Shown: piece after piece, positions 1 to 64,000 of the stretch | Numbering within the stretch: the first letter of the stretch is position 1 | Layout of the letters: every line of letters starts with the position of its first letter | Virus record (IMG/VR): IMGVR_UViG_3300035123_000008 | Location: 5,583-69,582 of that record | From: a virus | DNA length: 64,000 nucleotides | Strand: one strand, 5' to 3' | Position numbers and translations under genes: made by a program | Notes under the pieces: model-generated | Database searches by the model: none | What the model saw: the letters and a program-made list of their open reading frames with translations, nothing else | What the model was told of the DNA's origin: nothing

Positions 1-114
1 TTGGCGAGTTAGAATAACTGCACCCTTCTTGAAGTGACCACCTATATCTTTTGACCACCACCATCCGGGGCTTTGAAATTCCCAACCTAATTCCTTCATC
101 CTCTCATCATTCAT
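1..114 (-). CDS. Partial hypothetical protein running off the window edge (MNDERMKELGWEFQSPGWW...)
   Basis: ATG overlaps the TGA of the upstream ORF (ATGA); frame stays open to base 1. Confidence 0.45.
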   Translation of the reverse strand, partial: MNDERMKELGWEFQSPGWWWSKDIGGHFKKGAVILTRQ

Positions 115-491
115 AGTGCCTCCTTTATAAGAGTCTTGACTTTTTCTATATCTGATTGAGTTAAGCCCCTCCATGATGGGTGAGGGGCTTTGATGTACTT
201 GACTTGTAGGTTGTAGCATCCTCTCTGAGCGACTTTGCCACAGGCGAGGATCAGCTTTGGTTTTACGAACCGGATCCACATACTCATCCAATGAAGATCA
301 GCTTCCTTGATCTCTTTGGAGTTGTCTACGATCTCATCCGTGGAATTTATAACGAAGTAAGGAACTCCCTCAGGAAGCATCTTGATAAGCCCTCTGCCTG
401 TCGGGGATTTCCACATCGAGATAAGCCATTGATCATAGGGCAATCTCTTTAGGTCCCGATACCAAGCATTTTGAAGAAAAACTAAAATCAT
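111..491 (-). CDS. Uracil-DNA glycosylase superfamily-like protein
   Basis: ILACGKVA followed by KAPHPSW (UDG motif-B-like HPS); start moved to ATG 491 after AAGGAGGG. Confidence 0.6.
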   Translation of the reverse strand: MILVFLQNAWYRDLKRLPYDQWLISMWKSPTGRGLIKMLPEGVPYFVINSTDEIVDNSKEIKEADLHWMSMWIRFVKPKLILACGKVAQRGCYNLQVKYIKAPHPSWRGLTQSDIEKVKTLIKEAL

Positions 492-559
492 CTGCCCTCC
501 TTTCAGTTTGAAGACCATCTCGGGATCACCGAGTTACCTCCGTGATCCTAAGTCGATAT

Positions 560-937
560 TCAATTGATTTCTGCTAACTCACCCTTAAGAGCTTCCTCAA
601 AGCTGAGACCTTGCGTTTCAGCGATTGCTTTTACATCCTCTTGGCAATAGCTGCAGACCTTGGTATCACTCATTGGATTGTGATTGCTAGCTGTTTCACC
701 ACATAATTTGCAGGAACCAGTTAGCTCTTGAAGGAGTTGATCAAGGTTAGCATCTCTGGAAAGAAAGCCATGATCTGCACTTGCCATAATCTGTAAGTGG
801 TCAATCATGTAGGCTTTCCAGTATCCTTGATTTGGCAGTCCTTTCGTTGCCTCTTTGATATTCTCAATCGCCTCGAAAAGTTGTTCTTGAGCATCTCGAA
901 CCATCATTGCTCGTTCTTCTTCGCTGTACATTTTCAC
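560..937 (-). CDS. Hypothetical protein with C-terminal CxxC...CxxC zinc-binding motif
   Basis: CKLC...CSYC; GGAG SD upstream. Confidence 0.7.
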   Translation of the reverse strand: MKMYSEEERAMMVRDAQEQLFEAIENIKEATKGLPNQGYWKAYMIDHLQIMASADHGFLSRDANLDQLLQELTGSCKLCGETASNHNPMSDTKVCSYCQEDVKAIAETQGLSFEEALKGELAEIN

Positions 938-945
938 TCTCCTTA

Positions 946-1362
946 TTACTTGCTAGCTCCACTCCATCGGGTGCTAAGATTAAGGTCATCCCATTCTTCA
1001 GGCTCTAAATTTTCAATTGCTTCTGACCAAGCCTTGATGCCTCCAGTAGGGCAATCGATTTTATGAACGACTTGTGCATCTTCCGAGCTATAGGTGCCTC
1101 CACAGTCTTTGCATTTTGTACCCGGAGGAGGCCAGTGTTGAACACCACATGCTGGTTCTTCAGCGTCGATAGCTTCCCGTTCTGCCTGATATACTTCTCG
1201 CTGGTATTCAACCCTGTGTTTGAAGTCGTTGAAAAGCTCTTCATCGGTTGCGAATGTCCAGATTAGTGCGTCGAGCAGCTTATCATCGACTGGCTGATCT
1301 AAGCCCTGCCATTCATTGACTCGCTCTACTAACTCTTGAATAAAAATAGGGTCCTTGTTCAT
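946..1362 (-). CDS. Hypothetical protein with Cys motifs
   Basis: Start moved to ATG 1362 (MNKDP) after AAGGAG; CKDC and HKIDC motifs. Confidence 0.7.
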   Translation of the reverse strand: MNKDPIFIQELVERVNEWQGLDQPVDDKLLDALIWTFATDEELFNDFKHRVEYQREVYQAEREAIDAEEPACGVQHWPPPGTKCKDCGGTYSSEDAQVVHKIDCPTGGIKAWSEAIENLEPEEWDDLNLSTRWSGASK

Positions 1363-1385
1363 CGAATTCTCCTTTAAATAATTTA

Positions 1386-1457
1386 TCGGCTCGTGAGTGC
1401 CGAGGAAGGAGTCGAACCTTCCATCTGCGGTCAACCCGACCAGCACTCACCAGCCGA
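1386..1457 (-). ncRNA. Candidate tRNA-like structured RNA (T-arm inside a long closing stem)
   Basis: Intergenic; GGAAGG-TTCGACT-CCTTCC T-arm; GTGAGTGCTG/CGGCACTCAC and TCGGCT/AGCCGA closing helices; GGTC/GACC small hairpin. Confidence 0.45.
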
Positions 1458-1481
1458 CAAAAGCCGGACTGGTGTAACTCT

Positions 1482-1835
1482 TTAGCCTACTGCCCAATCA
1501 CCATATTCTGTTCTTTCTAGGAAATATTTATGACCATTGGGGCATTCCATCTGGAACCAAGTTGGATTTTCAATCTCGTCCCTTGGACCTTCTTCTGTGG
1601 TCTTAACTCTGGCGCCAACTCCCTCGGCGTAGCACCGGGGGCAACCACTCTCGAAGAGGGTAAAAATTACATCTCCCTCATCTAATCCCCAAGGTCCACA
1701 TCCTTCTCGAACTGTAAGTGGGATTTCATTTTTTGCCTGTTCTTCCTCCTCCATAAATTTCTCGTAATCCTCAGGCCATTCTTCGTTCTCTAATCTTCGT
1801 CCCACATTACTGTAATCTGGTGTAGTCATTTTCAT
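1482..1835 (-). CDS. Hypothetical protein with CPRC / CPNGH zinc ribbon
   Basis: AAGGAG SD; Cys motifs. Confidence 0.7.
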   Translation of the reverse strand: MKMTTPDYSNVGRRLENEEWPEDYEKFMEEEEQAKNEIPLTVREGCGPWGLDEGDVIFTLFESGCPRCYAEGVGARVKTTEEGPRDEIENPTWFQMECPNGHKYFLERTEYGDWAVG

Positions 1836-1840
1836 CTCCT

Positions 1841-2035
1841 TTATCGTTGACCTGTGCTTTTATAGCCGAAACTGCTTTCAAAGCGCATCCCCATAGCTCG
1901 GTTCATCAGCTTGACCCTTCGGACCGTAGCCGGATACTTGCGTGTTACTCCATCACGTGTAATCCAAATTAGCTCAATGTCAGTCTTGCAGAATGGAGCT
2001 TTGCCTTCATAGATTATGGATCGTGGATCTCTCAT
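1841..2035 (-). CDS. Small hypothetical protein
   Basis: AAGGAGA SD upstream of ATG. Confidence 0.6.
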   Translation of the reverse strand: MRDPRSIIYEGKAPFCKTDIELIWITRDGVTRKYPATVRRVKLMNRAMGMRFESSFGYKSTGQR

Positions 2036-2716
2036 TTCAATCTCCTTATCTTTATTTGCCGATAATCAAATAACTGCTCTTTAAAGGAAGCAACTATGTG
2101 TTTATGGGGAAATAAAGAGAAAAGCCCACCAAGTTTCCTTTCGCTTGGTTGGTTCTTAGGTCTAAGCCTAACAGGTGTCCCGGAATCATCTTGGCTTCTC
2201 GCTGCTGATCCTACTCCTTTCCATCCAGAGCCTCGACCCTCTCTAAAGGGTGCGCCGTGTACTCCCCCACGCTCTTTCAAGTCCGTTTTGGGTAAATCCC
2301 CCTCAGCAACGCCTAGTCCTGCTAGGTAAATTTAACTAAGCTAAAAATTAGAAGGGTTATCCTCACCGGGGTCCTGAAGTAATCTAGTAGTTTCCTCTAT
2401 AGAATTCTGAAATTTTGAGTGGCTACCTCCCCTCCCTTTTTCTTAGAAAAAGTTTAGTTAGAGGTTGATCCCTTAGTTTCCCTTAGGTTACGGCATCCCT
2501 AGTCAAAATTCCTCTATTTCAGACTTGCCAGATTATTAGGTTTTTAAGGTCCCACTTACATACCCATTATAAAGGAAACTTTATAGTTGTCCATAGCTAT
2601 TTATAAAGGAAACCTTAAAAATTTGAAGCTCCAAAAAAGCCTTGTAAAACCTTAAAATTTCTGGAGTGGTCGATATATTTATTTTCTTTTATAAAAGATT
2701 GCTTTATAATGGGAAC
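2036..2716. promoter_or_regulatory. Divergent non-coding control region with short repeats
   Basis: Genes diverge on either side; TTATAAAGGAAAC at 2567 and 2601; ACCTTAAAA at about 2612 and 2649, inverted at about 2542; TATAAT at 2705. Confidence 0.55.
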
Positions 2717-2941
2717 ATGTCTGAAAAAACACAGAATAAGGGGAGGGTCATTTCACTCATTCCAGAGCGAATTGAGGCTACCTTTCCAAGCGTAAACCAA
2801 TTTCATAAAAGTTCGAGCTTATCTTGGCCGACTTGCTTCAGGTTGGCACATGGAGGCGTACCCGGACGAGTGGAGGTTTGGGTTGAAGTCTGTCGTCTTT
2901 TAAAGTGTCAACCCGGAGATGTGCTAATCTATGAGGAATGA
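2717..2941 (+). CDS. Cro/C1-type helix-turn-helix regulator (HTH_26-like)
   Basis: C-terminal VCRLLKCQPGDVLIYE is typical of small Cro/C1 HTH proteins; start moved to ATG 2717. Confidence 0.75.
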   Translation: MSEKTQNKGRVISLIPERIEATFPSVNQFHKSSSLSWPTCFRLAHGGVPGRVEVWVEVCRLLKCQPGDVLIYEE

Positions 2942-2970
2942 AAAAGAGCCACCTGCGGGATGGCTCTTTT
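2942..2970 (+). terminator. Rho-independent terminator after the HTH gene
   Basis: AAAAGAGCCA-9 nt loop-TGGCTCTTTT perfect 10-bp inverted repeat. Confidence 0.75.
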
Positions 2971-2981
2971 ATAATTGTTCT

Positions 2982-3264
2982 CGATCTCCTGAGGGGGGTT
3001 CGCGAACATACATATTATATCATACGTCTCGAAACTGCGGGTGGACGCCGTGTTATAAAAACCCCTCATTGAAAGCCCGACAACCCCTAACCGAAAGGGC
3101 GTATTAGCAGGGATAATGGGCATCTGGCAAACAATGTAACCCTTCCGTCATGCCTGACCGGACGTAGGTCACGAGGTGAGTGAAACGGAGACCAGCACCA
3201 TTTGAGTGGACTATGGGACGAGGGCAAGGGGTGTATCTCCCTTATTGAAAGATAGGGGAGGTGC
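2982..3264 (+). ncRNA. Candidate structured leader / ncRNA
   Basis: About 280 nt with no convincing ORF; several hairpins, two with GAAA tetraloops; TATAAT at 2970-2975 just upstream. Confidence 0.35.
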
Positions 3265-3287
3265 GGTCAAAAAGTGGAGTAAAGTCT

Positions 3288-3800
3288 ATGACTGATGAAC
3301 AATTGCCAAATGAAACATCTGGGGAATACTTTGAAAGACTTTTTCCCAAACGAGAGCATGAGCCATTAGATAATCCCATGGCAGGGATGACCGAGGACGA
3401 AAAACTCGTTTACTTATTACAGAAAGAGGGCAGGACTTGGCGCTGTGAAGATCGGATCAAGCCTGCTCTCAATGCTTTTATTGACACGATGGGAGAGCAT
3501 TATTATCCACGTGCCGAGCGTGGCAGAAGTACCCTCTATCACTCTGCCCGAAATATCGTGGCTGAGATCGGGGAATCTTTCAGCGAAGAGTTTGTAAAGT
3601 GGGCTTGTGAGATTGCCAAGAAGGACCTTACGATCAAATCTCTGTACTCGATTGAATACCTCATCCCCCAATTTCGACGGAAGATAGCAGAGCGACAATA
3701 CTTTGAGGAGCCTTTCGAGGTTCCTGACATGGTGGAATGCCCACGCTGTAAAAAGATGATTTTCGAGGATCACTTAGAGCTAGATTGTCGAGGTCATTAG
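3288..3800 (+). CDS. Hypothetical protein with C-terminal CPRC zinc ribbon
   Basis: GGAG SD before ATG 3288; abuts next ORF. Confidence 0.7.
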   Translation: MTDEQLPNETSGEYFERLFPKREHEPLDNPMAGMTEDEKLVYLLQKEGRTWRCEDRIKPALNAFIDTMGEHYYPRAERGRSTLYHSARNIVAEIGESFSEEFVKWACEIAKKDLTIKSLYSIEYLIPQFRRKIAERQYFEEPFEVPDMVECPRCKKMIFEDHLELDCRGH

Positions 3801-4079
3801 ATGACTCACATGGAAGCTGAACTCCTCGACTTCCAACTCGTGTACGAGGACGAAGAAATTATAGCCTTTCAATTTCGTTTTGGTCCCTGTGAGGATTGGG
3901 CTGTCACTTTCGGGAATTTCAAAGGCTTAATCCGGATGGAAGATCGCACTCCTTATAAGGAAAGAAGCTGGTTGTGGGAAGTGAAAGACAAGCCCTACAC
4001 CCGACAGGTACTTTCGGAGATTTTTGATAATTTTGAACAATGTCTTGATATTGCGACGAGGCAGATGAGGATGTTTTAA
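3801..4079 (+). CDS. Hypothetical protein
   Basis: Coupled to flanking ORFs (TAG-ATG and TAATG junctions). Confidence 0.7.
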   Translation: MTHMEAELLDFQLVYEDEEIIAFQFRFGPCEDWAVTFGNFKGLIRMEDRTPYKERSWLWEVKDKPYTRQVLSEIFDNFEQCLDIATRQMRMF

Positions 4080-5248
4080 TGAGTAGAGAATTAGAGCCTT
4101 TGGATGATTCAGAAAAGATACAGCTGGCAACCTTGGAAGTTATTATCGAGGAGGGGTTAAAGGATTTTATTCGGGTCGGAAATGCCTTGATGCGAATTCG
4201 AGAGTCAAAGCTTTATCGGGAGTACGGGACCTTCAAGGAGTATATAAGTGAGCGATGGCATATTTCAATCACTCAAGGCTACCGGCTTATGGACACGGCT
4301 TATATTGCACAGTCGTTAGAGGAGCAAAAAAGTACCAGATCTGGTACTTTTTCACCTACTAACTATTGGCAGTTGACACCATTACAGAGGCTTGGAACAT
4401 CTCGCAGACCGAATCCTGAAGCGTGGATAGAAGCATGGGAAATGGCTTGTAAAAGTATGAAAAATACTCCCACGGAAAAAGCTGTCAGCACACAGGTTGA
4501 CAAGATACTTCGGAAGGTAGACGTAAATTATGCCAGTCCTGAAATCCTTCATTGGGTGGGAGAGTTTGAAACCCCCGGTGTATATGTCGCAGACGTGACA
4601 GAGCCTTCGTTCTACAACTCCATGCCGGAGGATATTTTCGATATTATTATCAGCGATCCTCCTTGGGAGGAGGAAGGGCTGGAGCTTTATATCAATCTCG
4701 GCAAGCTGGCACTCAAGACCTTAAAGCCCGGAAGGTTCTTGATGGTGTATCTCGGTAAGATGTTTCTCGTAGATGAATTACAGGTCCTTAATAGATACCT
4801 TGATTATGCTTGGACATTCTGTCTTTATCAGCCCGATAGCAACGACCGGATTAACAAGTGGCAACTCTATGGGGCTTGGAGACCAGTCGCAATGTTTATC
4901 AAGCCTCCGGTGGAAGATCGAAGGCTTTTAACATGGCTACCCGACTCAATGAAAACCACTCGTGATAAAAGGTATCACCGATGGGGGCAGGGAACAGGAC
5001 CGATAAAATATTGGATAGAAAAGTTCACCTTAGAGGGGGAGCTTGTAGGAGATTTTTACGGTGGTGGAGGGATGACCCCCTCCTCGGCACAGGCTACGAA
5101 TAGGAATTTCCTTGCCTTCGATAAAGACCCTGATGCAGTTAAGGCAATGTCAGCCCGACTCCTTGAGGAAAGCTGGCCGGAAATGCCTCCGAAACTTGAT
5201 ATAAAAAAGGTAGCAAAAAAGAATGAAGCACAGGTTTCGGCACCCTGA
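4079..5248 (+). CDS. N6-adenine/N4-cytosine DNA methyltransferase (beta-class order) with N-terminal helical domain
   Basis: DIIISDPPW catalytic motif precedes GDFYGGGG SAM-binding motif; N-terminal GNALMRIRESKLYREYGTFKEYISERW. Confidence 0.8.
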   Translation: MSRELEPLDDSEKIQLATLEVIIEEGLKDFIRVGNALMRIRESKLYREYGTFKEYISERWHISITQGYRLMDTAYIAQSLEEQKSTRSGTFSPTNYWQLTPLQRLGTSRRPNPEAWIEAWEMACKSMKNTPTEKAVSTQVDKILRKVDVNYASPEILHWVGEFETPGVYVADVTEPSFYNSMPEDIFDIIISDPPWEEEGLELYINLGKLALKTLKPGRFLMVYLGKMFLVDELQVLNRYLDYAWTFCLYQPDSNDRINKWQLYGAWRPVAMFIKPPVEDRRLLTWLPDSMKTTRDKRYHRWGQGTGPIKYWIEKFTLEGELVGDFYGGGGMTPSSAQATNRNFLAFDKDPDAVKAMSARLLEESWPEMPPKLDIKKVAKKNEAQVSAP

Positions 5249-5636
5249 GAAATTCCAGCAATTACAGTTCAGGGATTGGATTCGAGAGAATATGCCCCAT
5301 GCCTCCGAAGGTTATGTCGTGGAGGACATTGATCTCGTCCTTCGTGCCTATGGTGCTAACTACTATACGGATGCCGAGGGAATATTCATGCTGATCGAGC
5401 TAAAGTTCGGGAATGCTTGGGTTGGAACAGCACAGCAAAGGACCTTCGGAATGATCCATAAGCTTTTACGCAAGGCAGATCCCGAAGCTCGACGGTATCT
5501 TGGTTATTTTGTGATCCAGTATGATAATGAGGATTGGGATAAGGCGAATTTTAAGATTAACGGGGTCGAGGTAGATCGGGAAAAGTTTTGGGCTTTCATG
5601 AATTTTATGGCACCTATTAAGTCAGTGAATTTCTAA
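5223..5636 (+). CDS. Hypothetical protein, possible PD-(D/E)XK fold
   Basis: EDIDLV...LIELK pattern. Confidence 0.5.
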   Translation: MKHRFRHPEKFQQLQFRDWIRENMPHASEGYVVEDIDLVLRAYGANYYTDAEGIFMLIELKFGNAWVGTAQQRTFGMIHKLLRKADPEARRYLGYFVIQYDNEDWDKANFKINGVEVDREKFWAFMNFMAPIKSVNF

Positions 5637-5637
5637 G

Positions 5638-6033
5638 ATGTGTGAGCTACGGGGTTATGAGATCGGCTGTTATGGAAGGATCACAGGACAGCATATTATT
5701 ACAAAGGGAATGGCGAGAGGAAACGCAGAGGTCAGGAAAATACTCGTTGCCTGTCCCGAAGAAATCATGGCACCGGTCTGTCTCGGTCATAATGTAACGA
5801 AGTATGCTGATGATAAGGAAGCACGTGCAATTCTTATCTTCAATAGATGTCTCTTGTTAGGGTTTCGCAGGGTTGATAAGTTCCTTCGGGAGCTTCCTTG
5901 GAAACAGCAATACTACGAATATACCCTCCCCGGGTTGCTCGCTTTTCTCCCCCCTCCTTACCTTATCCAGCAGATGATAAATAAATATGATCCGTTGAAA
6001 TTCAAAAGCCCCTATGATATTCTGAGGGAGTGA
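5638..6033 (+). CDS. Hypothetical protein (Cys/His motifs)
   Basis: Operon-like packing; C...C...QHII...CLGHN. Confidence 0.6.
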   Translation: MCELRGYEIGCYGRITGQHIITKGMARGNAEVRKILVACPEEIMAPVCLGHNVTKYADDKEARAILIFNRCLLLGFRRVDKFLRELPWKQQYYEYTLPGLLAFLPPPYLIQQMINKYDPLKFKSPYDILRE

Positions 6034-6338
6034 GGTCACGATCGGACAGTAATCAAAACGATATAGTTAATGATGCTCGAAGCGTCGGTGCTTCGGTTTT
6101 TGTTACCTCACAGGTGGGGGGTGGTCTCCCTGACCTGATAATCGGCTTCCGAGATAAAAATTATTTAATTGAAGTGAAGGAAGATGAAAAATCGGAATTT
6201 ACTGCTGCCCAAAAAAAGTTCTGGCAGGATTGGAATGGACAGAAAGCTATTGTCTACAATTCCCATGAGATGTTAACAGTAATTGGAGCTATCCATGGCA
6301 CAGAAAAAGAAGAAATCTACAGGCGCAAGCCCAAGTAA
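6030..6338 (+). CDS. VRR-NUC / PD-(D/E)XK endonuclease
   Basis: GLPDLIIG...LIEVK...FTAAQKKF motif set. Confidence 0.8.
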   Translation: MRSRSDSNQNDIVNDARSVGASVFVTSQVGGGLPDLIIGFRDKNYLIEVKEDEKSEFTAAQKKFWQDWNGQKAIVYNSHEMLTVIGAIHGTEKEEIYRRKPK

Positions 6339-7002
6339 AGAGTTTAAGCCGGAGGTTGTTAACATAGAAGTGCTTAAACCCCATCCCCGAAACTACCGAG
6401 AACATCCCGAAGATCAGATAGAACACATTATTGAAAGTATTAAGGAACACGGTATCTATAAGAACATTATAGTTGCCAAGGAGTTTACATTATTGGCTGG
6501 TCACGGCGTTTGGATAGCCAGTCTCAGGATGGGCTTGAAAGAACTTCCTGTTATTAAGCTCGATCTGGATCCAGATGATCCTCGGGCTTTAAAAATCCTT
6601 ACAGGGGATAATGAAATCGGTGGCAGGGGGGAAATCAATGATCGTCTGCTTTCCGAAATATTAAAGGAAATAAAAGACGAGGATGATGTTGGATTATTAG
6701 GAACTGGATATGATGAGCGGATGCTAGCCAATTTGATTTTTATCACTCGTCCTGCCAGTGAGGTAAAAGATTTCGATGAGGCTGCGCATTGGGTAGGTAT
6801 GCCGGATTATGAGCCTGCGGAAGATGTAATAAAGGTTATCGTCAGTTTTGATAGTGAGGCAGATCGTAAGAAGTTTATGAAGCTCATTGATGTTAACAAA
6901 ACCCGACAAAGATCACAAAACGGGAAGGTATGGTCAATCTGGTGGCCTGACCGAGAGCGCGAAGACTTACAATCCGTCCGGTGGGAAGAGGTAGAGGCGT
7001 AA
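6295..7002 (+). CDS. ParB/Srx N-terminal domain protein
   Basis: LKPHPRNYREH...ESIKEHGIYKNIIV...LLAGHG...GLKELPV. Confidence 0.85.
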   Translation: MAQKKKKSTGASPSKEFKPEVVNIEVLKPHPRNYREHPEDQIEHIIESIKEHGIYKNIIVAKEFTLLAGHGVWIASLRMGLKELPVIKLDLDPDDPRALKILTGDNEIGGRGEINDRLLSEILKEIKDEDDVGLLGTGYDERMLANLIFITRPASEVKDFDEAAHWVGMPDYEPAEDVIKVIVSFDSEADRKKFMKLIDVNKTRQRSQNGKVWSIWWPDREREDLQSVRWEEVEA

Positions 7003-7973
7003 TGGTATCAAAGGGAAGTCGTTTCGGGAAACTGAGCCCTTGGGCGTGGGCGATAGAGCCGGTACGCGGTTGTAATCTCCGTTGTGGGCATTGTGCTACC
7101 CGATTATTTCCTAAGGGTGAGTTGGAATTTATGACGCGTGAAACTTGGTCGGATTTATTCTCTCTGATCAATGCCGTAACTCCGAGATGCAGGGTTGAAA
7201 TGGCAAATGCAGGTGAGCCTTCACTTCATCCCGATATGATAGACCTTTTATGGATCGCCCGGAAATGCGCGCCCTATGCCCAAATCCAGATGACGACAAA
7301 TGGGACAAAAATCGCCTCCGGTGATCTTACCTATAAGGACCTGTTCGGTGCTGGTGCAAATATCATCTACGTGGATATGTACGCTCCTGAGAAGAAGCAT
7401 GTAAAGCTGGCAGAGGAGTCAGGATATTACTGGTATCGCTATCTGGATGCACCGAAAGATGCTCCGGGGGCTTGGTCATATCATGGTCCCGATAAGAGAT
7501 TTATTGTCCTGATGCAACCCCCTATCCGGTGGCCTGATCGACGGAAAAGCCTTGGTCGATTGGGTACTTTTTTTAATCACCTTGATTGGAAAGCTGCAGA
7601 GCCGTTTAATCTATTTCCTGTAACTGAGCCTATTGCACGTGGTTGTTCTCAACCTTTCAAGTATGTCTCAATTAAGGTTGATGGGTCCTATGAGCTATGC
7701 TGCCAGGACTTCTTTGCCGAGACTGCCGAATTCTTAGGTAATGTATCGGAGGGCGTAGAGGGCTTTGAGAGATTTTGGTTCGGGGAATTTATGCAGGAGC
7801 ATAGATTACACCTTCGTAATAAGGATCGGGCTTGGTCACCCTATTGTTCTCGTTGTAACATCACGTTCTCGATGGCAGACTGGCGAATGTGGGAGGACGA
7901 TGCCCTGAAATATTATTGGAACGGGAATAGCTGGTTGCCTCTAAATACAAAGGAAAAGAAACGTGTCAAGTAA
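7002..7973 (+). CDS. Radical SAM enzyme with SPASM/twitch-like C-terminus
   Basis: CNLRCGHC (CxxxCxxC), GEPSLHP, TTNG, CSQPF...DGSYELCCQD...LGNV...CSRC. Confidence 0.9.
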   Translation: MVSKGSRFGKLSPWAWAIEPVRGCNLRCGHCATRLFPKGELEFMTRETWSDLFSLINAVTPRCRVEMANAGEPSLHPDMIDLLWIARKCAPYAQIQMTTNGTKIASGDLTYKDLFGAGANIIYVDMYAPEKKHVKLAEESGYYWYRYLDAPKDAPGAWSYHGPDKRFIVLMQPPIRWPDRRKSLGRLGTFFNHLDWKAAEPFNLFPVTEPIARGCSQPFKYVSIKVDGSYELCCQDFFAETAEFLGNVSEGVEGFERFWFGEFMQEHRLHLRNKDRAWSPYCSRCNITFSMADWRMWEDDALKYYWNGNSWLPLNTKEKKRVK

Positions 7974-8853
7974 AACGCTCCCTCGCTATCCGGTTTACAT
8001 TCCCTCGAAGGGACGCTATAAGAACTGCCTTACGGCTGAGTTCCTTGCGAGAGATAATATTCCCTTCTATTTAGTAGTGGAGGAACAGGAGCAACACCAT
8101 TATGGGGCTGCTTTCGGGGAGGACTGTATCTTGGTCCTTCCTTTTAGTGATCAAGGCTCTGTGATCCCTGCTAGGAACTGGATTAAGGATCATGCTACGG
8201 AAGCCGGCTACGAAAGGCACTGGCAGTTCGATGATAATATTCGGGACATCTGGCGATACCATAAGGGAAAGAGAATTCGGTGTGAATCGGGTGTCGCTAT
8301 TGCAGCAGTAGAAGATTTTGTCGACAGGTATGAGAATATTGCGATCGCTGGTTTCAATTATGTCATGTTCATGCCTACTGGCGCCCATCCTCCTCCTTTT
8401 CATCTAAACCATAGGGTTTACTCAAGCTCACTCGTTTTGAACAAGCTCCCACATCGATGGAGAGGTCGTTATAACGAGGATACCGATATCTGCCTACAGG
8501 TACTCGCAGATGGGTGGTGTACGGTCTTGTTTAATGCCTTCCTCATTATGAAGGTTACCACCATGGTAATGAAAGGGGGAAATACGGACGAACTCTATCA
8601 TGGGGATGGTAGGGTGAAGATGGCTCGTTCTCTTGAGAGGCTTTGGCCACGCGTCGTTGAGACAAAGCGAAGGTTCAGGCGTCCTCAGCATGTCGTAAAG
8701 TATGAATATCGTAGGTTTGATACTCCCCTTAAGCTCAAGCCCGGAATTGAGTTAGATAAGATCGAGCCGAGCAAACATAATATTGGGTTAGTGAAGGTAA
8801 AAGACAAGGTTAAGAGTAAAGAGCTTCGTAAATTGCTTCGTCGCTATAAATAG
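7963..8853 (+). CDS. GT-A fold glycosyltransferase, GREB1/TET-associated (TAGT)-like
   Basis: YPVYIPSKGR...ARNWI...WQFDDNI...YNEDTDICLQVL...MKGGNTDELY. Confidence 0.75.
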   Translation: MSSKTLPRYPVYIPSKGRYKNCLTAEFLARDNIPFYLVVEEQEQHHYGAAFGEDCILVLPFSDQGSVIPARNWIKDHATEAGYERHWQFDDNIRDIWRYHKGKRIRCESGVAIAAVEDFVDRYENIAIAGFNYVMFMPTGAHPPPFHLNHRVYSSSLVLNKLPHRWRGRYNEDTDICLQVLADGWCTVLFNAFLIMKVTTMVMKGGNTDELYHGDGRVKMARSLERLWPRVVETKRRFRRPQHVVKYEYRRFDTPLKLKPGIELDKIEPSKHNIGLVKVKDKVKSKELRKLLRRYK

Positions 8854-8882
8854 CCTTTCATAATAAAACTGGTTTTGATAAC

Positions 8883-9686
8883 ATGCAGAAGATATGGATT
8901 AAGCCCCCTGAGGGTTGGAAGCCAGACATAACTTATCCGAGCGATCATCATAGATGGCCGAACACTCCACGTTGCTTACACTGGATTAATAAGAAAGGTC
9001 GTCAATGTACTCGTCCAGCTATGAAGGGAAAGAGTAAAGAGCCTCACCCAGCAGGACCGGGATGGAAGAGGAAATGTCATTCTCATGGAGGTCGGGCATT
9101 GGCAGGTGTAGCTCACCCACAATTTAAGACTGGTCGTTATGGGATGGATCTCGGTAAGGAACGGGCAGAGGCTCTTGATCGGTTGCTCTCTGACGAGGAC
9201 TTACTGAGCCTCAATGATAATATCGCTGTCTTAGATATGAGGATCATAGAGCTTGTTTCATCCTTGGTGGAGGGTGGCAATCCTGCCGAGCTATGGAAGC
9301 AAGCAATCCGGTCATGGGATTTGATGATCAAGGCTTCAGAAAGGGAAGATCGTGAAGCTATGGCGAAGCACCGAGACAACCTTGATATGATTCTTCGTCA
9401 GGGAGTGGAGGAGATCGCCACTTGGGATGAGATTGATAAACGCTCTGAGACAAGAAGAAAGTTAGTGGAAACTGAGACAAGAAGGCGCGAGAAGATGCGC
9501 TATTTGGTACTGGTAGAGGATACGCTTCGGGATTACATCGCTGTCGGGAGGATCGTCAAAGAGACGATCCTTGACGTTGATATTTCTAAAGAGATGAAGC
9601 TTCTAATATTGAAGAGGGTACAAAGTGGACTCGCTAACTTCATGCAGATTGCAATTACTGAGGGAACTGAGACCACTTCAGATTGA
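8883..9686 (+). CDS. Terminase small subunit (HGGxSTG-like domain)
   Basis: CTRPAMKG...KCHSHGG...FKTGRY; directly upstream of and overlapping TerL. Confidence 0.7.
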   Translation: MQKIWIKPPEGWKPDITYPSDHHRWPNTPRCLHWINKKGRQCTRPAMKGKSKEPHPAGPGWKRKCHSHGGRALAGVAHPQFKTGRYGMDLGKERAEALDRLLSDEDLLSLNDNIAVLDMRIIELVSSLVEGGNPAELWKQAIRSWDLMIKASEREDREAMAKHRDNLDMILRQGVEEIATWDEIDKRSETRRKLVETETRRREKMRYLVLVEDTLRDYIAVGRIVKETILDVDISKEMKLLILKRVQSGLANFMQIAITEGTETTSD

Positions 9687-11010
9687 GGTCTCAGACGAAC
9701 TCTGGCCGGGCTACGAGGAAACCCGACCGGATTATCGCTCTTATGGGGCGAGCTTAAACCTGCAGACAAACATAGACAGGGAAATTCTAATCGCGGGTCC
9801 TGCCGGAACTGGCAAGACCCGTTCTATTCTTGAAAAGTTCCATCGACTTGCACAGGAATATCCGGGCGCGCGCTTTCTATTCGTTCGAAAGAGCAGAGAA
9901 TCGCTTAGTGAATCTGCGCTACAAATATTCGAGCAGTGGGTATTGGGTCCGGGTCATCCTCTCGTCGTCGATGGACCTCGTAGGGATAATCGAAAAATCT
10001 ACCAATACCCAAACGGCTCTGAAATCCTCGTCGGAGGGATGAACCAAACCAAAAAGGTTATGAGCACCGAGTATGACGGTATTGCGGTGTTTGAGGCTAT
10101 CGAGCTAACCGAAGAGGATTGGGAAAACCTTATGACGCGCTTGCGTAATTATATTATTCCCTATCAACAGATCGTCGGTGATACAAACCCCGATATTCCC
10201 ACCCACTGGTTGAAGCTCAGATGTAATGCCGGCATAACGACCTTGCTAGAAAGTTATCATCAGGACAATCCGAAGCTCTACAATCAGGAGATCCAAGACT
10301 GGACCCCGGAGGGCAAGGAGTATATTTTCGGGACGCTTGGAAATCTCTCAGGAGTGCGCAGGCTCAGACTTTTAGAGGGGAAATGGGTCAAAGCAGAAGG
10401 ACTTGTATTTGAGGATTGGGATGATAACGTACATGTAATAGATCGCTTTAAGATACCTCCCTCTTGGAAGAAATTCAGGGTCGTTGATTTCGGATTTGTT
10501 AACCCTTTTGTATGTGGCTGGTTTGCGCTTGATGAGGATGACAGAATTTACTTATTCAAATATATCTATATGACTCGAAAGACCGTAAAGGTCCATTCAG
10601 TTGAGATTAAAAAACACACTCGTGGGATGAAGGGAATTGAGCGAGTTATCGTATGTGATCATGACGCTGAGGATCAGGCAACCTTAAGGGAAAATGGGTT
10701 GTTGACAACGAATGCAGACAAGAGAGTCCGAATTGGGCTTGACAAAGTTATGGAAAGGCTTAAAGTACAAGAGGACGGACGTCCTCGATTTTTTATTCTA
10801 CGTGACAGCTTAATTGAGACAGATAGGTCATTGGTTGATGCGAAAAAACCATATAAGATAGAACAAGAGTTTGATGGGTATGTTTGGAAGGAGAAATCCA
10901 AAAAAGAGGAACCAGTCAAAGATGATGATCATGGGATGGACTTAATACGCTATGCCATAATGCATATCGATGGAAAACCCAAAGGGTGGTCACGAGGAGC
11001 TTCAGAATGA
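9625..11010 (+). CDS. terL: Terminase large subunit (PBSX-like)
   Basis: Walker A GPAGTGKT; GDTNPD coupling motif; RNase H-like VVDFGFVNP and DDHGMDLIRY; start uncertain (GTG 9625 or TTG 9649). Confidence 0.95.
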   Translation: MDSLTSCRLQLLRELRPLQIEVSDELWPGYEETRPDYRSYGASLNLQTNIDREILIAGPAGTGKTRSILEKFHRLAQEYPGARFLFVRKSRESLSESALQIFEQWVLGPGHPLVVDGPRRDNRKIYQYPNGSEILVGGMNQTKKVMSTEYDGIAVFEAIELTEEDWENLMTRLRNYIIPYQQIVGDTNPDIPTHWLKLRCNAGITTLLESYHQDNPKLYNQEIQDWTPEGKEYIFGTLGNLSGVRRLRLLEGKWVKAEGLVFEDWDDNVHVIDRFKIPPSWKKFRVVDFGFVNPFVCGWFALDEDDRIYLFKYIYMTRKTVKVHSVEIKKHTRGMKGIERVIVCDHDAEDQATLRENGLLTTNADKRVRIGLDKVMERLKVQEDGRPRFFILRDSLIETDRSLVDAKKPYKIEQEFDGYVWKEKSKKEEPVKDDDHGMDLIRYAIMHIDGKPKGWSRGASE

Positions 11011-13076
11011 CAGATAAGCCGATCAATAAAATGTTGAAACGGGAGCTTCAAGCATTAGTCAGGCGTCAGAGAAAGGAAATACAAAATCTAAGTAAACAGC
11101 CACGCTTCGAGACGGATGCAGAGCAAGCTTTCGGGAGTATCATGCGATGGGTAAAGATGGCTGATATTGAAGCCCCTAATTATCAAACAGACAGCAGAGC
11201 AAGAGACACATGGTTATATAAGTTCTGGCAGCGAGAACCTCATCTCGCTGGTGTTGTTAATGGGGTTGTTGCTATTGACAAGAATCGTGGTTGGACCCTC
11301 ACCGGAGGAAGAAATCAGGTTCGGCGTTACGTGGATATTTTACATAGCGCAGAGGGCGGTCGAGGCTGGAGGACCTATTTTGGCAAAAGTGCTTTTTCCT
11401 ACTATTGCACCGATGTTGGATCAGTCACCGAGGTTGGGAGGGATGGGCAGCAAGGACCCCTGCGAGCGATCTACAATGTCGATTCTGCAAGGTGTAGAAT
11501 GTCGGGCAATATTGAATATCCTCTTTACTACACTCCCCGAGGTGGTAAGCAACAGGAATGGACTGACTTTGACTTCTTTCGTGTAACCTCAATGGAAAGT
11601 ACCAATGAGCAATTTAATGGACTTGGTTTCTCTGCGATTTCAAGGGCGTTAGAGTTAGCCAAAATCATGGTTGCGATCTGGCAGCATGACCAAGAAAAGC
11701 TAGGTGCGAGAGCTTCCCGAGGTCTGCTGCTTTTGCATAACGTAAGCGAAGAGCAGTGGGAAAATGCTATGATCGCTCGTGATGCGAAGCTCGATAGTGA
11801 GGAGCATAAATACTATGGGGCGGTTTCTGTACTCGCGAGTTCAGGACAAGAACAGCTAGATGCGAAGCTAATAGCTCTTTCGGAGTTGCCGGATAACTTT
11901 GACCAGCAAACAGCGGTTGATCTTACGATGTATGGCTATGCTCTATGCTTTGGTTATGACCCTGCCGAGTTCTGGCCTGTCAAGTATGGCTCAATGGGTC
12001 GCGGTAGAGAAACCGAAGTGCAACACATAAAGGCAACTGGTAAGGGTGGGTTGGATCACGTTCTTAGCTGGCAAGAGCAATTGCAGGAGGAGTTACCTGA
12101 TTCCTTGCAATTTGACTTTGAGCATCGAGACGAGGCTGGAGAAATGCTGACAGCATCGGTTATGCAAGCAAAGATTGAAGCAATAGCGCAAGCATACGAA
12201 ACTGGTCTTATGTCAGGTATGCCATTGATTACGCGGGAAGAAGCAAGGTCGCTTTTAGCAGAGCAGGGTGTTATCCCTTACGAATGGACGGAGATCGAGG
12301 AGGACGTAGAGGTTGATGCTACCGAGGACCCCGAAGCAAGCGACAGCGAAAAGGAACCAACAGAAGAACCAACACCCGAACCCGAAGGAGAGGAAGCAAG
12401 GAGACGCGACGAGCTTCTCTCCAATTTCAGAGTGTTGCGCGCTTGCGAGAAATTTAGAAGTGAACCCATTGTACGCTACCAGTTCCCAAGTAATAAATTC
12501 ACTGTTCTCTTTGAGAGTGGGGATGCTGCGCTCAGACCAAGGTTGCATACTGTAGCGAAGATAAAGAAGCGCCAGGACGATAGCGAAGTTCTTTATACGG
12601 ATGCAGATGTAACCATTACAGAGCTTGATGTTGAGCGCGCAATCAAGGAAGCCGAAAAACGTATAGGTCCTGAGGCTGCGGAGCTTATGCGAGCGGAGGA
12701 AATGACACCGGAGGAACTCGCCGAGGCATATCCCGAAGGTAGAAGTTTATTGCAAAGGGCAAGGAAATTATTTGCTCGACAAATTACTGAGGAACCTTTA
12801 ACGACAGATGAAAAATTAGCAGCAAGAGATTTGCACATTCACTATCACAATGACGCTCTCCCAATAGAACGGCAGGACGAGAAAGAGGAAACGCAAATAA
12901 CCCCAGAGCAAGTTGTAGTCAACGTACCAGAGACACCAGTGGACGTAAATCTCGAAGCAACCTTTTACCTTAAGGAACCAGATCAGGTCATCGAAACGGA
13001 GACCTTTGTCGAGCGTGAGCCACACGACCGGAGAATAATGAGAACAACTTCGGTGAGTAAAAAGAAAAAGAAGTGA
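11007..13076 (+). CDS. Portal protein with long acidic C-terminal extension
   Basis: Directly follows TerL (ATGA overlap, GAGGAG SD); size and position fit; family not verified. Confidence 0.7.
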   Translation: MTDKPINKMLKRELQALVRRQRKEIQNLSKQPRFETDAEQAFGSIMRWVKMADIEAPNYQTDSRARDTWLYKFWQREPHLAGVVNGVVAIDKNRGWTLTGGRNQVRRYVDILHSAEGGRGWRTYFGKSAFSYYCTDVGSVTEVGRDGQQGPLRAIYNVDSARCRMSGNIEYPLYYTPRGGKQQEWTDFDFFRVTSMESTNEQFNGLGFSAISRALELAKIMVAIWQHDQEKLGARASRGLLLLHNVSEEQWENAMIARDAKLDSEEHKYYGAVSVLASSGQEQLDAKLIALSELPDNFDQQTAVDLTMYGYALCFGYDPAEFWPVKYGSMGRGRETEVQHIKATGKGGLDHVLSWQEQLQEELPDSLQFDFEHRDEAGEMLTASVMQAKIEAIAQAYETGLMSGMPLITREEARSLLAEQGVIPYEWTEIEEDVEVDATEDPEASDSEKEPTEEPTPEPEGEEARRRDELLSNFRVLRACEKFRSEPIVRYQFPSNKFTVLFESGDAALRPRLHTVAKIKKRQDDSEVLYTDADVTITELDVERAIKEAEKRIGPEAAELMRAEEMTPEELAEAYPEGRSLLQRARKLFARQITEEPLTTDEKLAARDLHIHYHNDALPIERQDEKEETQITPEQVVVNVPETPVDVNLEATFYLKEPDQVIETETFVEREPHDRRIMRTTSVSKKKKK

Positions 13077-13399
13077 ACAAACGGGAGCGCAAGAAGCTAG
13101 AAAAAATCATACGGCGAAGCAAGCAAAAGAGATACCGTCGCCGTGGGGATTGTAACTTCTGCGGAGATTGCTGCGACAATGAGGAATGTGAATACTTTGA
13201 GCGTGTCAACGCAGATCTTGGGTTCTGTATGGTTTATGGCAAACCAGAGCGTTTCAGGAGATGTTTGCTATTTCCACAAGACCCGAAGCATCCATTCGAA
13301 CGATGTGGATACTATTTCCATGATCGGCACGATGGAGGGAAGATTATAAAGCCTTCGGGATGGCCGGGTCCCATGAATAAACTTGAGGATTTTGAATAA
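13073..13399 (+). CDS. YkgJ-like CxxCxxCC metal-chelating protein
   Basis: CNFCGDCC...C...C...C...C. Confidence 0.65.
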   Translation: MNKRERKKLEKIIRRSKQKRYRRRGDCNFCGDCCDNEECEYFERVNADLGFCMVYGKPERFRRCLLFPQDPKHPFERCGYYFHDRHDGGKIIKPSGWPGPMNKLEDFE

Positions 13400-15450
13400 T
13401 GGCAGTAACGGTTGCGGCTTTGAACCAAACAGTCTTAGATGCTTGTGATAGCGTCACCGACAATAACATGGATGGTGTAGACACCGTAGATTTTAAGGAG
13501 AACAGCGCATCAGTCTACGCCACCAAACGATCATCTGGCAATAATGATTGCATATTTACAAAGGCAACGGGTGTATGGGATCTGTCCGGTACGGGTGTTC
13601 ATGTGCGCTTTTGGTTACTATGCACCTCGGGGGCGTTGATCAACCTTGAAGCCTCTGGTGGGATTCAGCTTGGCGTTAGTGATGGAGTGAATACGGGTTA
13701 CTGGTATATCAGTGGTCGAGACACCTATCCGGGAGGTTGGTACAACTTTGTCGTTGATGTGAGCGCAGCGGTTGACGCAGGCACTAAGCCCACCGATATG
13801 AGTCAGATTACAGATGTCATTGTTAGAATTAACCTAACAGCCATTGGAAAGAATGTTGATAATATATGGATTGACAACCTGCATGTTTGTGATGGGCTTC
13901 GAGCCTACGGAGATGATGCAGGTTCGCCCTTTGACTTCGAGGACATATTTGCAGTAGATAATACTGATAACTCAGCGACAGTGGGCGGATGGGGGATTAT
14001 CAAGAAGTTTGCTGGTATTTACTTTGTCTGCGGCGAACTCGAAATGGGAGATTCCGTTTCTACCAACGCCTGCGATTTCCAAGCACAGAACCAAACCGTC
14101 GTTTTCGAGGATCGTCTGGTTAATGCTGCGCTTTATAACATCACGGTTGTTGATAATGGCACAGGTACAACTGAGTTTTATTTGGGTTCCAAATCTGGAA
14201 CCGCGGGTATTAATGGTTGCACAATAACTGTCGAGGATACTGCTCAAGCAGGTGTCGTTGATTTTATTGCAACCGATGCCGACATTACGGATTTTGGGCT
14301 TTATGGTACGACCTTCTTTGGCTTAGATGATATTTCACTCCCAGCGACAGCAAGCACAACCGAAGTTCTAAATTGCAACTTCAACCAATGCGGTCAGGTC
14401 GATCCTAGCACTTGCACGGTCACAAATTGCAATTTCATCGCTACAAGTTCCACGACCGGAGCGGTACTTTTCGATCAAGCAACCCACTCTGTTACCTATT
14501 GCGCTTTTATCGCCAATACCTATGCCATTGAAGTTACATTCGATGGCGCGCTTGGTTTGAATAACTGCACCTTCACAAATAACACAACTGACGTAAACAA
14601 CAATATTGCAGCGACCAACATGGACAGCTATCAACCTACGGAAGATGGCGACGTTGATGTTTACAGCGGTTCGATCACGCGAGTTGCGCAGCAATTTACG
14701 GCAACTGTGGGCGACCTTTCTCGCGCTATTTGGAGCATACGAAAACAAGGCACTCCAACGGGCAATGTCTATGCCAAGCTCTATGCCAATTCGGGAGGCG
14801 CGCCAACGGGAACTGCGCTTGCGACCAGCAACGCGGTTTCTATTGCAGGGTTGACCACTTCGTTTGCGGACGTAGATTTTGAGTTCGAGGACGAGTTTAC
14901 TCTATCGGCGACTGACTATCACATTTCGATTGAATTTACGGGTGGCGATTCAAGCAATCGTCTCGAAGTGGAATACCTAACAGCGGGAGCAGGAGGGGAG
15001 ACTTGTAACACTTACGTTAGCTCATGGGGTTCGCAAACCTATGACTGTCGCTTTCAAGTAAACCGAGATGGAATCGTAAAGATCAATGCCACAGACAGCA
15101 ATCCCTCAACGGCAGAGGAGACAGCGGCTACCAAGGGCGCGACGATCATCGTGAACACGGTCACCTTGAAAGTGACGGTAAAAGATGAGGATAGGGCTGC
15201 GATCCAAAATGCACAGACTTCAATATACCTACTAGATTCCCCTTTCACGGAATTGATGAACGAGGATACTACGGCATTGGGCGTTGCCGAGGCAGATTAC
15301 AACTATGTTGGGGATGTAGATGTTATGGTGAGGGTACGCAAATCAGAGACCACCGATGTCCCTCGTTATTTTGCAGAATCATCCATACAAACAATAGACA
15401 GTTCCGGATTAACTTTGACTGTGACGCTAGAGGTTAATCCGTACTTATAG
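13399..15450 (+). CDS. Large acidic Thr/Gly-rich multidomain protein, putative virion protein
   Basis: Beta-helix-like NCNF/YCAF/NCTF repeats; RVAQQFT...KQGTPTGNVYAKLY segment resembling choice-of-anchor R domains. Confidence 0.6.
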   Translation: MAVTVAALNQTVLDACDSVTDNNMDGVDTVDFKENSASVYATKRSSGNNDCIFTKATGVWDLSGTGVHVRFWLLCTSGALINLEASGGIQLGVSDGVNTGYWYISGRDTYPGGWYNFVVDVSAAVDAGTKPTDMSQITDVIVRINLTAIGKNVDNIWIDNLHVCDGLRAYGDDAGSPFDFEDIFAVDNTDNSATVGGWGIIKKFAGIYFVCGELEMGDSVSTNACDFQAQNQTVVFEDRLVNAALYNITVVDNGTGTTEFYLGSKSGTAGINGCTITVEDTAQAGVVDFIATDADITDFGLYGTTFFGLDDISLPATASTTEVLNCNFNQCGQVDPSTCTVTNCNFIATSSTTGAVLFDQATHSVTYCAFIANTYAIEVTFDGALGLNNCTFTNNTTDVNNNIAATNMDSYQPTEDGDVDVYSGSITRVAQQFTATVGDLSRAIWSIRKQGTPTGNVYAKLYANSGGAPTGTALATSNAVSIAGLTTSFADVDFEFEDEFTLSATDYHISIEFTGGDSSNRLEVEYLTAGAGGETCNTYVSSWGSQTYDCRFQVNRDGIVKINATDSNPSTAEETAATKGATIIVNTVTLKVTVKDEDRAAIQNAQTSIYLLDSPFTELMNEDTTALGVAEADYNYVGDVDVMVRVRKSETTDVPRYFAESSIQTIDSSGLTLTVTLEVNPYL

Positions 15451-15459
15451 GAGGCAGAA

Positions 15460-15660
15460 ATGAAGGGTCAAGCAAGAAGGAGTTATCAAGAACTTGTAAA
15501 GAGAATCGATGCACTTGAAAAACGTATGGCAGATATGGAAAAAGCGCGTAATGAGTTGAATAGGGCTCAAGCTGAATTAAAGAGCGCGCCAGCCTCCAAG
15601 CCAGCCGCTAAGAAACCACCGGCGAAGAAGAAGCCGGCAGCAAAAGGAGGCGAGAAATGA
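15460..15660 (+). CDS. Small coiled-coil protein with Lys/Ala/Pro histone-H1-like tail
   Basis: AGGAGG SD; PASKPAAKKPPAKKKPAAK. Confidence 0.75.
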   Translation: MKGQARRSYQELVKRIDALEKRMADMEKARNELNRAQAELKSAPASKPAAKKPPAKKKPAAKGGEK

Positions 15661-18143
15661 GCGACACGATACTCGGTGGTAAGTTGACGGTTTACTACCT
15701 CGACGAGGATAGACGCAAGCAAATCAAGTGGACTGGCACAGCAGATAAAGATGATGTTCAGAAAATGATAGACGTCTATGATGCTTGTGAAGATCTGTTC
15801 ACAGTCCCTCCACAATCAGATGATGGTTTGATCTTCTCTGCTGAAACTCCCGGTGAGTACACAATCGGGAGAATTGACGCTGGCGATGCCGAACCTTGGT
15901 TCATAGACCTCAAGACGATGGAGCACATTATTGGCGACTTCGCCAACTTCACAGGTTGTGCGTTGAGGACTTCTGGATGGACACGTGATCTTCCCGGTGA
16001 TGGAACTGGGGCGGTTGGTATTTTGGTTGTTCCAATTACGAATGTCGACATTGATTCAAGTGATATTGGAGATACGCTTACTCATACAGGAGATAATGAC
16101 GCAGGTACTTTGCTCGACTTTATTGACACAGGTGGAGCAACGGATTACCTGATCATTCGTCCTGCCGACAATACGCTTGCCAACGATTTCAATACTGGCT
16201 CTGGCACTATCCAGATGGATACTTCAACCAATACTGCTACGCAGACAGCTATTGGTCATACCGGAGAGATGGTTTGGGGCAACCCTTATACTTCGGGAGC
16301 GATCCTTGATGATACTCACGTTTTCATGTATCAGGATGGAGCGCGGGTAACTTCCTCAGATGAAACAGATCAAGACTGGTGGGTTGATGGTCACGTAGAT
16401 CGAGCACTGCCGATTAAGGATTATACGACCTCGGCATTCCCCACGATTGATGAGGGATACCTTACTGTTAAAGCTAACCAATATGGCTCGAAATATACTT
16501 ACAGCATTATCAGAATGAATACGACCACTGGCGGGAACGTGTCTGCCGGTATCTCATCTGTCGATGACATTACGAACACAACGGGCTATGCTTCGATCAC
16601 GCTCACAGGTGCAACGGGTAACTGGAATGTTGGTGATGAAATCTATGTGTCGGGAACTGAGACAAGGGCGATTCTCACTCAGGTTGATAATCCGGGTGCG
16701 ACCCCCACGTTGCACTTCTTCTACATCGGAGACCCGATTACTGCGTTCCTAACGGGGCAAACAATCACCAATGATGATGACACTGGTACTGGTACTGAGG
16801 ATGGTTCCGGTCCAGTCGCTCAAGGTCCTGATCTTACAACTTGGTTCGATGGGAACTCCAAACCAACCTATACTTTTGCCAACACACAAGTAGACATCGA
16901 CGACGATGGCACGGATGAAGAATACGGGATCACCATTGACCTTCTTTCTTGTTCGTTGGCTCAGATGCACGAATACAATAAGTTTGTACATCGGCGCGGT
17001 TCGGTTATAGATCAAGATGGGTTGGATGGGCAAGAGTGGATCGGTCTAGACTATGCGATCAATTACGCAACCATCACTGGAACTGTGAACGAGGGTGATA
17101 CCGTGACAGGTGTTACTTCAGGAGCAACCGCGGTCGTGGTTTCAAATCCGGGTGGAACATCAAATACAGCATTGGTTAGAAATACACGTGGTGACTTCCA
17201 AGATGCCGAACAGATTCAGGTGGACGGTGCGAACTACTTCGCTGCGTCTGGTCTTACGGTTGAAGTTATCGTGCCGGTTGCAGAGTCGTCTTTCGGGACG
17301 CTTGCAGGAACAACCTTCTTTGCTTCAAGGGGCGTTGTTCTGGACAACTGGAAATCAGCGGAGGAGAACAACTTCTCGCTGATTGACGCAACTGGCGAAA
17401 CGAGAACCAGACCTACATCTATCACAATGACGATCTCAAACCTGCTTCAATACGACTATGCAAGCTGCTTCAGGTTGACCGGATCGGGCGGGATTATTGA
17501 AAAAGATGAATACTCAGCAACGGGTGGCGAATCCATTGGAGATACAACCATCACAGTCGATGGGACGATTGCTGCTGACGTTCCCGGTAAGACAGCGGGA
17601 GGTACGCTCGTTATTCGAGATGATACTGACAGCGCCGAATACGTGGTTAGATACTCGTCCTATGTTGCTTCAACTGGTGTTGTCACTTTAGCTAATTCCA
17701 CTTGGACAGCGGAGGCGTTGACCGATGATGACACCATCATAGATACCGGAGCTTTCGCCAATACCAAGGTTGGAGATTTGGTTTACAACAATGACCTGAC
17801 AGCCGTTAGCTATGTTTCGGAAGTGGTCAGCAACGATGAAATCACAATCTATCCCCCACTCACCGGACAGGATGTTGGTGACACAGGCGAGATCAACTGC
17901 GTACCTATCGCAATGAACACGAATGATGATGTTTACTTCATGATCGTGTTCGAGTTCAAAGAATCAGATGGGGATGCTACGGCTTCGATGGTTTATGTTG
18001 CAGACATTTATGCTCGTGTAAGAGTCAGAAATACAGCAGACGCTGCGATCAAGATCAAGGGTTATACCGGGGACACGATAATCGGAACGGGTGGAGGTAC
18101 GGCGAGCGCCACAAGAATCCCGAATACGGTCTATGGATCGTAA
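15657..18143 (+). CDS. Large acidic beta-rich protein, putative virion protein
   Basis: 828 aa, Asp/Thr/Gly rich; repeated GD(E/T)(I/V).G.T.... elements. Confidence 0.6.
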   Translation: MSDTILGGKLTVYYLDEDRRKQIKWTGTADKDDVQKMIDVYDACEDLFTVPPQSDDGLIFSAETPGEYTIGRIDAGDAEPWFIDLKTMEHIIGDFANFTGCALRTSGWTRDLPGDGTGAVGILVVPITNVDIDSSDIGDTLTHTGDNDAGTLLDFIDTGGATDYLIIRPADNTLANDFNTGSGTIQMDTSTNTATQTAIGHTGEMVWGNPYTSGAILDDTHVFMYQDGARVTSSDETDQDWWVDGHVDRALPIKDYTTSAFPTIDEGYLTVKANQYGSKYTYSIIRMNTTTGGNVSAGISSVDDITNTTGYASITLTGATGNWNVGDEIYVSGTETRAILTQVDNPGATPTLHFFYIGDPITAFLTGQTITNDDDTGTGTEDGSGPVAQGPDLTTWFDGNSKPTYTFANTQVDIDDDGTDEEYGITIDLLSCSLAQMHEYNKFVHRRGSVIDQDGLDGQEWIGLDYAINYATITGTVNEGDTVTGVTSGATAVVVSNPGGTSNTALVRNTRGDFQDAEQIQVDGANYFAASGLTVEVIVPVAESSFGTLAGTTFFASRGVVLDNWKSAEENNFSLIDATGETRTRPTSITMTISNLLQYDYASCFRLTGSGGIIEKDEYSATGGESIGDTTITVDGTIAADVPGKTAGGTLVIRDDTDSAEYVVRYSSYVASTGVVTLANSTWTAEALTDDDTIIDTGAFANTKVGDLVYNNDLTAVSYVSEVVSNDEITIYPPLTGQDVGDTGEINCVPIAMNTNDDVYFMIVFEFKESDGDATASMVYVADIYARVRVRNTADAAIKIKGYTGDTIIGTGGGTASATRIPNTVYGS

Positions 18144-18528
18144 CCTTGAAGTTTTTGTCGAAGGCTTGGGTCCGATAATCAAGAGGGACCTAGATAAGCA
18201 CAGGTCCCTCTTGGAGCAAGTTCATCGCGACCATTTAGCCTTTGTGCAAGCACGCTCGTATGAGATTGCTAGGAAAAAGAACTGGAAAAGCAAAATAGGT
18301 GGAGGCAAGTACGATGACGATGCTATGCGAGAGGCTATAAAACAGATCAACCAAAACATAAGACACTTCAGCGCAAAGATCAAACTGGCTGACGAAAAGA
18401 TCAAGCATCATAAATTGATCGTGGATACCTTGACCGATCGGTTAAAAGAGTACCAAGAGGAAGAATACCAGTTCTTAATTCAGCAAGCAGTAAAGCGGAG
18501 GAAAGGGAACAATGCCTCTGGAAATTGA
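18133..18528 (+). CDS. Basic coiled-coil hypothetical protein
   Basis: Start moved to ATG 18133; heptad-like pattern. Confidence 0.65.
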   Translation: MDRNLEVFVEGLGPIIKRDLDKHRSLLEQVHRDHLAFVQARSYEIARKKNWKSKIGGGKYDDDAMREAIKQINQNIRHFSAKIKLADEKIKHHKLIVDTLTDRLKEYQEEEYQFLIQQAVKRRKGNNASGN

Positions 18529-19177
18529 TTGGGTTGCACAGGTGATTCAGATTACATCCCCAACCACGGAGGAGGATGCTCAAACGCTACATGACTTTAT
18601 CGAAGATAACATGGCAACTCCGGTTGGGTTATTGTATGGAGACATTATAGACCCTCAAGGAAAAATCGAGGATCCCAACAATCCGGGCGTTTACACGCAG
18701 ATCATTCTTATCTTCAACTCGCCTTGGCAGATTCAGTTTTGGGGTGGTTCGGGTTATACGCGGGTCTATGGAGGAAAGTTCACTGGTGGGTTAGCTGGCG
18801 AGGTTTTGAAAGCAACAGGAACCGCGGGAGATATTTCCGTTTTAGAAAGCCAAGTTGACGGAACTATAGTTGTGACCAGTGGGGGCATTACGCCTTCGGA
18901 CTTAGATGATATTGCCGATGCAGTTTGGGATGAATCATTGGCAGATCATTTGAATGTTGGTTCAGTGGGCGCAGCCATAATGAAAGCGCTCGGTTTGAGT
19001 GGAGAAAATACGAAGTGGTCTAATATGTCTCACAACGCTAATCATCTCTTAACGGCTGCTACGATCACTGAGTACTCAGATCATACGTTGGCAACGCCCC
19101 TTTATGTTTGGAGGCTCACGGCAGCTTATAACGCACAGGGAAGGTTGACTTCCTATCAAATGGTTGAGGTTCCATGA
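18512..19177 (+). CDS. Hypothetical protein, putative structural
   Basis: Overlaps neighbours; IADAVWDE motif typical of fibre-like proteins. Confidence 0.65.
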   Translation: MPLEIDWVAQVIQITSPTTEEDAQTLHDFIEDNMATPVGLLYGDIIDPQGKIEDPNNPGVYTQIILIFNSPWQIQFWGGSGYTRVYGGKFTGGLAGEVLKATGTAGDISVLESQVDGTIVVTSGGITPSDLDDIADAVWDESLADHLNVGSVGAAIMKALGLSGENTKWSNMSHNANHLLTAATITEYSDHTLATPLYVWRLTAAYNAQGRLTSYQMVEVP

Positions 19178-19362
19178 CAACCGGACTAAGCATTGGATCA
19201 CGTGGGAGAATTGGTAGAACTACTGCGCTCACTATTGGTAGCATAGGCAGGTTGGTTGCTCGGATCATAGAGGTTATTGCCCCAAGAAGGCAACCGAGAG
19301 TTGTCGGGATACCGGATTGGTTTTTCAATGATGACGACGAAGTTTTAATCGAGCTAGACTAG
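19174..19362 (+). CDS. Small hypothetical protein
   Basis: ATGA overlap with the upstream stop. Confidence 0.55.
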   Translation: MTTGLSIGSRGRIGRTTALTIGSIGRLVARIIEVIAPRRQPRVVGIPDWFFNDDDEVLIELD

Positions 19363-19380
19363 AAACGGGAGAAAAGGAAA

Positions 19381-19665
19381 ATGGCAAAACAACTTACGAT
19401 TGAGGACTTTCAAAACCTTGGTTATCTGCAGGAGCTTAATCGAACATTCCTGCACCCATTGGGTCTGTCTTTGGGGATTAGCATCGATGACAAAGGCGAG
19501 AAGCAGCTTTACGCAATCTTCGACCACCGAGATGAGAAGTCGGGACCAGTTTTCAAGGCTGGACAACTAAGCCAAGAGAAAGTCGATTTCGTTGAAGCGC
19601 AGCGAAAGGAACGTAATCAGGTGCGCTTGAACCAATACGGTTTCGACATTCAACCTGTGGAATGA
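19381..19665 (+). CDS. Hypothetical protein
   Basis: AAGGA SD; GYLQELNRTFLHPLGLSL. Confidence 0.7.
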   Translation: MAKQLTIEDFQNLGYLQELNRTFLHPLGLSLGISIDDKGEKQLYAIFDHRDEKSGPVFKAGQLSQEKVDFVEAQRKERNQVRLNQYGFDIQPVE

Positions 19666-20009
19666 CAATGGATCACAAAGTCTTTAAATTAGGCATGACT
19701 TCGGATAATGTTGTATTCATCGTCAATCACACACGGAGAGATTATGTCCATTCAACGAAAATCATCGGAATCGAAGATAACGGGTTGCTCGTCCAGTATT
19801 ACTTGCAAGATGCAACACTCACATTTGCTCGAAGAGATGGAGAATATCGAATCATCAAAGTCGAATCCCCCATCACAAAAGAGCAATATGACGAGATCGA
19901 GGAAGCGGATGTGCAGCCCTATTTAGATGCGCATTTTGGCAGCGTAAGGTATGACGAGGTTGCCCATCATGGCAAAGCTGACAGCAAAAAAACTGGCAGA
20001 GAAATATAA
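19662..20009 (+). CDS. Hypothetical protein
   Basis: ATGA overlap. Confidence 0.65.
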   Translation: MTMDHKVFKLGMTSDNVVFIVNHTRRDYVHSTKIIGIEDNGLLVQYYLQDATLTFARRDGEYRIIKVESPITKEQYDEIEEADVQPYLDAHFGSVRYDEVAHHGKADSKKTGREI

Positions 20010-21231
20010 TCTCCTAACAGTTGGGGAGGTAAAAGCTCTTCAATCAGTTGGACAATTCTTACCTAAAAGTCCAGTGATCGTGAATGTCGGTGCTGGTAAA
20101 GGTACAAGCGCATTGGCTTTCTTAGAGGCTTATCCAGACGCTTGGTTGACTACGGTTGATCGGAATAGGAAAGCGCTCGATGGCGAATATGCCTATCTGT
20201 TTGCAAGTGGATTAAACCTAGAAAGATACACGTCCATCAGAAACGACAGCATCAAAGCAGCTAGAAATTGGGAGCGTAAAAATATAGACGTTCTGCTGCT
20301 TGATGGTGCGCATAACTATGAATATGTTCGTGAGGAAATAGAGCTTTGGTCGAAGTTCGTGGTCGATGGAGGTTTTATTTTCATTCACGATTATGGAGTT
20401 GGTCATCCAGTATGGCAGCAGGTTAAACAGGCTGTTGACGAGTGGAGAGAACAGGAACAGATCGACCTCTACAAACGGGAGCGCATAATGGTCGCTGTTC
20501 GCATTCCTTCTTGGGGAAGGGACTTGAAGCGTCATGAAGTCCAGCATTATGTTAACCTGCTCCATACTGGTAAACCGTTTGGGCTTGCGCGCTACGGCGA
20601 CGGAGAGTGGCGCTGCATTTTGGGTGAGATTGGTGGCAAGAACTCCAATGGGTGTACTTTCACTGAGGAGATATGCGATGCCTTGAGAAAGGTGTTGCAT
20701 AAGAACTCGTCTTATGAACACGCTGTCTTGAGAATTGCGCGGGACAAGTTGGGGAAACGCATTGGTAACTTTCTTAGCTTGAATGGGATCAAGGTTGAAT
20801 GGACGATAGGTAACACCTTCTTAGACGAATCGTTCAAGGGTAAACTGTGGCCATTGATCGCAGCATTGAGAAAAAGGAAAATCGTTTACGTAGGACCTGA
20901 GTACTTGCGACCCATCAAAGACATATTTTTCAAGTATGTTGCTTATGTCGAAATCCCCCCGATTGACGCTTACAAAGAGCAAGGCAGAATCATTCCCGAA
21001 ATGCTACATGCAGTAGAACAGCATGAAGCGAACTTGGTTGGTTTCTCGGCAGGTCATCACAAACACCTTTTTGCAGAAGCACTCTGGAAGCACTTTAATG
21101 AGCAGGTTTCCTTTATTGACTTTGGTTGTATTTGGGATGGATACCTTGGTAAGAAATCTCGCAAGTTTCTACGCAAAGGACAATATGACTGGAAGGAACT
21201 ACAGCGGTTGAATGTGAGAAGGAAGCTATGA
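19969..21231 (+). CDS. Class I SAM methyltransferase (Methyltransf_24-like) fused to a GT-D-fold glycosyltransferase
   Basis: VNVGAGKG...LLDGAHNYEYV...FIHDY, then FGLARYGDGE...FIDFGCIWD. Confidence 0.8.
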   Translation: MAKLTAKKLAEKYNLLTVGEVKALQSVGQFLPKSPVIVNVGAGKGTSALAFLEAYPDAWLTTVDRNRKALDGEYAYLFASGLNLERYTSIRNDSIKAARNWERKNIDVLLLDGAHNYEYVREEIELWSKFVVDGGFIFIHDYGVGHPVWQQVKQAVDEWREQEQIDLYKRERIMVAVRIPSWGRDLKRHEVQHYVNLLHTGKPFGLARYGDGEWRCILGEIGGKNSNGCTFTEEICDALRKVLHKNSSYEHAVLRIARDKLGKRIGNFLSLNGIKVEWTIGNTFLDESFKGKLWPLIAALRKRKIVYVGPEYLRPIKDIFFKYVAYVEIPPIDAYKEQGRIIPEMLHAVEQHEANLVGFSAGHHKHLFAEALWKHFNEQVSFIDFGCIWDGYLGKKSRKFLRKGQYDWKELQRLNVRRKL

Positions 21232-21497
21232 CGGAAAAAGAAATCATAAAGAAATTATGGTCGCGCAGTTTCTACTTAGATGTAATTAAGGGGAATCCTC
21301 CGGAAGATGCAGTCAGGCTTGCTTTAGAAGGATTGTTTCTACATATGGCAAGGGAAGTTAAAAATACAGATATAAGTAGTGCTCAATGGTATCCGATGGA
21401 CTTCCCAATGAGACTAACTTTATCAAGCGAACAAGTATTCTGGGATTTTCGACTATCCATGAAGCTAGAAATAGAAGAACACAATGACGGAGAATAA
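21228..21497 (+). CDS. Hypothetical protein
   Basis: ATGA overlap. Confidence 0.6.
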   Translation: MTEKEIIKKLWSRSFYLDVIKGNPPEDAVRLALEGLFLHMAREVKNTDISSAQWYPMDFPMRLTLSSEQVFWDFRLSMKLEIEEHNDGE

Positions 21498-22230
21498 GCG
21501 AGTATGGGGCAGCAAGCTCAAGCGGTTTCCACTTACTTATTACGTGGATATGCTCAGACGAGATGCTCCCTTTGGGTTCGCACGTTATGGCGATGGGGAG
21601 TGGCTAACGATCCTTGGGGATTACGGCAATAAGAATTCTAACGGTTGCACTTTCACGCCTCAATTGGGCGATGCTTTAAGGAAGGTGTTGCATAACAACA
21701 ATAACTATGAACACTCTATTCTCAAGATAGCGCGGCGAAAGTTGGGAGATCGCATTGGTCCATTCTTGGAGGAAGGGAAGTACATGCTGGAATGGACAAT
21801 TGGCGATACCTTTTTAGAGCGATCATTGAAAGGGAAGATATGGCCATTGGTTGCGCAGCTTCGCCAGAAAAGGATAGTCTATGTCGGTCCAGAACATCTC
21901 AGAGCTTTGGGGAAAACTTTCTTTAAAATACAAGAATACGTGCAAATCCCGCCGAGAGATGCTATTACAAAACGGGCAACTATTGTACCTGCCATTCTGC
22001 GAGCGATCTCGAATACCAACGCTCAACTGGTGGGTTTTTCTAGCGGATTACATTCAAAGGTCTTCATCGACGATATATGGATGGAAACCGGAGGAATGAT
22101 AACGCTGATCGATTTTGGCAGTATGTGGGATGGGTACTTTGACGTTCCATCACGCTCTTACATAAGGAAAGGAAAGCACGATTGGGGCAAGCTGCAACAG
22201 GACAACACAAGAGGCAGACGCCTAAAATAA
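21484..22230 (+). CDS. GT-D-fold (DUF1792-like) glycosyltransferase, paralog of the preceding fused domain
   Basis: FGFARYGDGE...LIDFGSMWD. Confidence 0.8.
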   Translation: MTENKRVWGSKLKRFPLTYYVDMLRRDAPFGFARYGDGEWLTILGDYGNKNSNGCTFTPQLGDALRKVLHNNNNYEHSILKIARRKLGDRIGPFLEEGKYMLEWTIGDTFLERSLKGKIWPLVAQLRQKRIVYVGPEHLRALGKTFFKIQEYVQIPPRDAITKRATIVPAILRAISNTNAQLVGFSSGLHSKVFIDDIWMETGGMITLIDFGSMWDGYFDVPSRSYIRKGKHDWGKLQQDNTRGRRLK

Positions 22231-22895
22231 TCAACCCGTATGACCTATATTCAGAGGATATTTACGTGCGAGAAAAAATAGCTTTAGAGCCAATCTTAGG
22301 GGTCATAGAGAAACCTATCATCTTTGAATTGGGTGCGCACTTTGGTATCTCGACAGGGAGAATCAAAACCCTTGCACCGAACTCAATCTATTATGCCTTT
22401 GAGCCGGATATTCGCAACCTGAAAATTCTTTGGAGCCTCTATACATCAAACCATGTAAACATAATTTCAAAAGCTGTGGGTAAGGTTGATGGCAAGGTGA
22501 AATTCTGGCAATCTGGAGGCACGAATAAATCTGGGAGGTTGCATACCGATTCTTCATCCATTAAGAAACCCGTTGCCCATGAGAAAATGTTCCCTTGGAT
22601 GACCTTTCAGGAAACCGAAGTAGAGTGCGTAAGGTTGGACACATTTTGCGCTGCGAAGGGTGTAACCCACATTGACCTTATTTGGTCGGATGTACAGGGT
22701 GCAGAACTTGATGTAATCGAAGGTGGACAGGAAACCTTCAAGCGAACACGCTGGTTTTATACCGAGCACATGAACAATCCAAGGTATGAAGGACAACCCA
22801 ACTTGGGGCAGATCATCGAAGCACTTCCCGGGAACTGGAGAATTGATACAAAGTGGGAGATGGATGCTCTGCTGGAGAATGTAGACTATGCTTGA
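22182..22895 (+). CDS. FkbM family methyltransferase
   Basis: IFELGAHFG...YAFEPD...CVRLDTF...IDLIWSDVQGAELDVIEG; start uncertain. Confidence 0.9.
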   Translation: MGQAATGQHKRQTPKIINPYDLYSEDIYVREKIALEPILGVIEKPIIFELGAHFGISTGRIKTLAPNSIYYAFEPDIRNLKILWSLYTSNHVNIISKAVGKVDGKVKFWQSGGTNKSGRLHTDSSSIKKPVAHEKMFPWMTFQETEVECVRLDTFCAAKGVTHIDLIWSDVQGAELDVIEGGQETFKRTRWFYTEHMNNPRYEGQPNLGQIIEALPGNWRIDTKWEMDALLENVDYA

Positions 22896-23454
22896 TTCAT
22901 ACACGATAGGCGAGAAATTCCCAATGCTGGTAAAGGCAGAGATAGACCTGTTAAAAGAATGCGTCAATGAGCTTTTGCCCGATCCGGTTATTGTTCAAAT
23001 AGGTGCTGGTGTCGGTGCGAGCTCACTGGCTATGCTTGAGGAAAGGGATGATCTCTTTATCTTCTCGATTGATATTGAGTTTCCAAAAACTGGCATCTAT
23101 AAGCCGGGGGAAAAAGAAAACCTGATGTTAGCAGGTCATTGGGATGGTCGATTGATTCAGGTGCTTGGCAGTAGTCAATACGTTGGGCAACGTTGGAGGT
23201 TCCCAATCGATTTACTTTTTATTGACGGTGATCACAGGTACGAATATGTAAAGCAGGATATAGAGCTTTTCGTTCCTCATGTTATGGAAGGTGGTTATAT
23301 TCTCTTTCATGACTATGCTGAGAAGCTAAAGAAACCCAAGGCCGGCGTTAAGAAAGCAGTCGATGAATTGCTTGGACACTATGAAGTTGTCGGACAAAGG
23401 AAGTGGCTATGGGCGATAATGAAGCCTTTTACGTTGCATGGAACCACGGAATAA
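22888..23454 (+). CDS. Class I SAM methyltransferase (Methyltransf_24-like)
   Basis: VQIGAGVG...FIDGDHRYEYV...GGYILFHDY. Confidence 0.85.
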   Translation: MLDSYTIGEKFPMLVKAEIDLLKECVNELLPDPVIVQIGAGVGASSLAMLEERDDLFIFSIDIEFPKTGIYKPGEKENLMLAGHWDGRLIQVLGSSQYVGQRWRFPIDLLFIDGDHRYEYVKQDIELFVPHVMEGGYILFHDYAEKLKKPKAGVKKAVDELLGHYEVVGQRKWLWAIMKPFTLHGTTE

Positions 23455-24059
23455 AAGAAGCTGTCAATAGCTGCAAGTCATTGAAAGAACACAACCCTGA
23501 TCTTCGGGTATCTCTTGCTTGCTTTGAGCCTATTGAGATTGATTGTTTTGACCATGTTTTTAGTTTTGCTGAGCGAGAGTTTTCAGAGAATAAATTCTTA
23601 CGAAAAGTGGAGTTGATCTACGAGTTTCTTATACGATCAGAAGCGCAGCGCGTTCTGTTTCTGGATACCGACACAACAATATTCGGGAGCGTTCAACCTA
23701 TTTTTGATTCTCTGGATTATGCGCAGTTGGCAATGGCATTAGCTCCAGTCGCTATGAGAAACGAGGGGGTTCCCGATTCAATTGCAACATATAACACAGG
23801 CGTGATGGGTGTTTATTGTTTATATGAAACTGTCATCCGTCAATGGCTGGAAGCAACAAGACATAACGATGACGATCAACACGCTATGCGCTGGCTAATT
23901 CATAACGCAGGACTTAAAATCGCCACGCTTTTACCAAGGTACAACTTTCGACCGAAGTTCCCAGCTTACTTAAGCGGGAAACCTGTCATCATTCACAATC
24001 GGCAAGGAGACAATAAGAAGATTTTTAAGAGAGCAAACAAGGGGCATTGGAAGCCGTAA
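23403..24059 (+). CDS. GT-A fold glycosyltransferase (GT8/GT77-like)
   Basis: VLFLDTDT (DxD), YNTGVM, DDQHAM, YNFR...IIH. Confidence 0.75.
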   Translation: MAMGDNEAFYVAWNHGIKEAVNSCKSLKEHNPDLRVSLACFEPIEIDCFDHVFSFAEREFSENKFLRKVELIYEFLIRSEAQRVLFLDTDTTIFGSVQPIFDSLDYAQLAMALAPVAMRNEGVPDSIATYNTGVMGVYCLYETVIRQWLEATRHNDDDQHAMRWLIHNAGLKIATLLPRYNFRPKFPAYLSGKPVIIHNRQGDNKKIFKRANKGHWKP

Positions 24060-24070
24060 AGGAGCTTGAA

Positions 24071-24745
24071 ATGAATAAAGAATTTGGACGCTTATATTCT
24101 GTAGACGAGAGGGATCAAAACTACCTGATCTCCGCGCTCTCAGCCGTTGCAGAACCGGAGATAACAAGGACATACCGTTATTGGTGGGCTGATGGGCATT
24201 GGGGAGATCAAGGTGCTACGCCCCAATGTGTTGCCTATGCTTGGTTGCACTTCATGGAGGATGGACCCGTCACATGGGAACCTCGCTCACCCGGAAGCGG
24301 TTTTATCTTTGAACCCGAGGACCTATACAGCCAAGCGCAGCAAGTGGACGAATGGCCGGGAGAAGGATATGCCGGGACAAGCGTTCGAGCAGGCGCAAAA
24401 ATCATGCGACAATGGGGCATTATAAGTGAATACCGTTGGGCGTGGGATTTGCAAGGTTTGATTGATGCTGTGCTACATGCTGGTCCTGTCGTGGTGGGAA
24501 CCAATTGGTACGAGCGTATGATGAACCCGAATGCCGATGGTTACATTGTTCCCAAAGGCGCTCTCCTTGGTGGGCATGCTTATGTTATCAACGGTGTCAA
24601 TCTCAATAGACGCATTTTCAGGCTCAAGAACAGTTGGGGCAGGGAGTGGGGCGATAGCGGTCATGCTCTCCTGCGATACAAACACATGGAAAAGCTGATA
24701 AACGAGCAGGGCGAAGTTTGCTTGGCGGTGGAAGCACAGACATGA
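24071..24745 (+). CDS. Papain-like (C1) cysteine peptidase
   Basis: DQGATPQC (Gln/Cys), GGHAY (His), KNSWG (Asn); AAGGAG SD before ATG 24071. Confidence 0.9.
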   Translation: MNKEFGRLYSVDERDQNYLISALSAVAEPEITRTYRYWWADGHWGDQGATPQCVAYAWLHFMEDGPVTWEPRSPGSGFIFEPEDLYSQAQQVDEWPGEGYAGTSVRAGAKIMRQWGIISEYRWAWDLQGLIDAVLHAGPVVVGTNWYERMMNPNADGYIVPKGALLGGHAYVINGVNLNRRIFRLKNSWGREWGDSGHALLRYKHMEKLINEQGEVCLAVEAQT

Positions 24746-25488
24746 TCCGTGAGACGATCTTCGTTGCAGGTTATCCCAAAAGTGGGAACACTTGGTTGAC
24801 ACGCTTGTTAGCCGATGTTCTGGATTCGCCATCAGGTGGTTGTCGCCCAATAGATGATGACGCCGAGGTTGCAACGGAGGGGCAGGATCGAGAGGGCAAG
24901 TACATTGTTCGCAAAGGACATTTTCGACCCGTAGAAAACAATGAAGGTCCCATTGTGCCTAAAGAACACAAATTGGCATGGAAGAGGATAACCACGCAGA
25001 AGGTTGTCTTGATCTACCGTGACCCTCGGGATGTACTTGTGTCGGGTGCGCACTATTGGAGACGAGATCAGGCAGAACATTGGGATATGATTCGAACAGG
25101 GCATGGCTCAATGCGCTTGCATGGTCCTTGGGACTGGTACATGGACGAATGGTTGCGCTTTGAGGGCGAACCGTGGTTTGTGAAAGTGAGCTACGAGAGC
25201 TTGCTGAAGAATACCTACTATGCAATCTGCTACGTGCTATCAAAGCTGAGGATTGACATACCAGTTTACTCGCATGTCGAAAGCGCAATCCAGCGTCAAT
25301 CCTTCGAGGAGAAAAAGAAAGCGTTGGTAAAGAAACCGCACAACCCGAAATACAACAGCAAGTTTCACAGGCACTTCATGCGCAAAGGGCAAGCAGGGTC
25401 ATGGAAAGATGAACTTAATCCTATATTAGCAATGGCGGTTGTGGAGATGTTTGGTGACACGATGCGAAGGTTGGGATATGTTAGCTAA
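24742..25488 (+). CDS. PAPS-dependent sulfotransferase (Sulfotransfer_1-like)
   Basis: GYPKSGNTW (5'-PSB loop), YRDPRDVLVS (3'-PB), FMRKGQAGSWK. Confidence 0.9.
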   Translation: MIRETIFVAGYPKSGNTWLTRLLADVLDSPSGGCRPIDDDAEVATEGQDREGKYIVRKGHFRPVENNEGPIVPKEHKLAWKRITTQKVVLIYRDPRDVLVSGAHYWRRDQAEHWDMIRTGHGSMRLHGPWDWYMDEWLRFEGEPWFVKVSYESLLKNTYYAICYVLSKLRIDIPVYSHVESAIQRQSFEEKKKALVKKPHNPKYNSKFHRHFMRKGQAGSWKDELNPILAMAVVEMFGDTMRRLGYVS

Positions 25489-26194
25489 TCTACCTATCTG
25501 TGTCTTAACCTGTGATGAATACCTGTGGATGCTGCGACCTTTTGCCTTCCTGTTCAATACCTTTTGGGATGAGGAGCAGGAGGTACGCATTTATGGCTAT
25601 AAGCCAAACTACAAAATCATCAATGATCTACCAAGTAATTTTGCTTTCTATTCTCTCGATCGGAACTGCTATCCTGCAGATCGTTGGAGTGACGGACTGA
25701 TACAGCTTATTCGCTTATTGAAGGTCGAGCACTTCATACTTTTTTTAGAGGATTTCTGGCTTTATGACAACGTTTGTCTCAATCAGATAAATTCTTTGGT
25801 TGGTTACACATTCCTGAATAAAGATGTGCTGCGAATGGATTTGACCAATGAGCGCATTTCAAAAAAGAGTGCGCAAATAATAGAGCATTTCGATGGTATT
25901 GGAATCGTAGACGCCGGCTTACCATCTAAGTACTCGATGAGTTTTCAGGTCGGGATCTGGAACAGCGAACTTGCTCTCAAGGTGTTACGAGAGGGTGAGA
26001 CACCTTGGAAAGCGGAGATTGATGGAACGAAACGGGTGAACGCAATGAAAGGAGAACTACGGGTGCTTGGAACTGACAAGCGACCTGTGCGCTATCAACC
26101 TGTTTACCGGAATCATAAACGTCAATTAAGGATTAACAAAATACCAACACATCTAATGAATGTAATTATGAAACGGGGCTGGTTGGACGGATAA
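25478..26194 (+). CDS. Putative GT-A fold glycosyltransferase
   Basis: ICVLTCD...FILFLEDFW...SFQVGIWN...TPWKAE. Confidence 0.6.
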   Translation: MLANLPICVLTCDEYLWMLRPFAFLFNTFWDEEQEVRIYGYKPNYKIINDLPSNFAFYSLDRNCYPADRWSDGLIQLIRLLKVEHFILFLEDFWLYDNVCLNQINSLVGYTFLNKDVLRMDLTNERISKKSAQIIEHFDGIGIVDAGLPSKYSMSFQVGIWNSELALKVLREGETPWKAEIDGTKRVNAMKGELRVLGTDKRPVRYQPVYRNHKRQLRINKIPTHLMNVIMKRGWLDG

Positions 26195-26203
26195 GGGGAA
26201 AAG

Positions 26204-26830
26204 ATGACTTGGAAGTGGGATCCGATTGCGGGTCGTTACTGGAATTCGGAAACAAAGAAACATATTGGTCGAACTAAAGCCCTTGAATATGTAGAAATGT
26301 CAGCCACGGCTACAGGGTTAGCTACGGATGATCTGGCTCTTTTACTATCTGATGAAATTATTGGTGCTGCCGAATGGCGAATAGCAATGAGAGAATCCGT
26401 TAAGCGAGAATATATTAGGCAGTATCTTTTAGGTCGTGGTGGTTTGGAACAGATGACGTATGCCGATTGGGGGAGTATCGGCGGTATGCTTGCAGAGCAA
26501 TATGGTCACCTTGATAATTTTACAGCCGTATTGGGTGATCTCTCTGAAGCTCAGATCATGGCTCGAAGTAAGATGTACATTAATAGTGGGCGTGAAGCCT
26601 ATGAAAGAGCACATGCAAGGGTTGCTATTGGTTTGGGATTTGATGAGGAAGCTTGGGTGATAGATCCATTAGCCTTAAATTGTGATGATTGTTTGGCTTA
26701 TTACGAAGAGGGCTGGAAACCTATTGACCACTTTCCTTTTCCCGGTCAAGGATGGACGGTTTGCCTTACGAATTGTAAATGCCATAAAGAGTATAGAAAC
26801 TCTCAAACTGAGGAGGTATGGGAAGGGTGA
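26204..26830 (+). CDS. Head morphogenesis / minor capsid protein (Mu gpF / SPP1 gp7-like)
   Basis: C-terminal CDDC...PFPG...CLTNCKC; lies before the scaffold and MCP genes. Confidence 0.65.
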   Translation: MTWKWDPIAGRYWNSETKKHIGRTKALEYVEMSATATGLATDDLALLLSDEIIGAAEWRIAMRESVKREYIRQYLLGRGGLEQMTYADWGSIGGMLAEQYGHLDNFTAVLGDLSEAQIMARSKMYINSGREAYERAHARVAIGLGFDEEAWVIDPLALNCDDCLAYYEEGWKPIDHFPFPGQGWTVCLTNCKCHKEYRNSQTEEVWEG

Positions 26831-27042
26831 GTGGTGTGAAACAAGATTGCGCTGGTAACACCATTTCTATATCGCAGAACAGCAAAATTGTTCGTGTCGA
26901 TGGCATTCCCATTTGTAAAAGGGTGATAAGGAAAGATGGTGTCTACTTGCAATTTGCAGATCGAGATAAGCAACGTAGTGGAATACGAGGAACGAGATAT
27001 GTGGAGGTGCGCTTGGACAGTTGGATAAACAAGATCGCTTGA
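26818..27042 (+). CDS. Small hypothetical protein
   Basis: GAGGAGG SD. Confidence 0.6.
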   Translation: MGRVSGVKQDCAGNTISISQNSKIVRVDGIPICKRVIRKDGVYLQFADRDKQRSGIRGTRYVEVRLDSWINKIA

Positions 27043-27068
27043 CATTAATAGCCAACGTCCTGTAAGAT
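27039..27068 (+). promoter_or_regulatory. Sigma70-like promoter upstream of the head operon
   Basis: TTGACA-18 nt-TAAGAT. Confidence 0.55.
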
Positions 27069-27110
27069 GTGGGCGATGGCGTATTGAAGGCTGTAGGTGC
27101 TTGACGCCAG

Positions 27111-27151
27111 AAGCCGACTGGAAAAATCGACTCCAGTGGGCTTTTCTTTTT
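27111..27151 (+). terminator. Terminator-like hairpin in the head-operon leader
   Basis: AAGCC-G-ACTGGA / TCCAGT-G-GGCTT followed by TTCTTTTT, directly before AGGAGG. Confidence 0.55.
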
Positions 27152-27162
27152 AGGAGGAAGAT

Positions 27163-28797
27163 ATGCCATATAGTGGACCAGACGACCCTGATCTCCCAGA
27201 AAACGTCCAAGACTTATCGCAGGACAAAAGGGAACAGTGGGTTGCAATTTTTAACTCATCCTTCGAGCGTTGTCAGGAGGAAGGGTTGAGCGAAGTTGCA
27301 GATGACCCCTCCCAATTCGATAGCTGTGAAGCCTTCGCATTTGCCAACGCCAACGGTGTCGTATTGGAGAAGGAGGAGCGAATGGAAAAACCTAGATGGA
27401 TGCAAGCATGGGAACAATTGCGCGACCTGATTCTTGAGTTCCCCAAGAGCATTACAGAGTTGCGTGCCCTCAGTGGTGAATCGCTTTTCAATCAACTGTG
27501 GGATGGTCTGCTTGAGCGCGGTGACTGGATTTGGGTCAACGATATTTATTGGGACGATGATGGCAGCACCTTTGCCATAGTTTCCAGTGAAGGCAAATTG
27601 TATCGGGTCAACTTTACCATTGATGGTAATGAAGTCCGTGTCTCCGATGATTGGCAAGAAGTAGAGCCAGAGTTTAAACCTCTTTCAAGAACTACAACCA
27701 AAATCATAAGGCAGAAGGATGGTCGTGTGCGGTGGCTTTCCATTTCCAACACGGCGGTTCTCAACCGTTCCGGAGAGCTTGATGCACGTGAGCTATTTGA
27801 TAGCTTTATCCAACATGCACAGGAAACAGGTGAGCATCCATATCGAACTTTTTACCATCAGGGGAAAGAGATGAAAACGGGTGACACCGATTTCATGGCT
27901 CGTGATGGATACTGCTACATCACCAGCGGTTTGTATGAAGAGGACAATCCTCTCGCAGAGCATGAAATAAAAGCATTGGAGCGAGAGCCGGAGTATTGGG
28001 GAGAAAGCATTGGATTTGAAGTCTCAGACTTTGAAAATATGGAGGTGGCAGAGGGAGTAACGATACCAGTTTTCACAAAAGGAATTCACAGAGAAACATC
28101 AACATTACCGAGCGACCGTGCTTGCGCTTTGTTTACAAGGACGTTCGCAACGAAGGAGGTTGCACGAATGAAACCAGATGTTAAGGAGGCACTCACACGC
28201 TTAACCGATGGCGACGAGGAATTGATCGAACAGTTTGACGAGGTGTTGAATGAAACCAACCGAACCATTGAAGAGGAGAATCTTGTCAGGCGAGAGGAAG
28301 AGGTTGAACCAGAAGCCGAAGCTGAACCAGTGGAAGAGGAAGTCGAAGCTGAAGAGGAAGAGGCTGAAGAGGAAGCTGAACCCGTTGCCGAGGTTGAGGA
28401 AGAGGAGCCAGAAGTTGTAGAGCAAGCGTTTCCTGAGATCGGAGAGCTGGAGCTTGACGATGAAGTTGTGGAGCGTATTGCTGAAACTGCTTTGCAGTCC
28501 GAGCATATCATCTCGGAGTTTGAATTGCGGGATGGAGACATTGCAGAGCTAAAGAAAGGCATCGAGGAGTTACAGGCAATCGTTCGTGGGTTGCAAGACC
28601 TACCGAAGCGTGTCACTGCGCTTGAGTTGTCCGATGATGAAAAGCGTCAAGTTTGGTTGGAGGATCAACCCAAGAAAGCGGAAAAGATAACTGTGACCTA
28701 TCGTCCTCGCGAGGATCCCGAGAAGGAATCAGAGGAAGAAGAGTCGATGGCTTCGAAGGCAGAGGATACGTTGGAAAAGATGCCAACGTACAAGTAA
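27163..28797 (+). CDS. ChaB-like domain + putative prohead protease (XkdF-like) + acidic scaffold
   Basis: MPYSGPDDPDLPENVQ...QWVAIFNS (ChaB-like); WLSISNTAVLNRSGE...FYHQG core; Glu-rich coiled C-terminus; directly upstream of MCP. Confidence 0.7.
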   Translation: MPYSGPDDPDLPENVQDLSQDKREQWVAIFNSSFERCQEEGLSEVADDPSQFDSCEAFAFANANGVVLEKEERMEKPRWMQAWEQLRDLILEFPKSITELRALSGESLFNQLWDGLLERGDWIWVNDIYWDDDGSTFAIVSSEGKLYRVNFTIDGNEVRVSDDWQEVEPEFKPLSRTTTKIIRQKDGRVRWLSISNTAVLNRSGELDARELFDSFIQHAQETGEHPYRTFYHQGKEMKTGDTDFMARDGYCYITSGLYEEDNPLAEHEIKALEREPEYWGESIGFEVSDFENMEVAEGVTIPVFTKGIHRETSTLPSDRACALFTRTFATKEVARMKPDVKEALTRLTDGDEELIEQFDEVLNETNRTIEEENLVRREEEVEPEAEAEPVEEEVEAEEEEAEEEAEPVAEVEEEEPEVVEQAFPEIGELELDDEVVERIAETALQSEHIISEFELRDGDIAELKKGIEELQAIVRGLQDLPKRVTALELSDDEKRQVWLEDQPKKAEKITVTYRPREDPEKESEEEESMASKAEDTLEKMPTYK

Positions 28798-28834
28798 ACC
28801 TTGCCCTAGTTAGTATTATTCAGGAGGAAAAAAC

Positions 28835-30154
28835 ATGACACAAGGTGTTGATATAAGAGAACGACAGAGCGATATGAGTATCAGTTCGTTGGCGACAATC
28901 TATGGTTGTTGTGGGTTGTTCGATCTTTGTGGAGATGCAGATTTAATCTCTCTGTCAATGGAGGGTGCTGATCCATTTCTAGACTGGATTGGTTGGGTTC
29001 CAACGTTAGATTGTATCGTCAAGAGACACTTCATTGCTTGGAATCGCCCGGAATATTCTGCTGGCTCTCCAACCGCGGGTTATCTGGCTGATCCATGCGC
29101 CGACCCCAACTCGGTAGAGTGGGGCGTGTGTGATTTCACGCTGGAAGATTTCGCTCGTCTGCGACGTGAAGGACCTGTGCGGGACGTAACCTACAACGCA
29201 GTCAATTACTGCCAGTCCCAACCGCGCTATCGCCTTGATGGAACGCTGATCGATGATGACCGAGAGTACGATGCTCGTGTGATCTCCGAGGTTCTGCTGC
29301 AAGACCTGCGTCGAATGTTCGTAACTGGTTCAGGTGCGGCTGGAACCTTTGCAGGGCTCGAGCAGCTTGTGAACACAGGCTATACCAATTCAGATGGCAC
29401 ACCCTGCCGTTTGATGGATAGTATGGTCATCGACTGGAACAGCAACGGCATGAATGGGGGCGCGGGAGCGACCTTCAATGGTGCTGGTATTGCTGCTGGC
29501 TACAACTTTGTCGATGTGCTGCTTGACATCTATCGCCGGATGCGAACACGGCTCTCTTGGTCACCTACGCTTGCCTCTCAGCCTCTGAGTACTGGAGATG
29601 TTGTGTTGGTAATGCCGACACATATGGTTCGATGCTTGCTGGATGCGTATACCTGCTGGAGCGTTTGTGATGGGCAGGAATACAACGAAGTTGCAATCCA
29701 GTCGTATGAAGCTCGAACCTTCAGGACCCAGTTGAATGGTGGCATGTTTGGCAGTGGTCGTATCTTCCTCGATGGGTTTGAAGTTCCCCTGATCGCGTAC
29801 GATTGGGAACTCATCAAGGGACCAACCCTTTCAGACATCTATATGCTGGTTGGAAATGTTGGAAGCGTAAAGACGCTCATGGGTGAGTTCGATGATATGC
29901 GGGCTGTTACGTCAAGCTTCCCAGAAGCTGGCTATTTCGTAACTGATGGTGGTCGCTTCTTGGGTTGGCTGGATCGTGATGAAACCTGCTACACCCAGAC
30001 ATTAGAGTTTCGACCGAGGCTTGTGTCATGGGCGCCATGGTTGAATGCTAGGTTCCAGAATGTGCGTTGCGAAACCCCAACTGGACCTCTCTCACCAGAC
30101 CCAACGGCAACGAGCTTCTTCCCAGAGACCTCGTTCGATATTGCGGAATGCTGA
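28835..30154 (+). CDS. Major capsid protein
   Basis: Follows the scaffold gene with AGGAGG SD; 439 aa; followed by a hairpin; assigned by synteny. Confidence 0.75.
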   Translation: MTQGVDIRERQSDMSISSLATIYGCCGLFDLCGDADLISLSMEGADPFLDWIGWVPTLDCIVKRHFIAWNRPEYSAGSPTAGYLADPCADPNSVEWGVCDFTLEDFARLRREGPVRDVTYNAVNYCQSQPRYRLDGTLIDDDREYDARVISEVLLQDLRRMFVTGSGAAGTFAGLEQLVNTGYTNSDGTPCRLMDSMVIDWNSNGMNGGAGATFNGAGIAAGYNFVDVLLDIYRRMRTRLSWSPTLASQPLSTGDVVLVMPTHMVRCLLDAYTCWSVCDGQEYNEVAIQSYEARTFRTQLNGGMFGSGRIFLDGFEVPLIAYDWELIKGPTLSDIYMLVGNVGSVKTLMGEFDDMRAVTSSFPEAGYFVTDGGRFLGWLDRDETCYTQTLEFRPRLVSWAPWLNARFQNVRCETPTGPLSPDPTATSFFPETSFDIAEC

Positions 30155-30177
30155 TCGTATTTCCTTCTGTGAATTTG

Positions 30178-30205
30178 GGGGCAGGGTTTTTCATTGCCCT
30201 GCCCC
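30178..30205 (+). terminator. GC-rich hairpin after MCP (attenuator / mRNA stabiliser)
   Basis: GGGGCAGGG-10 nt-CCCTGCCCC; no strong U tract. Confidence 0.55.
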
Positions 30206-30226
30206 TACATCTAAACGGGAGTCAGC

Positions 30227-32080
30227 ATGGAAAATCTTACGGTCGTTATTCCGTTTTTCAACGGGCATGAAACTATTGGTAGGTTACTCGATAGCCTACC
30301 AGCGGAGTTATCGGTCATTGTCGTAGATGACTTGAGCGATGAACCGTTGCACCTTAACAATCGAAACGTGACAGTGTTAGCTTTGCTGGAAAAGGGCTAT
30401 TTCGCTGGAGCGGTCAATACGGGGTTAGCAGCTTGCGACACCGATGTACTGGTTCTCAACCAAGACGTTGCCTTTACTGATGGACGCTGGCTTGATTTTA
30501 TCGAAAAGAATCGTGGTCGGTATGCCGTCATAGGGGATGGTGTCTTTGGTCACCCTGCTTGGGAAAAGGGTTATGTGCAAGGGACCTTCATGTTCATGCG
30601 CCGAGATGCGATCAATGAAGTTGGCTATCTCGACACTGAGAATTATCCATTGTGGGGTTGTACTGCCGAGTGGCAGCTGCGCGCTTGTCGATACGATTAC
30701 GAAGCACTCCCTGTAAAACCTGTTCCAGGCATGTACCACGAAAGGGATGCGTATGGAGGCAAGAGCTATGGATCCTCCATCACAACCATATTGGAGCGCG
30801 AGCCTGATAAGAGAGGCTATTTCATAAGAACGCCTCCTATGATCTCCGTGGTTGTACCTTGCTTCAATCATGGTCGCTATTTGCAGGACCTTGTCAATTC
30901 CCTGCTCGGTGGTAAAACGCCCCTTGGTGAGTTTCCCCCTCAATCCTTCCAGTCCTTTGAGATCATTTTGGTTGATGATGCAAGCTCGGATGACACTTGG
31001 GAATACATGCAAGAGCTTGTCGATCCGTGGAAGGGCATACGGGCATACCAACACAAGGTCAACAGTGGAACCGCTGCCGCGAACAACACAGGTGCGAAGC
31101 GCGCATATGGAAAGTTTCTCACCTTTATTAGCGCAGATGACATGATGGAACCGGATCGCCTTGAGCGACTTTACAAAGCATCGCTCAAGCATGAAGGGAA
31201 AGTGATCTACGATGATATGTTTGTGTTTACACGTGACAAGCGATCCAAAGCGTGGGCGATGCGCAACTATGATTTTGAATTGCTGCTCACGAAAAATCAC
31301 ATGCACGCCGGAATCTTCTTTCCGAGAAAAGCATGGGAGGAAGTAGGTGGTTATCCCGAGCTAATGAACAAAGGGCGTGAGGATTGGGCTTTCAATGTGC
31401 GCCTTGGTATTCATGGCTGGTGTGGCCACCATTTGAGCAATTATGCAGGATACCTTTATCGCAGGGAGGGGCAGAACAGAACGCTAACCAACACAAACCC
31501 TGTCTGGCGATCTATTTTTCTAAACCAGATGGTTTCCTTATTTGGAAACATCTATGCAGGAGAGCGACCTATGGGATGCTGTGGTGGTAGACGAAGAAAC
31601 CAACCCAAGACGATTAAAAGAAGGAGGTCACCAATGGCATTGCCGGGGAGTGAAGGCATGGTCCTGATCGAGTACCTTGAAGGCAAGCATGGGATCATGA
31701 GCTTTTATGGACCTGTGACAGGAACCCGTTACACCTTTGGAGGTAGCAGGAAGGTGAGCTACGTTGACGCCGAAGATGCAGCGGAAATGGTTGGTATGGT
31801 CAAGAACCGTAAATCCGTTTTCAGGTACTTCGAAGCCAAGAAGAAAAAGAAAGTGGAAGTGCGCAAGGTTGCAGCTAAAGACGAAGCTCCTGAAGCTGTG
31901 CCGGTGGACGATGTGCCGGTCTTTGATCCGGGAGCGATGAGCATTTCCGAGCTAACCAAGGCACTCGAAGGTATCAGCAACGTTGGGATACTGGAAGAAG
32001 TGCATAAGCAGGAGCAAGTGGGGAAAGCTAGAGTTGGGGCGTTGAGGGCGATCAATGCTGCAATTAAAGATGCTCGCTAA
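30227..32080 (+). CDS. Tandem GT2-GT2 glycosyltransferase with C-terminal non-GT domain
   Basis: VVIPFFNG...VVDDLS...LNQD and VVVPCFNH...LVDDASSD...ISADD...EDW; C-terminal MGCCGG.../MALPGSEG... segment. Confidence 0.85.
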   Translation: MENLTVVIPFFNGHETIGRLLDSLPAELSVIVVDDLSDEPLHLNNRNVTVLALLEKGYFAGAVNTGLAACDTDVLVLNQDVAFTDGRWLDFIEKNRGRYAVIGDGVFGHPAWEKGYVQGTFMFMRRDAINEVGYLDTENYPLWGCTAEWQLRACRYDYEALPVKPVPGMYHERDAYGGKSYGSSITTILEREPDKRGYFIRTPPMISVVVPCFNHGRYLQDLVNSLLGGKTPLGEFPPQSFQSFEIILVDDASSDDTWEYMQELVDPWKGIRAYQHKVNSGTAAANNTGAKRAYGKFLTFISADDMMEPDRLERLYKASLKHEGKVIYDDMFVFTRDKRSKAWAMRNYDFELLLTKNHMHAGIFFPRKAWEEVGGYPELMNKGREDWAFNVRLGIHGWCGHHLSNYAGYLYRREGQNRTLTNTNPVWRSIFLNQMVSLFGNIYAGERPMGCCGGRRRNQPKTIKRRRSPMALPGSEGMVLIEYLEGKHGIMSFYGPVTGTRYTFGGSRKVSYVDAEDAAEMVGMVKNRKSVFRYFEAKKKKKVEVRKVAAKDEAPEAVPVDDVPVFDPGAMSISELTKALEGISNVGILEEVHKQEQVGKARVGALRAINAAIKDAR

Positions 32081-32381
32081 ACTGATAGTCGCAGGTTTTG
32101 CATGCTACAGATTGGCTCAACTTGTGGTCTATGATGACGGTCCGTTTCGATTGTTTGACAAGCTGCGCATTGTCGCAGGGTGCTATGACTACGGGGAGGA
32201 CGGTCAGCCACAGAGCGAACTAGGGCGACTTTTAAGCTGTCCTTACTGCGTAGGTATTTGGATAGCTCTACCGTTAGCCCTTGTCCCCCCATGTCAGACA
32301 GTTATTGAGTTTGTGGTTGCTTGGTTTGCAATAGCTGGACTTCAAGCGTTACTTGAACAGCTTTGCAACGGGAGAGAGTAA
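32055..32381 (+). CDS. DUF1360-like membrane protein
   Basis: ACYRLAQLVVYDDGPF...LLSCPYCVGIW. Confidence 0.75.
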   Translation: MLQLKMLAKLIVAGFACYRLAQLVVYDDGPFRLFDKLRIVAGCYDYGEDGQPQSELGRLLSCPYCVGIWIALPLALVPPCQTVIEFVVAWFAIAGLQALLEQLCNGRE

Positions 32382-34780
32382 TGGGCATAGGAACAGGCAT
32401 ATCTCCTATTTTTGAAAATCTCTCTAAGTTCACCTTGGGAGATATTACTTGGTTGCTGAGGGATGACTTTCTCACAAATATAGCGGCTGGATCAGTTGAC
32501 GGAACTCCTGCAGAACCCGGACCGGGAACGAGAGCTGTCACTGACACTGGCAATGATTTAAGTATATCTGGCGGCGAGTTAGTAGTTATCGGAAATAATG
32601 CTTGGGGTGATCCAGAGATACATTATGATACTCCTGTAATTACAAGAGAACCCGGATTATTATTATTATTTCACAGTTTATTTGATGATGGACTCGCTAT
32701 AGAGATAGGCTTTGACAACGATTTAATATCAAGACCACAATCAAACTTTTTTAGAGCAGGTACAAATCCTGTAGAGGTAAATGGACGAGACATAGATTCA
32801 CTGACAGATCAGAATTATTATTGGTGGGCTATAGCGTTAAGGTCAACAGGGGCTTATCATTTTATAAAAGGAGATCCAGAGTTTCCAGATTGGGCATTAG
32901 TTTACGCTAGTCCTATACTAAGCCATTCGCCCTTATATATTGCATTAGACCTCTATCATGTAATTACCGATAAAGTTTCCACATTCCGTATTCCAGACCC
33001 CTCACAAGGAGGCTGCAAGTTCTTACCTTCCCCCATTCTCTCTGATGGGTTCGGGGCAACGCCTCCGGATGCAATAGATAGTGGAGATGGGGGGCACGAT
33101 GGGACCTATAACGACGTAGCTTTACGTGGTGAAGAAATGGCGTTTTTAGGTGATCCGGTGGATGGAGGAGCAGGACCTTATGTTCAACTTCCTAGTGCGT
33201 CATTGGATACGCCTTTTGATTATGGGGAACACGCATTAATCATTCGTGCTCAAGCAGATTTTTGGAGTGCGTCTAAGGGGACAACACATCGTCTTTTTGA
33301 TATTGGAAAAGACGTAAGCAATTACACATACTTCAGAACGTATGGACAGCAATTTTATTGGTATTCAAGAGGAGGAGGCGTTCAACAAGGTGTAAACGAA
33401 AGTCATTTAGCTTATTCAGGAGTTCTAACTTTCGGAGTTACTCGATCAGAATCTGCTGACGAGATGAAGGCATATAAAGATGGTTCTCAAGTTGGAACAA
33501 CACAATCAGGATTAGGAACATTTGTTGGACCTCTTGCTGATGGCTGGTGTACGGTTGGAGCTGTCGTGACAGGGGCAGCCGAAGCATGGGGAGGTTGGGC
33601 AAGTGATGCGATTGTAACTTTAAATGGTGTCGTGCCAGATGCTACGGATATGTCAGATATTCATGATTATTTAGATGCAGGCACACTCACGAAAGCTATT
33701 TTGGACGACATACTCGGAGTTGGAAATTACGCATGGTGGAAACTCGATGAAGAAGCTCCTTTAAGCGATGGGCTTGGTCATCCAGAAGGTATAGCCAGAG
33801 GCATCGGGCTTGGTGGTGGAAGTGAACAATACGAATTATATGGGAATTACTTTTTAGATGGTTCCGGCGAATTAGGTTGTCATCCAGCAAAGGGAGCGAA
33901 TGACTTATTGAATCCCTTCTTTTCTGATTGGACCGCGGATGATCCGGATGATTGGGCAGTTACAGAGGATCTTGTGAATACAGAGGTTTGTGAAGTTGCA
34001 ACGGGAGAAGCTCATGCCGATTGTGGAACTCCCGGAGGGGAACATTGTAATATGTGGCGAAGCGGGGGAGCATCCAGAGTTTTTATGACGCAAAATACTC
34101 TGACAGCAGGAAGGTTTTACTTATTTACAATTGATGTTGATACGCACGTTTCAGGGTCAATGGAATTGCGGGACGGATCAGGAGGTTATCAATTCGATAA
34201 TATCTGCTCTGGTGCGGGAGTTGAACGATATGTGGGGCTTCCAGTAGGAAATTTAATGCAATTCAGATCAGACGCAGACCCAACGGATATAACTTTTGAT
34301 GACTTCTTAGCACAGCCTCTTTCATGGTCTGATATTTTCCAATCCATAGAACGAGAAACACCAGATGTATTAATTGAAGTTGAATTAACCATAGATAGTA
34401 ATATGCCTGCTGGATTGGTATTGAATCTTGATGATCCTGACAACCCTCAGAATTTTACAATCGTTTATTTTGAAAGATCACAAGCCAGAATTCGAGTTGG
34501 GAAGATGGTAGCCGGAACCTTCTCAGTAGTTTCAACAACGGCAGATGTTTATGGTGCTGGTGATGTACTTCGGGTTATCAAGGACGGCACATCAGTCAGG
34601 GTTTATTATGACAACACTTTTGTCGTTGCTGACACGATCTCGGACGCAGGCATTATTGATAACGTTTATCACGGATTACTTTCTCCTTGGTATGCAAACC
34701 GAGCAGATAATCTAGTGATCTATGCTCGGGGAACTTCCGGCGAATATGATCCTTACCTTGACCCATTTATTCAGGATTAA
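32381..34780 (+). CDS. Large virion/receptor-binding protein with LamG/concanavalin-like domains
   Basis: Beta-rich; MKAYKDGSQVG...WGGWASDAIV LamG-like segment; TAATG coupling. Confidence 0.6.
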   Translation: MGIGTGISPIFENLSKFTLGDITWLLRDDFLTNIAAGSVDGTPAEPGPGTRAVTDTGNDLSISGGELVVIGNNAWGDPEIHYDTPVITREPGLLLLFHSLFDDGLAIEIGFDNDLISRPQSNFFRAGTNPVEVNGRDIDSLTDQNYYWWAIALRSTGAYHFIKGDPEFPDWALVYASPILSHSPLYIALDLYHVITDKVSTFRIPDPSQGGCKFLPSPILSDGFGATPPDAIDSGDGGHDGTYNDVALRGEEMAFLGDPVDGGAGPYVQLPSASLDTPFDYGEHALIIRAQADFWSASKGTTHRLFDIGKDVSNYTYFRTYGQQFYWYSRGGGVQQGVNESHLAYSGVLTFGVTRSESADEMKAYKDGSQVGTTQSGLGTFVGPLADGWCTVGAVVTGAAEAWGGWASDAIVTLNGVVPDATDMSDIHDYLDAGTLTKAILDDILGVGNYAWWKLDEEAPLSDGLGHPEGIARGIGLGGGSEQYELYGNYFLDGSGELGCHPAKGANDLLNPFFSDWTADDPDDWAVTEDLVNTEVCEVATGEAHADCGTPGGEHCNMWRSGGASRVFMTQNTLTAGRFYLFTIDVDTHVSGSMELRDGSGGYQFDNICSGAGVERYVGLPVGNLMQFRSDADPTDITFDDFLAQPLSWSDIFQSIERETPDVLIEVELTIDSNMPAGLVLNLDDPDNPQNFTIVYFERSQARIRVGKMVAGTFSVVSTTADVYGAGDVLRVIKDGTSVRVYYDNTFVVADTISDAGIIDNVYHGLLSPWYANRADNLVIYARGTSGEYDPYLDPFIQD

Positions 34781-34782
34781 AA

Positions 34783-35319
34783 ATGAAAGCTTATTGCTTG
34801 GTTGAACAAATAGCAGGAACGCCACAATTTCGAGAAGATTTTGATTTCTTTAGACCTACGGGACAACGGGTCACGACCCATGAGCGCGAGCGTCTTGAGG
34901 AGGAAGTAGACATTCTAGATGATGATGGGAATCCAACGGGTGAAACGCAAATGGTTTTCGCGGGATGGGGAGACAGGTATGAAGTTGAAGTGGATGAGAT
35001 CGTTGGCGGTTGGGTTCTTGTCGGGATTGATGGCGATTGGGGCGCTTATCTACTCTATGGTGTTATGGCAGCGATTAATGCAGCGGTCGGGTTTCCTGAG
35101 ATTATTAACGTCTCTTTGAAACGCAACCTTGGTAATCCAATAGTCGCTGCGAATCGGAATGATGTAAATGACTGGTTATCAGCAAGGGGCTATGACGAAG
35201 TGGCAGCAGGTACTTTATCACGTGATGCAGTTGCCCAAGTTTTTAGTCATTTTGACCCTGATTTTCAGTTGGAGAAATATGACGTTGGCGAAGATGACGC
35301 CAACGATGAGCCAAGCTAA
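34783..35319 (+). CDS. Hypothetical protein
   Basis: AGGA SD; tight packing. Confidence 0.65.
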   Translation: MKAYCLVEQIAGTPQFREDFDFFRPTGQRVTTHERERLEEEVDILDDDGNPTGETQMVFAGWGDRYEVEVDEIVGGWVLVGIDGDWGAYLLYGVMAAINAAVGFPEIINVSLKRNLGNPIVAANRNDVNDWLSARGYDEVAAGTLSRDAVAQVFSHFDPDFQLEKYDVGEDDANDEPS

Positions 35320-36037
35320 AAAAGGGTTGGCTCTGACAGGTAGTAATCCGGAGGATGCTGAGACACTTTCAGCAGAGTGGTGGTACGTCTACTCGGTTTG
35401 GGATGAACATATTGAAAGTGATGGATATGTTCCCATGCTCAAAGATGGTACACCGGACGGAACTTTACCAAGCTATTTTGATGGGTTTGTGCTGGTGTTC
35501 AACGAGCCGAGCATCGAAGGTATCCCTCCAGACGAGGGAGCGCAGCGATACCTCATGCTGCGAGACTTATACGAAGATGCGAAGTTCGTGGTGGGAGGTG
35601 CGGTTGAAGCGAACACGGAATGGGCTATAGAGTTTTTGGGATACCTTGAAGATGATGAATACCCGGAGCGTTGGCATGTGCATCACTACTTCGCTAACAG
35701 CATTGAGCAAGCGGTTGCAGACATTCGCAGCTTTCACGAATTAGTTGATCGCCCTTTGTGGGTTACGGAGTTTGGGAGTACCAACGGGAATGAAACAGCT
35801 ACCAGTTCGTTCATGCTCTTTATGGAAACAACAGCTTGGATCGAGTATTACGCTTACTTCCCAACCCGTATGCTTCAAGCTTCTGCAGGAGGGTTCGACT
35901 GGTTCCCTCCACACTGGCTACCGGAAATGGCTTTGATCGACTGGCATAGTGGAGAGCTTATGCCAATGGGAGAAATGTATCGGGACTTTGAAGTGACGAC
36001 TCTCATCTTCCCGAAAGTAGAACACGGAGGAAAATAA
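35279..36037 (+). CDS. Glycoside hydrolase catalytic core (GH-A clan, Glyco_hydro_cc/GH128-like)
   Basis: VFNEP (acid/base), HVHHY, LWVTEFG (nucleophile); start 35279 or 35306. Confidence 0.8.
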   Translation: MTLAKMTPTMSQAKKGLALTGSNPEDAETLSAEWWYVYSVWDEHIESDGYVPMLKDGTPDGTLPSYFDGFVLVFNEPSIEGIPPDEGAQRYLMLRDLYEDAKFVVGGAVEANTEWAIEFLGYLEDDEYPERWHVHHYFANSIEQAVADIRSFHELVDRPLWVTEFGSTNGNETATSSFMLFMETTAWIEYYAYFPTRMLQASAGGFDWFPPHWLPEMALIDWHSGELMPMGEMYRDFEVTTLIFPKVEHGGK

Positions 36038-36288
36038 TGGCTCCACCAACTCTAAAAGCGATTTATCCAGCCGAGAGTGCTTATGAAGTAACACCGAGTA
36101 ACACGACTGATTTGCCAAGTCCAACCAGAGGGATATATGTTGGTAATACGGGAAACGTTCGGGTGCAAATGAAGGGTGGTCAGGTGGTTGACTTTGTTGC
36201 GCTTGCTGCTGGAGTTATCCATGCTATTCAAGCTGTGCGCATTCACTCATCAGGAACAACGGCAACGAATATTTTGGCACTTTATTAA
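36037..36288 (+). CDS. Head spike base protein (RcGTA Rcc01079-like)
   Basis: YEVTPSNTTDL...TRGIYVGNTGNVRV...GVIHAIQAVRIHSSGTTATNILALY. Confidence 0.8.
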   Translation: MAPPTLKAIYPAESAYEVTPSNTTDLPSPTRGIYVGNTGNVRVQMKGGQVVDFVALAAGVIHAIQAVRIHSSGTTATNILALY

Positions 36289-36299
36289 GGCAGGTAAAC

Positions 36300-39200
36300 G
36301 TGGTCCTGAATAAGAAAATATCTGAAATGCCGGAGGTCGTCACGCTTGCAGCGGAGGACTATATTCCGGTTCTCGATATGTCAGCGCCTTTGCAGACACG
36401 CAATAAGCGGATCTCCAGCGCAAATATGATCGCCCACTTCCCTCACAATGGGGAATCGTATGTCACCACGACACCGAGCGCGATCCTGTCAGGCGAGCGC
36501 GTTTTAACTGGTACGTCCAATATCACGATTACGGATGGAGGCGCGGGAACTACGGTCACGGTTGACACGATTCAGGATATTCATACGGCTGCTTCTCCTC
36601 AGTTTGCAAGTTTGGGTGTCGGTGCTGCTCCTGCTTCTTATGCGCAACTTACGATAGAGATGAACCTTACGGATAGCGCCAACTTTGTAAATGCCTCTCT
36701 GCTGAACTCATTGTCCACAACCATTACGGCGAATAACGCTCGCCTCTATTACGGGAATTACAACTTCATTCGCGCTATCGACAATGGAAACGATTACACA
36801 AACCCTCTTGCATTCCGTGCGTCCTACAACATTGTTTCAATTGAGAATCCGGGAGGGGGAACGGTCGCGGGTGCGGCTGCAGGTGTTTATACGATTATTC
36901 AGGGAAGCACTTCGACGCTCACGGATGGATATGCTATCTTCATCGAGAATCCCATCGGTGGCGGGACGATCACAAACCTCTATGGAATTTACATTCAGCC
37001 ACAAGTTGCAGGTGGAAATAATTGGGCGATCCATGCAGGTGGAAGGATTGTAATTGATGGCGCGGTAGACGTTGTTCAACTTCAGGTTCAAGCGGTTGCT
37101 GGTCAAAGCGTGAACATCCAGACTTGGGAGGACAGCGCGGGGAACGTGCTTGCTGGCGTTGATGAGCGAGGTATTCTTTTTAGTGATGGAAATTCAGCAG
37201 TTTCAAATGTTTTAATCGGTAATGATGCTGGAAATGTGGCTGGTAGTGGCGGGGGGAATGTGGTTATAGGTAGCAATTCAGGAAAGGCTATTACGACTGG
37301 TGTTAACAATATTCTTGTAGGAGCTTGGGTCGCTCCTTCTATGCAGCAGGGAAGTCGAAATATTTGCATAGGTAATAACACAGGAACAAATCACGGAAAC
37401 AGCGCATCTAATAATGTCAATATAGGAGCATACACGGGCCAGTACTGTAGCTCTGGTCAATCTAATACAAATATTGGATACACGGCAGGAGAATATAACG
37501 TTTCAGGATATTACAACGTCTGCATTGGTTATACGGCAGGTAGAGGATCGAGTGGAGTTTCAACATCTAATCTTGTCGCCATTGGAAATGGAGCAGGTTA
37601 TATATCACCAAGTGATACCGTGGCAATTGGGGCAGGAGCTTTAAGATACAACGACACCGGAGCATGTAACACTTGTGTTGGTCACGAAGCCGGAAAAGGC
37701 GTCGCCGGAAACTCCCATGCGAACAACACCTTCATAGGCTACCAAGCAGGATTAGGGATCACAACTGGAAACAACAATGTTCTTATTGGTTATCAAGCTG
37801 GAATCTCTCTGACAACGGGAGCGAGTAATTTTGCTCTTGGAGATCGAGCGTTATTAGATGTGCAGACTCATTCAGATAATGTCGGCATTGGGTCTTTGGC
37901 AGGAGAAAATGTAGTTTCGACTGGAAACGTTCTGATCGGGCGTAAAGCGGGGTTCGGCGCGGTGGCTGGTGTGACAGGGGCTTACAATATCGCAATTGGT
38001 TATGAACCTTTAGTTGCTATTGCAGGTGGAGCTTATAACATCGCAATTGGATGGAGCACGGCAGCGGCTATGGACGCTGGTAATTATAACGTTGCAATAG
38101 GATTGAGAGCACTTAACGCTCTGACATCTGCCGAGAACTGTGTTGCCGTAGGTCCTGAGGCTGGAAGGTATAACCAGACAGGCGCTAATAATGTTTACGT
38201 GGGAGCTTTCGCTGGTCAAGGGGCTGTTGGAAACTCTCATACCTTAAATGTGTTCGTCGGATACCAAGCAGGAATGGGGATCACAACAGGGGTCGAGAAC
38301 GTCGTTGTCGGATCAGGAGCAGGGATTGCTCTTACGACCGGTTCTAGAAATACTTTTCTAGGATACCTTGCTGGTTCAAGTTGTCAGGATGGGAATCAGA
38401 ACTTTGGGCTTGGGCGAAACTGTTTGTCAAATCTAGTCGGCGGAGATGACAACGTAGCGATTGGTGATTGGGCAGGAGGCAATATCACTTCCGGTAATCA
38501 TAATATTGGAATCGGAAGGCGCGCAGCTTACGGTGATCCAGCGGGGTTGACCGGAAACTACAACATCGCAATTGGATTTGACACCTTATTCGATGCAACT
38601 AATGCAGTCAATGTCATAGCTATTGGATACTTGGCCGGAGCGAATGTAACGGACGCAAGTGCCGAAGGAACCATTTATATAGGTCAACAGGCGGGAGAAA
38701 ATTGTACGACCGGCGTGAATACCGTGATTGGTCGACGTGCCATGAGATTTAACGTCACAGGTACAGATAATGTTGTGATAGGAAAGTTTGCAGGACTAGG
38801 TGTTGCTGCGAATTCTTATTCTGATAATGTTTTCATCGGCTATCAGGCAGGAATGGGAGTTACGACAGGATCACAAAACATTGGCATTGGAACCGACGCT
38901 TTACTTTCGCTCCAAGATGGCGCTTCTAATGTTGTTATTGGTTACTTGGCGGGTGATGCGCTGACCACTGGAGACGACAATATATTGATCGGACGACAAT
39001 GTGGGACTGACCTGATCGGAGGAAGTACAAACTTTGCCCTCGGTCCGACTTGTTTACAGAACCTTCAATCAGGGACTGCAAACGTTGCCATCGGTGTTTC
39101 TGCGCTAAATGCTTCTGTGACTGGCTCTTACAGTGTGGCTATTGGGCATAACGCTATTGCGGTAGGAGTCGTGGCTGGAAGCGTCTATGCTGTAGGTATC

Positions 39201-39938
39201 GGGTATCAAGCCCTGAACAACCTGACTTCAGGAACTCGCAATGTTGGGATAGGCTATCAAGCGGGTGCTGGAATTACCGATGGCGCAGACAATATCTGTA
39301 TGGGTGGAAGGTCCGGGGTGAACCTCGGAGGAGGCGATCGGAATATTTTATTGGGTAGGTTGACGAGTTTCTATTCATCGGGTAGTGACAACATAATGAT
39401 AGGTTATTCTGCGGGTTATGGAGTTACTGGAAATTCATATTCAAATAATGTGGTCATCGGTTCCTATGCTGGAGAAGCTATCACGACCGGGAGCAATAAC
39501 ATCATCATCGGATACGATTCGGGCGATGTAATTACAAGTGGCGCAAATAATATCATTATCGGATACCAGATCGATCCGACAGGTGCAGTGGTGTCCAATG
39601 AACTGAATATTGGAGCACTTATCTACGGAGACCTCGCCAATAATAGAGCGGGAATAAATGTCACACCTCCGAATCTCGCTGCTGCGCTTCATGTTGATCA
39701 GCCTGCATCGGACGGAGCAGAACCAGCGTTGCTCTTGGATCAGGCAGACATTGATTATGTAATGGTGAAGTTTGTTGGAACGGCAGAGGCAGCAAGCGCA
39801 GATCGCACCTTTGTTGCCGATTCGGATTTTGGTACTCCGGGTGCTTTGGTGGGTTGGATACAGGTAGAGATCGAGGACATAGGCAATCGAATTACGGATG
39901 GAGATTATTACATTCCGATTTATGCAGCACCTTCTTAA
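36300..39938 (+). CDS. Long fibre protein with YadA/TAA-head-like N(V/I)xIG repeats (head spike fibre or tail fibre)
   Basis: Dozens of about 14-aa NVAIGxxA repeats; N-terminal KKISEMP anchor motif. Confidence 0.8.
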   Translation: MVLNKKISEMPEVVTLAAEDYIPVLDMSAPLQTRNKRISSANMIAHFPHNGESYVTTTPSAILSGERVLTGTSNITITDGGAGTTVTVDTIQDIHTAASPQFASLGVGAAPASYAQLTIEMNLTDSANFVNASLLNSLSTTITANNARLYYGNYNFIRAIDNGNDYTNPLAFRASYNIVSIENPGGGTVAGAAAGVYTIIQGSTSTLTDGYAIFIENPIGGGTITNLYGIYIQPQVAGGNNWAIHAGGRIVIDGAVDVVQLQVQAVAGQSVNIQTWEDSAGNVLAGVDERGILFSDGNSAVSNVLIGNDAGNVAGSGGGNVVIGSNSGKAITTGVNNILVGAWVAPSMQQGSRNICIGNNTGTNHGNSASNNVNIGAYTGQYCSSGQSNTNIGYTAGEYNVSGYYNVCIGYTAGRGSSGVSTSNLVAIGNGAGYISPSDTVAIGAGALRYNDTGACNTCVGHEAGKGVAGNSHANNTFIGYQAGLGITTGNNNVLIGYQAGISLTTGASNFALGDRALLDVQTHSDNVGIGSLAGENVVSTGNVLIGRKAGFGAVAGVTGAYNIAIGYEPLVAIAGGAYNIAIGWSTAAAMDAGNYNVAIGLRALNALTSAENCVAVGPEAGRYNQTGANNVYVGAFAGQGAVGNSHTLNVFVGYQAGMGITTGVENVVVGSGAGIALTTGSRNTFLGYLAGSSCQDGNQNFGLGRNCLSNLVGGDDNVAIGDWAGGNITSGNHNIGIGRRAAYGDPAGLTGNYNIAIGFDTLFDATNAVNVIAIGYLAGANVTDASAEGTIYIGQQAGENCTTGVNTVIGRRAMRFNVTGTDNVVIGKFAGLGVAANSYSDNVFIGYQAGMGVTTGSQNIGIGTDALLSLQDGASNVVIGYLAGDALTTGDDNILIGRQCGTDLIGGSTNFALGPTCLQNLQSGTANVAIGVSALNASVTGSYSVAIGHNAIAVGVVAGSVYAVGIGYQALNNLTSGTRNVGIGYQAGAGITDGADNICMGGRSGVNLGGGDRNILLGRLTSFYSSGSDNIMIGYSAGYGVTGNSYSNNVVIGSYAGEAITTGSNNIIIGYDSGDVITSGANNIIIGYQIDPTGAVVSNELNIGALIYGDLANNRAGINVTPPNLAAALHVDQPASDGAEPALLLDQADIDYVMVKFVGTAEAASADRTFVADSDFGTPGALVGWIQVEIEDIGNRITDGDYYIPIYAAPS

Positions 39939-39950
39939 GGAGAGTGAGAA

Positions 39951-40229
39951 ATGGCATTCGATCAAGAAGTATCACAACAGCGAACACCGACAGCGATCAA
40001 GAACATCAGGATCGTATTGTTTGAGAGTACAGATCCCGAGGAGCTTCCACCTGATGCACAGAATAACCAGACAGCCGATTTTGAATTTGCAGTCGTGGAC
40101 CAGAACGGACAGGTCATGAATTGGAAGCGCGGGAATCTTATACCACATTTGACAGCCGGACAGATTACGCAACTTCAGGACTTCATAGCAGCTATGCGAA
40201 CCAAGGCAGAAGATGAAATTCTGCCATAA
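39951..40229 (+). CDS. Small hypothetical protein (fibre-associated)
   Basis: AAGGAG SD. Confidence 0.7.
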   Translation: MAFDQEVSQQRTPTAIKNIRIVLFESTDPEELPPDAQNNQTADFEFAVVDQNGQVMNWKRGNLIPHLTAGQITQLQDFIAAMRTKAEDEILP

Positions 40230-40249
40230 AAGAATTACGGGAGCTTGAA

Positions 40250-40486
40250 ATGACCAAGAGAACAAACAGACCTAGACAAACCAACACCAAAGCTGAACCA
40301 AAGTTTACGGCACAGCAAGCAGCGGAAGTTCTTCAGGAGGAAACGATCAAAGCTCAAGAGGCGTTCAAGGTTGAATACGAGGAGCTTTGTCAGAAGCATC
40401 AACTCACCATTGTTGGAATTCCTTTTATTGATCAGGAGGGAAAGGTGAGAGCGCAGCTTCAAGTGGGGAATTTACCAATGGAGTGA
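40250..40486 (+). CDS. Small coiled-coil hypothetical protein
   Basis: GGGAG SD. Confidence 0.7.
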   Translation: MTKRTNRPRQTNTKAEPKFTAQQAAEVLQEETIKAQEAFKVEYEELCQKHQLTIVGIPFIDQEGKVRAQLQVGNLPME

Positions 40487-40489
40487 ACC

Positions 40490-41641
40490 ATGCCAGTTGT
40501 TCCAGCAATATCTCAACTCGTAAATTATGACCTTGCGGTTTCTTTACCAAGGTACGCTCAGATCATCAAGACACCTGAGACAGCTTTCTTTGGAATTAAT
40601 AGGGCTGGAGATTTGGAAGGGGATTGCGAGAAGATCTGGCTCAAGGAAGATCGAGAGATGATTGCGCGCTACCTCTCCGAAGCGCAGAACGAGATCGAGG
40701 AGGAGACTGGATTCCCCCTTCATCCAAAGTGGTTCACCTACGAGGAGCATCCTTACGCGTATCCGGTGACTACAAGGTGGAAAAAGGTTATCGAGGTTGG
40801 GTTTCATGCGTCGAGCGTTATCGCTTCTGATGAGGCTGTCGATCATACCAACGACCCTGCCGTAATTGGACCTTTTGCTTGCACGATCACAGAGGAAGAT
40901 GAAGTACGGGTTTTCCATCCCGGTCTTGATGTTGAGATTATGCCAAGCAAGATCACGCTCACCGGAGTGCAAGCTACGATAGAGATTCCCAGAGCGCGCT
41001 TGGTGACGGAGGAAGATTCGGAGAATCCATCAACGGGTCACACTTACACCGACACAGGACCAACAGGACCTTTCGAGCAAACGGTAGATGTGTATCGCAT
41101 ATTCACTTCGGATCGCATTCATGCGACCTTGAAATGGCCACACGCCTGCTCGGGTGGAGGGTGTTGTACCTGTGGGGATAATCAACAGTCAGCTTGCATG
41201 TATGTCATAAACCACGAGAACGGCACGATTACAACGCTCCCCTCAAACTACGTGCCACAACTGGATGATTATCTAATTGAGTTGGAGGATCAAACGGGAT
41301 TCATCCTGCTAGAAAATGCAGAGATGCCGGAGTTTGAGGGTTGGCGCGCATCATGCTACAGGTGCAACGGTAAGCCTACTGTAATGGAAATAAATTACAA
41401 AGCAGGGTTAAACCCTACAACCTTCCAAGCCGAGGATGCCATCATTCGTCTTGCTCACTCGAAAATGCCTCATGCCCCTTGCGGTTGTGACTTCGCCATG
41501 AATATGTGGACGAGAGATAGGAACGTGCCACCCGTATTAACTAAGGAAAGGCTGAACTGCCCCTTTGGTATGAGTGATGGGGCTTGGATTGCATATCGGT
41601 TTACGCAGGCTATGAGAAGCATTGGGTTAGGGATTATCTAA
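40490..41641 (+). CDS. Head-tail adaptor-like protein with insertions
   Basis: N-terminal VSLPRYAQII...YLSEAQNEIEEETG resembles gp6-like adaptors; synteny. Confidence 0.55.
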   Translation: MPVVPAISQLVNYDLAVSLPRYAQIIKTPETAFFGINRAGDLEGDCEKIWLKEDREMIARYLSEAQNEIEEETGFPLHPKWFTYEEHPYAYPVTTRWKKVIEVGFHASSVIASDEAVDHTNDPAVIGPFACTITEEDEVRVFHPGLDVEIMPSKITLTGVQATIEIPRARLVTEEDSENPSTGHTYTDTGPTGPFEQTVDVYRIFTSDRIHATLKWPHACSGGGCCTCGDNQQSACMYVINHENGTITTLPSNYVPQLDDYLIELEDQTGFILLENAEMPEFEGWRASCYRCNGKPTVMEINYKAGLNPTTFQAEDAIIRLAHSKMPHAPCGCDFAMNMWTRDRNVPPVLTKERLNCPFGMSDGAWIAYRFTQAMRSIGLGII

Positions 41642-42150
41642 TGTTGGTACATAGCATCGAACCGGAGAAGTTGAAGGATGACAAGATTCGTCTTGCTTTG
41701 CTCTCAGAGTTAAGTTCAATCGGGACTGATATTCGTAAAGACTTTTTGTTAACAACAAAGACATGGAAGCATCAACCTAAGTTTCGGTTCGTGAAAGGAT
41801 TAAAAAAGGGCAAGTCTGAATTGCTAGTCTATACCGATGATGAGATTTATTACTATGTAGATAAGGGAACGAAGCCTCACCTGATTTGGGCTGGTATCTA
41901 CACAGGCAAGAGTGATAAGAAAGCTTTGAAGTTCCCCGGCACGTTTTCGGCAAAGACTATTCCGGGTGTCCTTGGTTCTTTTCAAGGTTCATCTGGTGGT
42001 GAGCCAGTTTATACACCATATGTCGAGCATCCGGGTACGAAGCCTCGAGGTTTCGAGGATATGATTTCTGTGAAATGGGCAGACACGTTTGCATTCAGGA
42101 TGGATCATGCGATGGAGCGTGCTGCAGAGGAGAGTGGTCATGGAGCATGA
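41641..42150 (+). CDS. Neck / tail-completion protein (HK97 gp10-like position)
   Basis: YYYVDKGTKPH...VEHPGTKPR; synteny. Confidence 0.55.
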   Translation: MLVHSIEPEKLKDDKIRLALLSELSSIGTDIRKDFLLTTKTWKHQPKFRFVKGLKKGKSELLVYTDDEIYYYVDKGTKPHLIWAGIYTGKSDKKALKFPGTFSAKTIPGVLGSFQGSSGGEPVYTPYVEHPGTKPRGFEDMISVKWADTFAFRMDHAMERAAEESGHGA

Positions 42151-42571
42151 AGGATACGAATTTCAAGAGGAGTTTGCCCAAGATACCATAGAGGTGAAGC
42201 TCATTCGACGCTCCGGTGGTGCGGCATTGGTCGAGTGGCAATCAGAGGATGGTTACTTGCAGCGGGCTACAGTGCCGTTTCATGAAGTACAAAATCTTTG
42301 GGAAGATCGAGGAAGCAATTTGCACGGAGAAGTTGCACAAGAAATCATCGAAATAGGCATTCCGTATGGTGTGCCTTGGGAGGACATTATTGGAGAAATA
42401 CAAATTACGGCAAAAGATATAGCTGAGAGTTTGCGCAAGCATGGCGTTTGGACGCTGGACGATGCGCAGACCAATCCGCAAACTGTAATTGGCGCGCTCC
42501 AAGCGGCTTACGGGTTTGATATGGCAACCCTGATCAGAGGCGCGCGAAAGATGAAGGAGGAAGCACAATGA
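42140..42571 (+). CDS. Hypothetical protein in the neck/tail region
   Basis: GAGGAG SD before ATG 42140. Confidence 0.6.
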   Translation: MEHEGYEFQEEFAQDTIEVKLIRRSGGAALVEWQSEDGYLQRATVPFHEVQNLWEDRGSNLHGEVAQEIIEIGIPYGVPWEDIIGEIQITAKDIAESLRKHGVWTLDDAQTNPQTVIGALQAAYGFDMATLIRGARKMKEEAQ

Positions 42572-44046
42572 CGACTAAATATTTTGTAGCGGGCGAAGGT
42601 GCTTTGTGGATTCAACCAGACGGTCCCAATACCAAACCACAATTTCTCGGTTGCCACGAATTGGGAGATGTAACAATTCCCAAAGGCACATTGAACCTGA
42701 TGTATTGCCCCGACCCCTCGAAGCCAAAGGCTTACAAAGTGGTTGGGTCATATCGAAGCGCTCCGGGTGCGATCACAACCTCGATAGAAGTTCTCATGTC
42801 GAAGGTTGCTGATTACCTAGAGCGTGTGGATTGCCCCGTTCCGATCTTTATCCACAAGGTGGAATGTGGTCGCAAGGATGTATTTGCAGCTTATCAGCGA
42901 TCCGTTGTTCTGGTAGATGCAGAAGTTACCAGCCGTGGGCTGAGTGGCATGGTTTCAAGAGACCCCGATGCAGAAGGGGAATCCATGCAAAACTTCGACA
43001 TTGAAGCGCAGGATTACTTCGATGCCTTTGGTCTATCAATCGAGCGACAATCAACCACGGAAACCGAAGCACTCAACGACATTCATTTCTGTGGCGATGA
43101 AATCTGCGAAGGCGATTGTGGTGAAGCGCAAAGCATCTGCGAGCTTGGATATGCAGTTGGTGACGCAGCCGCTGGATCACCATCCAATCAAGCTAATGTC
43201 CTAGAAACCGAAGATGGTAGCACGTGGGCAGCCACATCAACAAACCCATTCGGGGCAGCCGAGGATATTGCAGCGGTATCCTGCTTTTCAATCGGTGGAG
43301 GTAATACGAGAATTCTGGTTGGGCGTGGTTCAACCGATGCTGGTAATCCTGCCGAGATTGCATATTCAGATGACGGTGGAGCAACTTGGACCAATGTAAA
43401 TGTTGGCTCTGTCAATGGTCAGTATTTCATGGGTCGAGATTCGATCTTTGTTCTGGATATTTACAATATCTGGGCAGTTACTTCGGGTGGCTACATCTAC
43501 TTCTCAGGAGATGGTGGAGCAACCTGGACAGCGCAGGAATCCGGTGTCATCACGGCTGGAGACTACTACGGGATCAGCTTTGCAAATGCAGATGATGGTT
43601 TTGCGGTGGCAGCCGCGGACATTATCGCTCGAACCGTAGATGGAGGTGCAACTTGGTCTGCTGTCACGGCAACAGGTGGCGCGGGCGATCTCCTGACCGT
43701 GAAAACAATTTCGCAATTACGGGCTTGGGTTGGCGACGACGAAGGCGATCTCTACTTCACGAAAGATGGTGGTACAACGTGGACATCACGATCATTCTCG
43801 GGAAGTGGGTCTGGAGAAGTACGAGACATTGAATTCTACAATGATTACGTTGGGGCATTGATCCATAACAGCGCGACCCCTGTGGGATCCGTCCATGTGA
43901 CGATCGACGGTGGTTATACATGGCAAGCGATCACGACCCCTACCAATACAGGGTTGAATTCTATCTTTATCTGCAGCCCCTACTTGATGTATGCCGTTGG
44001 TGAAGTGCAAGGCTCAACCGCGGTCATCCTCAAGGTTCACGATTAA
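42568..44046 (+). CDS. Putative major tail (tube) protein fused to an Asp-box/BNR beta-propeller
   Basis: Lies directly before the TAC and tape measure genes; repeats SDDGGATW, SGDGGATW, TVDGGATW, TKDGGTTW, TIDGGYTW. Confidence 0.6.
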   Translation: MTTKYFVAGEGALWIQPDGPNTKPQFLGCHELGDVTIPKGTLNLMYCPDPSKPKAYKVVGSYRSAPGAITTSIEVLMSKVADYLERVDCPVPIFIHKVECGRKDVFAAYQRSVVLVDAEVTSRGLSGMVSRDPDAEGESMQNFDIEAQDYFDAFGLSIERQSTTETEALNDIHFCGDEICEGDCGEAQSICELGYAVGDAAAGSPSNQANVLETEDGSTWAATSTNPFGAAEDIAAVSCFSIGGGNTRILVGRGSTDAGNPAEIAYSDDGGATWTNVNVGSVNGQYFMGRDSIFVLDIYNIWAVTSGGYIYFSGDGGATWTAQESGVITAGDYYGISFANADDGFAVAAADIIARTVDGGATWSAVTATGGAGDLLTVKTISQLRAWVGDDEGDLYFTKDGGTTWTSRSFSGSGSGEVRDIEFYNDYVGALIHNSATPVGSVHVTIDGGYTWQAITTPTNTGLNSIFICSPYLMYAVGEVQGSTAVILKVHD

Positions 44047-44075
44047 GGTTGCCGATCCAGCCGCTTGGAGTACGT

Positions 44076-44137
44076 GAAACTGGAGGGTGTGGACAAAGGT
44101 TCGCTCCCGTACCTATCAGCCCATGCTCTCCAGTTTC
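44076..44137 (+). promoter_or_regulatory. Nested hairpin between tail tube and chaperone genes
   Basis: GAAACTGGAG/CTCCAGTTTC 10-bp inverted repeat enclosing an AGGT/ACCT stem. Confidence 0.45.
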
Positions 44138-44159
44138 CATATAAACGGGAGAATAGAAA

Positions 44160-44684
44160 ATGGCAGAGGCAGAATTTCAACTGTCGAGTGGTCGCACGAT
44201 TAAGATACAAAGCGTGTCTCCTTTTTTCCTTGGGAGAATCTTACCTACTGTTCTCAAGGAATTCGAAGTAGATACACCGCCAACGTATATAGTGGAACTC
44301 GTCGGTGGTGACACGCAGGAATTTACCCATGATGAGACTACGCTTGAAGTAGAAGGCGACCCCGAACAGACAGAACACAATTTCAGGGTTTGGAGTGAGT
44401 ACAAATCCAAGCTGAATGTGGCCAACCTTGAAGCGAACAGGCGTTGGCTACGTGCGCTATTGGAGGAAGGTGTCGTATTTGAAATGCCAGAGGATGAGGA
44501 CTGGTTAGCTCCTCATAAAAGGCAAGGCATTGAGATACCGGAAGATCCAATTGAACTGCGCTTAATGTATATCCAAGACGTGCTGATCAAAACCAAAACC
44601 GACTGGAATAGGTTGGTTGATGAAATTGTTGCTCTGTCAGATATAACGGAGGAAGATGTAGCTGCGGCTACAGAATCCTTTTGA
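44160..44684 (+). CDS. Tail assembly chaperone (gpG-like)
   Basis: Between tail tube and tape measure; ends TCC TTT TGA. Confidence 0.75.
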   Translation: MAEAEFQLSSGRTIKIQSVSPFFLGRILPTVLKEFEVDTPPTYIVELVGGDTQEFTHDETTLEVEGDPEQTEHNFRVWSEYKSKLNVANLEANRRWLRALLEEGVVFEMPEDEDWLAPHKRQGIEIPEDPIELRLMYIQDVLIKTKTDWNRLVDEIVALSDITEEDVAAATESF

Positions 44685-44913
44685 AATTAAGTGGAAGGGT
44701 AGACCATTATCCGAAGCATCACGGCGGGTCCCAAAAGGGGATTTTAAACACAACATACTTTTCACACAGGTGGAAGCAGCTTTCAAGTGGGGCTGTAGAA
44801 GCTTTTCGGAGTTTCGAGAGCTTCCATTAGAAGATCGTATTGTTATGATCGCATACCTGAGAGCAGAGAGCCAGATGCGATCTATTGAGATTGCGGAAGC
44901 GAGAAAAGAATGA
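44680..44913 (+). CDS. Frameshift extension of the tail chaperone (gpGT-like C-terminus)
   Basis: Open +1 frame 44662-44913 with no early ATG/SD; WGCRSFSEFRELPLEDRIVMIAYL; its TGA overlaps the tape measure ATG. Confidence 0.7.
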   Translation, partial: FEIKWKGRPLSEASRRVPKGDFKHNILFTQVEAAFKWGCRSFSEFRELPLEDRIVMIAYLRAESQMRSIEIAEARKE

Positions 44914-47480
44914 GACGCATTGGGTTACGAGCAGTCTTTGAAGATAAAGACTTTCATAATCGAGTAAACAGATACATGCGGGCTGTTGAAAAAGCTACCT
45001 ATGCTCAGAATAGGATGGCAAAATCTTCGCAGTCGAACAGAAAGAATATGGCCTCCGTTGATGACATGGTTGGCAACCTGCGTGCGACCATGGAACAGAA
45101 CTTAAAGGTGATGGAGGAAACCGATCAAGCGCAACAGTCAAACGCTATATCTGCTGAAATGTGGTCAAAGGGACTTACTGCTGCCGGGGTTGCATTAGGG
45201 GCAGTCGGCGCGGCAAGTGGAGCACTTATCTTTTCATCAACGAAATTGGCTGCTCGTGTTGAAACCTTGGGAGTTGTAACCCAAAGACTTGGGGCAAACG
45301 TAGGTCTTGCAAGTGATGAGGTGCTTGAACTGGAAGGTGCTATCGTAGATCAAGGTATCACGCTTCGCAGCGCAAGAGAATCAATGGCGCTTATGGTGCA
45401 AGCAAATATCGATCTTGCCAAAGGTACTGAGCTTGCTCGACTTGCGCAGGACGCAGCGGTTATCGCTAACCGTGATTCATCTGATGCCTTCCGGCAACTG
45501 GTATGGACGATCTCGGCTGGTAATGTGCGTATGGCTCGCCAGTTAGGTTTACAAGTTAGCTTTGAAAAAGCCTACAAGAAGATGGCAGACACGCTTGAGG
45601 TCACTACGGACGAGCTATCTGAGCAACAGCGTGTCCAAGCGCGGACCAATGCCGTTATTGAGGCTGGTGCGCGTATCACTGGCACTTATGAAGCAGCGAT
45701 GACAACCGCGGGTAAGAAGGTGTTGTCTCTTAATCGGCATATTGAAGAGAGCCGAAGAATCTTGGGCGAAGCTTTCTTGCCAGTATTTGCAGACGTGGTA
45801 GATAAAGCAACTGAATTGCTTAAGAAGTGGGAAGAACTCGATGAGGGTCAACAAGCCGTTGTTTCTAATGCGCTAGGCGCTGCAACCGCCTTCGCTATCG
45901 TAGGAGGGGCTGTACTTGTACTCACTGGTCAATTGGTGGGTCTTGCTGCAAGCGCAACGATAGCAGGAGCAGCACTCACGACCGTCTTTGCTCCCCTCGC
46001 AGTTGTTGGTATTTTCGGGGCATTGATAACAGCCGTAGTTGCCTTAAATACTGCTCAGATAGAACACATTAAACTTCTGCGCGAAACCGAAAAACAATTT
46101 GCACTAACCGCGGATTCTTATGAAGACTACGCGAAGGAACTCGAAAATTTTGCCAAGGAAGAAGATACTCATGTCATTACTATGCAGAAATACAATGAGC
46201 TAATAGAGCGAGGAGGACAAGCTGCGTATTGGGCAAGAAATGCTGTAGTGAAACATTCTGAGGCTTGGTTCAACTTGCAACGGGATTTGGAAGGTGGGGC
46301 ACGCTTTACAGAGGACGCAGTTACGCAAACCTTTTATCTAACACAACATGCTATCAAGGCTGCGAAAGAGGAAAGAGAACTTGCCGACGCAGAAAGGGAT
46401 GCTGCTCGTGCAGCCGAGGAGCAGGAATTAGCTCAGAAACGATTAACTAAAGAAATCAATCTACATTATCAGGAGCTTCAAAATATCTTAGGGCTGGACC
46501 TGACAGGTCAATATGAAAGCATGGTCGAGGAGCTAGAGCGGGTCGATGAGCAAGAGCGCAACCTGAAGAAACAAATGGGGGATGTAAACGAGCGAATTGC
46601 TGAATACCGTAAAGAGATCCAGAAGATCAAAGACGAAGAAGGACCTTTAACCGAGGATCAGAAAGACCGTATTGCCAGCTATAACAAAAGGATCGCTGAA
46701 GCACAAGAGCAATTAGGGGGATTACGTGGAGAATTAAATGAAATCCCAGAAGCGTTAGAAGAGGTGCGACAGGCTTGGGATCGACAGACCAAGCAAATGA
46801 TCTTCGATCTAACAGCGCAGCGTCTAATGCTCGATGGACTTACCAGTGAGGAGTTGGCTGCTCTTGGTAAGCTGGCTGGTCCTCAAGGTTTTGGTCTTGT
46901 AGACGAGGCAAGCCAGAGGCTTATTGAAGGTATCGGGTTGGCTGCTGACAAGATGGACGAGCAAGGAGATCAATCAGATATATTGGTTGACTTCTTGGTT
47001 GACCTGCAAGAGACAATTGGCGATGTAGAAACAGCGGTTGAAGATTTAGGCGTGGCTCTTGATGATCTTCCTACCGAAACAGAGGTTGCCGTTACCTTGG
47101 CTGTCAAAGGTATGCCAGAGCTTAGAGGTAAATATATTCCTGAGTTCGATGAGCTAATGCCCCAACTAAGACAAGGTGGGGGAACGCTCTCAGGGTTTGA
47201 TATTTTGGGAGATCGAGGACCGGAAATGGTTATTGGGAATCAGATTGTACCTGCGACCCAAACCCGAAAATACTTGGATGCGATCAGTCACCTTGTGCGA
47301 ATTCCGCAGGAGTTAATGGCTTCAAGGCAAGCAACCTACACGCCTTCACCGAGTTATGTCACCAATAACAATGTTACGAATGAGGGTGGCAATTACAACT
47401 TGCACATTCACTCAAGCGCGCCGACGGAGAATATTGTTGCTGACTTCAGGATGATGAAAACTTTGGGGAGTAGGGTGTAA
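44910..47480 (+). CDS. Tape measure protein
   Basis: 856 aa Ala-rich helical protein with central hydrophobic stretch and coiled coils; GDRGPEMV near the C-terminus. Confidence 0.9.
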   Translation: MRRIGLRAVFEDKDFHNRVNRYMRAVEKATYAQNRMAKSSQSNRKNMASVDDMVGNLRATMEQNLKVMEETDQAQQSNAISAEMWSKGLTAAGVALGAVGAASGALIFSSTKLAARVETLGVVTQRLGANVGLASDEVLELEGAIVDQGITLRSARESMALMVQANIDLAKGTELARLAQDAAVIANRDSSDAFRQLVWTISAGNVRMARQLGLQVSFEKAYKKMADTLEVTTDELSEQQRVQARTNAVIEAGARITGTYEAAMTTAGKKVLSLNRHIEESRRILGEAFLPVFADVVDKATELLKKWEELDEGQQAVVSNALGAATAFAIVGGAVLVLTGQLVGLAASATIAGAALTTVFAPLAVVGIFGALITAVVALNTAQIEHIKLLRETEKQFALTADSYEDYAKELENFAKEEDTHVITMQKYNELIERGGQAAYWARNAVVKHSEAWFNLQRDLEGGARFTEDAVTQTFYLTQHAIKAAKEERELADAERDAARAAEEQELAQKRLTKEINLHYQELQNILGLDLTGQYESMVEELERVDEQERNLKKQMGDVNERIAEYRKEIQKIKDEEGPLTEDQKDRIASYNKRIAEAQEQLGGLRGELNEIPEALEEVRQAWDRQTKQMIFDLTAQRLMLDGLTSEELAALGKLAGPQGFGLVDEASQRLIEGIGLAADKMDEQGDQSDILVDFLVDLQETIGDVETAVEDLGVALDDLPTETEVAVTLAVKGMPELRGKYIPEFDELMPQLRQGGGTLSGFDILGDRGPEMVIGNQIVPATQTRKYLDAISHLVRIPQELMASRQATYTPSPSYVTNNNVTNEGGNYNLHIHSSAPTENIVADFRMMKTLGSRV

Positions 47481-50002
47481 TGGCACAGATCGAATTTGTT
47501 GTTCCCGAAGCTACAACCAATTATTTCACCAATCCAAGGTTTGGTCTTGGTGGCACAACGGGGTTAACTGCGGTCGGTTCTTCTTTAGCTGAGGACACAT
47601 CAAGAGCGCGCTGGGGCATGTATTCAGTTGAAGTTGACACAAACAACGCAGCAGCCAATGAGGGTTGCTATGCAACGGTCACTATCACTGGTGGATCGGC
47701 GAGCGCGGAGTTCTGGACAGGGAGTGTTTACCTGAGAGGATCGGGGATTGTAAGGTTGCGCTTGCGAGATCAAACCAACTCTGTCGAATCTATCTCCGAT
47801 GACATTATCCTGAATGACACAAAATGGCAACGGGTTTTTGTGAGTGGGTTTATCCCATCCGGTTGTGTTACGCTGCGACTTTATATTGAGACCATCACGC
47901 AGCAAAACGTGGACTTCTATGTTGATGGTATTCAGATGGAAGTAAAACCCTACATGACTTCCTATGTCGATGGAGACTTGGAAAAAGAGATAGCACCTCA
48001 CGATGGAAATGTCTACTATAAGTGGGAAGGTGCGCCCAATGGTAGCGAAAGCTCTCGTGCTGCTCATTGCAGGTTGGGAGGTAAAACGGTTCCCATTAAA
48101 AACGTAGACGCAGAACTGTTCATCACGGATATGTCAGGGATGGGCATGCCTCCAATTGAACTGCATCTATCTGAATTTTCAACGATGGATCGGGGGGCAA
48201 TAGACGGTTGGAAAACCATGCCTCGATCTGTTTCAACCCTCTTTTATGCACGTAGACAAAGCAAGACCGAAATTTGCTCACCAGCGCAATTACATGAACT
48301 TCATCGAGCAAGGAGAACGCTGGAGGATATTGTCAAACCAGACCTTGCTCCCCACGCCCAACCCTTTCTTATGCGCTATCAGGATGGCCGAGATTCAACC
48401 AAACTCGAATTGTTTGTACACTACGAGGGTGGGCTGGAATGGAGCGGAGATATTCGTGATCCGTACATGAACGAGTTCATGGTTCGCTTCATAGCAGTAG
48501 ACCCGTATTGGTATGAAGATACACAGGACGTTCATGTTCCAACAGGTTATCAGCTTCTAACCTCTGCTGGAAGAATCCTAGCGCGCATAGATGGCGAATG
48601 GCAAAAGGTTGGAACTTGCGACAATAATGTTTACAAGATAGCCTACCATCCAAACGGAGACATCTATGTTGGGGGAGCTTTTACGGGTATGAGTGGGGTT
48701 GCGAATACAGCTTATATCGCTAAATATGATGGAAGCTCTTGGAGCGCACTTGCAGGGGCAACCAACTTAAACGGAGAGGTAAGAGCTATTGAGTTCTTGA
48801 CAGATGGGAGGGTGTTGCTTGGTGGTGGGTTCACGACCTATGGGGCTACAACCTGCAATTACATCTGTATCTACGATCCGGTTGGAGATAGCTATTCTCT
48901 TGTCGGAGGTGGACCCGGATTTGATAACAAGGTCTACGACTTTGCCCGAAGGAAAGATGGAAAGATTATTACTTCAGGGCTGTTCGTAAAAGATGGTAAC
49001 AACACCAAGACTTTTAATTCGATTGCGCTTTATGACCCACCGATAAACAGGTTTGACTTCATGGGAACTGGACCGGGATTGAGTGGTGCTTGTATTGCAC
49101 TCTCGATGGATCAATCGGGGGAAAACTGTTATTGTGGTGGAACTTTTGATGATCATGGGGGAGGGGCGGGAAGCACCTTCGATCATGTTGCAAGGTACGA
49201 CGTAGAAGATGATACCTTCAATGCGATGGGAACGGGTTTGGATGCTGATGTTTGGGTTTATGACATGCTTTGCGCCCACGACAATAGGGTTTATGCCGTT
49301 GGAGAGTTTACTCATATTGGATATGTCGATGTAAATTACGTGGGTGTCTGGAACGGGCGGGAATGGTATCCGTTGGGAGCGGAGGGTGACGGTGTTGACC
49401 AACCCGGAGGTACGCCAAGGCTGCGCAGCTTGCATGAAGACTATAAGGGTCTGATTTACATGGGCGGTGATTTCAATGAGGCAACAGGCACGCCTTTGGC
49501 GAGGGCGATTTGCACTTGGAACAAAAGTCGATTTCAACACATGGATTTAGTCGTGCCGGATCAGGATAGAGTTTATACAATCAATAGTAACCATGATGAT
49601 CTTTGGATAGGCTTCAACGCATCAGGAACCGGGAAAGCTGCCGAGGTTTTTACAATAACCAATATTGGAAAAGCAACCACCTTTCCGATATTAGAAATTG
49701 AAGGACCTTGTTATATCCAGTGGTTTGAGAACCAGACGACAGGAGATGTTGTAAGGCTTGATCTTGATATATGGGATGCTGAGAGAGTGGTGATCGATTT
49801 CAGACCTTGGAACAAAACTGTGCGTAGCAATATGCGTCCAGACATTCGTGATGCAATTCTTCCAGACAGCAATGATATTTACTTGCTCCCCGGGGAAAAC
49901 AAATTGGCATTGTTCTGCGAAGATGTAGACCCTTACACGAATGGTACTGAGATTTCCCTGCGTTGGCCAATCGTACATTGGAGCTTTGATGATCTTCGGT
50001 AG
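47480..50002 (+). CDS. Evolved distal tail protein (Dit) with CBM-like N-terminus and beta-propeller insertion
   Basis: After TMP; ITDMSGMGMPP...FIAVDPYWY and NIGKATTFPILEIEGP...LLPGENKL flank YVGGAF/LLGGGF/YCGGTF/YMGGDF repeats. Confidence 0.7.
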   Translation: MAQIEFVVPEATTNYFTNPRFGLGGTTGLTAVGSSLAEDTSRARWGMYSVEVDTNNAAANEGCYATVTITGGSASAEFWTGSVYLRGSGIVRLRLRDQTNSVESISDDIILNDTKWQRVFVSGFIPSGCVTLRLYIETITQQNVDFYVDGIQMEVKPYMTSYVDGDLEKEIAPHDGNVYYKWEGAPNGSESSRAAHCRLGGKTVPIKNVDAELFITDMSGMGMPPIELHLSEFSTMDRGAIDGWKTMPRSVSTLFYARRQSKTEICSPAQLHELHRARRTLEDIVKPDLAPHAQPFLMRYQDGRDSTKLELFVHYEGGLEWSGDIRDPYMNEFMVRFIAVDPYWYEDTQDVHVPTGYQLLTSAGRILARIDGEWQKVGTCDNNVYKIAYHPNGDIYVGGAFTGMSGVANTAYIAKYDGSSWSALAGATNLNGEVRAIEFLTDGRVLLGGGFTTYGATTCNYICIYDPVGDSYSLVGGGPGFDNKVYDFARRKDGKIITSGLFVKDGNNTKTFNSIALYDPPINRFDFMGTGPGLSGACIALSMDQSGENCYCGGTFDDHGGGAGSTFDHVARYDVEDDTFNAMGTGLDADVWVYDMLCAHDNRVYAVGEFTHIGYVDVNYVGVWNGREWYPLGAEGDGVDQPGGTPRLRSLHEDYKGLIYMGGDFNEATGTPLARAICTWNKSRFQHMDLVVPDQDRVYTINSNHDDLWIGFNASGTGKAAEVFTITNIGKATTFPILEIEGPCYIQWFENQTTGDVVRLDLDIWDAERVVIDFRPWNKTVRSNMRPDIRDAILPDSNDIYLLPGENKLALFCEDVDPYTNGTEISLRWPIVHWSFDDLR

Positions 50003-51137
50003 GTCGAAGTCGATCCATCGGCTAACTCTATTTACTGATGATGGAATGAACCTTGGAGAGCTAAACCAAGTTGAGAGCTTTTCGTATTGGCGTGCGGCGA
50101 ATGACGTGGGTGGGTTCAAGATGGTGTTGAAAGGTGACTTCGATTCATCCTTGGTAGATGTAGACCACATTATTCAATTCTGGCGTAGGGCTCGCGGCGG
50201 TAGAGAAATCATGCTGCTCAACGGGTTCTGCAGAATGTGGGGTTGGTTCGAGGATCACAAAGGGAATGACAAGTTCTTTATTGAGGGCGTTGATCAGAAC
50301 GACCTTGTAGACAGGCGAATTGTTGCTTACGCAGCGGAGTCAGCCGAGGCAAAGAAAGCCGATCAAGCAGACGATATGTTGAAAGAAATCGTCGATGAGA
50401 ATATGGGTGCGTCTGCACCTAACGATGAAGCTGGCAGACCTAGGGGATATGATTCAGATCATTTCTCAGTTCAAGCTAACACAACCGAAGCTCCATCCGT
50501 GACACGTAGTTTCGCTTGGCGTTATGTTCTGCCAACGCTGCAAGAAATATGTCAATCGTCAAGAGACTTGGGAACACCATTGTACTTCGAAGTGGTTCCA
50601 TCATCTGCGCCCGCGGTATTCGAGTTTCAAACCTTTACAGATTACCTTGGTATGGATCGCACGATTGATAGCCCTTCACCTGTGGTATTCTCGAAGGAGA
50701 ACAAGAATCTTGCAATGCCAAGGTGGGAAGAGGATTGGTTCGAAGAGCGCAACTATGTCTACGGAGGAGGGCAGGGCGAGGAGGGTGACAGGGTTATTGA
50801 TCCCGAAGATGACGTTTGGAGAATGCACAAATCCATTTGGAATAGGCGTGAGTGCTTTCAGGATGCGAGAGAGGAATCAACCACTCTGGGCGTAGCAAAC
50901 AAAGCCTATGAGCGTATGCAGCGAGAGCGACCAGTCGTGCGCTTCGAGGGTGATCTATTAGACACAAAACACTCACGCTTTGGTGTAGACTGGTTCTATG
51001 GAGATCAGGTAACAGCAAGCTACAAAGGTAGGCAATTTGACGGTATGGTGGATGGGTTTTTAATCAGGGTCGATCCGAGCGGGCATGAGGAGTTTGCTTG
51101 CAGGTTGGAGGTCGAACGTGGTTTTGGCTGGGAGTAG
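49989..51137 (+). CDS. Tail hub / Tal-like protein (ReqiPepy6 Gp37-like)
   Basis: FSYWRAANDVGGF...NYVYGGGQGEE...FGVDWFYGDQVT. Confidence 0.75.
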   Translation: MIFGRSKSIHRLTLFTDDGMNLGELNQVESFSYWRAANDVGGFKMVLKGDFDSSLVDVDHIIQFWRRARGGREIMLLNGFCRMWGWFEDHKGNDKFFIEGVDQNDLVDRRIVAYAAESAEAKKADQADDMLKEIVDENMGASAPNDEAGRPRGYDSDHFSVQANTTEAPSVTRSFAWRYVLPTLQEICQSSRDLGTPLYFEVVPSSAPAVFEFQTFTDYLGMDRTIDSPSPVVFSKENKNLAMPRWEEDWFEERNYVYGGGQGEEGDRVIDPEDDVWRMHKSIWNRRECFQDAREESTTLGVANKAYERMQRERPVVRFEGDLLDTKHSRFGVDWFYGDQVTASYKGRQFDGMVDGFLIRVDPSGHEEFACRLEVERGFGWE

Positions 51138-51807
51138 GCAAAGCGATTCCGAAAAACTGATCAAGGAATTGCAAGACACAATCGCCAAGCTCAGGAATGT
51201 AGACAAGCGCGTTGAGCGACTTGAGTCTTTGGAAAATGCGCATGAACGACACCTCACGATGGAGGGTTGTGTCACTTTTGAAGACTACGACGAAGGGGCA
51301 GACACGGTATTTAGGGTGGACAGGACAAGTTCATGTTTGCCTAATTATTGCTACAGCCACATGACGATCTGGTGGGCAATCAAGTGTTCAACAGATGTAG
51401 ATCTGTGGCTTCAGCTTAATGGACATACCGCTGGAAATTATGACTACGCATGGTCTTACACCAAAGGCGGAGCAACCACGGATGCAGGTGTCGCTAATGC
51501 AACCGCTCTTCATATAGGGAAAGCGTACAGCGGGACGCCGAATGAATCCGCTTTCGGCCGTATAGAGTTTCCGCACTTTAGACGCACTACGAGAAAATGG
51601 GCATATGGTGAATGGACAGCCTATGATTCTGACGCTGAATCAGGGTCCGAAGTGCAAAGAGGGAACTGGGGAGGATATTACACTGTCGCTGGAGTAATGT
51701 TGAATCGCGCGGACATCTTCGCTACGGGTTCAGCGAATATGACAGGCTATGTATATCTGTACGGGTGGTGTCCAAACATAACTGCCGGTGGAGGACCAGA
51801 GGATTAG
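51124..51807 (+). CDS. Tail tip-associated hypothetical protein
   Basis: N-terminal coiled coil (KRVERLESLE); start approximate. Confidence 0.6.
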   Translation: MAGSRQSDSEKLIKELQDTIAKLRNVDKRVERLESLENAHERHLTMEGCVTFEDYDEGADTVFRVDRTSSCLPNYCYSHMTIWWAIKCSTDVDLWLQLNGHTAGNYDYAWSYTKGGATTDAGVANATALHIGKAYSGTPNESAFGRIEFPHFRRTTRKWAYGEWTAYDSDAESGSEVQRGNWGGYYTVAGVMLNRADIFATGSANMTGYVYLYGWCPNITAGGGPED

Positions 51808-51815
51808 GAGGAACA

Positions 51816-52487
51816 ATGTCAGAGCTTGAATTTCCACAGAAGGTACGCGGGGGAGCAGGATACTTTCCAGAAGCCGGAAAGGTTATCATCGAAGGTTATT
51901 ATGGAGCAACCATTGAGCTTACGGAGGGCGGGTTATCTAATGGTGGCAATGGTGATCCTCCGGTTGTGCCGCTTGGAACGCGCATTAAATTTGACCCACT
52001 ATGGGAGCTTGGTGGAAATGTCGATACCAACCCAAACATTGGCAGCGGTCAAAAGAAGGGCGAGGTCGTTGCAATTCCTCTGGAGGATGGACGAATCGGT
52101 TGCAGGATGCACATTGATCTTGTTTCAGCAAGACAACCTACACCCACCAATCCGGGGAGTGCTTCGGGTAGCTATGAGTTTTATCTACCGGATTCGTTTG
52201 CTGCGCTGCTTCCAAACGTGCCTGTCCTTGATGGGGATGGCAACATTACCGAGCATGACTTCGTGCGCGGTTCTGGTTCCGTTACCTTTTGGATCGCTGG
52301 TTCGGGTGTGAAGCATTTCGTTGGTGGGTGCAAGTGGACATTCCGAGAATGGCGAAGCGGAGGTCCAGCAAACCCAAGACCAAAGGTTATTCTCATTGTC
52401 GATGGCGATGAGTGGAAACCTACGCACCCGAAAACGCTTTACGGGGCAGACTGGAATATGGCATTGACCATAGATTGGGCAAAGTAA
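51816..52487 (+). CDS. Hypothetical beta-rich protein (tail tip region)
   Basis: AGGAGG SD before ATG 51816. Confidence 0.65.
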   Translation: MSELEFPQKVRGGAGYFPEAGKVIIEGYYGATIELTEGGLSNGGNGDPPVVPLGTRIKFDPLWELGGNVDTNPNIGSGQKKGEVVAIPLEDGRIGCRMHIDLVSARQPTPTNPGSASGSYEFYLPDSFAALLPNVPVLDGDGNITEHDFVRGSGSVTFWIAGSGVKHFVGGCKWTFREWRSGGPANPRPKVILIVDGDEWKPTHPKTLYGADWNMALTIDWAK

Positions 52488-53407
52488 TGATCGAACCCAT
52501 TGTTCACGCAAAGGCTGGTCGGACACCAAGAGCATTCATACCAAGAGTGCTTGAGGACATCAGGATCCGAATTGCATCGCCCTATACACCCACGCCATCG
52601 ACATTAGACCCGCGCATTTTCTTCCTCGATCTCTCGCAGTATGAGGATGTTGCCATAGCTGCGATCAAGGCATTTCTTGACCCAAAGGTGCAAGCGTTGA
52701 TCATTCGCATTGGTGGCTCTGCCTCCGTGCGAGATACCAAGTTTGAACTGTTCTGGAGACTTGCCAAAGAGTTCAAAATACCAAGGTCAATGTATACCTA
52801 TACATGGCCGGGCTGGACGGTAAGTCAGCATATCTCTAATCTAATGTGGTCGATCGAAAATATGGCACAGGGCGACTTGGGCGAAGGACCAATTTGGGTT
52901 GATGTGGAGTGCCACGCAGATAAATCGCGTAACTTTGTTTCAAGCCATGCCGAGGCATATCGCCAAGCAATCATAAGAGAAACAGCGAAGATCGTTGGTG
53001 TCTATACAGGTGGCTGGTTCATCGATGGTTTTATGGAGATTCAAGATTGGTTTCAAGAGGTATTGTTCTGGCTCGCAGAATGGCTTTACAACCAACCAAA
53101 AGAGCATCCGGGTCCTGTCAGTCATCCAGCGATTCCTTACGGGAATATTATGGCACAGCAGACCGGTTCAAATGGAAACGGGGCATTGTTTGGGGGAAGT
53201 GGTAGGGTTGATACAGACCGTTGGCAATCCACGGTTGAGAAATTCAAATTGCTTTTTAACATTACGCCTGATCCACCCGATCCACCAGACCCACCCGACC
53301 CAGACAACCTTGCCATACAGGTTGCAAAAAACACCGAGGCGATAGAGTTGCTAACTGAACGGGTGAATATCATAGACGACTATCTCAGGTCTTACGGCGA
53401 ACTCTAG
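52487..53407 (+). CDS. GH25 muramidase-like endolysin
   Basis: FLDLSQY...IWVDVE (DxE)...GVYTG...FWLAEW...QQT...VDTD. Confidence 0.8.
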   Translation: MIEPIVHAKAGRTPRAFIPRVLEDIRIRIASPYTPTPSTLDPRIFFLDLSQYEDVAIAAIKAFLDPKVQALIIRIGGSASVRDTKFELFWRLAKEFKIPRSMYTYTWPGWTVSQHISNLMWSIENMAQGDLGEGPIWVDVECHADKSRNFVSSHAEAYRQAIIRETAKIVGVYTGGWFIDGFMEIQDWFQEVLFWLAEWLYNQPKEHPGPVSHPAIPYGNIMAQQTGSNGNGALFGGSGRVDTDRWQSTVEKFKLLFNITPDPPDPPDPPDPDNLAIQVAKNTEAIELLTERVNIIDDYLRSYGEL

Positions 53408-53416
53408 GAGGATTTT

Positions 53417-53689
53417 ATGCAACCAGAAATCAGTGAGGTAGCAACCTACATTGAGCTAATCAGCAACGGTGGGATTTTGGTTTTGCTGCTTATTATTGTT
53501 GGGGCTTTTATGACAGGCAAAGTTTTCCCGAAAACCTATGTAGATGAACTGAAGAAACACTCGGAAGATCAGGTTGAACTTTTCGCAGATAAAATTTGTG
53601 ATAGACTGGAAAACGGTTTTGGTGAAGCAACCGAAAAGGCAATTATTGCGGCTGTCAAGGAAATAAGATCCATGGAAGAAAAAGTATAA
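53417..53689 (+). CDS. Holin-like single-TM protein
   Basis: One hydrophobic helix, charged C-terminus, directly after the lysin gene. Confidence 0.55.
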   Translation: MQPEISEVATYIELISNGGILVLLLIIVGAFMTGKVFPKTYVDELKKHSEDQVELFADKICDRLENGFGEATEKAIIAAVKEIRSMEEKV

Positions 53690-53701
53690 CAAGGAGGCGT
53701 C

Positions 53702-54139
53702 ATGTTTCACATTATCAAGATGCGTATTCGTTACGTGGTGTTACTTTTGCCACTCGTCATTTTACTTCCGTTTATGCTGATTGCTGCCAATGGTAGTTTA
53801 AATGAAGGGGAGAAGATCATCATTGGACTTGTCATTATCGCAGTTGCTCAGATCGTTCGCTGGCTCTTGCAGCTTTGGAAAAAGGAAAAGCTCAATAAGC
53901 GTTGGGCATATGTCATCGCTATTGCGGTTTCGTTTGTGCTTGCGCTTGTATTTCGATTTCCAGCCCTGCCACCTTTCCCGGGATGGGATCAGTTTTTCAC
54001 ATGGTTGGGTGATGTGGTCAAGACCATAGATGGCGTGATCTTTTGGGCAATTGCGATCTACAATATTTTCCTGCCAGAGTTGCTTGATAAACTTGGGGAT
54101 ATAATCGAGCAGCGATTCCAATTACGGGTCAAAGGTTAG
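53702..54139 (+). CDS. Holin-like multi-TM membrane protein
   Basis: Three to four hydrophobic segments; last gene of the late arm. Confidence 0.55.
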   Translation: MFHIIKMRIRYVVLLLPLVILLPFMLIAANGSLNEGEKIIIGLVIIAVAQIVRWLLQLWKKEKLNKRWAYVIAIAVSFVLALVFRFPALPPFPGWDQFFTWLGDVVKTIDGVIFWAIAIYNIFLPELLDKLGDIIEQRFQLRVKG

Positions 54140-54173
54140 CCTCCCCTCCGGCTTGTGGTAAACCTTTAACCAG

Positions 54174-54199
54174 AAAGCACCCTCGGGCGAGGGTGCTTT
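54174..54199. terminator. Bidirectional terminator between the convergent arms
   Basis: AAAGCACCCTC-GGGC-GAGGGTGCTTT perfect 11-bp inverted repeat. Confidence 0.8.
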
Positions 54200-54216
54200 C
54201 ATTTGGAGGAGAGCAA

Positions 54217-54798
54217 TTACCCACTTCCACAAGTCATTGGATAGCAGGGGGTTCGTGTGGGCGTGGGAAGTGGGGTTGCGGTATCTGTTGGAGCCGGCGT
54301 TGGTGACTCTGTCGGAGTGTGTGAAGGGTCGGGAGTGTTAGTCCATGTCGGCGTCGGAGTATCCGTAGCTGTCGGGGTGATAGTGGGCGTTTCTGTTGGA
54401 TCTTCCTCAGTTGGCGTCGGAGTATCGGTCGGGGGATTCGGATCATAACAAACCTCCAAATGAGAGATGCCTTGGCAATCCGGTCCGCTGCCAAGGCGCT
54501 CAACCTTTACAAAGTTAAACCCAACTCCACCTTCGACAATGTTGTAACAGGTTCCATCAGGAGCATAGCAAGCGTCACCTGCTTTAATGTAAATGGCTGA
54601 GATGATCTGACCTTCCTCCAAGAATAGCTCATCATAGTCGTCACTTATTGAAGATTCGGTCTTGTCTTTGAAATCGCAATCTGCGCATTGGTAAGCCCAA
54701 GGCGAAAGCTCATAGTTGCTTTGTAGCATAGAGCCAGTCGCAACGATCAATGCAATAAAAACTAAAATAGCTGTGTAAAGATTTGCATTCTTTTTCAT
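54217..54798 (-). CDS. Exported Cys-containing protein with Pro/Thr-rich tail
   Basis: N-terminal hydrophobic signal; PTDTPTPT...TPTPTRTP; GGAGGAG SD. Confidence 0.75.
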   Translation of the reverse strand: MKKNANLYTAILVFIALIVATGSMLQSNYELSPWAYQCADCDFKDKTESSISDDYDELFLEEGQIISAIYIKAGDACYAPDGTCYNIVEGGVGFNFVKVERLGSGPDCQGISHLEVCYDPNPPTDTPTPTEEDPTETPTITPTATDTPTPTWTNTPDPSHTPTESPTPAPTDTATPLPTPTRTPCYPMTCGSG

Positions 54799-54830
54799 AA
54801 CTCCTCCTCCACTCATTATTTCATTTTTAT

Positions 54831-55031
54831 CTAAGAACAACAACTTTCTTTTTCATTAAATTTTTCCAACGCTTGTTCATAGCTAAGACAGACCGCGCAG
54901 GCACACTTTCCCGCGCTCTGATGTAGCTTGTAATAAAGAACAGCAAGTCGAGCTAACTCGGAATTCAGTTTCCCATAATCAACTGTCAGCCTTACCAAAG
55001 TATGGTTTGCCTTTACGGATTGCTTCATCAA
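54831..55031 (-). CDS. Small hypothetical protein (CACAVC)
   Basis: Packed ORF. Confidence 0.5.
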   Translation of the reverse strand: MMKQSVKANHTLVRLTVDYGKLNSELARLAVLYYKLHQSAGKCACAVCLSYEQALEKFNEKESCCS

Positions 55032-55629
55032 GCGTCTCCTTGGTGCGAAATTCGGGCTCTATAAACTCTAAGCCTAAGTGGCTGAAAAATAATTCCTCTG
55101 TAGATATGGCTACGATTTGCTTGCATCGGCTACCAGCCCCACATCCTCCCTCTGGTTTCGGATGTTTATGTAAGAGATAACCATCGGCAAGGTGATAGCC
55201 TAATGACTGAGTATACATAGCAATCCCTTTGCTAAACTCGGCTGGTCCTGTACGTATTGTAAGCGCGCCTCCCCAAGATCCAACTTTGGCATAGAAAATG
55301 TCACAACTGATATCAAGCTTCTTATGGCGTAGTTTTTTATAGCGAGGTCCCCAACGCTTGATTTTGTCATCTTTCTTCCACTGCCATTTCCTAGTACCTA
55401 GCAGGGCATTTAATAATTCCTCTAATACATCCGTCTCTTTGGTTTCTATAACTTCACCGAAGAGATTTTTTTCATCATAGGTATTTATGGTGGGAATGAC
55501 AACAATCTCAATATCTTTTACTCGAGGTTTTTTCCTACGAATACTTCCAGCGATCGTAATTTTCTCACACCCTGCTTTTATGTCTTGCAATAGCTCTTTT
55601 GCTAGGGTGCAAGCAGTTAATAAGTCCAT
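54979..55629 (-). CDS. Minimal X-family DNA polymerase (palm + thumb only)
   Basis: IAGSIRR...KDIEIVV...CDIF...LTIRTGPAEF. Confidence 0.85.
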   Translation of the reverse strand: MDLLTACTLAKELLQDIKAGCEKITIAGSIRRKKPRVKDIEIVVIPTINTYDEKNLFGEVIETKETDVLEELLNALLGTRKWQWKKDDKIKRWGPRYKKLRHKKLDISCDIFYAKVGSWGGALTIRTGPAEFSKGIAMYTQSLGYHLADGYLLHKHPKPEGGCGAGSRCKQIVAISTEELFFSHLGLEFIEPEFRTKETLDEAIRKGKPYFGKADS

Positions 55630-55642
55630 GGTTCCCCCAATT

Positions 55643-55924
55643 TTAGAAACAGGTATGTAGACAAGGGTTTTCTATGCTACGTTTCACCACATCGATGTCC
55701 ATCGACCACAAATCGAAAGCTGTCCCGTTATTTAAGCTATCCAAAGCCGATATTCCACTAATTGTGGGATTAGTAAGAAGAGGCGAAATGGATATGTTGT
55801 TAACAGGACAGCTTTCATAAGGTGGGTCGGGCGTGATACCGAAGGGATGTCTAAACGGATAAAACCTTTCCCGAGTTCCTCTGACGGCAGAATCCCCATC
55901 TGAAATTTCCGTTTCCTCACGCAC
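55643..55924 (-). CDS. Hypothetical protein
   Basis: GGAGG SD before GTG; fills the gap between genes. Confidence 0.4.
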   Translation of the reverse strand: MREETEISDGDSAVRGTRERFYPFRHPFGITPDPPYESCPVNNISISPLLTNPTISGISALDSLNNGTAFDLWSMDIDVVKRSIENPCLHTCF

Positions 55925-55944
55925 TTGCGCCTCCCACCTTTTAC

Positions 55945-56328
55945 TTAATCCGGTGGTCCTTCCCAGTTAGTTCGTTGTGTTCCAAGCACTCTACCTACCT
56001 CATCTCGCACAACTTCCAGCTTGGGATATTGAACTTGATGAATATGCAAGGTAAAGTCTCCGGGATCCGGGTCAATAGGGATCATGACCGCCATTTCTAA
56101 GCTTCTTGCAACCAATAAATTCCTTATCTCGATAATTTCTTTCGTAGTTGGCCATCGTTTATTACAGCTTATGGCAAGATAAGTCCCTTTGGTTTTACTA
56201 AGCCCACGTAGAACTCTACAATCACCATATTCATAGGCTCTTAGATCAGGGAACTCTTTTGCAAGTGGATCATCTGCTGACACAAGCTCTACTTCATAAA
56301 GCTGGATAGGTTTTCTTCGTCTTGCCAT
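55945..56328 (-). CDS. Hypothetical protein
   Basis: GAGGAGGAG SD; LAISCNKRWPT...LHIHQ. Confidence 0.65.
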   Translation of the reverse strand: MARRRKPIQLYEVELVSADDPLAKEFPDLRAYEYGDCRVLRGLSKTKGTYLAISCNKRWPTTKEIIEIRNLLVARSLEMAVMIPIDPDPGDFTLHIHQVQYPKLEVVRDEVGRVLGTQRTNWEGPPD

Positions 56329-57176
56329 AGCTCCTCCTCGGCATCTTTGTCGCATAAAGGTGGCGATATGTCAAACCACTCTTTACTGCAATCATCGGGT
56401 TCGAAAGGTTCCCATTCTAAAACATTTACGATCCACCATCCTCCGATAGAGACAGGGTTTCCTTCTCGCGGTCCCCCAAAGCTAACTTCGATATAGCCAG
56501 CACGAACGAAACCCCATCGCTGTGTTGTTGCGTATCCCACTTCAACCGCAAGGTTGAGGACTGCATGGTGATAATATACGTGTTCTCTCGCTCCACAATC
56601 GACAACGAGGTAAGGTCCGGTCCAATTTTTTCCAGTAGGTCTAAGCCAAACGCTTGCTCCAACACTAGCGCAAGAGACAAGAGCGACACCGCCTTTGAAC
56701 CCGTTACATGGTCCATTGATCTCACACATCCTTTCCATTACACCTTCGGGATAACTGCTCATGATTCCAGAGAAATGGTTGGGAGGATTGTAAAACTGTG
56801 ATGCTCTGGTAATCATACCGGGAACGCAGAAATCGTTTCCCCACCCTCCTTGATCTGGGAAGTAGTAGCCGTTGAGAACCTGTTTATCATCACACTCGAT
56901 TTCGTGACCAACTGGTTTTATGTCTAATGCCCATTGGTCAACTCTCGGAGTTGGAGTATTAGTTGGTAAAACTGTAGCCCGAGGCGTCGAAGTAGGAGTC
57001 GCGCTCGGAATGGGTGTTCTCATAGGTTCGGGTGTTCGAGTAGGGTTAGTAGTAAGCTGAGAAGTTGGATCTGGCGTTTGCAAAACGACTTCTTGAGTTG
57101 GTGCATCTGTTGCTCCTATTCCTACAATCAAAACGACAACGATCAGTGATATTAGCGGGTCTGCAATTTTCTTCAA
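56289..57176 (-). CDS. Exported Pro/Thr-linker protein with C-terminal double-psi beta-barrel (RlpA/expansin-like) domain
   Basis: Signal/TM; PT-rich linker; VALVSCASVGASVWL...GPYLVVDCG...AVEV. Confidence 0.6.
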   Translation of the reverse strand: MKKIADPLISLIVVVLIVGIGATDAPTQEVVLQTPDPTSQLTTNPTRTPEPMRTPIPSATPTSTPRATVLPTNTPTPRVDQWALDIKPVGHEIECDDKQVLNGYYFPDQGGWGNDFCVPGMITRASQFYNPPNHFSGIMSSYPEGVMERMCEINGPCNGFKGGVALVSCASVGASVWLRPTGKNWTGPYLVVDCGAREHVYYHHAVLNLAVEVGYATTQRWGFVRAGYIEVSFGGPREGNPVSIGGWWIVNVLEWEPFEPDDCSKEWFDISPPLCDKDAEEELWQDEENLSSFMK

Positions 57177-57186
57177 AAGAAACCTC

Positions 57187-57417
57187 CTATGGTGGGTACG
57201 GTAGATCAGGGGGAACCGTCGTTGCGCGCTCCCATCTTTCGTGATTTACCTTTTCGTAAACATATGACTTATCTATCATCTTTGGCTTAACAGGTTCTTT
57301 ACATTTTCCACAAACCATCTCGTCATCATCCATTGGATTGATGATCCAAATAACCTCGTCCGACAGCACTTCTCCGTGTCTCCTGCAAATATAAACCTGC
57401 AAGCATCCGTCAACCAT
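57187..57417 (-). CDS. Small zinc-ribbon protein
   Basis: CRRH...CGKC; AAGGAGG SD. Confidence 0.6.
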   Translation of the reverse strand: MVDGCLQVYICRRHGEVLSDEVIWIINPMDDDEMVCGKCKEPVKPKMIDKSYVYEKVNHERWERATTVPPDLPYPP

Positions 57418-57427
57418 AACCCCCTCC

Positions 57428-58393
57428 TTAAAATGCAACATTCAGTTCCGTGAGTACGTGGTAGATGTTGTTGCAAATTGTGACTTGGTCGGAACCAGCA
57501 AATAGTAAACCAAGGGCAACGGGTTCATCGCGCTTTACTATTAGCGAACCAGAATCGCCACCCTTTGATATTGGTCCCGTAACGAATTGATCCTCGAAAG
57601 TTGCAACTTTGCCTCCTCCATATTGAACCTTGACGGTTGCACCTTGCACGATAATTTCCCCCTCAGTGTATTCGGTTGTGCGTCCAGACTTGCGCACCTT
57701 GTCACCAACATTTGCGCGCTCCCATTGGTTAACGGTTCCAGTAATATCTAAGATGGTGTTGGTTACAATCGTATTGTTCAAAGGGATTGCGATAGCTGCG
57801 TCCACCTTGTTCGCAGCTTGTGAAGTTTTGTGAGACTTCAAGCGATGGGTAGACCCGATCAGCTTCGCAAGCGAGGAGAGCAATCGAGCAAAGGAATCTG
57901 CAACAGGACAGGTTGAACCATCCTCAGAGAATACGATCTTTACGAACCTGTATAGGTTCCCAATTTTGTCTCTGTAAGGTTCGCCTCCATCAGCAGGTCC
58001 GGGCTGTAGAATTGGATCTCCATATATTGCATCGTTGCTATTAGCAAGCACATGATTATTCGAAAGTATCATGGTCTTACCATGCACATCGTAAACTAAG
58101 CAACCAAGCGTCCCAGCCGTAATCTTTTCATGTCCGATCGATACGCCTCCGGGGGCAGGTCGAACCTTGCTGGTGTGCGATTGTGGAGTTATTGCCAATG
58201 GAGCGAGGGGTCTGGGTGCAACCAAGGTCCCGACCTCGATCACATCTGTAAAAACACCACGAAAACTTTTGGGTATGAGCTCACTTTCTGCGAGCGCAGC
58301 TTTGGGCAGCTTGCGCTCAACCATAACGACAAGGTCCTCCTTGCCAATACCAGCCCCCACTACGTTTGGATAATCGAACAGTTCTTCATACAT
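57428..58393 (-). CDS. Trypsin-like (S1) serine protease with N-terminal pro-region
   Basis: SNNHV (His), VDAAIA (Asp), GGDSGS (Ser). Confidence 0.9.
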   Translation of the reverse strand: MYEELFDYPNVVGAGIGKEDLVVMVERKLPKAALAESELIPKSFRGVFTDVIEVGTLVAPRPLAPLAITPQSHTSKVRPAPGGVSIGHEKITAGTLGCLVYDVHGKTMILSNNHVLANSNDAIYGDPILQPGPADGGEPYRDKIGNLYRFVKIVFSEDGSTCPVADSFARLLSSLAKLIGSTHRLKSHKTSQAANKVDAAIAIPLNNTIVTNTILDITGTVNQWERANVGDKVRKSGRTTEYTEGEIIVQGATVKVQYGGGKVATFEDQFVTGPISKGGDSGSLIVKRDEPVALGLLFAGSDQVTICNNIYHVLTELNVAF

Positions 58394-58533
58394 TATCTTC
58401 TCCTTTTGAACAGTACAACGATTCCGGCTATTATGGAAACGACCAGTATGAGCAACAGCACAACTCCCGGCCAGAACACATACTCGTCAATGTCGTATGG
58501 ATAAAGTGGGTCATGGTCAGTCGGAAAGGTCAT
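58393..58533 (-). CDS. 46-aa single-TM protein (not in the ORF track)
   Basis: MTFPTDHDPLY...GVVLLLILVVSIIAGIVVLFKRRR; ATGA and TAATG couplings at its ends. Confidence 0.65.
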   Translation of the reverse strand: MTFPTDHDPLYPYDIDEYVFWPGVVLLLILVVSIIAGIVVLFKRRR

Positions 58534-58763
58534 ATTTCCTCCGTTCTTACAAAGTATTGAACACGGTCCTCTGAGATATTGAGTATTGAGAAGCTAACCC
58601 ACTTCGTAATCAGGTTGCAATTCTGGCACTTAAACCGGATCACACCCACGAAGTCGATCTCGATACCTTCCACTGGTTTCATAACAAACTCAACTCCACA
58701 ACTTTCGCAGTGAAAAGCGAGGTACGTCTTTTCGGTTTCTCCAATAGGTTCAATCGCTGTCAT
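58530..58763 (-). CDS. Zinc-ribbon protein
   Basis: CESC...CQNC. Confidence 0.65.
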   Translation of the reverse strand: MTAIEPIGETEKTYLAFHCESCGVEFVMKPVEGIEIDFVGVIRFKCQNCNLITKWVSFSILNISEDRVQYFVRTEEI

Positions 58764-59820
58764 CTAGCCTCCATTCCTCCTCGCACCATGCAGCGACCCA
58801 AGAGTTGTCATCGTTCATAGCGCAATCAAACCAGCCTCTTAGATCGACGGTTGGGAGTAAAACCGATGCCCCGTAAACGGGTGACTTATGGTACTCCACA
58901 ACGTCAAGCCCCATGTGATACCACTGAAATCTATAGCCTTTCGTTTTGATTTCATATGCTGCTCGAATGTAGTCATCGATGCTGTAAAGATCAATGTCGC
59001 TTATTACATAGTCGGAAGCCAAACGCCAAAGGTCTAGAAGCACTTCGGGTCGCTCGATAACTTCATCTGCAAACCCATCACCCAATGCTCTCAGAACTTC
59101 GATAGCTCGGCGCCCACGGTCAATGTCTCCATCGGGTCTACCAGTTCGGTCTCGTATGTAACAGAGAGCTTCGCTTCCGTCCATGTTGTAGACCTCGAAA
59201 GCGTTCCAAGTCTTTTCCTCATACGTGCTGCCCTTTACTTTGTAACGACCACACGTACCCGAATAGTCCTCCAGCACATTTACTTCAATGCCCCCGATCT
59301 TGTCTACCAGCGCAATAAACCAAGCGAAGGTCGTATAGAAAATAGGTCCATCAATATCCTCGCCAAAGTTCCATGAGAAGGTTCCACGAACACAGTTAAA
59401 CCCGCCCCAAGCATAAGCAGAGTTGATGCGCGATTTCTCCTCCTCCCTGCTATCGGGTGCGCAAGGCACTTCGAGGTAAAGATCACGTGGGATGCTGAAC
59501 ACTTTTATTAAAACGGGTGTGTCGTGGTAAGCCACGATCTTGATATAGATCATAGTGTCGGTATGCTCTGCGACTTGCCCCTCTTCAAAGCGAACCATCT
59601 CATAGTCGCCACCAAGCACCATCATCGAGTATTCAAAAATTGGAGCATTGGCTGTAGCTGTGGGAGGTATAGACGTTATGGTTGGTTCAGGTGTTGGAGG
59701 AAGTGGTTGGAACGGTGTTGATGTTTGTATTGTACCTGTGGGATAGATCAATGTCGGCAAGGGTTTAGATTTACAACCTGCAAGCAATAGTGCCAAAATT
59801 AATAACAATTGTATTCTCAT
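58750..59820 (-). CDS. LCP (LytR-CpsA-Psr) family lipoprotein
   Basis: Lipobox LAGC; HTDTMI, SIPRDL, RINSAY, LVDKIGGIEV, MDGSEALCYIRDR, DIDRGRR. Confidence 0.9.
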   Translation of the reverse strand: MRIQLLLILALLLAGCKSKPLPTLIYPTGTIQTSTPFQPLPPTPEPTITSIPPTATANAPIFEYSMMVLGGDYEMVRFEEGQVAEHTDTMIYIKIVAYHDTPVLIKVFSIPRDLYLEVPCAPDSREEEKSRINSAYAWGGFNCVRGTFSWNFGEDIDGPIFYTTFAWFIALVDKIGGIEVNVLEDYSGTCGRYKVKGSTYEEKTWNAFEVYNMDGSEALCYIRDRTGRPDGDIDRGRRAIEVLRALGDGFADEVIERPEVLLDLWRLASDYVISDIDLYSIDDYIRAAYEIKTKGYRFQWYHMGLDVVEYHKSPVYGASVLLPTVDLRGWFDCAMNDDNSWVAAWCEEEWRLDDSD

Positions 59821-59854
59821 TTTATTCTCCTTGGTTTTAATAACGAACCTTATC

Positions 59855-60067
59855 TTAACCATCAGCTTCTGTAAATTCATAGTCTTCGTTCAACTTAAAT
59901 TCTGGATTATTCATTAAGTCCTGCAAGCAATCAGGACATAAATAGCTCGCGTCTGGAAAATCTCCACAATCGAATCCTCCACAGAATTTACAACCAAAAA
60001 AGACAATGAGCTTTATTGGCTTTTTCGTTTCGTGTTTACTAATACTCCAGCCAGCACATTGATTCAT
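59855..60067 (-). CDS. Small Cys-rich protein
   Basis: CKFC...C...CPDC; GAGGTG SD. Confidence 0.6.
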   Translation of the reverse strand: MNQCAGWSISKHETKKPIKLIVFFGCKFCGGFDCGDFPDASYLCPDCLQDLMNNPEFKLNEDYEFTEADG

Positions 60068-60093
60068 CTCTCACCTCATGGTTATGATAAGCA

Positions 60094-60288
60094 TCAATCA
60101 AAATATTTGTGCCATCTATCAAATGTATCCACGCTTACAGGTATTGCAGAAATAACCCTCATCCGTTGTTGATTGTTTCTTCTATTATGCAACCACACCC
60201 ACGGAGGTTGATTGATAAATTTATTTTCTTTCATGGGCTTCTTTTCTTCGGTTTGCCATTCATAGCAAATAAACCAATAATCGCTCAT
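60094..60288 (-). CDS. Small hypothetical protein
   Basis: GGGAGG SD; stop codon lies in repeat A. Confidence 0.65.
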   Translation of the reverse strand: MSDYWFICYEWQTEEKKPMKENKFINQPPWVWLHNRRNNQQRMRVISAIPVSVDTFDRWHKYFD

Positions 60289-60315
60289 GCTTCCCTCCCT
60301 TGGTTATGATAAGGA

Positions 60316-60822
60316 TCAATCCTCTATAGGGCAGATGCCCAATGTAGCCACTGGATTTTGAGAATCGTCTATTGTGTAACATTTGACATTCATGCCTGCT
60401 AGTGGCTCTTTTCTGCCTGCTATTCTCCTTATTGTGGAAATTAGCAAATCCATTTCCCGGCCCTTGTTTCTTTCCTCTTGATGAATTGCTTCAACCTTTA
60501 TCTCTACTCTGTTCTTGTAAGCAACCAGCAACCCCCATCCCTCATATAAATTCTCTTTTGCAAAGTCTAGCATTTTGGGAGGTACAAGGAAGTATCGCTT
60601 TGCCCCCATCCCCAATCGAGACATGCGCCTAACGCTTTTGAAATGATCATTTCTAAAATCACTCCTTGATGTTTTACATTCTACAAGCGCAGAGAAACTA
60701 CCTGACCACCCGATAGCATCTGGTATTTCAAATCCCGATCCCATCTCAGTAATGACCACTGAACATCTTTTGGTGTTGGCAAGCCACACGCTTGCCCTCT
60801 CTACTAATTCACTATGATTCAT
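60316..60822 (-). CDS. PD-(D/E)XK nuclease-like protein (MmcB-like)
   Basis: IPDAIGW...VECKTSRSDFRND...RYFLVP. Confidence 0.7.
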   Translation of the reverse strand: MNHSELVERASVWLANTKRCSVVITEMGSGFEIPDAIGWSGSFSALVECKTSRSDFRNDHFKSVRRMSRLGMGAKRYFLVPPKMLDFAKENLYEGWGLLVAYKNRVEIKVEAIHQEERNKGREMDLLISTIRRIAGRKEPLAGMNVKCYTIDDSQNPVATLGICPIED

Positions 60823-60846
60823 TCAGCACCTTGGTTATGATAAGCA

Positions 60847-61050
60847 TCATCTACCTACGTGTTCAATCTTGTATCTCCACGCAAGATCAACGCCAGATTT
60901 TGTGAGTATGTTATTACCACTCTCTTCTTTCTCTGCTAGTCCGTGTTCAATCAATAAATCCCTTCCGGCTTTACTTACAAGATCACCATCCCAAACTACA
61001 CCATGCTCTGCTAGTTGTAAAAAAACTTCTATCGCTTGTTTCAATTCCAT
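60847..61050 (-). CDS. Small hypothetical protein
   Basis: GAGG SD; stop codon lies in repeat A. Confidence 0.65.
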   Translation of the reverse strand: MELKQAIEVFLQLAEHGVVWDGDLVSKAGRDLLIEHGLAEKEESGNNILTKSGVDLAWRYKIEHVGR

Positions 61051-61082
61051 CTTCCCTCACTTATGTCTGCTTACGATAAGCA

Positions 61083-61208
61083 TCAATATGGCAACCTTGC
61101 CAGAATCTCATTTAGTAAATCGATAATGTCTAATAGCTTCCAAACAATCCATATAAATTGTCCAATGAAAAAACCATAAATGACATACTTAACTAATTCT
61201 TCATTCAT
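61083..61208 (-). CDS. 41-aa single-TM protein (not in the ORF track)
   Basis: MNEELVKYVIYGFFIGQFIWIVWKLL...; GAGG SD; stop codon lies in repeat A. Confidence 0.55.
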   Translation of the reverse strand: MNEELVKYVIYGFFIGQFIWIVWKLLDIIDLLNEILARLPY

Positions 61209-61440
61209 CCTCTTCCTCCTCTCGCAGGAGTTCAATTATTTGATTGATACGATTAGCATTCTGTTGTACTGCCCAATTTAACCCGCCGATAGACTCTTCC
61301 AGTTCATCAGGGATTGCCAATAACCTATAAATGAACCGTCTAATAATCCAGATCAATCGCATTCTTATCTCCTGTAAGAGCTTTGCAAAGTGCTTCGATG
61401 AGACTGTGCCAAAATAACTTTTGAGTCCTGTCGCCATCAA
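61201..61440 (-). CDS. Small coiled-coil protein (start uncertain)
   Basis: ORF track; acidic C-terminus. Confidence 0.5.
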   Translation of the reverse strand: MMATGLKSYFGTVSSKHFAKLLQEIRMRLIWIIRRFIYRLLAIPDELEESIGGLNWAVQQNANRINQIIELLREEEEDE

Positions 61441-61585
61441 AGTTCACTATGTATTGATAAGCGTCATTCAAAGATGCTTGCCAATCTCGCGCTTGCTGGA
61501 GTTCTTTCACTAATGCGTCAAACTCATCAGCCAACCCTGCCATTTCACAGGCATCACTCATTAATCTCAGGTCCGATTTCATCAC
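61340..61585 (-). CDS. Small hypothetical protein
   Basis: Start follows repeat B. Confidence 0.55.
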   Translation of the reverse strand: MMKSDLRLMSDACEMAGLADEFDALVKELQQARDWQASLNDAYQYIVNFDGDRTQKLFWHSLIEALCKALTGDKNAIDLDY

Positions 61586-61589
61586 TCAC

Positions 61590-61892
61590 CTATTTCCTTT
61601 CGGGGGCTTCGTCCATGCCATGTTCCATCAATACCTTGCTTACATCACGTAAGATAACAGCATCATCACAACTATAAGTTGATGCTCTTTCCCTGAAAAT
61701 CTTACGCAAGTCAAATAGCAACTGCACCAACGCATCACGCTCGGCTATGAGTGCCTCATGTTCAGTCCACAATGCCTTATAGTGTGCTGTCAAATCATAA
61801 AGACCTATGGCAAGTTCGTCCATGTCGCCTTCGCCAGTTTCCCACAGTTTATAGATGTTCTCAGACTTTCCAACTCTAGGTGGATAGTCCAT
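61590..61892 (-). CDS. Small coiled-coil protein (ERDALV motif)
   Basis: Start moved to ATG 61892 after repeat B (AAAGGAG). Confidence 0.65.
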   Translation of the reverse strand: MDYPPRVGKSENIYKLWETGEGDMDELAIGLYDLTAHYKALWTEHEALIAERDALVQLLFDLRKIFRERASTYSCDDAVILRDVSKVLMEHGMDEAPERK

Positions 61893-61951
61893 CCTCAATC
61901 TCCTTTCGGGTGGCTTCAATCGCCTCTTGTCATGGTTATGATAAGCATCAA

Positions 61952-62107
61952 TCAATCTTTTATTAGCGAATAGGCAATCGGCAATTTTATAATTGGTAGG
62001 GCAATCCAATAAATATCTCTTGTGAAAACATAGGCAATCACGTCAAGAAAGGAACCAAAGACCAGCGCCTTTGCCCAAAAGCTCGGTGGTTCACCTAGAA
62101 ATGCCAT
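61952..62107 (-). CDS. 51-aa hydrophobic protein (not in the ORF track)
   Basis: MAFLGEPPSFWAKALVFGSFL...; begins after repeat B and ends at repeat A. Confidence 0.55.
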   Translation of the reverse strand: MAFLGEPPSFWAKALVFGSFLDVIAYVFTRDIYWIALPIIKLPIAYSLIKD

Positions 62108-62369
62108 CCTCTATTTCCTTTCGGGCGGCTTTCAGCAAGATTGCCCTGAGATTATTCCAGTCTTTCTCCCACAGCATATAACTATTGCCTTCGGGATTGC
62201 GTCTGCCTTTTTCATCCATGATTGCGATAGCGTCAACCAACGCATCACGCTCATCCCTCAATTCTCCAATGGTTTCTACGGCCTTGTTCAAGACTTCTGC
62301 GCCATACTCATCACCCTGTAATAATTGGTTAGTCTCAAAATGTTCAAGCCGTTGAATAATGTCCATCAC
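62091..62369 (-). CDS. Small coiled-coil protein (ERDALV, AARKEIE)
   Basis: Carries repeats C and B. Confidence 0.65.
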   Translation of the reverse strand: MMDIIQRLEHFETNQLLQGDEYGAEVLNKAVETIGELRDERDALVDAIAIMDEKGRRNPEGNSYMLWEKDWNNLRAILLKAARKEIEDGISR

Positions 62370-62696
62370 TCACTCTCCTGCTTCTATTTCCTTTCGGGCG
62401 GCTTCAGAGATTTCCAACCATGCCTTTTTCATCTCTTCTTCGGCTTCTTCGAACTCTATCCTGTCAGGTGAAACTCCAAACCAATGTACCGCCACTTGGT
62501 GTGCCTTGATGTATTCCACCAACGCATCACGGTCGGCCTGTAGCTTCCAGAACTCTTTCAGTATTGCTTTCTCAGCCCTTGTGCCTATATAGTCCCCTGT
62601 TTCTGTAAGTATGCCAGCTAAAACATTGTAGAAATAATCATTTTCTACTTGTGACTCATCCATCGGTAATCTTGTCCCATCATGTAGACAATCCAT
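62370..62696 (-). CDS. Small coiled-coil protein (DRDALV, AARKEIE)
   Basis: Carries repeats C and B. Confidence 0.65.
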   Translation of the reverse strand: MDCLHDGTRLPMDESQVENDYFYNVLAGILTETGDYIGTRAEKAILKEFWKLQADRDALVEYIKAHQVAVHWFGVSPDRIEFEEAEEEMKKAWLEISEAARKEIEAGE

Positions 62697-62898
62697 CTTT
62701 TATTTCCTTTCGGGTGGCTTGTAATTCTTCAACTAATTTGGCAAGTGCATCTATGATTTCTAGGTACTCGTGCGCCTTGGCTTCTTGTGTTTCAATAGAG
62801 CTTTCTAAATTTTTAGCTTCTGTAGCCCAAGATTTTGGGATACCTTTATGCGTTGACAGTTTTTCGCTCAGTTTTTTCTTCATAGAATCCGCTATCAT
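62680..62898 (-). CDS. Small coiled-coil protein (ATRKEIK)
   Basis: Carries repeat B. Confidence 0.55.
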   Translation of the reverse strand: MIADSMKKKLSEKLSTHKGIPKSWATEAKNLESSIETQEAKAHEYLEIIDALAKLVEELQATRKEIKDGLST

Positions 62899-63034
62899 TA
62901 GCCCATTTCTTTAATTGTTCCCAAGTAAATACATCTTCTGGCTCATATTGTGCTTGGATTTCATCAAAGAGATAATCAACGTCCAATTCTGCCGTATCTA
63001 AACATCTGTAATCTATCGTTAATGTTTTACCCAT
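62846..63034 (-). CDS. Small hypothetical protein
   Basis: Start directly after repeat B (AAAGGAG). Confidence 0.65.
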   Translation of the reverse strand: MGKTLTIDYRCLDTAELDVDYLFDEIQAQYEPEDVFTWEQLKKWANDSGFYEEKTERKTVNA

Positions 63035-63061
63035 CTTCTATCTCCTTTCGGGTGGCTTTAA

Positions 63062-63262
63062 TCAATCTAGCCATCTATCATAGGCTTTCATCAATTCTTC
63101 AACGGCTTCCATGATCGTGTTCTCTGATTCTTCATTTGCCCAAAATGTGTAAAGGTGTCCGAGCTTTTCTTCGACAGCGTACCATCTCGCAGCTTCCTTT
63201 TCCTGAGCTTGTTTCCTTTTCTTTTCCTGTTCAGCTTTCCATGGGTTAGCTTGTGGTAACAT
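63062..63262 (-). CDS. Small hypothetical protein
   Basis: AAGGAGG SD. Confidence 0.65.
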   Translation of the reverse strand: MLPQANPWKAEQEKKRKQAQEKEAARWYAVEEKLGHLYTFWANEESENTIMEAVEELMKAYDRWLD

Positions 63263-63271
63263 CTTCCCTCC

Positions 63272-63493
63272 TTATTCAAAGTATTCAAAAGCATTGCTAG
63301 CTTCAAATCCTCCTAAAAAAATAGCGTCCTCGAAGCCTCTTATTGTTTTCATGCCCCATTGAACACGATTACTTAATTTCTTTGAAGGTCTCCATACGAT
63401 ACAAGTCTGCAACCTTTCTCTTATTCGGATATTGGCGAACATAATATCTTCTTGCCCTATAAAGTGAATGTGCTCAACGAGTTTTTTTGGCAT
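63272..63493 (-). CDS. Small hypothetical protein
   Basis: AGGAG SD. Confidence 0.6.
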   Translation of the reverse strand: MPKKLVEHIHFIGQEDIMFANIRIRERLQTCIVWRPSKKLSNRVQWGMKTIRGFEDAIFLGGFEASNAFEYFE

Positions 63494-63941
63494 CTCGTCT
63501 CCTTTCTTTTACCTCCTCAAGCCGATGATCCTTACAGCAATATTTTTGATTATGTGTAACAGGTACGAATGGAATCCCACAGAAACGAAATTCACAATGA
63601 ATACTAGAGCCAAGGATTAAGGATCCATTTTGGACACGATGAGGCAAGGACTTGACTTGAACGGGCTTGCTAATTTTAAGGGATGGGTTTTCAGATGAGG
63701 TACTTATCCAATATGCGTAAAGCGCGGAGAAAATAGGCTGGCTGATCTTCTGCCTACCCAAGAGGATATTATCGAGGTAATCAGGCGTGTACGGGGTTTT
63801 CTTCTTAATAATCCCTGCAAGTAATTTACCAATAGCAATCTTATCACTAGGGGAGGGATTAGGTCCTAGTAATTGTTTTAAAACGCTTAAAGGCTTAAAG
63901 CCTGTGAGAACGTCCCTATGCGATGATGTTACGGAACCCAT
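63474..63941 (-). CDS. Putative DNA-binding protein with C-terminal zinc finger
   Basis: CEFRFCGIPF...QKYCCKDHR. Confidence 0.6.
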   Translation of the reverse strand: MGSVTSSHRDVLTGFKPLSVLKQLLGPNPSPSDKIAIGKLLAGIIKKKTPYTPDYLDNILLGRQKISQPIFSALYAYWISTSSENPSLKISKPVQVKSLPHRVQNGSLILGSSIHCEFRFCGIPFVPVTHNQKYCCKDHRLEEVKERRRDAKKTR

Positions 63942-64000
63942 AAAAGGATACCTTTATAGTGCATAAGCGAAAATTAGAGCTGTTTAGAGCCTGCCAGAGG

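Follow-up and report, generated by a model that had tools for sequence, protein, structure and literature searches.

An uncultured 71-kb phage from a wetland carries an enzyme island inside its head-assembly genes, and this island is most likely a cytoplasmic phage pathway that attaches glycans to proteins of the phage's own particle while the head is assembled, a reading to which we give somewhat better than even chances. The analysis covered one 64,000-nt stretch of the genome (the window). Between the portal gene and the scaffold and capsid genes, positions 19951-26194 encode two GT-D glycosyltransferases, a GT8-like enzyme, a GT-A enzyme of an unnamed family, three SAM methyltransferases, a sulfotransferase and a papain-like peptidase. 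A first-pass annotation had proposed four glycosyltransferase domains, three methyltransferases (including FkbM), a sulfotransferase and a C1 peptidase, and all of them were recovered where it had placed them by Pfam, PHROG, structure models and profiles. The enzyme folds and catalytic motifs are those of glycan building and tailoring; which protein is the acceptor, which sugars are used and that a sugar is sulfated are inferred. The genes and intervals of the region are as follows:

9625..11010, + strand: large terminase, given as context (Pfam Terminase_3 6.7e-8, Terminase_6N 5.3e-7)
10986..13076, + strand: portal protein, upstream border of the island site (Atlas neighbours, clade conservation)
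19381..19665, + strand: small conserved gene of 94 aa ahead of the island (phrog_3954, unknown function, 1e-6)
19951..21231, + strand: fusion of Methyltransf_24 (N-terminal) and GT-D glycosyltransferase (C-terminal) (Pfam, paralogy to 21484-22230)
21228..21497, + strand: 89-aa gene of unknown function overlapping both neighbours, with neither a Pfam nor a PHROG match
21484..22230, + strand: predicted GT-D-fold glycosyltransferase (AlphaFold2 model and Foldseek)
22182..22895, + strand: FkbM-family SAM methyltransferase (Methyltransf_21 5.5e-21, 75.9 bits against a cutoff of 22.7)
22888..23454, + strand: second Methyltransf_24 SAM methyltransferase (6.2e-14)
23403..24059, + strand: GT8-like (retaining GT-A) glycosyltransferase (profile against PDB, invariant DxD)
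24047..24745, + strand: papain-like cysteine peptidase (phrog_16701 2e-61; Peptidase_C1 6.2e-5)
24718..25488, + strand: PAPS-type (cytosolic SULT-like) sulfotransferase (Sulfotransfer_1 3.4e-24, 86 bits against a cutoff of 22)
25439..26194, + strand: GT-A-fold glycosyltransferase of an unnamed family (structure model and Foldseek)
26204..26830, + strand: conserved head-module gene of 208 aa closing the island (phrog_24776, unknown function, 4.4e-36)
26831..27162, no strand: intergenic gap of 332 nt, probable transcription-unit boundary and insertion hot spot
27163..28797, + strand: acidic scaffold or scaffold-protease protein (26% Asp plus Glu)
28835..30154, + strand: major capsid protein, HK97 fold (Atlas structure matches)
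30227..32080, + strand: double GT2 glycosyltransferase, GT2-GT2 (Glycos_transf_2 1.3e-37, two stretches)
32055..32381, + strand: DUF1360 membrane protein after GT2-GT2 (PF07098 1.5e-10)

The two GT-D copies are paralogous, with 53% identity between the C-terminal half of 19951-21231 and 21484-22230, and both are sub-threshold in Pfam (E about 0.1). The AlphaFold2 model of 21484..22230 (pLDDT 95.5, pTM 0.92) confirmed the predicted GT-D fold: the only significant PDB matches in Foldseek were the three solved DUF1792 structures, 4phr, 4pfx and 5v4a (probability 1.0, E about 1e-7, ranging from 1e-7 to 7e-7), and the next match had an E of 0.03. The family-invariant R-x-G-D-G-E motif (DXE-type) aligned to RFGDGE of Mn-bound 4phr, so the metal-site motif is found in both, and 15 of 38 members of the family matched PF22882 GT-D-like. 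The DUF1792 GT-D enzyme of streptococcal serine-rich-repeat adhesin glycosylation is soluble and extends a protein O-glycan in the cytoplasm. Unlike it, the copies here are phage-encoded, one being fused to a methyltransferase, and the window protein is 15-18% identical to the solved structures and lies below Pfam thresholds. The fusion gene likely starts at the ATG at 19969, which has GAGG 9 nt upstream, and the fusion recurs in relatives P0004-P0006, P0010, P0012, P0014 and L007.

The GT8-like protein scored below the Pfam threshold (Nucleotid_trans 0.009, GT8 0.045). When a profile of seven homologues was compared with the PDB, the matches were GT8 chains only (5gvv at 6.2e-5, glycogenin, LgtC), and D88 and D90 (the DxD) as well as H198 were invariant. 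The best match, 5gvv, bears the title 'Glycosyl transferase family 8', and its enzyme presumably acts on a serine-rich surface protein. For 25439..26194, Pfam returned nothing, nor did it for 38 homologues, and the family has 1011 representatives at E<=1e-3. Its model (pLDDT 94.1) matched GT6 ABO transferases, GnT-I and POMGnT1 in Foldseek (probability 1.0, E about 1e-6, TM 0.39-0.56), which are matches of the GT6/GT13 type. Since the homologues begin at residue 16-20, the true start is probably downstream of 25439. As the first-pass annotation had noted, a GT2-GT2 gene directly follows the capsid gene, beginning 72 nt downstream.

In the N-terminal half of 19951..21231, Pfam found Methyltransf_24 at 7.8e-15, with weak secondary matches to TylF and CmcI, which we take to be sugar O-methyltransferases. 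The second Methyltransf_24 protein is 36% identical to this half, and relatives encode its homologues, often in two copies. The FkbM enzyme was also found in relatives L006, L008, L085 and L087. The PKSGNTW, RDPRD-x3-S and RKG-x2-G-x-WK motifs of the sulfotransferase aligned to solved SULTs and were retained in six clade homologues (37-43% identity), with one invariant His, H84, indicating an enzyme predicted to be intact and PAPS-type.

Between 19381 and 26830, neighbouring genes overlap or are spaced by at most 9 nt. This tight packing, together with the nucleotide-sugar synthesis genes (FdtA, DegT, epimerase/dehydratase) that join the island in relatives, argues for one pathway. Eight related metagenomic phage contigs carry a variable island at the same site, six of them with a sulfotransferase; in all eight (L004, L005, L006, L007, L008, L010, L085 and L087), the first island gene, immediately downstream of the portal gene, encodes a GT-D enzyme. 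The fetched DNA extends to the scaffold gene in four of the eight (L006, L007, L008 and L085), and the scaffold is kept ahead of the capsid gene. Three of these four extend to the capsid gene and two, L006 and L085, to GT2-GT2, which is kept downstream of the capsid gene in both. Relative L088, whose capsid protein is the most similar one (58% identity), has no island; it retains only a GT2-GT2 remnant (residues 4-134) and carries a homologue of 26204..26830 directly after its portal gene. In the distant L058, GT-D and GT2 genes lie between capsid and tail genes. Because the island holds the same head-module site across the clade, a link to head assembly is suggested, and this survey bears out the earlier proposal of a multi-enzyme set for building and tailoring a glycan within the head module. 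All enzymes of the set are soluble.

The borders of the site were assigned from several sources. The terminase matched its L006 homologue at 1e-115. The portal gene lies immediately downstream and had no Pfam match, but 67 of its 100 nearest Atlas clusters were Phage_portal, structural matches to Atlas portal clusters reached a TM of 0.76, and conservation was 1e-102 to 3e-206 across all clade relatives, in which the portal gene likewise comes next after TerL. The capsid protein matched SU10_MCP, Phage_capsid and GP7 clusters (TM by target 0.71-0.80), and the scaffold weakly resembled S78 prohead protease clusters of the Atlas. In L007, the homologue of 19381..19665 (1e-20) sits between the portal gene and the fusion gene.

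The first-pass annotation had considered all these enzymes coupled between portal and capsid. The location stands, but the island begins 6.9 kb after the portal gene, with the cassette 13399-19177 in between, and a probable transcription-unit boundary precedes the scaffold gene. This gap, the sole one above 72 nt within 19381-32381, separates the island and gene 26204..26830 from the scaffold and capsid genes. It holds the region's best + strand promoter-like site (TTGACA-18-TAAGAT, 27039-27068), and in L007 its place is taken by 4.3 kb of ORFs on the opposite strand. The timing of the island could thus differ from that of the capsid gene. Moreover, 3-53 kb of the window lies on a single strand throughout, DNA-modification genes included, so strand and position do not alone prove late expression. 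In two wetland metatranscriptome runs, the only genes with contigs on them were the scaffold and capsid genes, GT2-GT2, the probable major tail gene and the chaperone gene; the contigs start in the bin 26944-27607. The island itself had no RNA contigs, and none of the runs listed contained it; considering that the majority of the other structural genes were likewise undetected, this absence carries little weight either way. The detection of GT2-GT2 alongside scaffold and capsid supports virion glycosylation.

GT2-GT2 also bears on another explanation, which we consider unlikely: that the enzymes remodel a host envelope glycopolymer or lipid-linked precursor (S-layer glycan, teichoic-acid-like polymer or O-antigen), whose effect would be a superinfection block or less sticking of progeny to debris. 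O-antigen conversion is the usual annotation of phage GT2 genes, and GT2-GT2 matched the GtrB-like phrog_841 (6e-15); the DUF1360 protein downstream, conserved in L085, has two to three hydrophobic segments; an integrase occurs in one relative; and soluble glycosyltransferases can act on lipid-linked host glycans too, which counts against glycosylation of the virion. However, no membrane segment was found in any island enzyme or in GT2-GT2, and no flippase-like gene, polymerase or polyprenyl-phosphate transferase was seen among the island enzymes, pointing to action in the cytoplasm. The island also lies within the head module rather than beside an integrase or repressor, at a site constant across the clade, and the RNA of GT2-GT2 together with the capsid gene is unlike lysogenic conversion.

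Island content differs strongly among the relatives, and it is rather improbable, though conceivable, that the site is a hot spot of unrelated accessory genes with different targets (host proteins, small molecules, nucleotide sugars) and encodes no single pathway. At the same site, this phage has also gained the cassette 13399-19177, which is highly conserved and unrelated to the island, and the peptidase clearly belongs to an independent gene family. Its His and Asn-Ser-Trp-Gly regions aligned to cathepsin B and xylellain-type chains, and a QG-x4-C motif is at residues 55-61. It was found within the island of only one further relative among the eight, and no glycan genes adjoin its homologues in actinophages and XacN1; it is therefore probably an independent passenger gene outside the pathway, to which it had been assigned at first. 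Against a mere hot spot, the recurring core (GT-D, Methyltransf_24 and the unnamed GT-A in most relatives, FkbM and sulfotransferase in four to six) is entirely carbohydrate-directed, nucleotide-sugar synthesis genes join it, and the fusion gene physically couples two steps. It is very unlikely that the island elaborates a phage-DNA glycan (base hypermodification) by extending a sugar placed by an upstream TAGT-type transferase: TAGT (7.5e-51), radical SAM and ParB genes do precede the terminase and share its strand, the PHROG label for the Methyltransf_24 family is 'DNA methyltransferase', and L087 encodes a homologue of the unnamed GT-A with a fused dCMP/cytidine deaminase domain, a hint that the substrate may be related to nucleotides, but TAGT is absent from the fetched flanks (up to 10 kb) of island-bearing relatives, the island tracks head genes rather than replication genes, the solved GT-D and GT8 relatives presumably act on protein-linked or other glycans and not on DNA, and we know of no sulfated DNA glycan.

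If virion proteins are the target, one or more glycosyltransferases would start the glycan on Ser/Thr of a structural protein, the candidates being GT2-GT2, the GT8-like enzyme and the unnamed GT-A. Both GT-D enzymes would extend it, the three SAM methyltransferases would O-methylate its sugars, and the sulfotransferase would add sulfate from host PAPS. The first-choice acceptor candidate would be the Ser/Thr/Pro-rich C-terminal tail of the capsid protein, whose S/T/P density (13/30) is tied highest among the window proteins. With its two bounding Cys, this tail is conserved in L006, L085 and the island-less L088, and its retention in the latter means that it may be structural rather than an acceptor.

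Precedent for virion glycosylation comes from Corndog-type phages, the closest known system. [quoted passage not shown] According to two papers that cite Freeman et al. 2023 (PMC11600133, PMC12363180), capsid and tail tube proteins are modified by these enzymes. In both phages, the cassette follows the portal and precedes the protease/scaffold and capsid genes, and a SAM O-methyltransferase is combined with several soluble glycosyltransferases. The Corndog enzymes themselves went undetected in purified virions, as would be expected of catalysts. Corndog gp34-39 and gp41 showed no sequence similarity to window proteins (best E 0.016 to 0.99, on unrelated proteins), so the precedent is an analogy only. 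The island here is larger, with four glycosyltransferase domains, GT2-GT2 and three methyltransferases, and it has GT-D-fold enzymes and a sulfotransferase, neither of which is, to our knowledge, known from mycobacteriophage glycosylation systems. The host, which like the phage is uncultured, also seems to differ in not being an actinobacterium; the sole clue to it is two Chloroflexota MAG contigs. Giant viruses (chlorovirus PBCV-1, Mimivirus) decorate capsid proteins or fibrils with enzymes that they encode themselves, namely cytoplasmic glycosyltransferases, sugar methyltransferases and enzymes of nucleotide-sugar synthesis, but their hosts are eukaryotic and their capsids unrelated, and we know of no sulfation step in their capsid glycosylation.

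Considering that tailoring enzymes are exchanged among the relatives and that genes for nucleotide-sugar synthesis are added in them, the glycan structure would vary from phage to phage. A decorated virion glycan, if the reading is true, would extend to this phage what has so far been shown only in a few mycobacteriophages, with unrelated enzymes.

The source record comprises 71,158 bases in IMG/VR and is complete by CheckV, and the window covers its bases 5583–69582. Many wetland metagenome runs hold DNA nearly identical to that of the window. Deposited phage genomes gave no match, whether positions 19000–31000 were searched as nucleotides or the capsid, portal, GT-D, sulfotransferase, and unnamed GT-A products as proteins; therefore, no cultured relative could be used. 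The genes from the terminase to the end of the head module were arranged as follows.

Genes and intervals of the head module
9625–11010, + strand, large terminase (Pfam)
10986–13076, + strand, portal (no Pfam match; among the nearest 100 Atlas clusters, 67 are Phage_portal; structural matches reach TM 0.76)
13399–19177, + strand, cassette unrelated to the island
19381–19665, + strand, small conserved gene (phrog_3954)
19951–26194, + strand, island of glycosyltransferase, methyltransferase, sulfotransferase, and peptidase genes
26204–26830, + strand, 208-aa head-module gene (phrog_24776)
26831–27162, gap of 332 nt
27163–28797, + strand, acidic scaffold-like protein (26% Asp plus Glu)
28835–30154, + strand, major capsid protein (HK97-fold Atlas matches, TM by target 0.71–0.80)
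30227–32080, + strand, double GT2 glycosyltransferase, GT2-GT2 (Pfam)
32055–32381, + strand, DUF1360 membrane protein

The DUF1360 gene (32055–32381) overlaps the end of GT2-GT2 and encodes the only membrane protein of the head module; its place is kept in L085, a related metagenomic phage contig.

The first-pass annotation had listed in the island two GT-D domains, a GT8-like and a further GT-A glycosyltransferase, three methyltransferases, a sulfotransferase, and a C1 peptidase, and Pfam, predicted structures, and profile matches together confirmed this inventory. The three methyltransferases (two Methyltransf_24 and one FkbM), the sulfotransferase, and the peptidase were supported by Pfam directly, as was the GT2 pair of GT2-GT2. 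The Methyltransf_24 gene had only weak matches, to genes of cyanophages and a Thermobifida phage. The sulfotransferase scored 86 bits against PF00685 (cutoff 22), and its PKSGNTW, RDPRDVLVS, and RKGQAGSWK segments aligned with the 5'-phosphosulfate loop, the 3'-phosphate motif, and the C-terminal RKGxxGxWK of solved SULTs. Both PAPS-binding motifs and RKGxxGxWK were conserved in six clade homologues of 37–43% identity, in which H84, a few positions off the catalytic His of SULTs when aligned, was also invariant. An alignment search of IMG/VR with the sulfotransferase returned just two contigs, both already known, so it does not amount to a survey of such enzymes in phages.

The identity of the two GT-D domains, paralogues of 53% identity, had to be settled by fold, because the profile of the family reached DUF1792 in the PDB only at E 0.03. 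Against the Pfam GT-D models, the window proteins scored 11.8–12.1 bits, below the gathering threshold of 27 (E about 0.1), and PDB searches by sequence alone with 21484–22230 and the unnamed GT-A gene at 25439–26194 gave chance-level matches or none. We gathered 118 GT-D homologues and aligned 38, of which 15 matched PF22882 at E ≤ 0.01 (best 1.6e-7). The predicted structure (pLDDT 95.5, pTM 0.92) had as its only significant PDB matches the DUF1792 structures 4phr, 4pfx, and 5v4a (E 1.3e-7 to 7.3e-7, TM 0.53–0.60), the next match lying at E 0.028. R34, D37, G38, and E39, which include an Asp-x-Glu metal-binding motif, were invariant across the 38 members, and the profile aligned the family-invariant R-x-G-D-G-E (RyGDGE) with RFGDGE of 4phr/4pfx, a Mn-bound structure. 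The product of 21484–22230 is thus predicted to have the GT-D fold of DUF1792 (PF08759/PF22882). A single-protein search of IMG/VR found no match to the GT-D protein; an alignment-based search found the family in 78 loci. On phage-sized metagenomic contigs the family is common, whereas none was found in 50,697 deposited phage genomes.

The GT8-like gene (23403–24059) scored 13.8 bits against Pfam GT8, below the cutoff of 24.3. Six of its seven homologues matched that model at up to 0.0014, the D88-x-D90 (DxD) motif was invariant among them, and a C-terminal His was also kept. All 23 PDB matches of its profile were GT8-type chains, with 5gvv best at 6.2e-5 and glycogenin, LgtC, and Skp1 galactosyltransferase also found. 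Neither the unnamed GT-A protein (251 aa) nor its homologues matched Pfam; the family has 1011 representatives, and the structural model (pLDDT 94.1) has a GT-A fold matching GT6, GT13, and POMGnT1 enzymes.

To see how the island is kept, we compared related contigs. Portals within the closer clade match that of the window at 1e-102 to 3e-206, and eight distinct members carry the island (L004, L005, L006, which is the same contig as L009, L007, L008, L010, L085, and L087). The window phage comes from wetland, and the relatives come from marine and sediment samples. In all eight, the portal gene is followed within a few small genes by the GT-D gene (about 2.9 kb downstream in L010). A variable set then follows, drawn from Methyltransf_24 (often twice), FkbM, the unnamed GT-A, the GT8-like gene, and the sulfotransferase, the last being present in five relatives (L005, L007, L008, L085, and L087) and thus in six of the nine phages with the window. 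Beyond the island, where the contig extends, come the 208-aa gene, scaffold, capsid, GT2-GT2, and DUF1360, the 208-aa gene being detected only in L007 and L087 among these relatives. Even in the distant relative L058, GT-D and GT2 genes still lie between capsid and tail genes. The L005 island adds the nucleotide-sugar synthesis genes FdtA, DegT, and epimerase/dehydratase (11971–13540 and 18622–19524), and from its gene content this phage seems to make its own amino-deoxy nucleotide sugar. L087 adds an epimerase, likewise a nucleotide-sugar synthesis gene, and at 13301–14500 it joins a dCMP/cytidine-deaminase domain to an unnamed GT-A homologue (5e-55), so that some versions of the island may include a step that edits a nucleotide or nucleotide sugar.

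One contig has no island: L088, which is 13 kb long, is binned with an Ardenticatenia MAG, and encodes the capsid protein closest to that of the window (58% identity). Its gene order is terminase, portal, 208-aa gene, scaffold, and capsid, and of GT2-GT2 it keeps only a 199-aa remnant matching residues 4–134. This is one single instance of joint loss of the island and GT2-GT2. The only capsid matches in species-representative genomes were L088 and L089, the latter in a Chloroflexota MAG, both on short contigs; this binning is a weak hint that the host phylum is Chloroflexota.

Not every gene between portal and scaffold belongs to this conserved core. The peptidase (24047–24745) scored 23.6 bits against the Papain family (C1) model of Pfam (cutoff 20.7); its GGHA and NSWG regions aligned with cathepsin-type chains, and QG-x4-C lies at residues 55–61, so both the Gln/Cys and the His/Asn regions of papain are retained. 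We rejected it both as a prohead protease and as a pathway member, since in phage BillNye the homologue comes after the terminase, away from any glycan genes, and in XacN1 it lies among metabolic genes; as a pathway member it is further disfavored by its presence inside the island of only one clade relative, L007. Members of this family, phrog_16701, occur in phages of Streptomyces, Gordonia, Mycobacterium, and Prevotella and in jumbo phages of Xanthomonas/Stenotrophomonas, the BillNye copy lying just after the terminase.

The cassette at 13399–19177, between the portal and the island, consists of genes for 683, 66, 828, 145, and 221 aa and occupies that place in this phage only. Its 828-aa protein (15657–18143) had no Pfam or PHROG match and was absent from the clade relatives, and more than 120 cluster representatives share 64–76% identity with it over the full length, on contigs of 3–127 kb. 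The same neighbours accompany it in other phage head modules: in the phage contigs L094 and L095, a protein of about 580–710 aa precedes the 828-aa homologue, and genes of about 125 aa and about 190–224 aa follow, the unit lying directly after the portal gene in L094. The cassette has the look of a unit that travels from one phage head module to another and is conserved to an unusual degree. That the whole island is a mere hot spot of unrelated genes would fit the peptidase and this inserted cassette, but the coherent carbohydrate core speaks against it, as does the gene at 19951–21231, in which an N-terminal Methyltransf_24 domain is fused to a C-terminal GT-D domain, and we consider it improbable.

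From 19381 to 26830, genes overlap or lie at most 9 nt apart, and the 332-nt gap before the scaffold gene (26831–27162) is the one clear break. The region's best promoter-like site on the + strand (27039–27068) lies in this gap; promoter-like and terminator-like sites were no commoner than in shuffled controls, however, and they do not allow an operon map to be drawn. In L007, a 4.3-kb block of small opposite-strand ORFs (14782–19129) separates the 208-aa gene from the scaffold gene at exactly the position of the gap, indicating that the island is in a portal-side unit and not in the capsid unit. The gap looks like both a transcription boundary and an insertion hot spot.

Two wetland metatranscriptome runs contained parts of the phage. 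RNA contigs covered 26944–32255, that is, the scaffold, capsid, GT2-GT2, and the start of DUF1360, and otherwise only 42977–43739 and 44435–44792, on the probable major tail protein and the chaperone. As DNA runs cover every bin, this signal is not DNA carry-over. GT2-GT2 thus groups with the most abundant late messages. The island had no RNA contig, and no RNA run among the matches listed holds it. However, the portal, the tape measure, and most tail genes equally had none, so the absence is not evidence of silence and says no more than that the island lies outside the top expression class. Of the two genes with RNA contigs beyond the scaffold-capsid-GT2 stretch, the one at 42568–44046 encodes the probable major tail protein, whose 492 aa include BNR/Asp-box repeats, unusual for a protein of this kind; the other, at 44160–44684, encodes the tail chaperone.

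The recurring genes of the island are all carbohydrate-directed, soluble, and tied to the head module. On balance, we favour the reading that the structural proteins of the phage itself would be glycosylated in the cytoplasm and then O-methylated and sulfated. The capsid C-terminus (30070–30154), a conserved tail in which two invariant Cys enclose about 28 residues with much Ser, Thr, and Pro, is the first-choice candidate acceptor. L006, L085, and L088, relatives of 45–58% identity, keep it; as L088 does so without an island, its value as a marker is weakened, and the tail is not evidence of glycosylation in itself. A more specific proposal, which we advance only tentatively, is that this clade of uncultured phages coats its capsid, and perhaps its tail, with an O-methylated and sulfated heteroglycan that differs from phage to phage and would be made entirely by phage enzymes, the GT-D enzymes included.

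Remodelling of the host envelope is the strongest competitor, although a rather unlikely one. Phage GT2 genes are usually annotated in this way, and a DUF1360 membrane protein follows GT2-GT2. However, no hydrophobic segment was found in any island enzyme or in GT2-GT2, the island has no membrane or export component, and its head-module position argues against an envelope target. Elaboration of a glycan on the phage DNA, which would suit the TAGT, radical SAM, and ParB genes ahead of the terminase and the deaminase–GT-A fusion of L087, is very unlikely, as relatives carry the island with no TAGT in its flanks.

To our knowledge, phage-encoded virion glycosylation is documented only in a few mycobacteriophages, where antibody recognition is weakened. 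In cluster O mycobacteriophages, one O-methyltransferase gene and three glycosyltransferase genes lie between those for the portal and the protease (PMC4351075). PMC11600133 and PMC12363180, citing Freeman et al. 2023, report that these enzymes modify capsid and tail tube proteins, and PMC12619734 also cites the content of that study. Head-module cassettes for particle glycosylation are thus already known in phages. Like gp35–38 of the cluster O phage Corndog, the island places methyltransferase and glycosyltransferase genes between the portal and the protease or scaffold and capsid genes. However, the enzymes share no homology: phmmer gave no match, and BLASTP gave only chance-level matches on unrelated proteins. 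Given this lack of similarity between Corndog and window proteins, the island represents an independent solution outside the Corndog family. As far as we found, the literature holds no description of GT-D-fold enzymes, the unnamed GT-A family, or a sulfotransferase in such a cassette.

The GT-D family, the unnamed GT-A family with its more than 1000 representatives, and the compact sulfotransferase are candidates for glyco-engineering. If the heteroglycan proposal is true, it would be, as far as we know, the first sulfated glycan on virus particles made by virus-encoded enzymes. A charged coat, methylated and sulfated, could alter the adsorption, aggregation, protease resistance, and mucus or mineral binding of the particles. 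The presence of the island throughout a clade from wetland, marine, and sediment samples suggests that such a trait is widespread. If a second enzyme set, unrelated to the first and much richer, occupies the same site in the head module, particle glycosylation would have arisen more than once and would be common outside actinophages.

Follow-up and report, generated by a model that had tools for sequence, protein, structure and literature searches.

Homology between the small genes of an early gene array in an uncultured wetland phage and those of its distant relatives starts and stops at two short conserved sequences, one in the middle of the gene (repeat C) and one at its end (repeat B), and the shuffled unit is mainly the half-gene, not the whole gene. 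Related genes break at C and at B, the two sequences keep a fixed geometry, their DNA is conserved at synonymous positions in excess of the homologous flanks, and the genes of the array are not whole-gene paralogs of one another. We put at roughly 70% the probability that B and C are boundary sequences at which ordinary homologous recombination shuffles half-genes while preserving the reading frame.

Repeat B and the setting of the microgene array

The window, i.e., the whole stretch of 64,000 nucleotides that was analyzed, is part of a single linear virus record of 71,158 bp (CheckV estimate, 100%), and the metagenome runs that contain the window sequence are wetland samples from 2020, with no RNA data set among those listed; the best-matching run may be the source. 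The plus strand of the record carries terminase, GH25 lysin, and tail genes, and the B/C array sits in an arm of small minus-strand genes. Also encoded in the window are an LCP-family protein (PF03816) and a trypsin-like protease (58750-59880 and 57428-58393), as well as a small protein matching the palm and thumb of DNA polymerase beta (54979-55629); L011 encodes a protease similar to the trypsin-like one, and the contig of protein P0002 has an LCP gene too, but upstream of its array. A Chloroflexota host is a guess, hinted at by the LCP gene with its Pro/Thr linker and by one Gp3-like homologue whose name comes from an Anaerolineales MAG. Scans of GTDB genomes yielded no prophage, the nine matches being chance hits or lying inside host genes; a search of INPHARED gave no meaningful match, IMG/VR searched with the LCP gene gave no confirmed relative, and a PHROGs search of the window genes gave no significant match. 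L002, L008, L009, L013, and L034 were rejected as relatives, each being a single chance match.

Repeat B, which the initial annotation had described as a module repeated six times, occurs on the minus strand in five copies with 0 or 1 mismatch to the annotated motif, none being expected by chance (0 in 100 shuffles); the sixth copy, for which that count needs qualification, carries a 1-nt deletion. The six copies lie within 1.5 kb and no other was found anywhere in the 71,158-bp contig, while B is present in at least 12 other contigs. Read in one frame, B encodes A(T/A)RKEIEDG, with the next ATG inside the Asp-Gly codons in the +1 frame. A shared C terminus, A(A/T)RKEI, had been noticed, and this holds for genes 62680, 62370, and 62091, whereas the copies at 63038 and 61896 are stubs and that at 61590 is frameshifted; that is, full genes terminate in three of the copies, the frameshifted copy makes a fourth, and the remaining two come after the stop codon of another gene as stubs of 15 to 17 codons, presumably remnants of the end of a gene that was replaced. 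The AAGGA SD is spaced 8 nt from the ATG in four of the six window copies, and an ATG stands at +22 in 15 of 24 copies from the window and other contigs combined. B therefore usually provides the SD and ATG of the following gene, as had been proposed; the exceptions in spacing are the copy at 62384, where the ATG follows the SD by 22 nt and is served by an AGGAG of its own, and the copy at 61590, where the next ATG is 12 nt away. Repeat B is the conserved 3' end of a microgene family and overlaps the translation start signals (SD and ATG) of the gene that follows.

The letters of the CC-GAAA-GG mini-hairpin proposed for each copy are present; as a functional structure, however, the hairpin is unsupported because its stem is weak, with only 2 bp and −1.5 kcal/mol, and is broken in 8 of 23 copies (7 of 10 among those found by protein search) with zero compensatory changes. 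No promoter-like site recurs at the B copies (8 were found in the region, compared to 10.5 expected), no terminator-like site was found at them, and an Rfam search of the region gave no match.

The joining of repeats A and B was borne out at 61896-61955. Repeat A is a 17-bp near-palindrome that begins at stop codons, with further copies in the window at 60076-60101, 60298-60323, 60829-60854, and 61065-61090, and it also closes the array of B and C in the distant phage L001/L006 (L006:6187). Repeat A could act as an operator or mark a third junction. The features of the array are listed in Table 1.

TABLE 1 Repeats and microgenes of the B/C array, in window coordinates
Feature	Position	Strand	Remarks
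B copy 1	63038..63058	-	Intergenic, after gene 63062-63262; 15-codon stub; SD 8 nt before ATG at 63034
Microgene, 62 aa	62846..63034	-	Started by B copy 1
Microgene, 67 aa (72 aa with start at 62898)	62680..62883	-	Ends in repeat B; without repeat C
B copy 2	62700..62720	-	Codes end of gene 62680; overlaps SD and ATG of gene 62370-62696
Chimeric microgene, 108 aa	62370..62696	-	Front as P0002; back as P0003, P0004, P0008, P0013, P0047
Repeat C	62517..62537	-	In gene 62370-62696; mid-gene crossover point
B copy 3	62384..62404	-	End of gene 62370-62696; next ATG (62366) served by separate downstream SD
Chimeric microgene, 91 aa	62091..62366	-	Front as P0035, whose back half is unrelated
Repeat C	62235..62255	-	In gene 62091-62366
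B copy 4	62111..62131	-	Ends gene 62091-62366; provides SD and ATG for gene 61952-62107
Hydrophobic microgene, 51 aa	61952..62107	-	Started by B copy 4, ending at repeat A
Repeat A copy, near-palindromic	61930..61955	-	Joined to B copy 5
B copy 5	61896..61916	-	After repeat A and a few leftover family-gene-end codons; SD and ATG of gene 61590-61892
Chimeric microgene, 100 aa	61590..61892	-	Front as P0047 (L032), whose back half is of the 62370 type
Repeat C	61725..61745	-	In gene 61590-61892
B copy 6	61590..61609	-	1-nt deletion, frameshifted; end of gene 61590-61892
Microgene, 80 aa	61340..61582	-	Front as L007 gene (P0020); homology stops at the repeat C of L007

Breakpoints at repeats C and B

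Repeat C comprises the codons of ERDALV and stands mid-gene in three genes of the window. Protein searches brought together about 45 small proteins, encoded on other contigs, in which C is central and B terminal. These proteins were split at C and compared half by half, a strong match being one with z ≥10 in one half and the other half being scored as unrelated at z ≤2.5. All 28 of 28 strongly similar, nonidentical pairs matched in the front or the back half only, never in both; these pairs are not independent and fall into about nine front-half groups and four back-half groups. Each of the three window genes with C has a chimeric partner elsewhere (P0002, P0035, and P0047), near-identical in front and unrelated in back. 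Identity of P0035 to gene 62091 was 15/15 and 14/15 before C and 2/15 after it, and that of P0002 to gene 62370 was 14/15 and 15/15 before C and 2/15 after it. At the DNA level, L032, which encodes P0047, aligned with gene 61590 through C (17/17 identical) and diverged directly after, and its back half aligned with the back half of gene 62370, which was itself found with six different fronts.

Back halves can be recognizable effector domains, since the segment between C and B in P0012 (L012:1449-1688) matches the T7 gp5.9 RecBCD-inhibitor family (PF25708, E = 3e-14; PHROG 4790, E = 5e-14). In unrelated GC-rich phages (L035, L040, L043, L050, L051, L053, L057, and L059), which are without repeat B, a shared front ending in AERDALV codons is followed by different tails; C-type breakpoints may be widespread among phages. 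The motifs ADEVAQLEAEL, LQQAQ, and IERRLNA recur at module borders in the arrays of L004, L006, L014, L017, and L018 and may be additional crossover points.

Exchange at B was seen in both directions. A related back half (60 nt upstream of B, 65 to 70% identical) is followed by unrelated sequence (30 to 38%) among the window, L011, L012, and L018; conversely, L004 and L006 share the same downstream gene (90%) after unrelated upstream DNA (32%), with the switch at B. Genes were thus gained, lost, or replaced at B between related phages. Two contigs from metagenome runs of the same wetland series depart from the window sequence, one (run X2) at C (62238) into a back half of the P0035 type and the other (run X3) at B (62700) into another gene, with the diverging parts translating to portions of P0035; these contigs therefore point to a differently arranged sibling in the same habitat. 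No joint between window copies and no excised circle was found in four low-depth contig sets, in which rare variants are dropped. B is not obligatory: in L032 and L007 the front halves begin with no B upstream, and for some pairs the break lies at a different short motif. Altogether, the results support the earlier proposal of short-homology reshuffling in that B is a junction where neighbors differ between phages. They do not support B as a stand-alone, portable cassette: it forms the coding 3' part of a gene family, at least one more crossover point exists beside it, most of the visible shuffling is intragenic, at C, and some genes move in the absence of B.

Junction DNA and the recombination proposed to act on it

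The codon analysis was restricted to loci found by protein search and not by DNA. In C, the codons CGT (11 of 12 loci; 1.9 expected) and GCG (10 of 12; 2.5 expected) exceeded local codon usage, and in B the same was true of GCC (6 of 6; 1.3 expected), CGA (7 of 10; 1.8), and ATA (9 of 10; 3.2). Synonymous identity was 84% in C (26/31) and 81% in B (21/26), compared to 51% in the homologous flanks (108/212), with Fisher P values against the flanks of 4e-4 and 6e-3, respectively, which are too optimistic because the copies are related by shared ancestry. The three 5' codons of B alone were not significantly different from the flanks (5/7, P = 0.45), and the codon bias of B is owed in good part to the SD and spacer. 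The SD cannot account for the conservation of C codons, C being far from any SD. Variation within B preserves the reading frame, lying at third positions and, as T/A, at one first position.

In the proposed scheme, each gene follows the plan of a variable front half, C, a variable back half, and B, the latter comprising ATRKEIE, the SD, and the overlapping next ATG. B and C are homologies of 15 to 30 nt, each found in many copies among the numerous phages that occur together, and for this reason general homologous recombination, by host RecA or a phage annealing protein and not by a site-specific enzyme, would cross over in them, whether within or between genomes. A crossover from C to C would replace the back half and leave the resulting chimera in frame, and one from B to B would bring in a different next gene while the stop codon, SD, and start are kept. 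The products would be viable and hence accumulate, and repeated exchange would keep the junction DNA uniform, possibly to the benefit of the phage. The longest perfect matches between window copies are 10 to 22 nt for B and 14 to 17 nt for C; minimal efficient segments are 23 to 27 bp for Red-beta and 31 to 34 bp for RecA (PMC3945230). As the window matches fall short of this minimum, single events are probably rare and are seen because they survive.

Alternatively, B and C might be cis-acting sites, bound in mRNA or DNA by a regulator of phage or host origin, as has been suggested for the start-associated sequences (SAS) of mycobacteriophages, with recombination as a by-product. Synonymous codons fixed across distant phages would suit such sites, as would the position of B across the SD, the persistence of two window copies without a full gene in front, and the presence of repeat A beside B and C in L001/L006; we nevertheless consider this reading unlikely, given the uncompensated breaks in the hairpin, the lack of an Rfam match and of any promoter or terminator excess, the frame-preserving variation of B, and the occurrence of the same front halves without B upstream. 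It is also quite improbable that B and C simply reflect protein-level selection on an old helical domain, as its most conserved ends (a coiled-coil heptad and a helix cap) with the SD added, and that the chimeras come from rare illegitimate joins, not targeted by homology, that survive only at domain borders. ATRKEIE does occur inside unrelated host proteins and AERDALV in unrelated phage proteins, and a similar helix terminates many back halves, but selection at the protein level predicts no fixed synonymous codons in C, and several independent pairs break at the motif within a few codons. Recent tandem duplication of whole genes, which the initial annotation had named as the explanation that would refute its proposal, has in its favor the regular spacing of the window B copies (215 to 338 nt). 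It was refuted, its probability being practically nil: DNA identity among eight array genes was 0.34 to 0.54, compared to 0.33 to 0.50 in shuffled controls, so that high full-length identity is absent, and neighbors vary at B.

A dedicated site-directed system, with a recombinase cutting at B and C or a Chi-like signal raising exchange there, would account for the uniformity of the junction DNA. The contig does encode a Gp3-like (PF18897) protein (L021:41-1249, outside the window), whose predicted structure, made with an alignment, matches that of the phiC31 recombination directionality factor over 179 residues (Z, 14.4; rmsd, 3.7), with no Rad52-type annealing protein among the matches listed; the Gp3-like protein may bind ssDNA or promote annealing. 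At the opposite end of the contig from its gene is a DUF932 gene. Against such a system, neither a tyrosine integrase (PF00589) nor the recombinase domain of serine integrases (PF07508) was matched in the contig, in 27 viral loci that carry a Gp3-like gene, no B+C array was found on the strand of that gene at distances of up to 10 kb, and different recombination genes lie beside different arrays, i.e., ERF (L017), Rad52 (L014), and, near another array, a tyrosine integrase. B and C are moreover asymmetric, and a Chi-like signal was rejected as their 7-mers are not over-represented. We therefore regard a dedicated system as very improbable. Searches of the contig for Rad52, RecT, ERF, and AAA_24 found none. 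Because the contig lacks a detected integrase and no enzyme is linked to the arrays, we infer that exchange at B and C is probably the work of general homologous recombination.

Relation to known systems and meaning for phage microgenes

The shuffling had been put forward as a possibly undescribed mechanism, which is too strong because modular phage evolution through short linker or boundary sequences has been described (Susskind and Botstein, as summarized in PMC2839356; PMC3029335). As with those sequences, homology between genomes starts and stops here at a short conserved sequence, and short conserved junctions would let general recombination swap unrelated neighbors with expression signals kept; a coding C terminus held in common is likewise found in Island3 gp67/gp68, where it spans 18 residues (PMC3029335). 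B differs from linker sequences in that it recurs and alternates with a second, intragenic boundary, half-genes being the main unit exchanged.

The likeness to the PeSL of T4-type phages that had been drawn holds for gene replacement at a repeat between related phages: in both cases crossovers use a motif that recurs between the ORFans of a hypervariable region. It does not extend to anatomy. A PeSL is an intergenic sigma70 promoter with a terminator stem-loop, for which mini-circles have been demonstrated (PMC2839356), whereas B is coding; mini-circles are a feature of the PeSL, and B is not one because it has neither promoter nor terminator. Like the SAS of cluster K mycobacteriophages (PMC3203893), B is an asymmetric repeat over the SD before starts, located in a nonstructural arm and conserved beyond the bases that pair with 16S rRNA. 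SAS, however, are found for the most part between genes, in gaps of >50 bp, and remain tied to the same gene families (PMC3203893); B mostly overlaps coding sequence and changes partners, and the same genes occur with and without it. For a site-specific, integron-like cassette array, no match to a cognate recombinase was found in the contig. The B/C array thus falls short of the definitions of PeSL, SAS, and integron-like arrays.

Closer at the protein level is the mosaic Ea22 of lambdoid phages (PMC7093339), an early accessory protein in which a coiled coil connects the N-terminal domain to a variable C-terminal one and a conserved +GE motif stands at the terminus. Here, by contrast, both halves vary and a single array contains several members of the family arranged head to tail; Pfam Ead_Ea22 was not among the matches listed for 10 full-length family proteins and gave none for the C-terminal parts scanned. 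The adhesin gp38 of T4-type phages (PMC3157838) also undergoes intragenic swaps at or near conserved motifs that give in-frame chimeras, but gp38 is one orthologous virion gene, and the present genes are many nonorthologous microgenes. What is distinct is that intragenic and gene-end junctions alternate in head-to-tail microgenes and are conserved at the DNA level across distant phages. Our literature search found no paper on such alternating junctions or on combinatorial phage microproteins, which does not by itself establish that there is none.

A bolder reading, which we consider less likely than not, is that a shared two-junction grammar of C, B, and perhaps more is actively maintained across a wetland and sediment phage pool as an open combinatorial library, in which front and back halves, some of them host-interaction domains, would be mixed into translation-ready microproteins at a rate giving standing variation within populations. 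The array offers a natural case for the origin of phage ORFan microgenes, with unrelated halves joined at fixed in-frame points and a junction peptide that is the SD and start of the next gene as read in the upstream frame. As B and C are short and defined, linker and illegitimate recombination can be told apart directly by synonymous recoding, and such microproteins should be annotated half by half.
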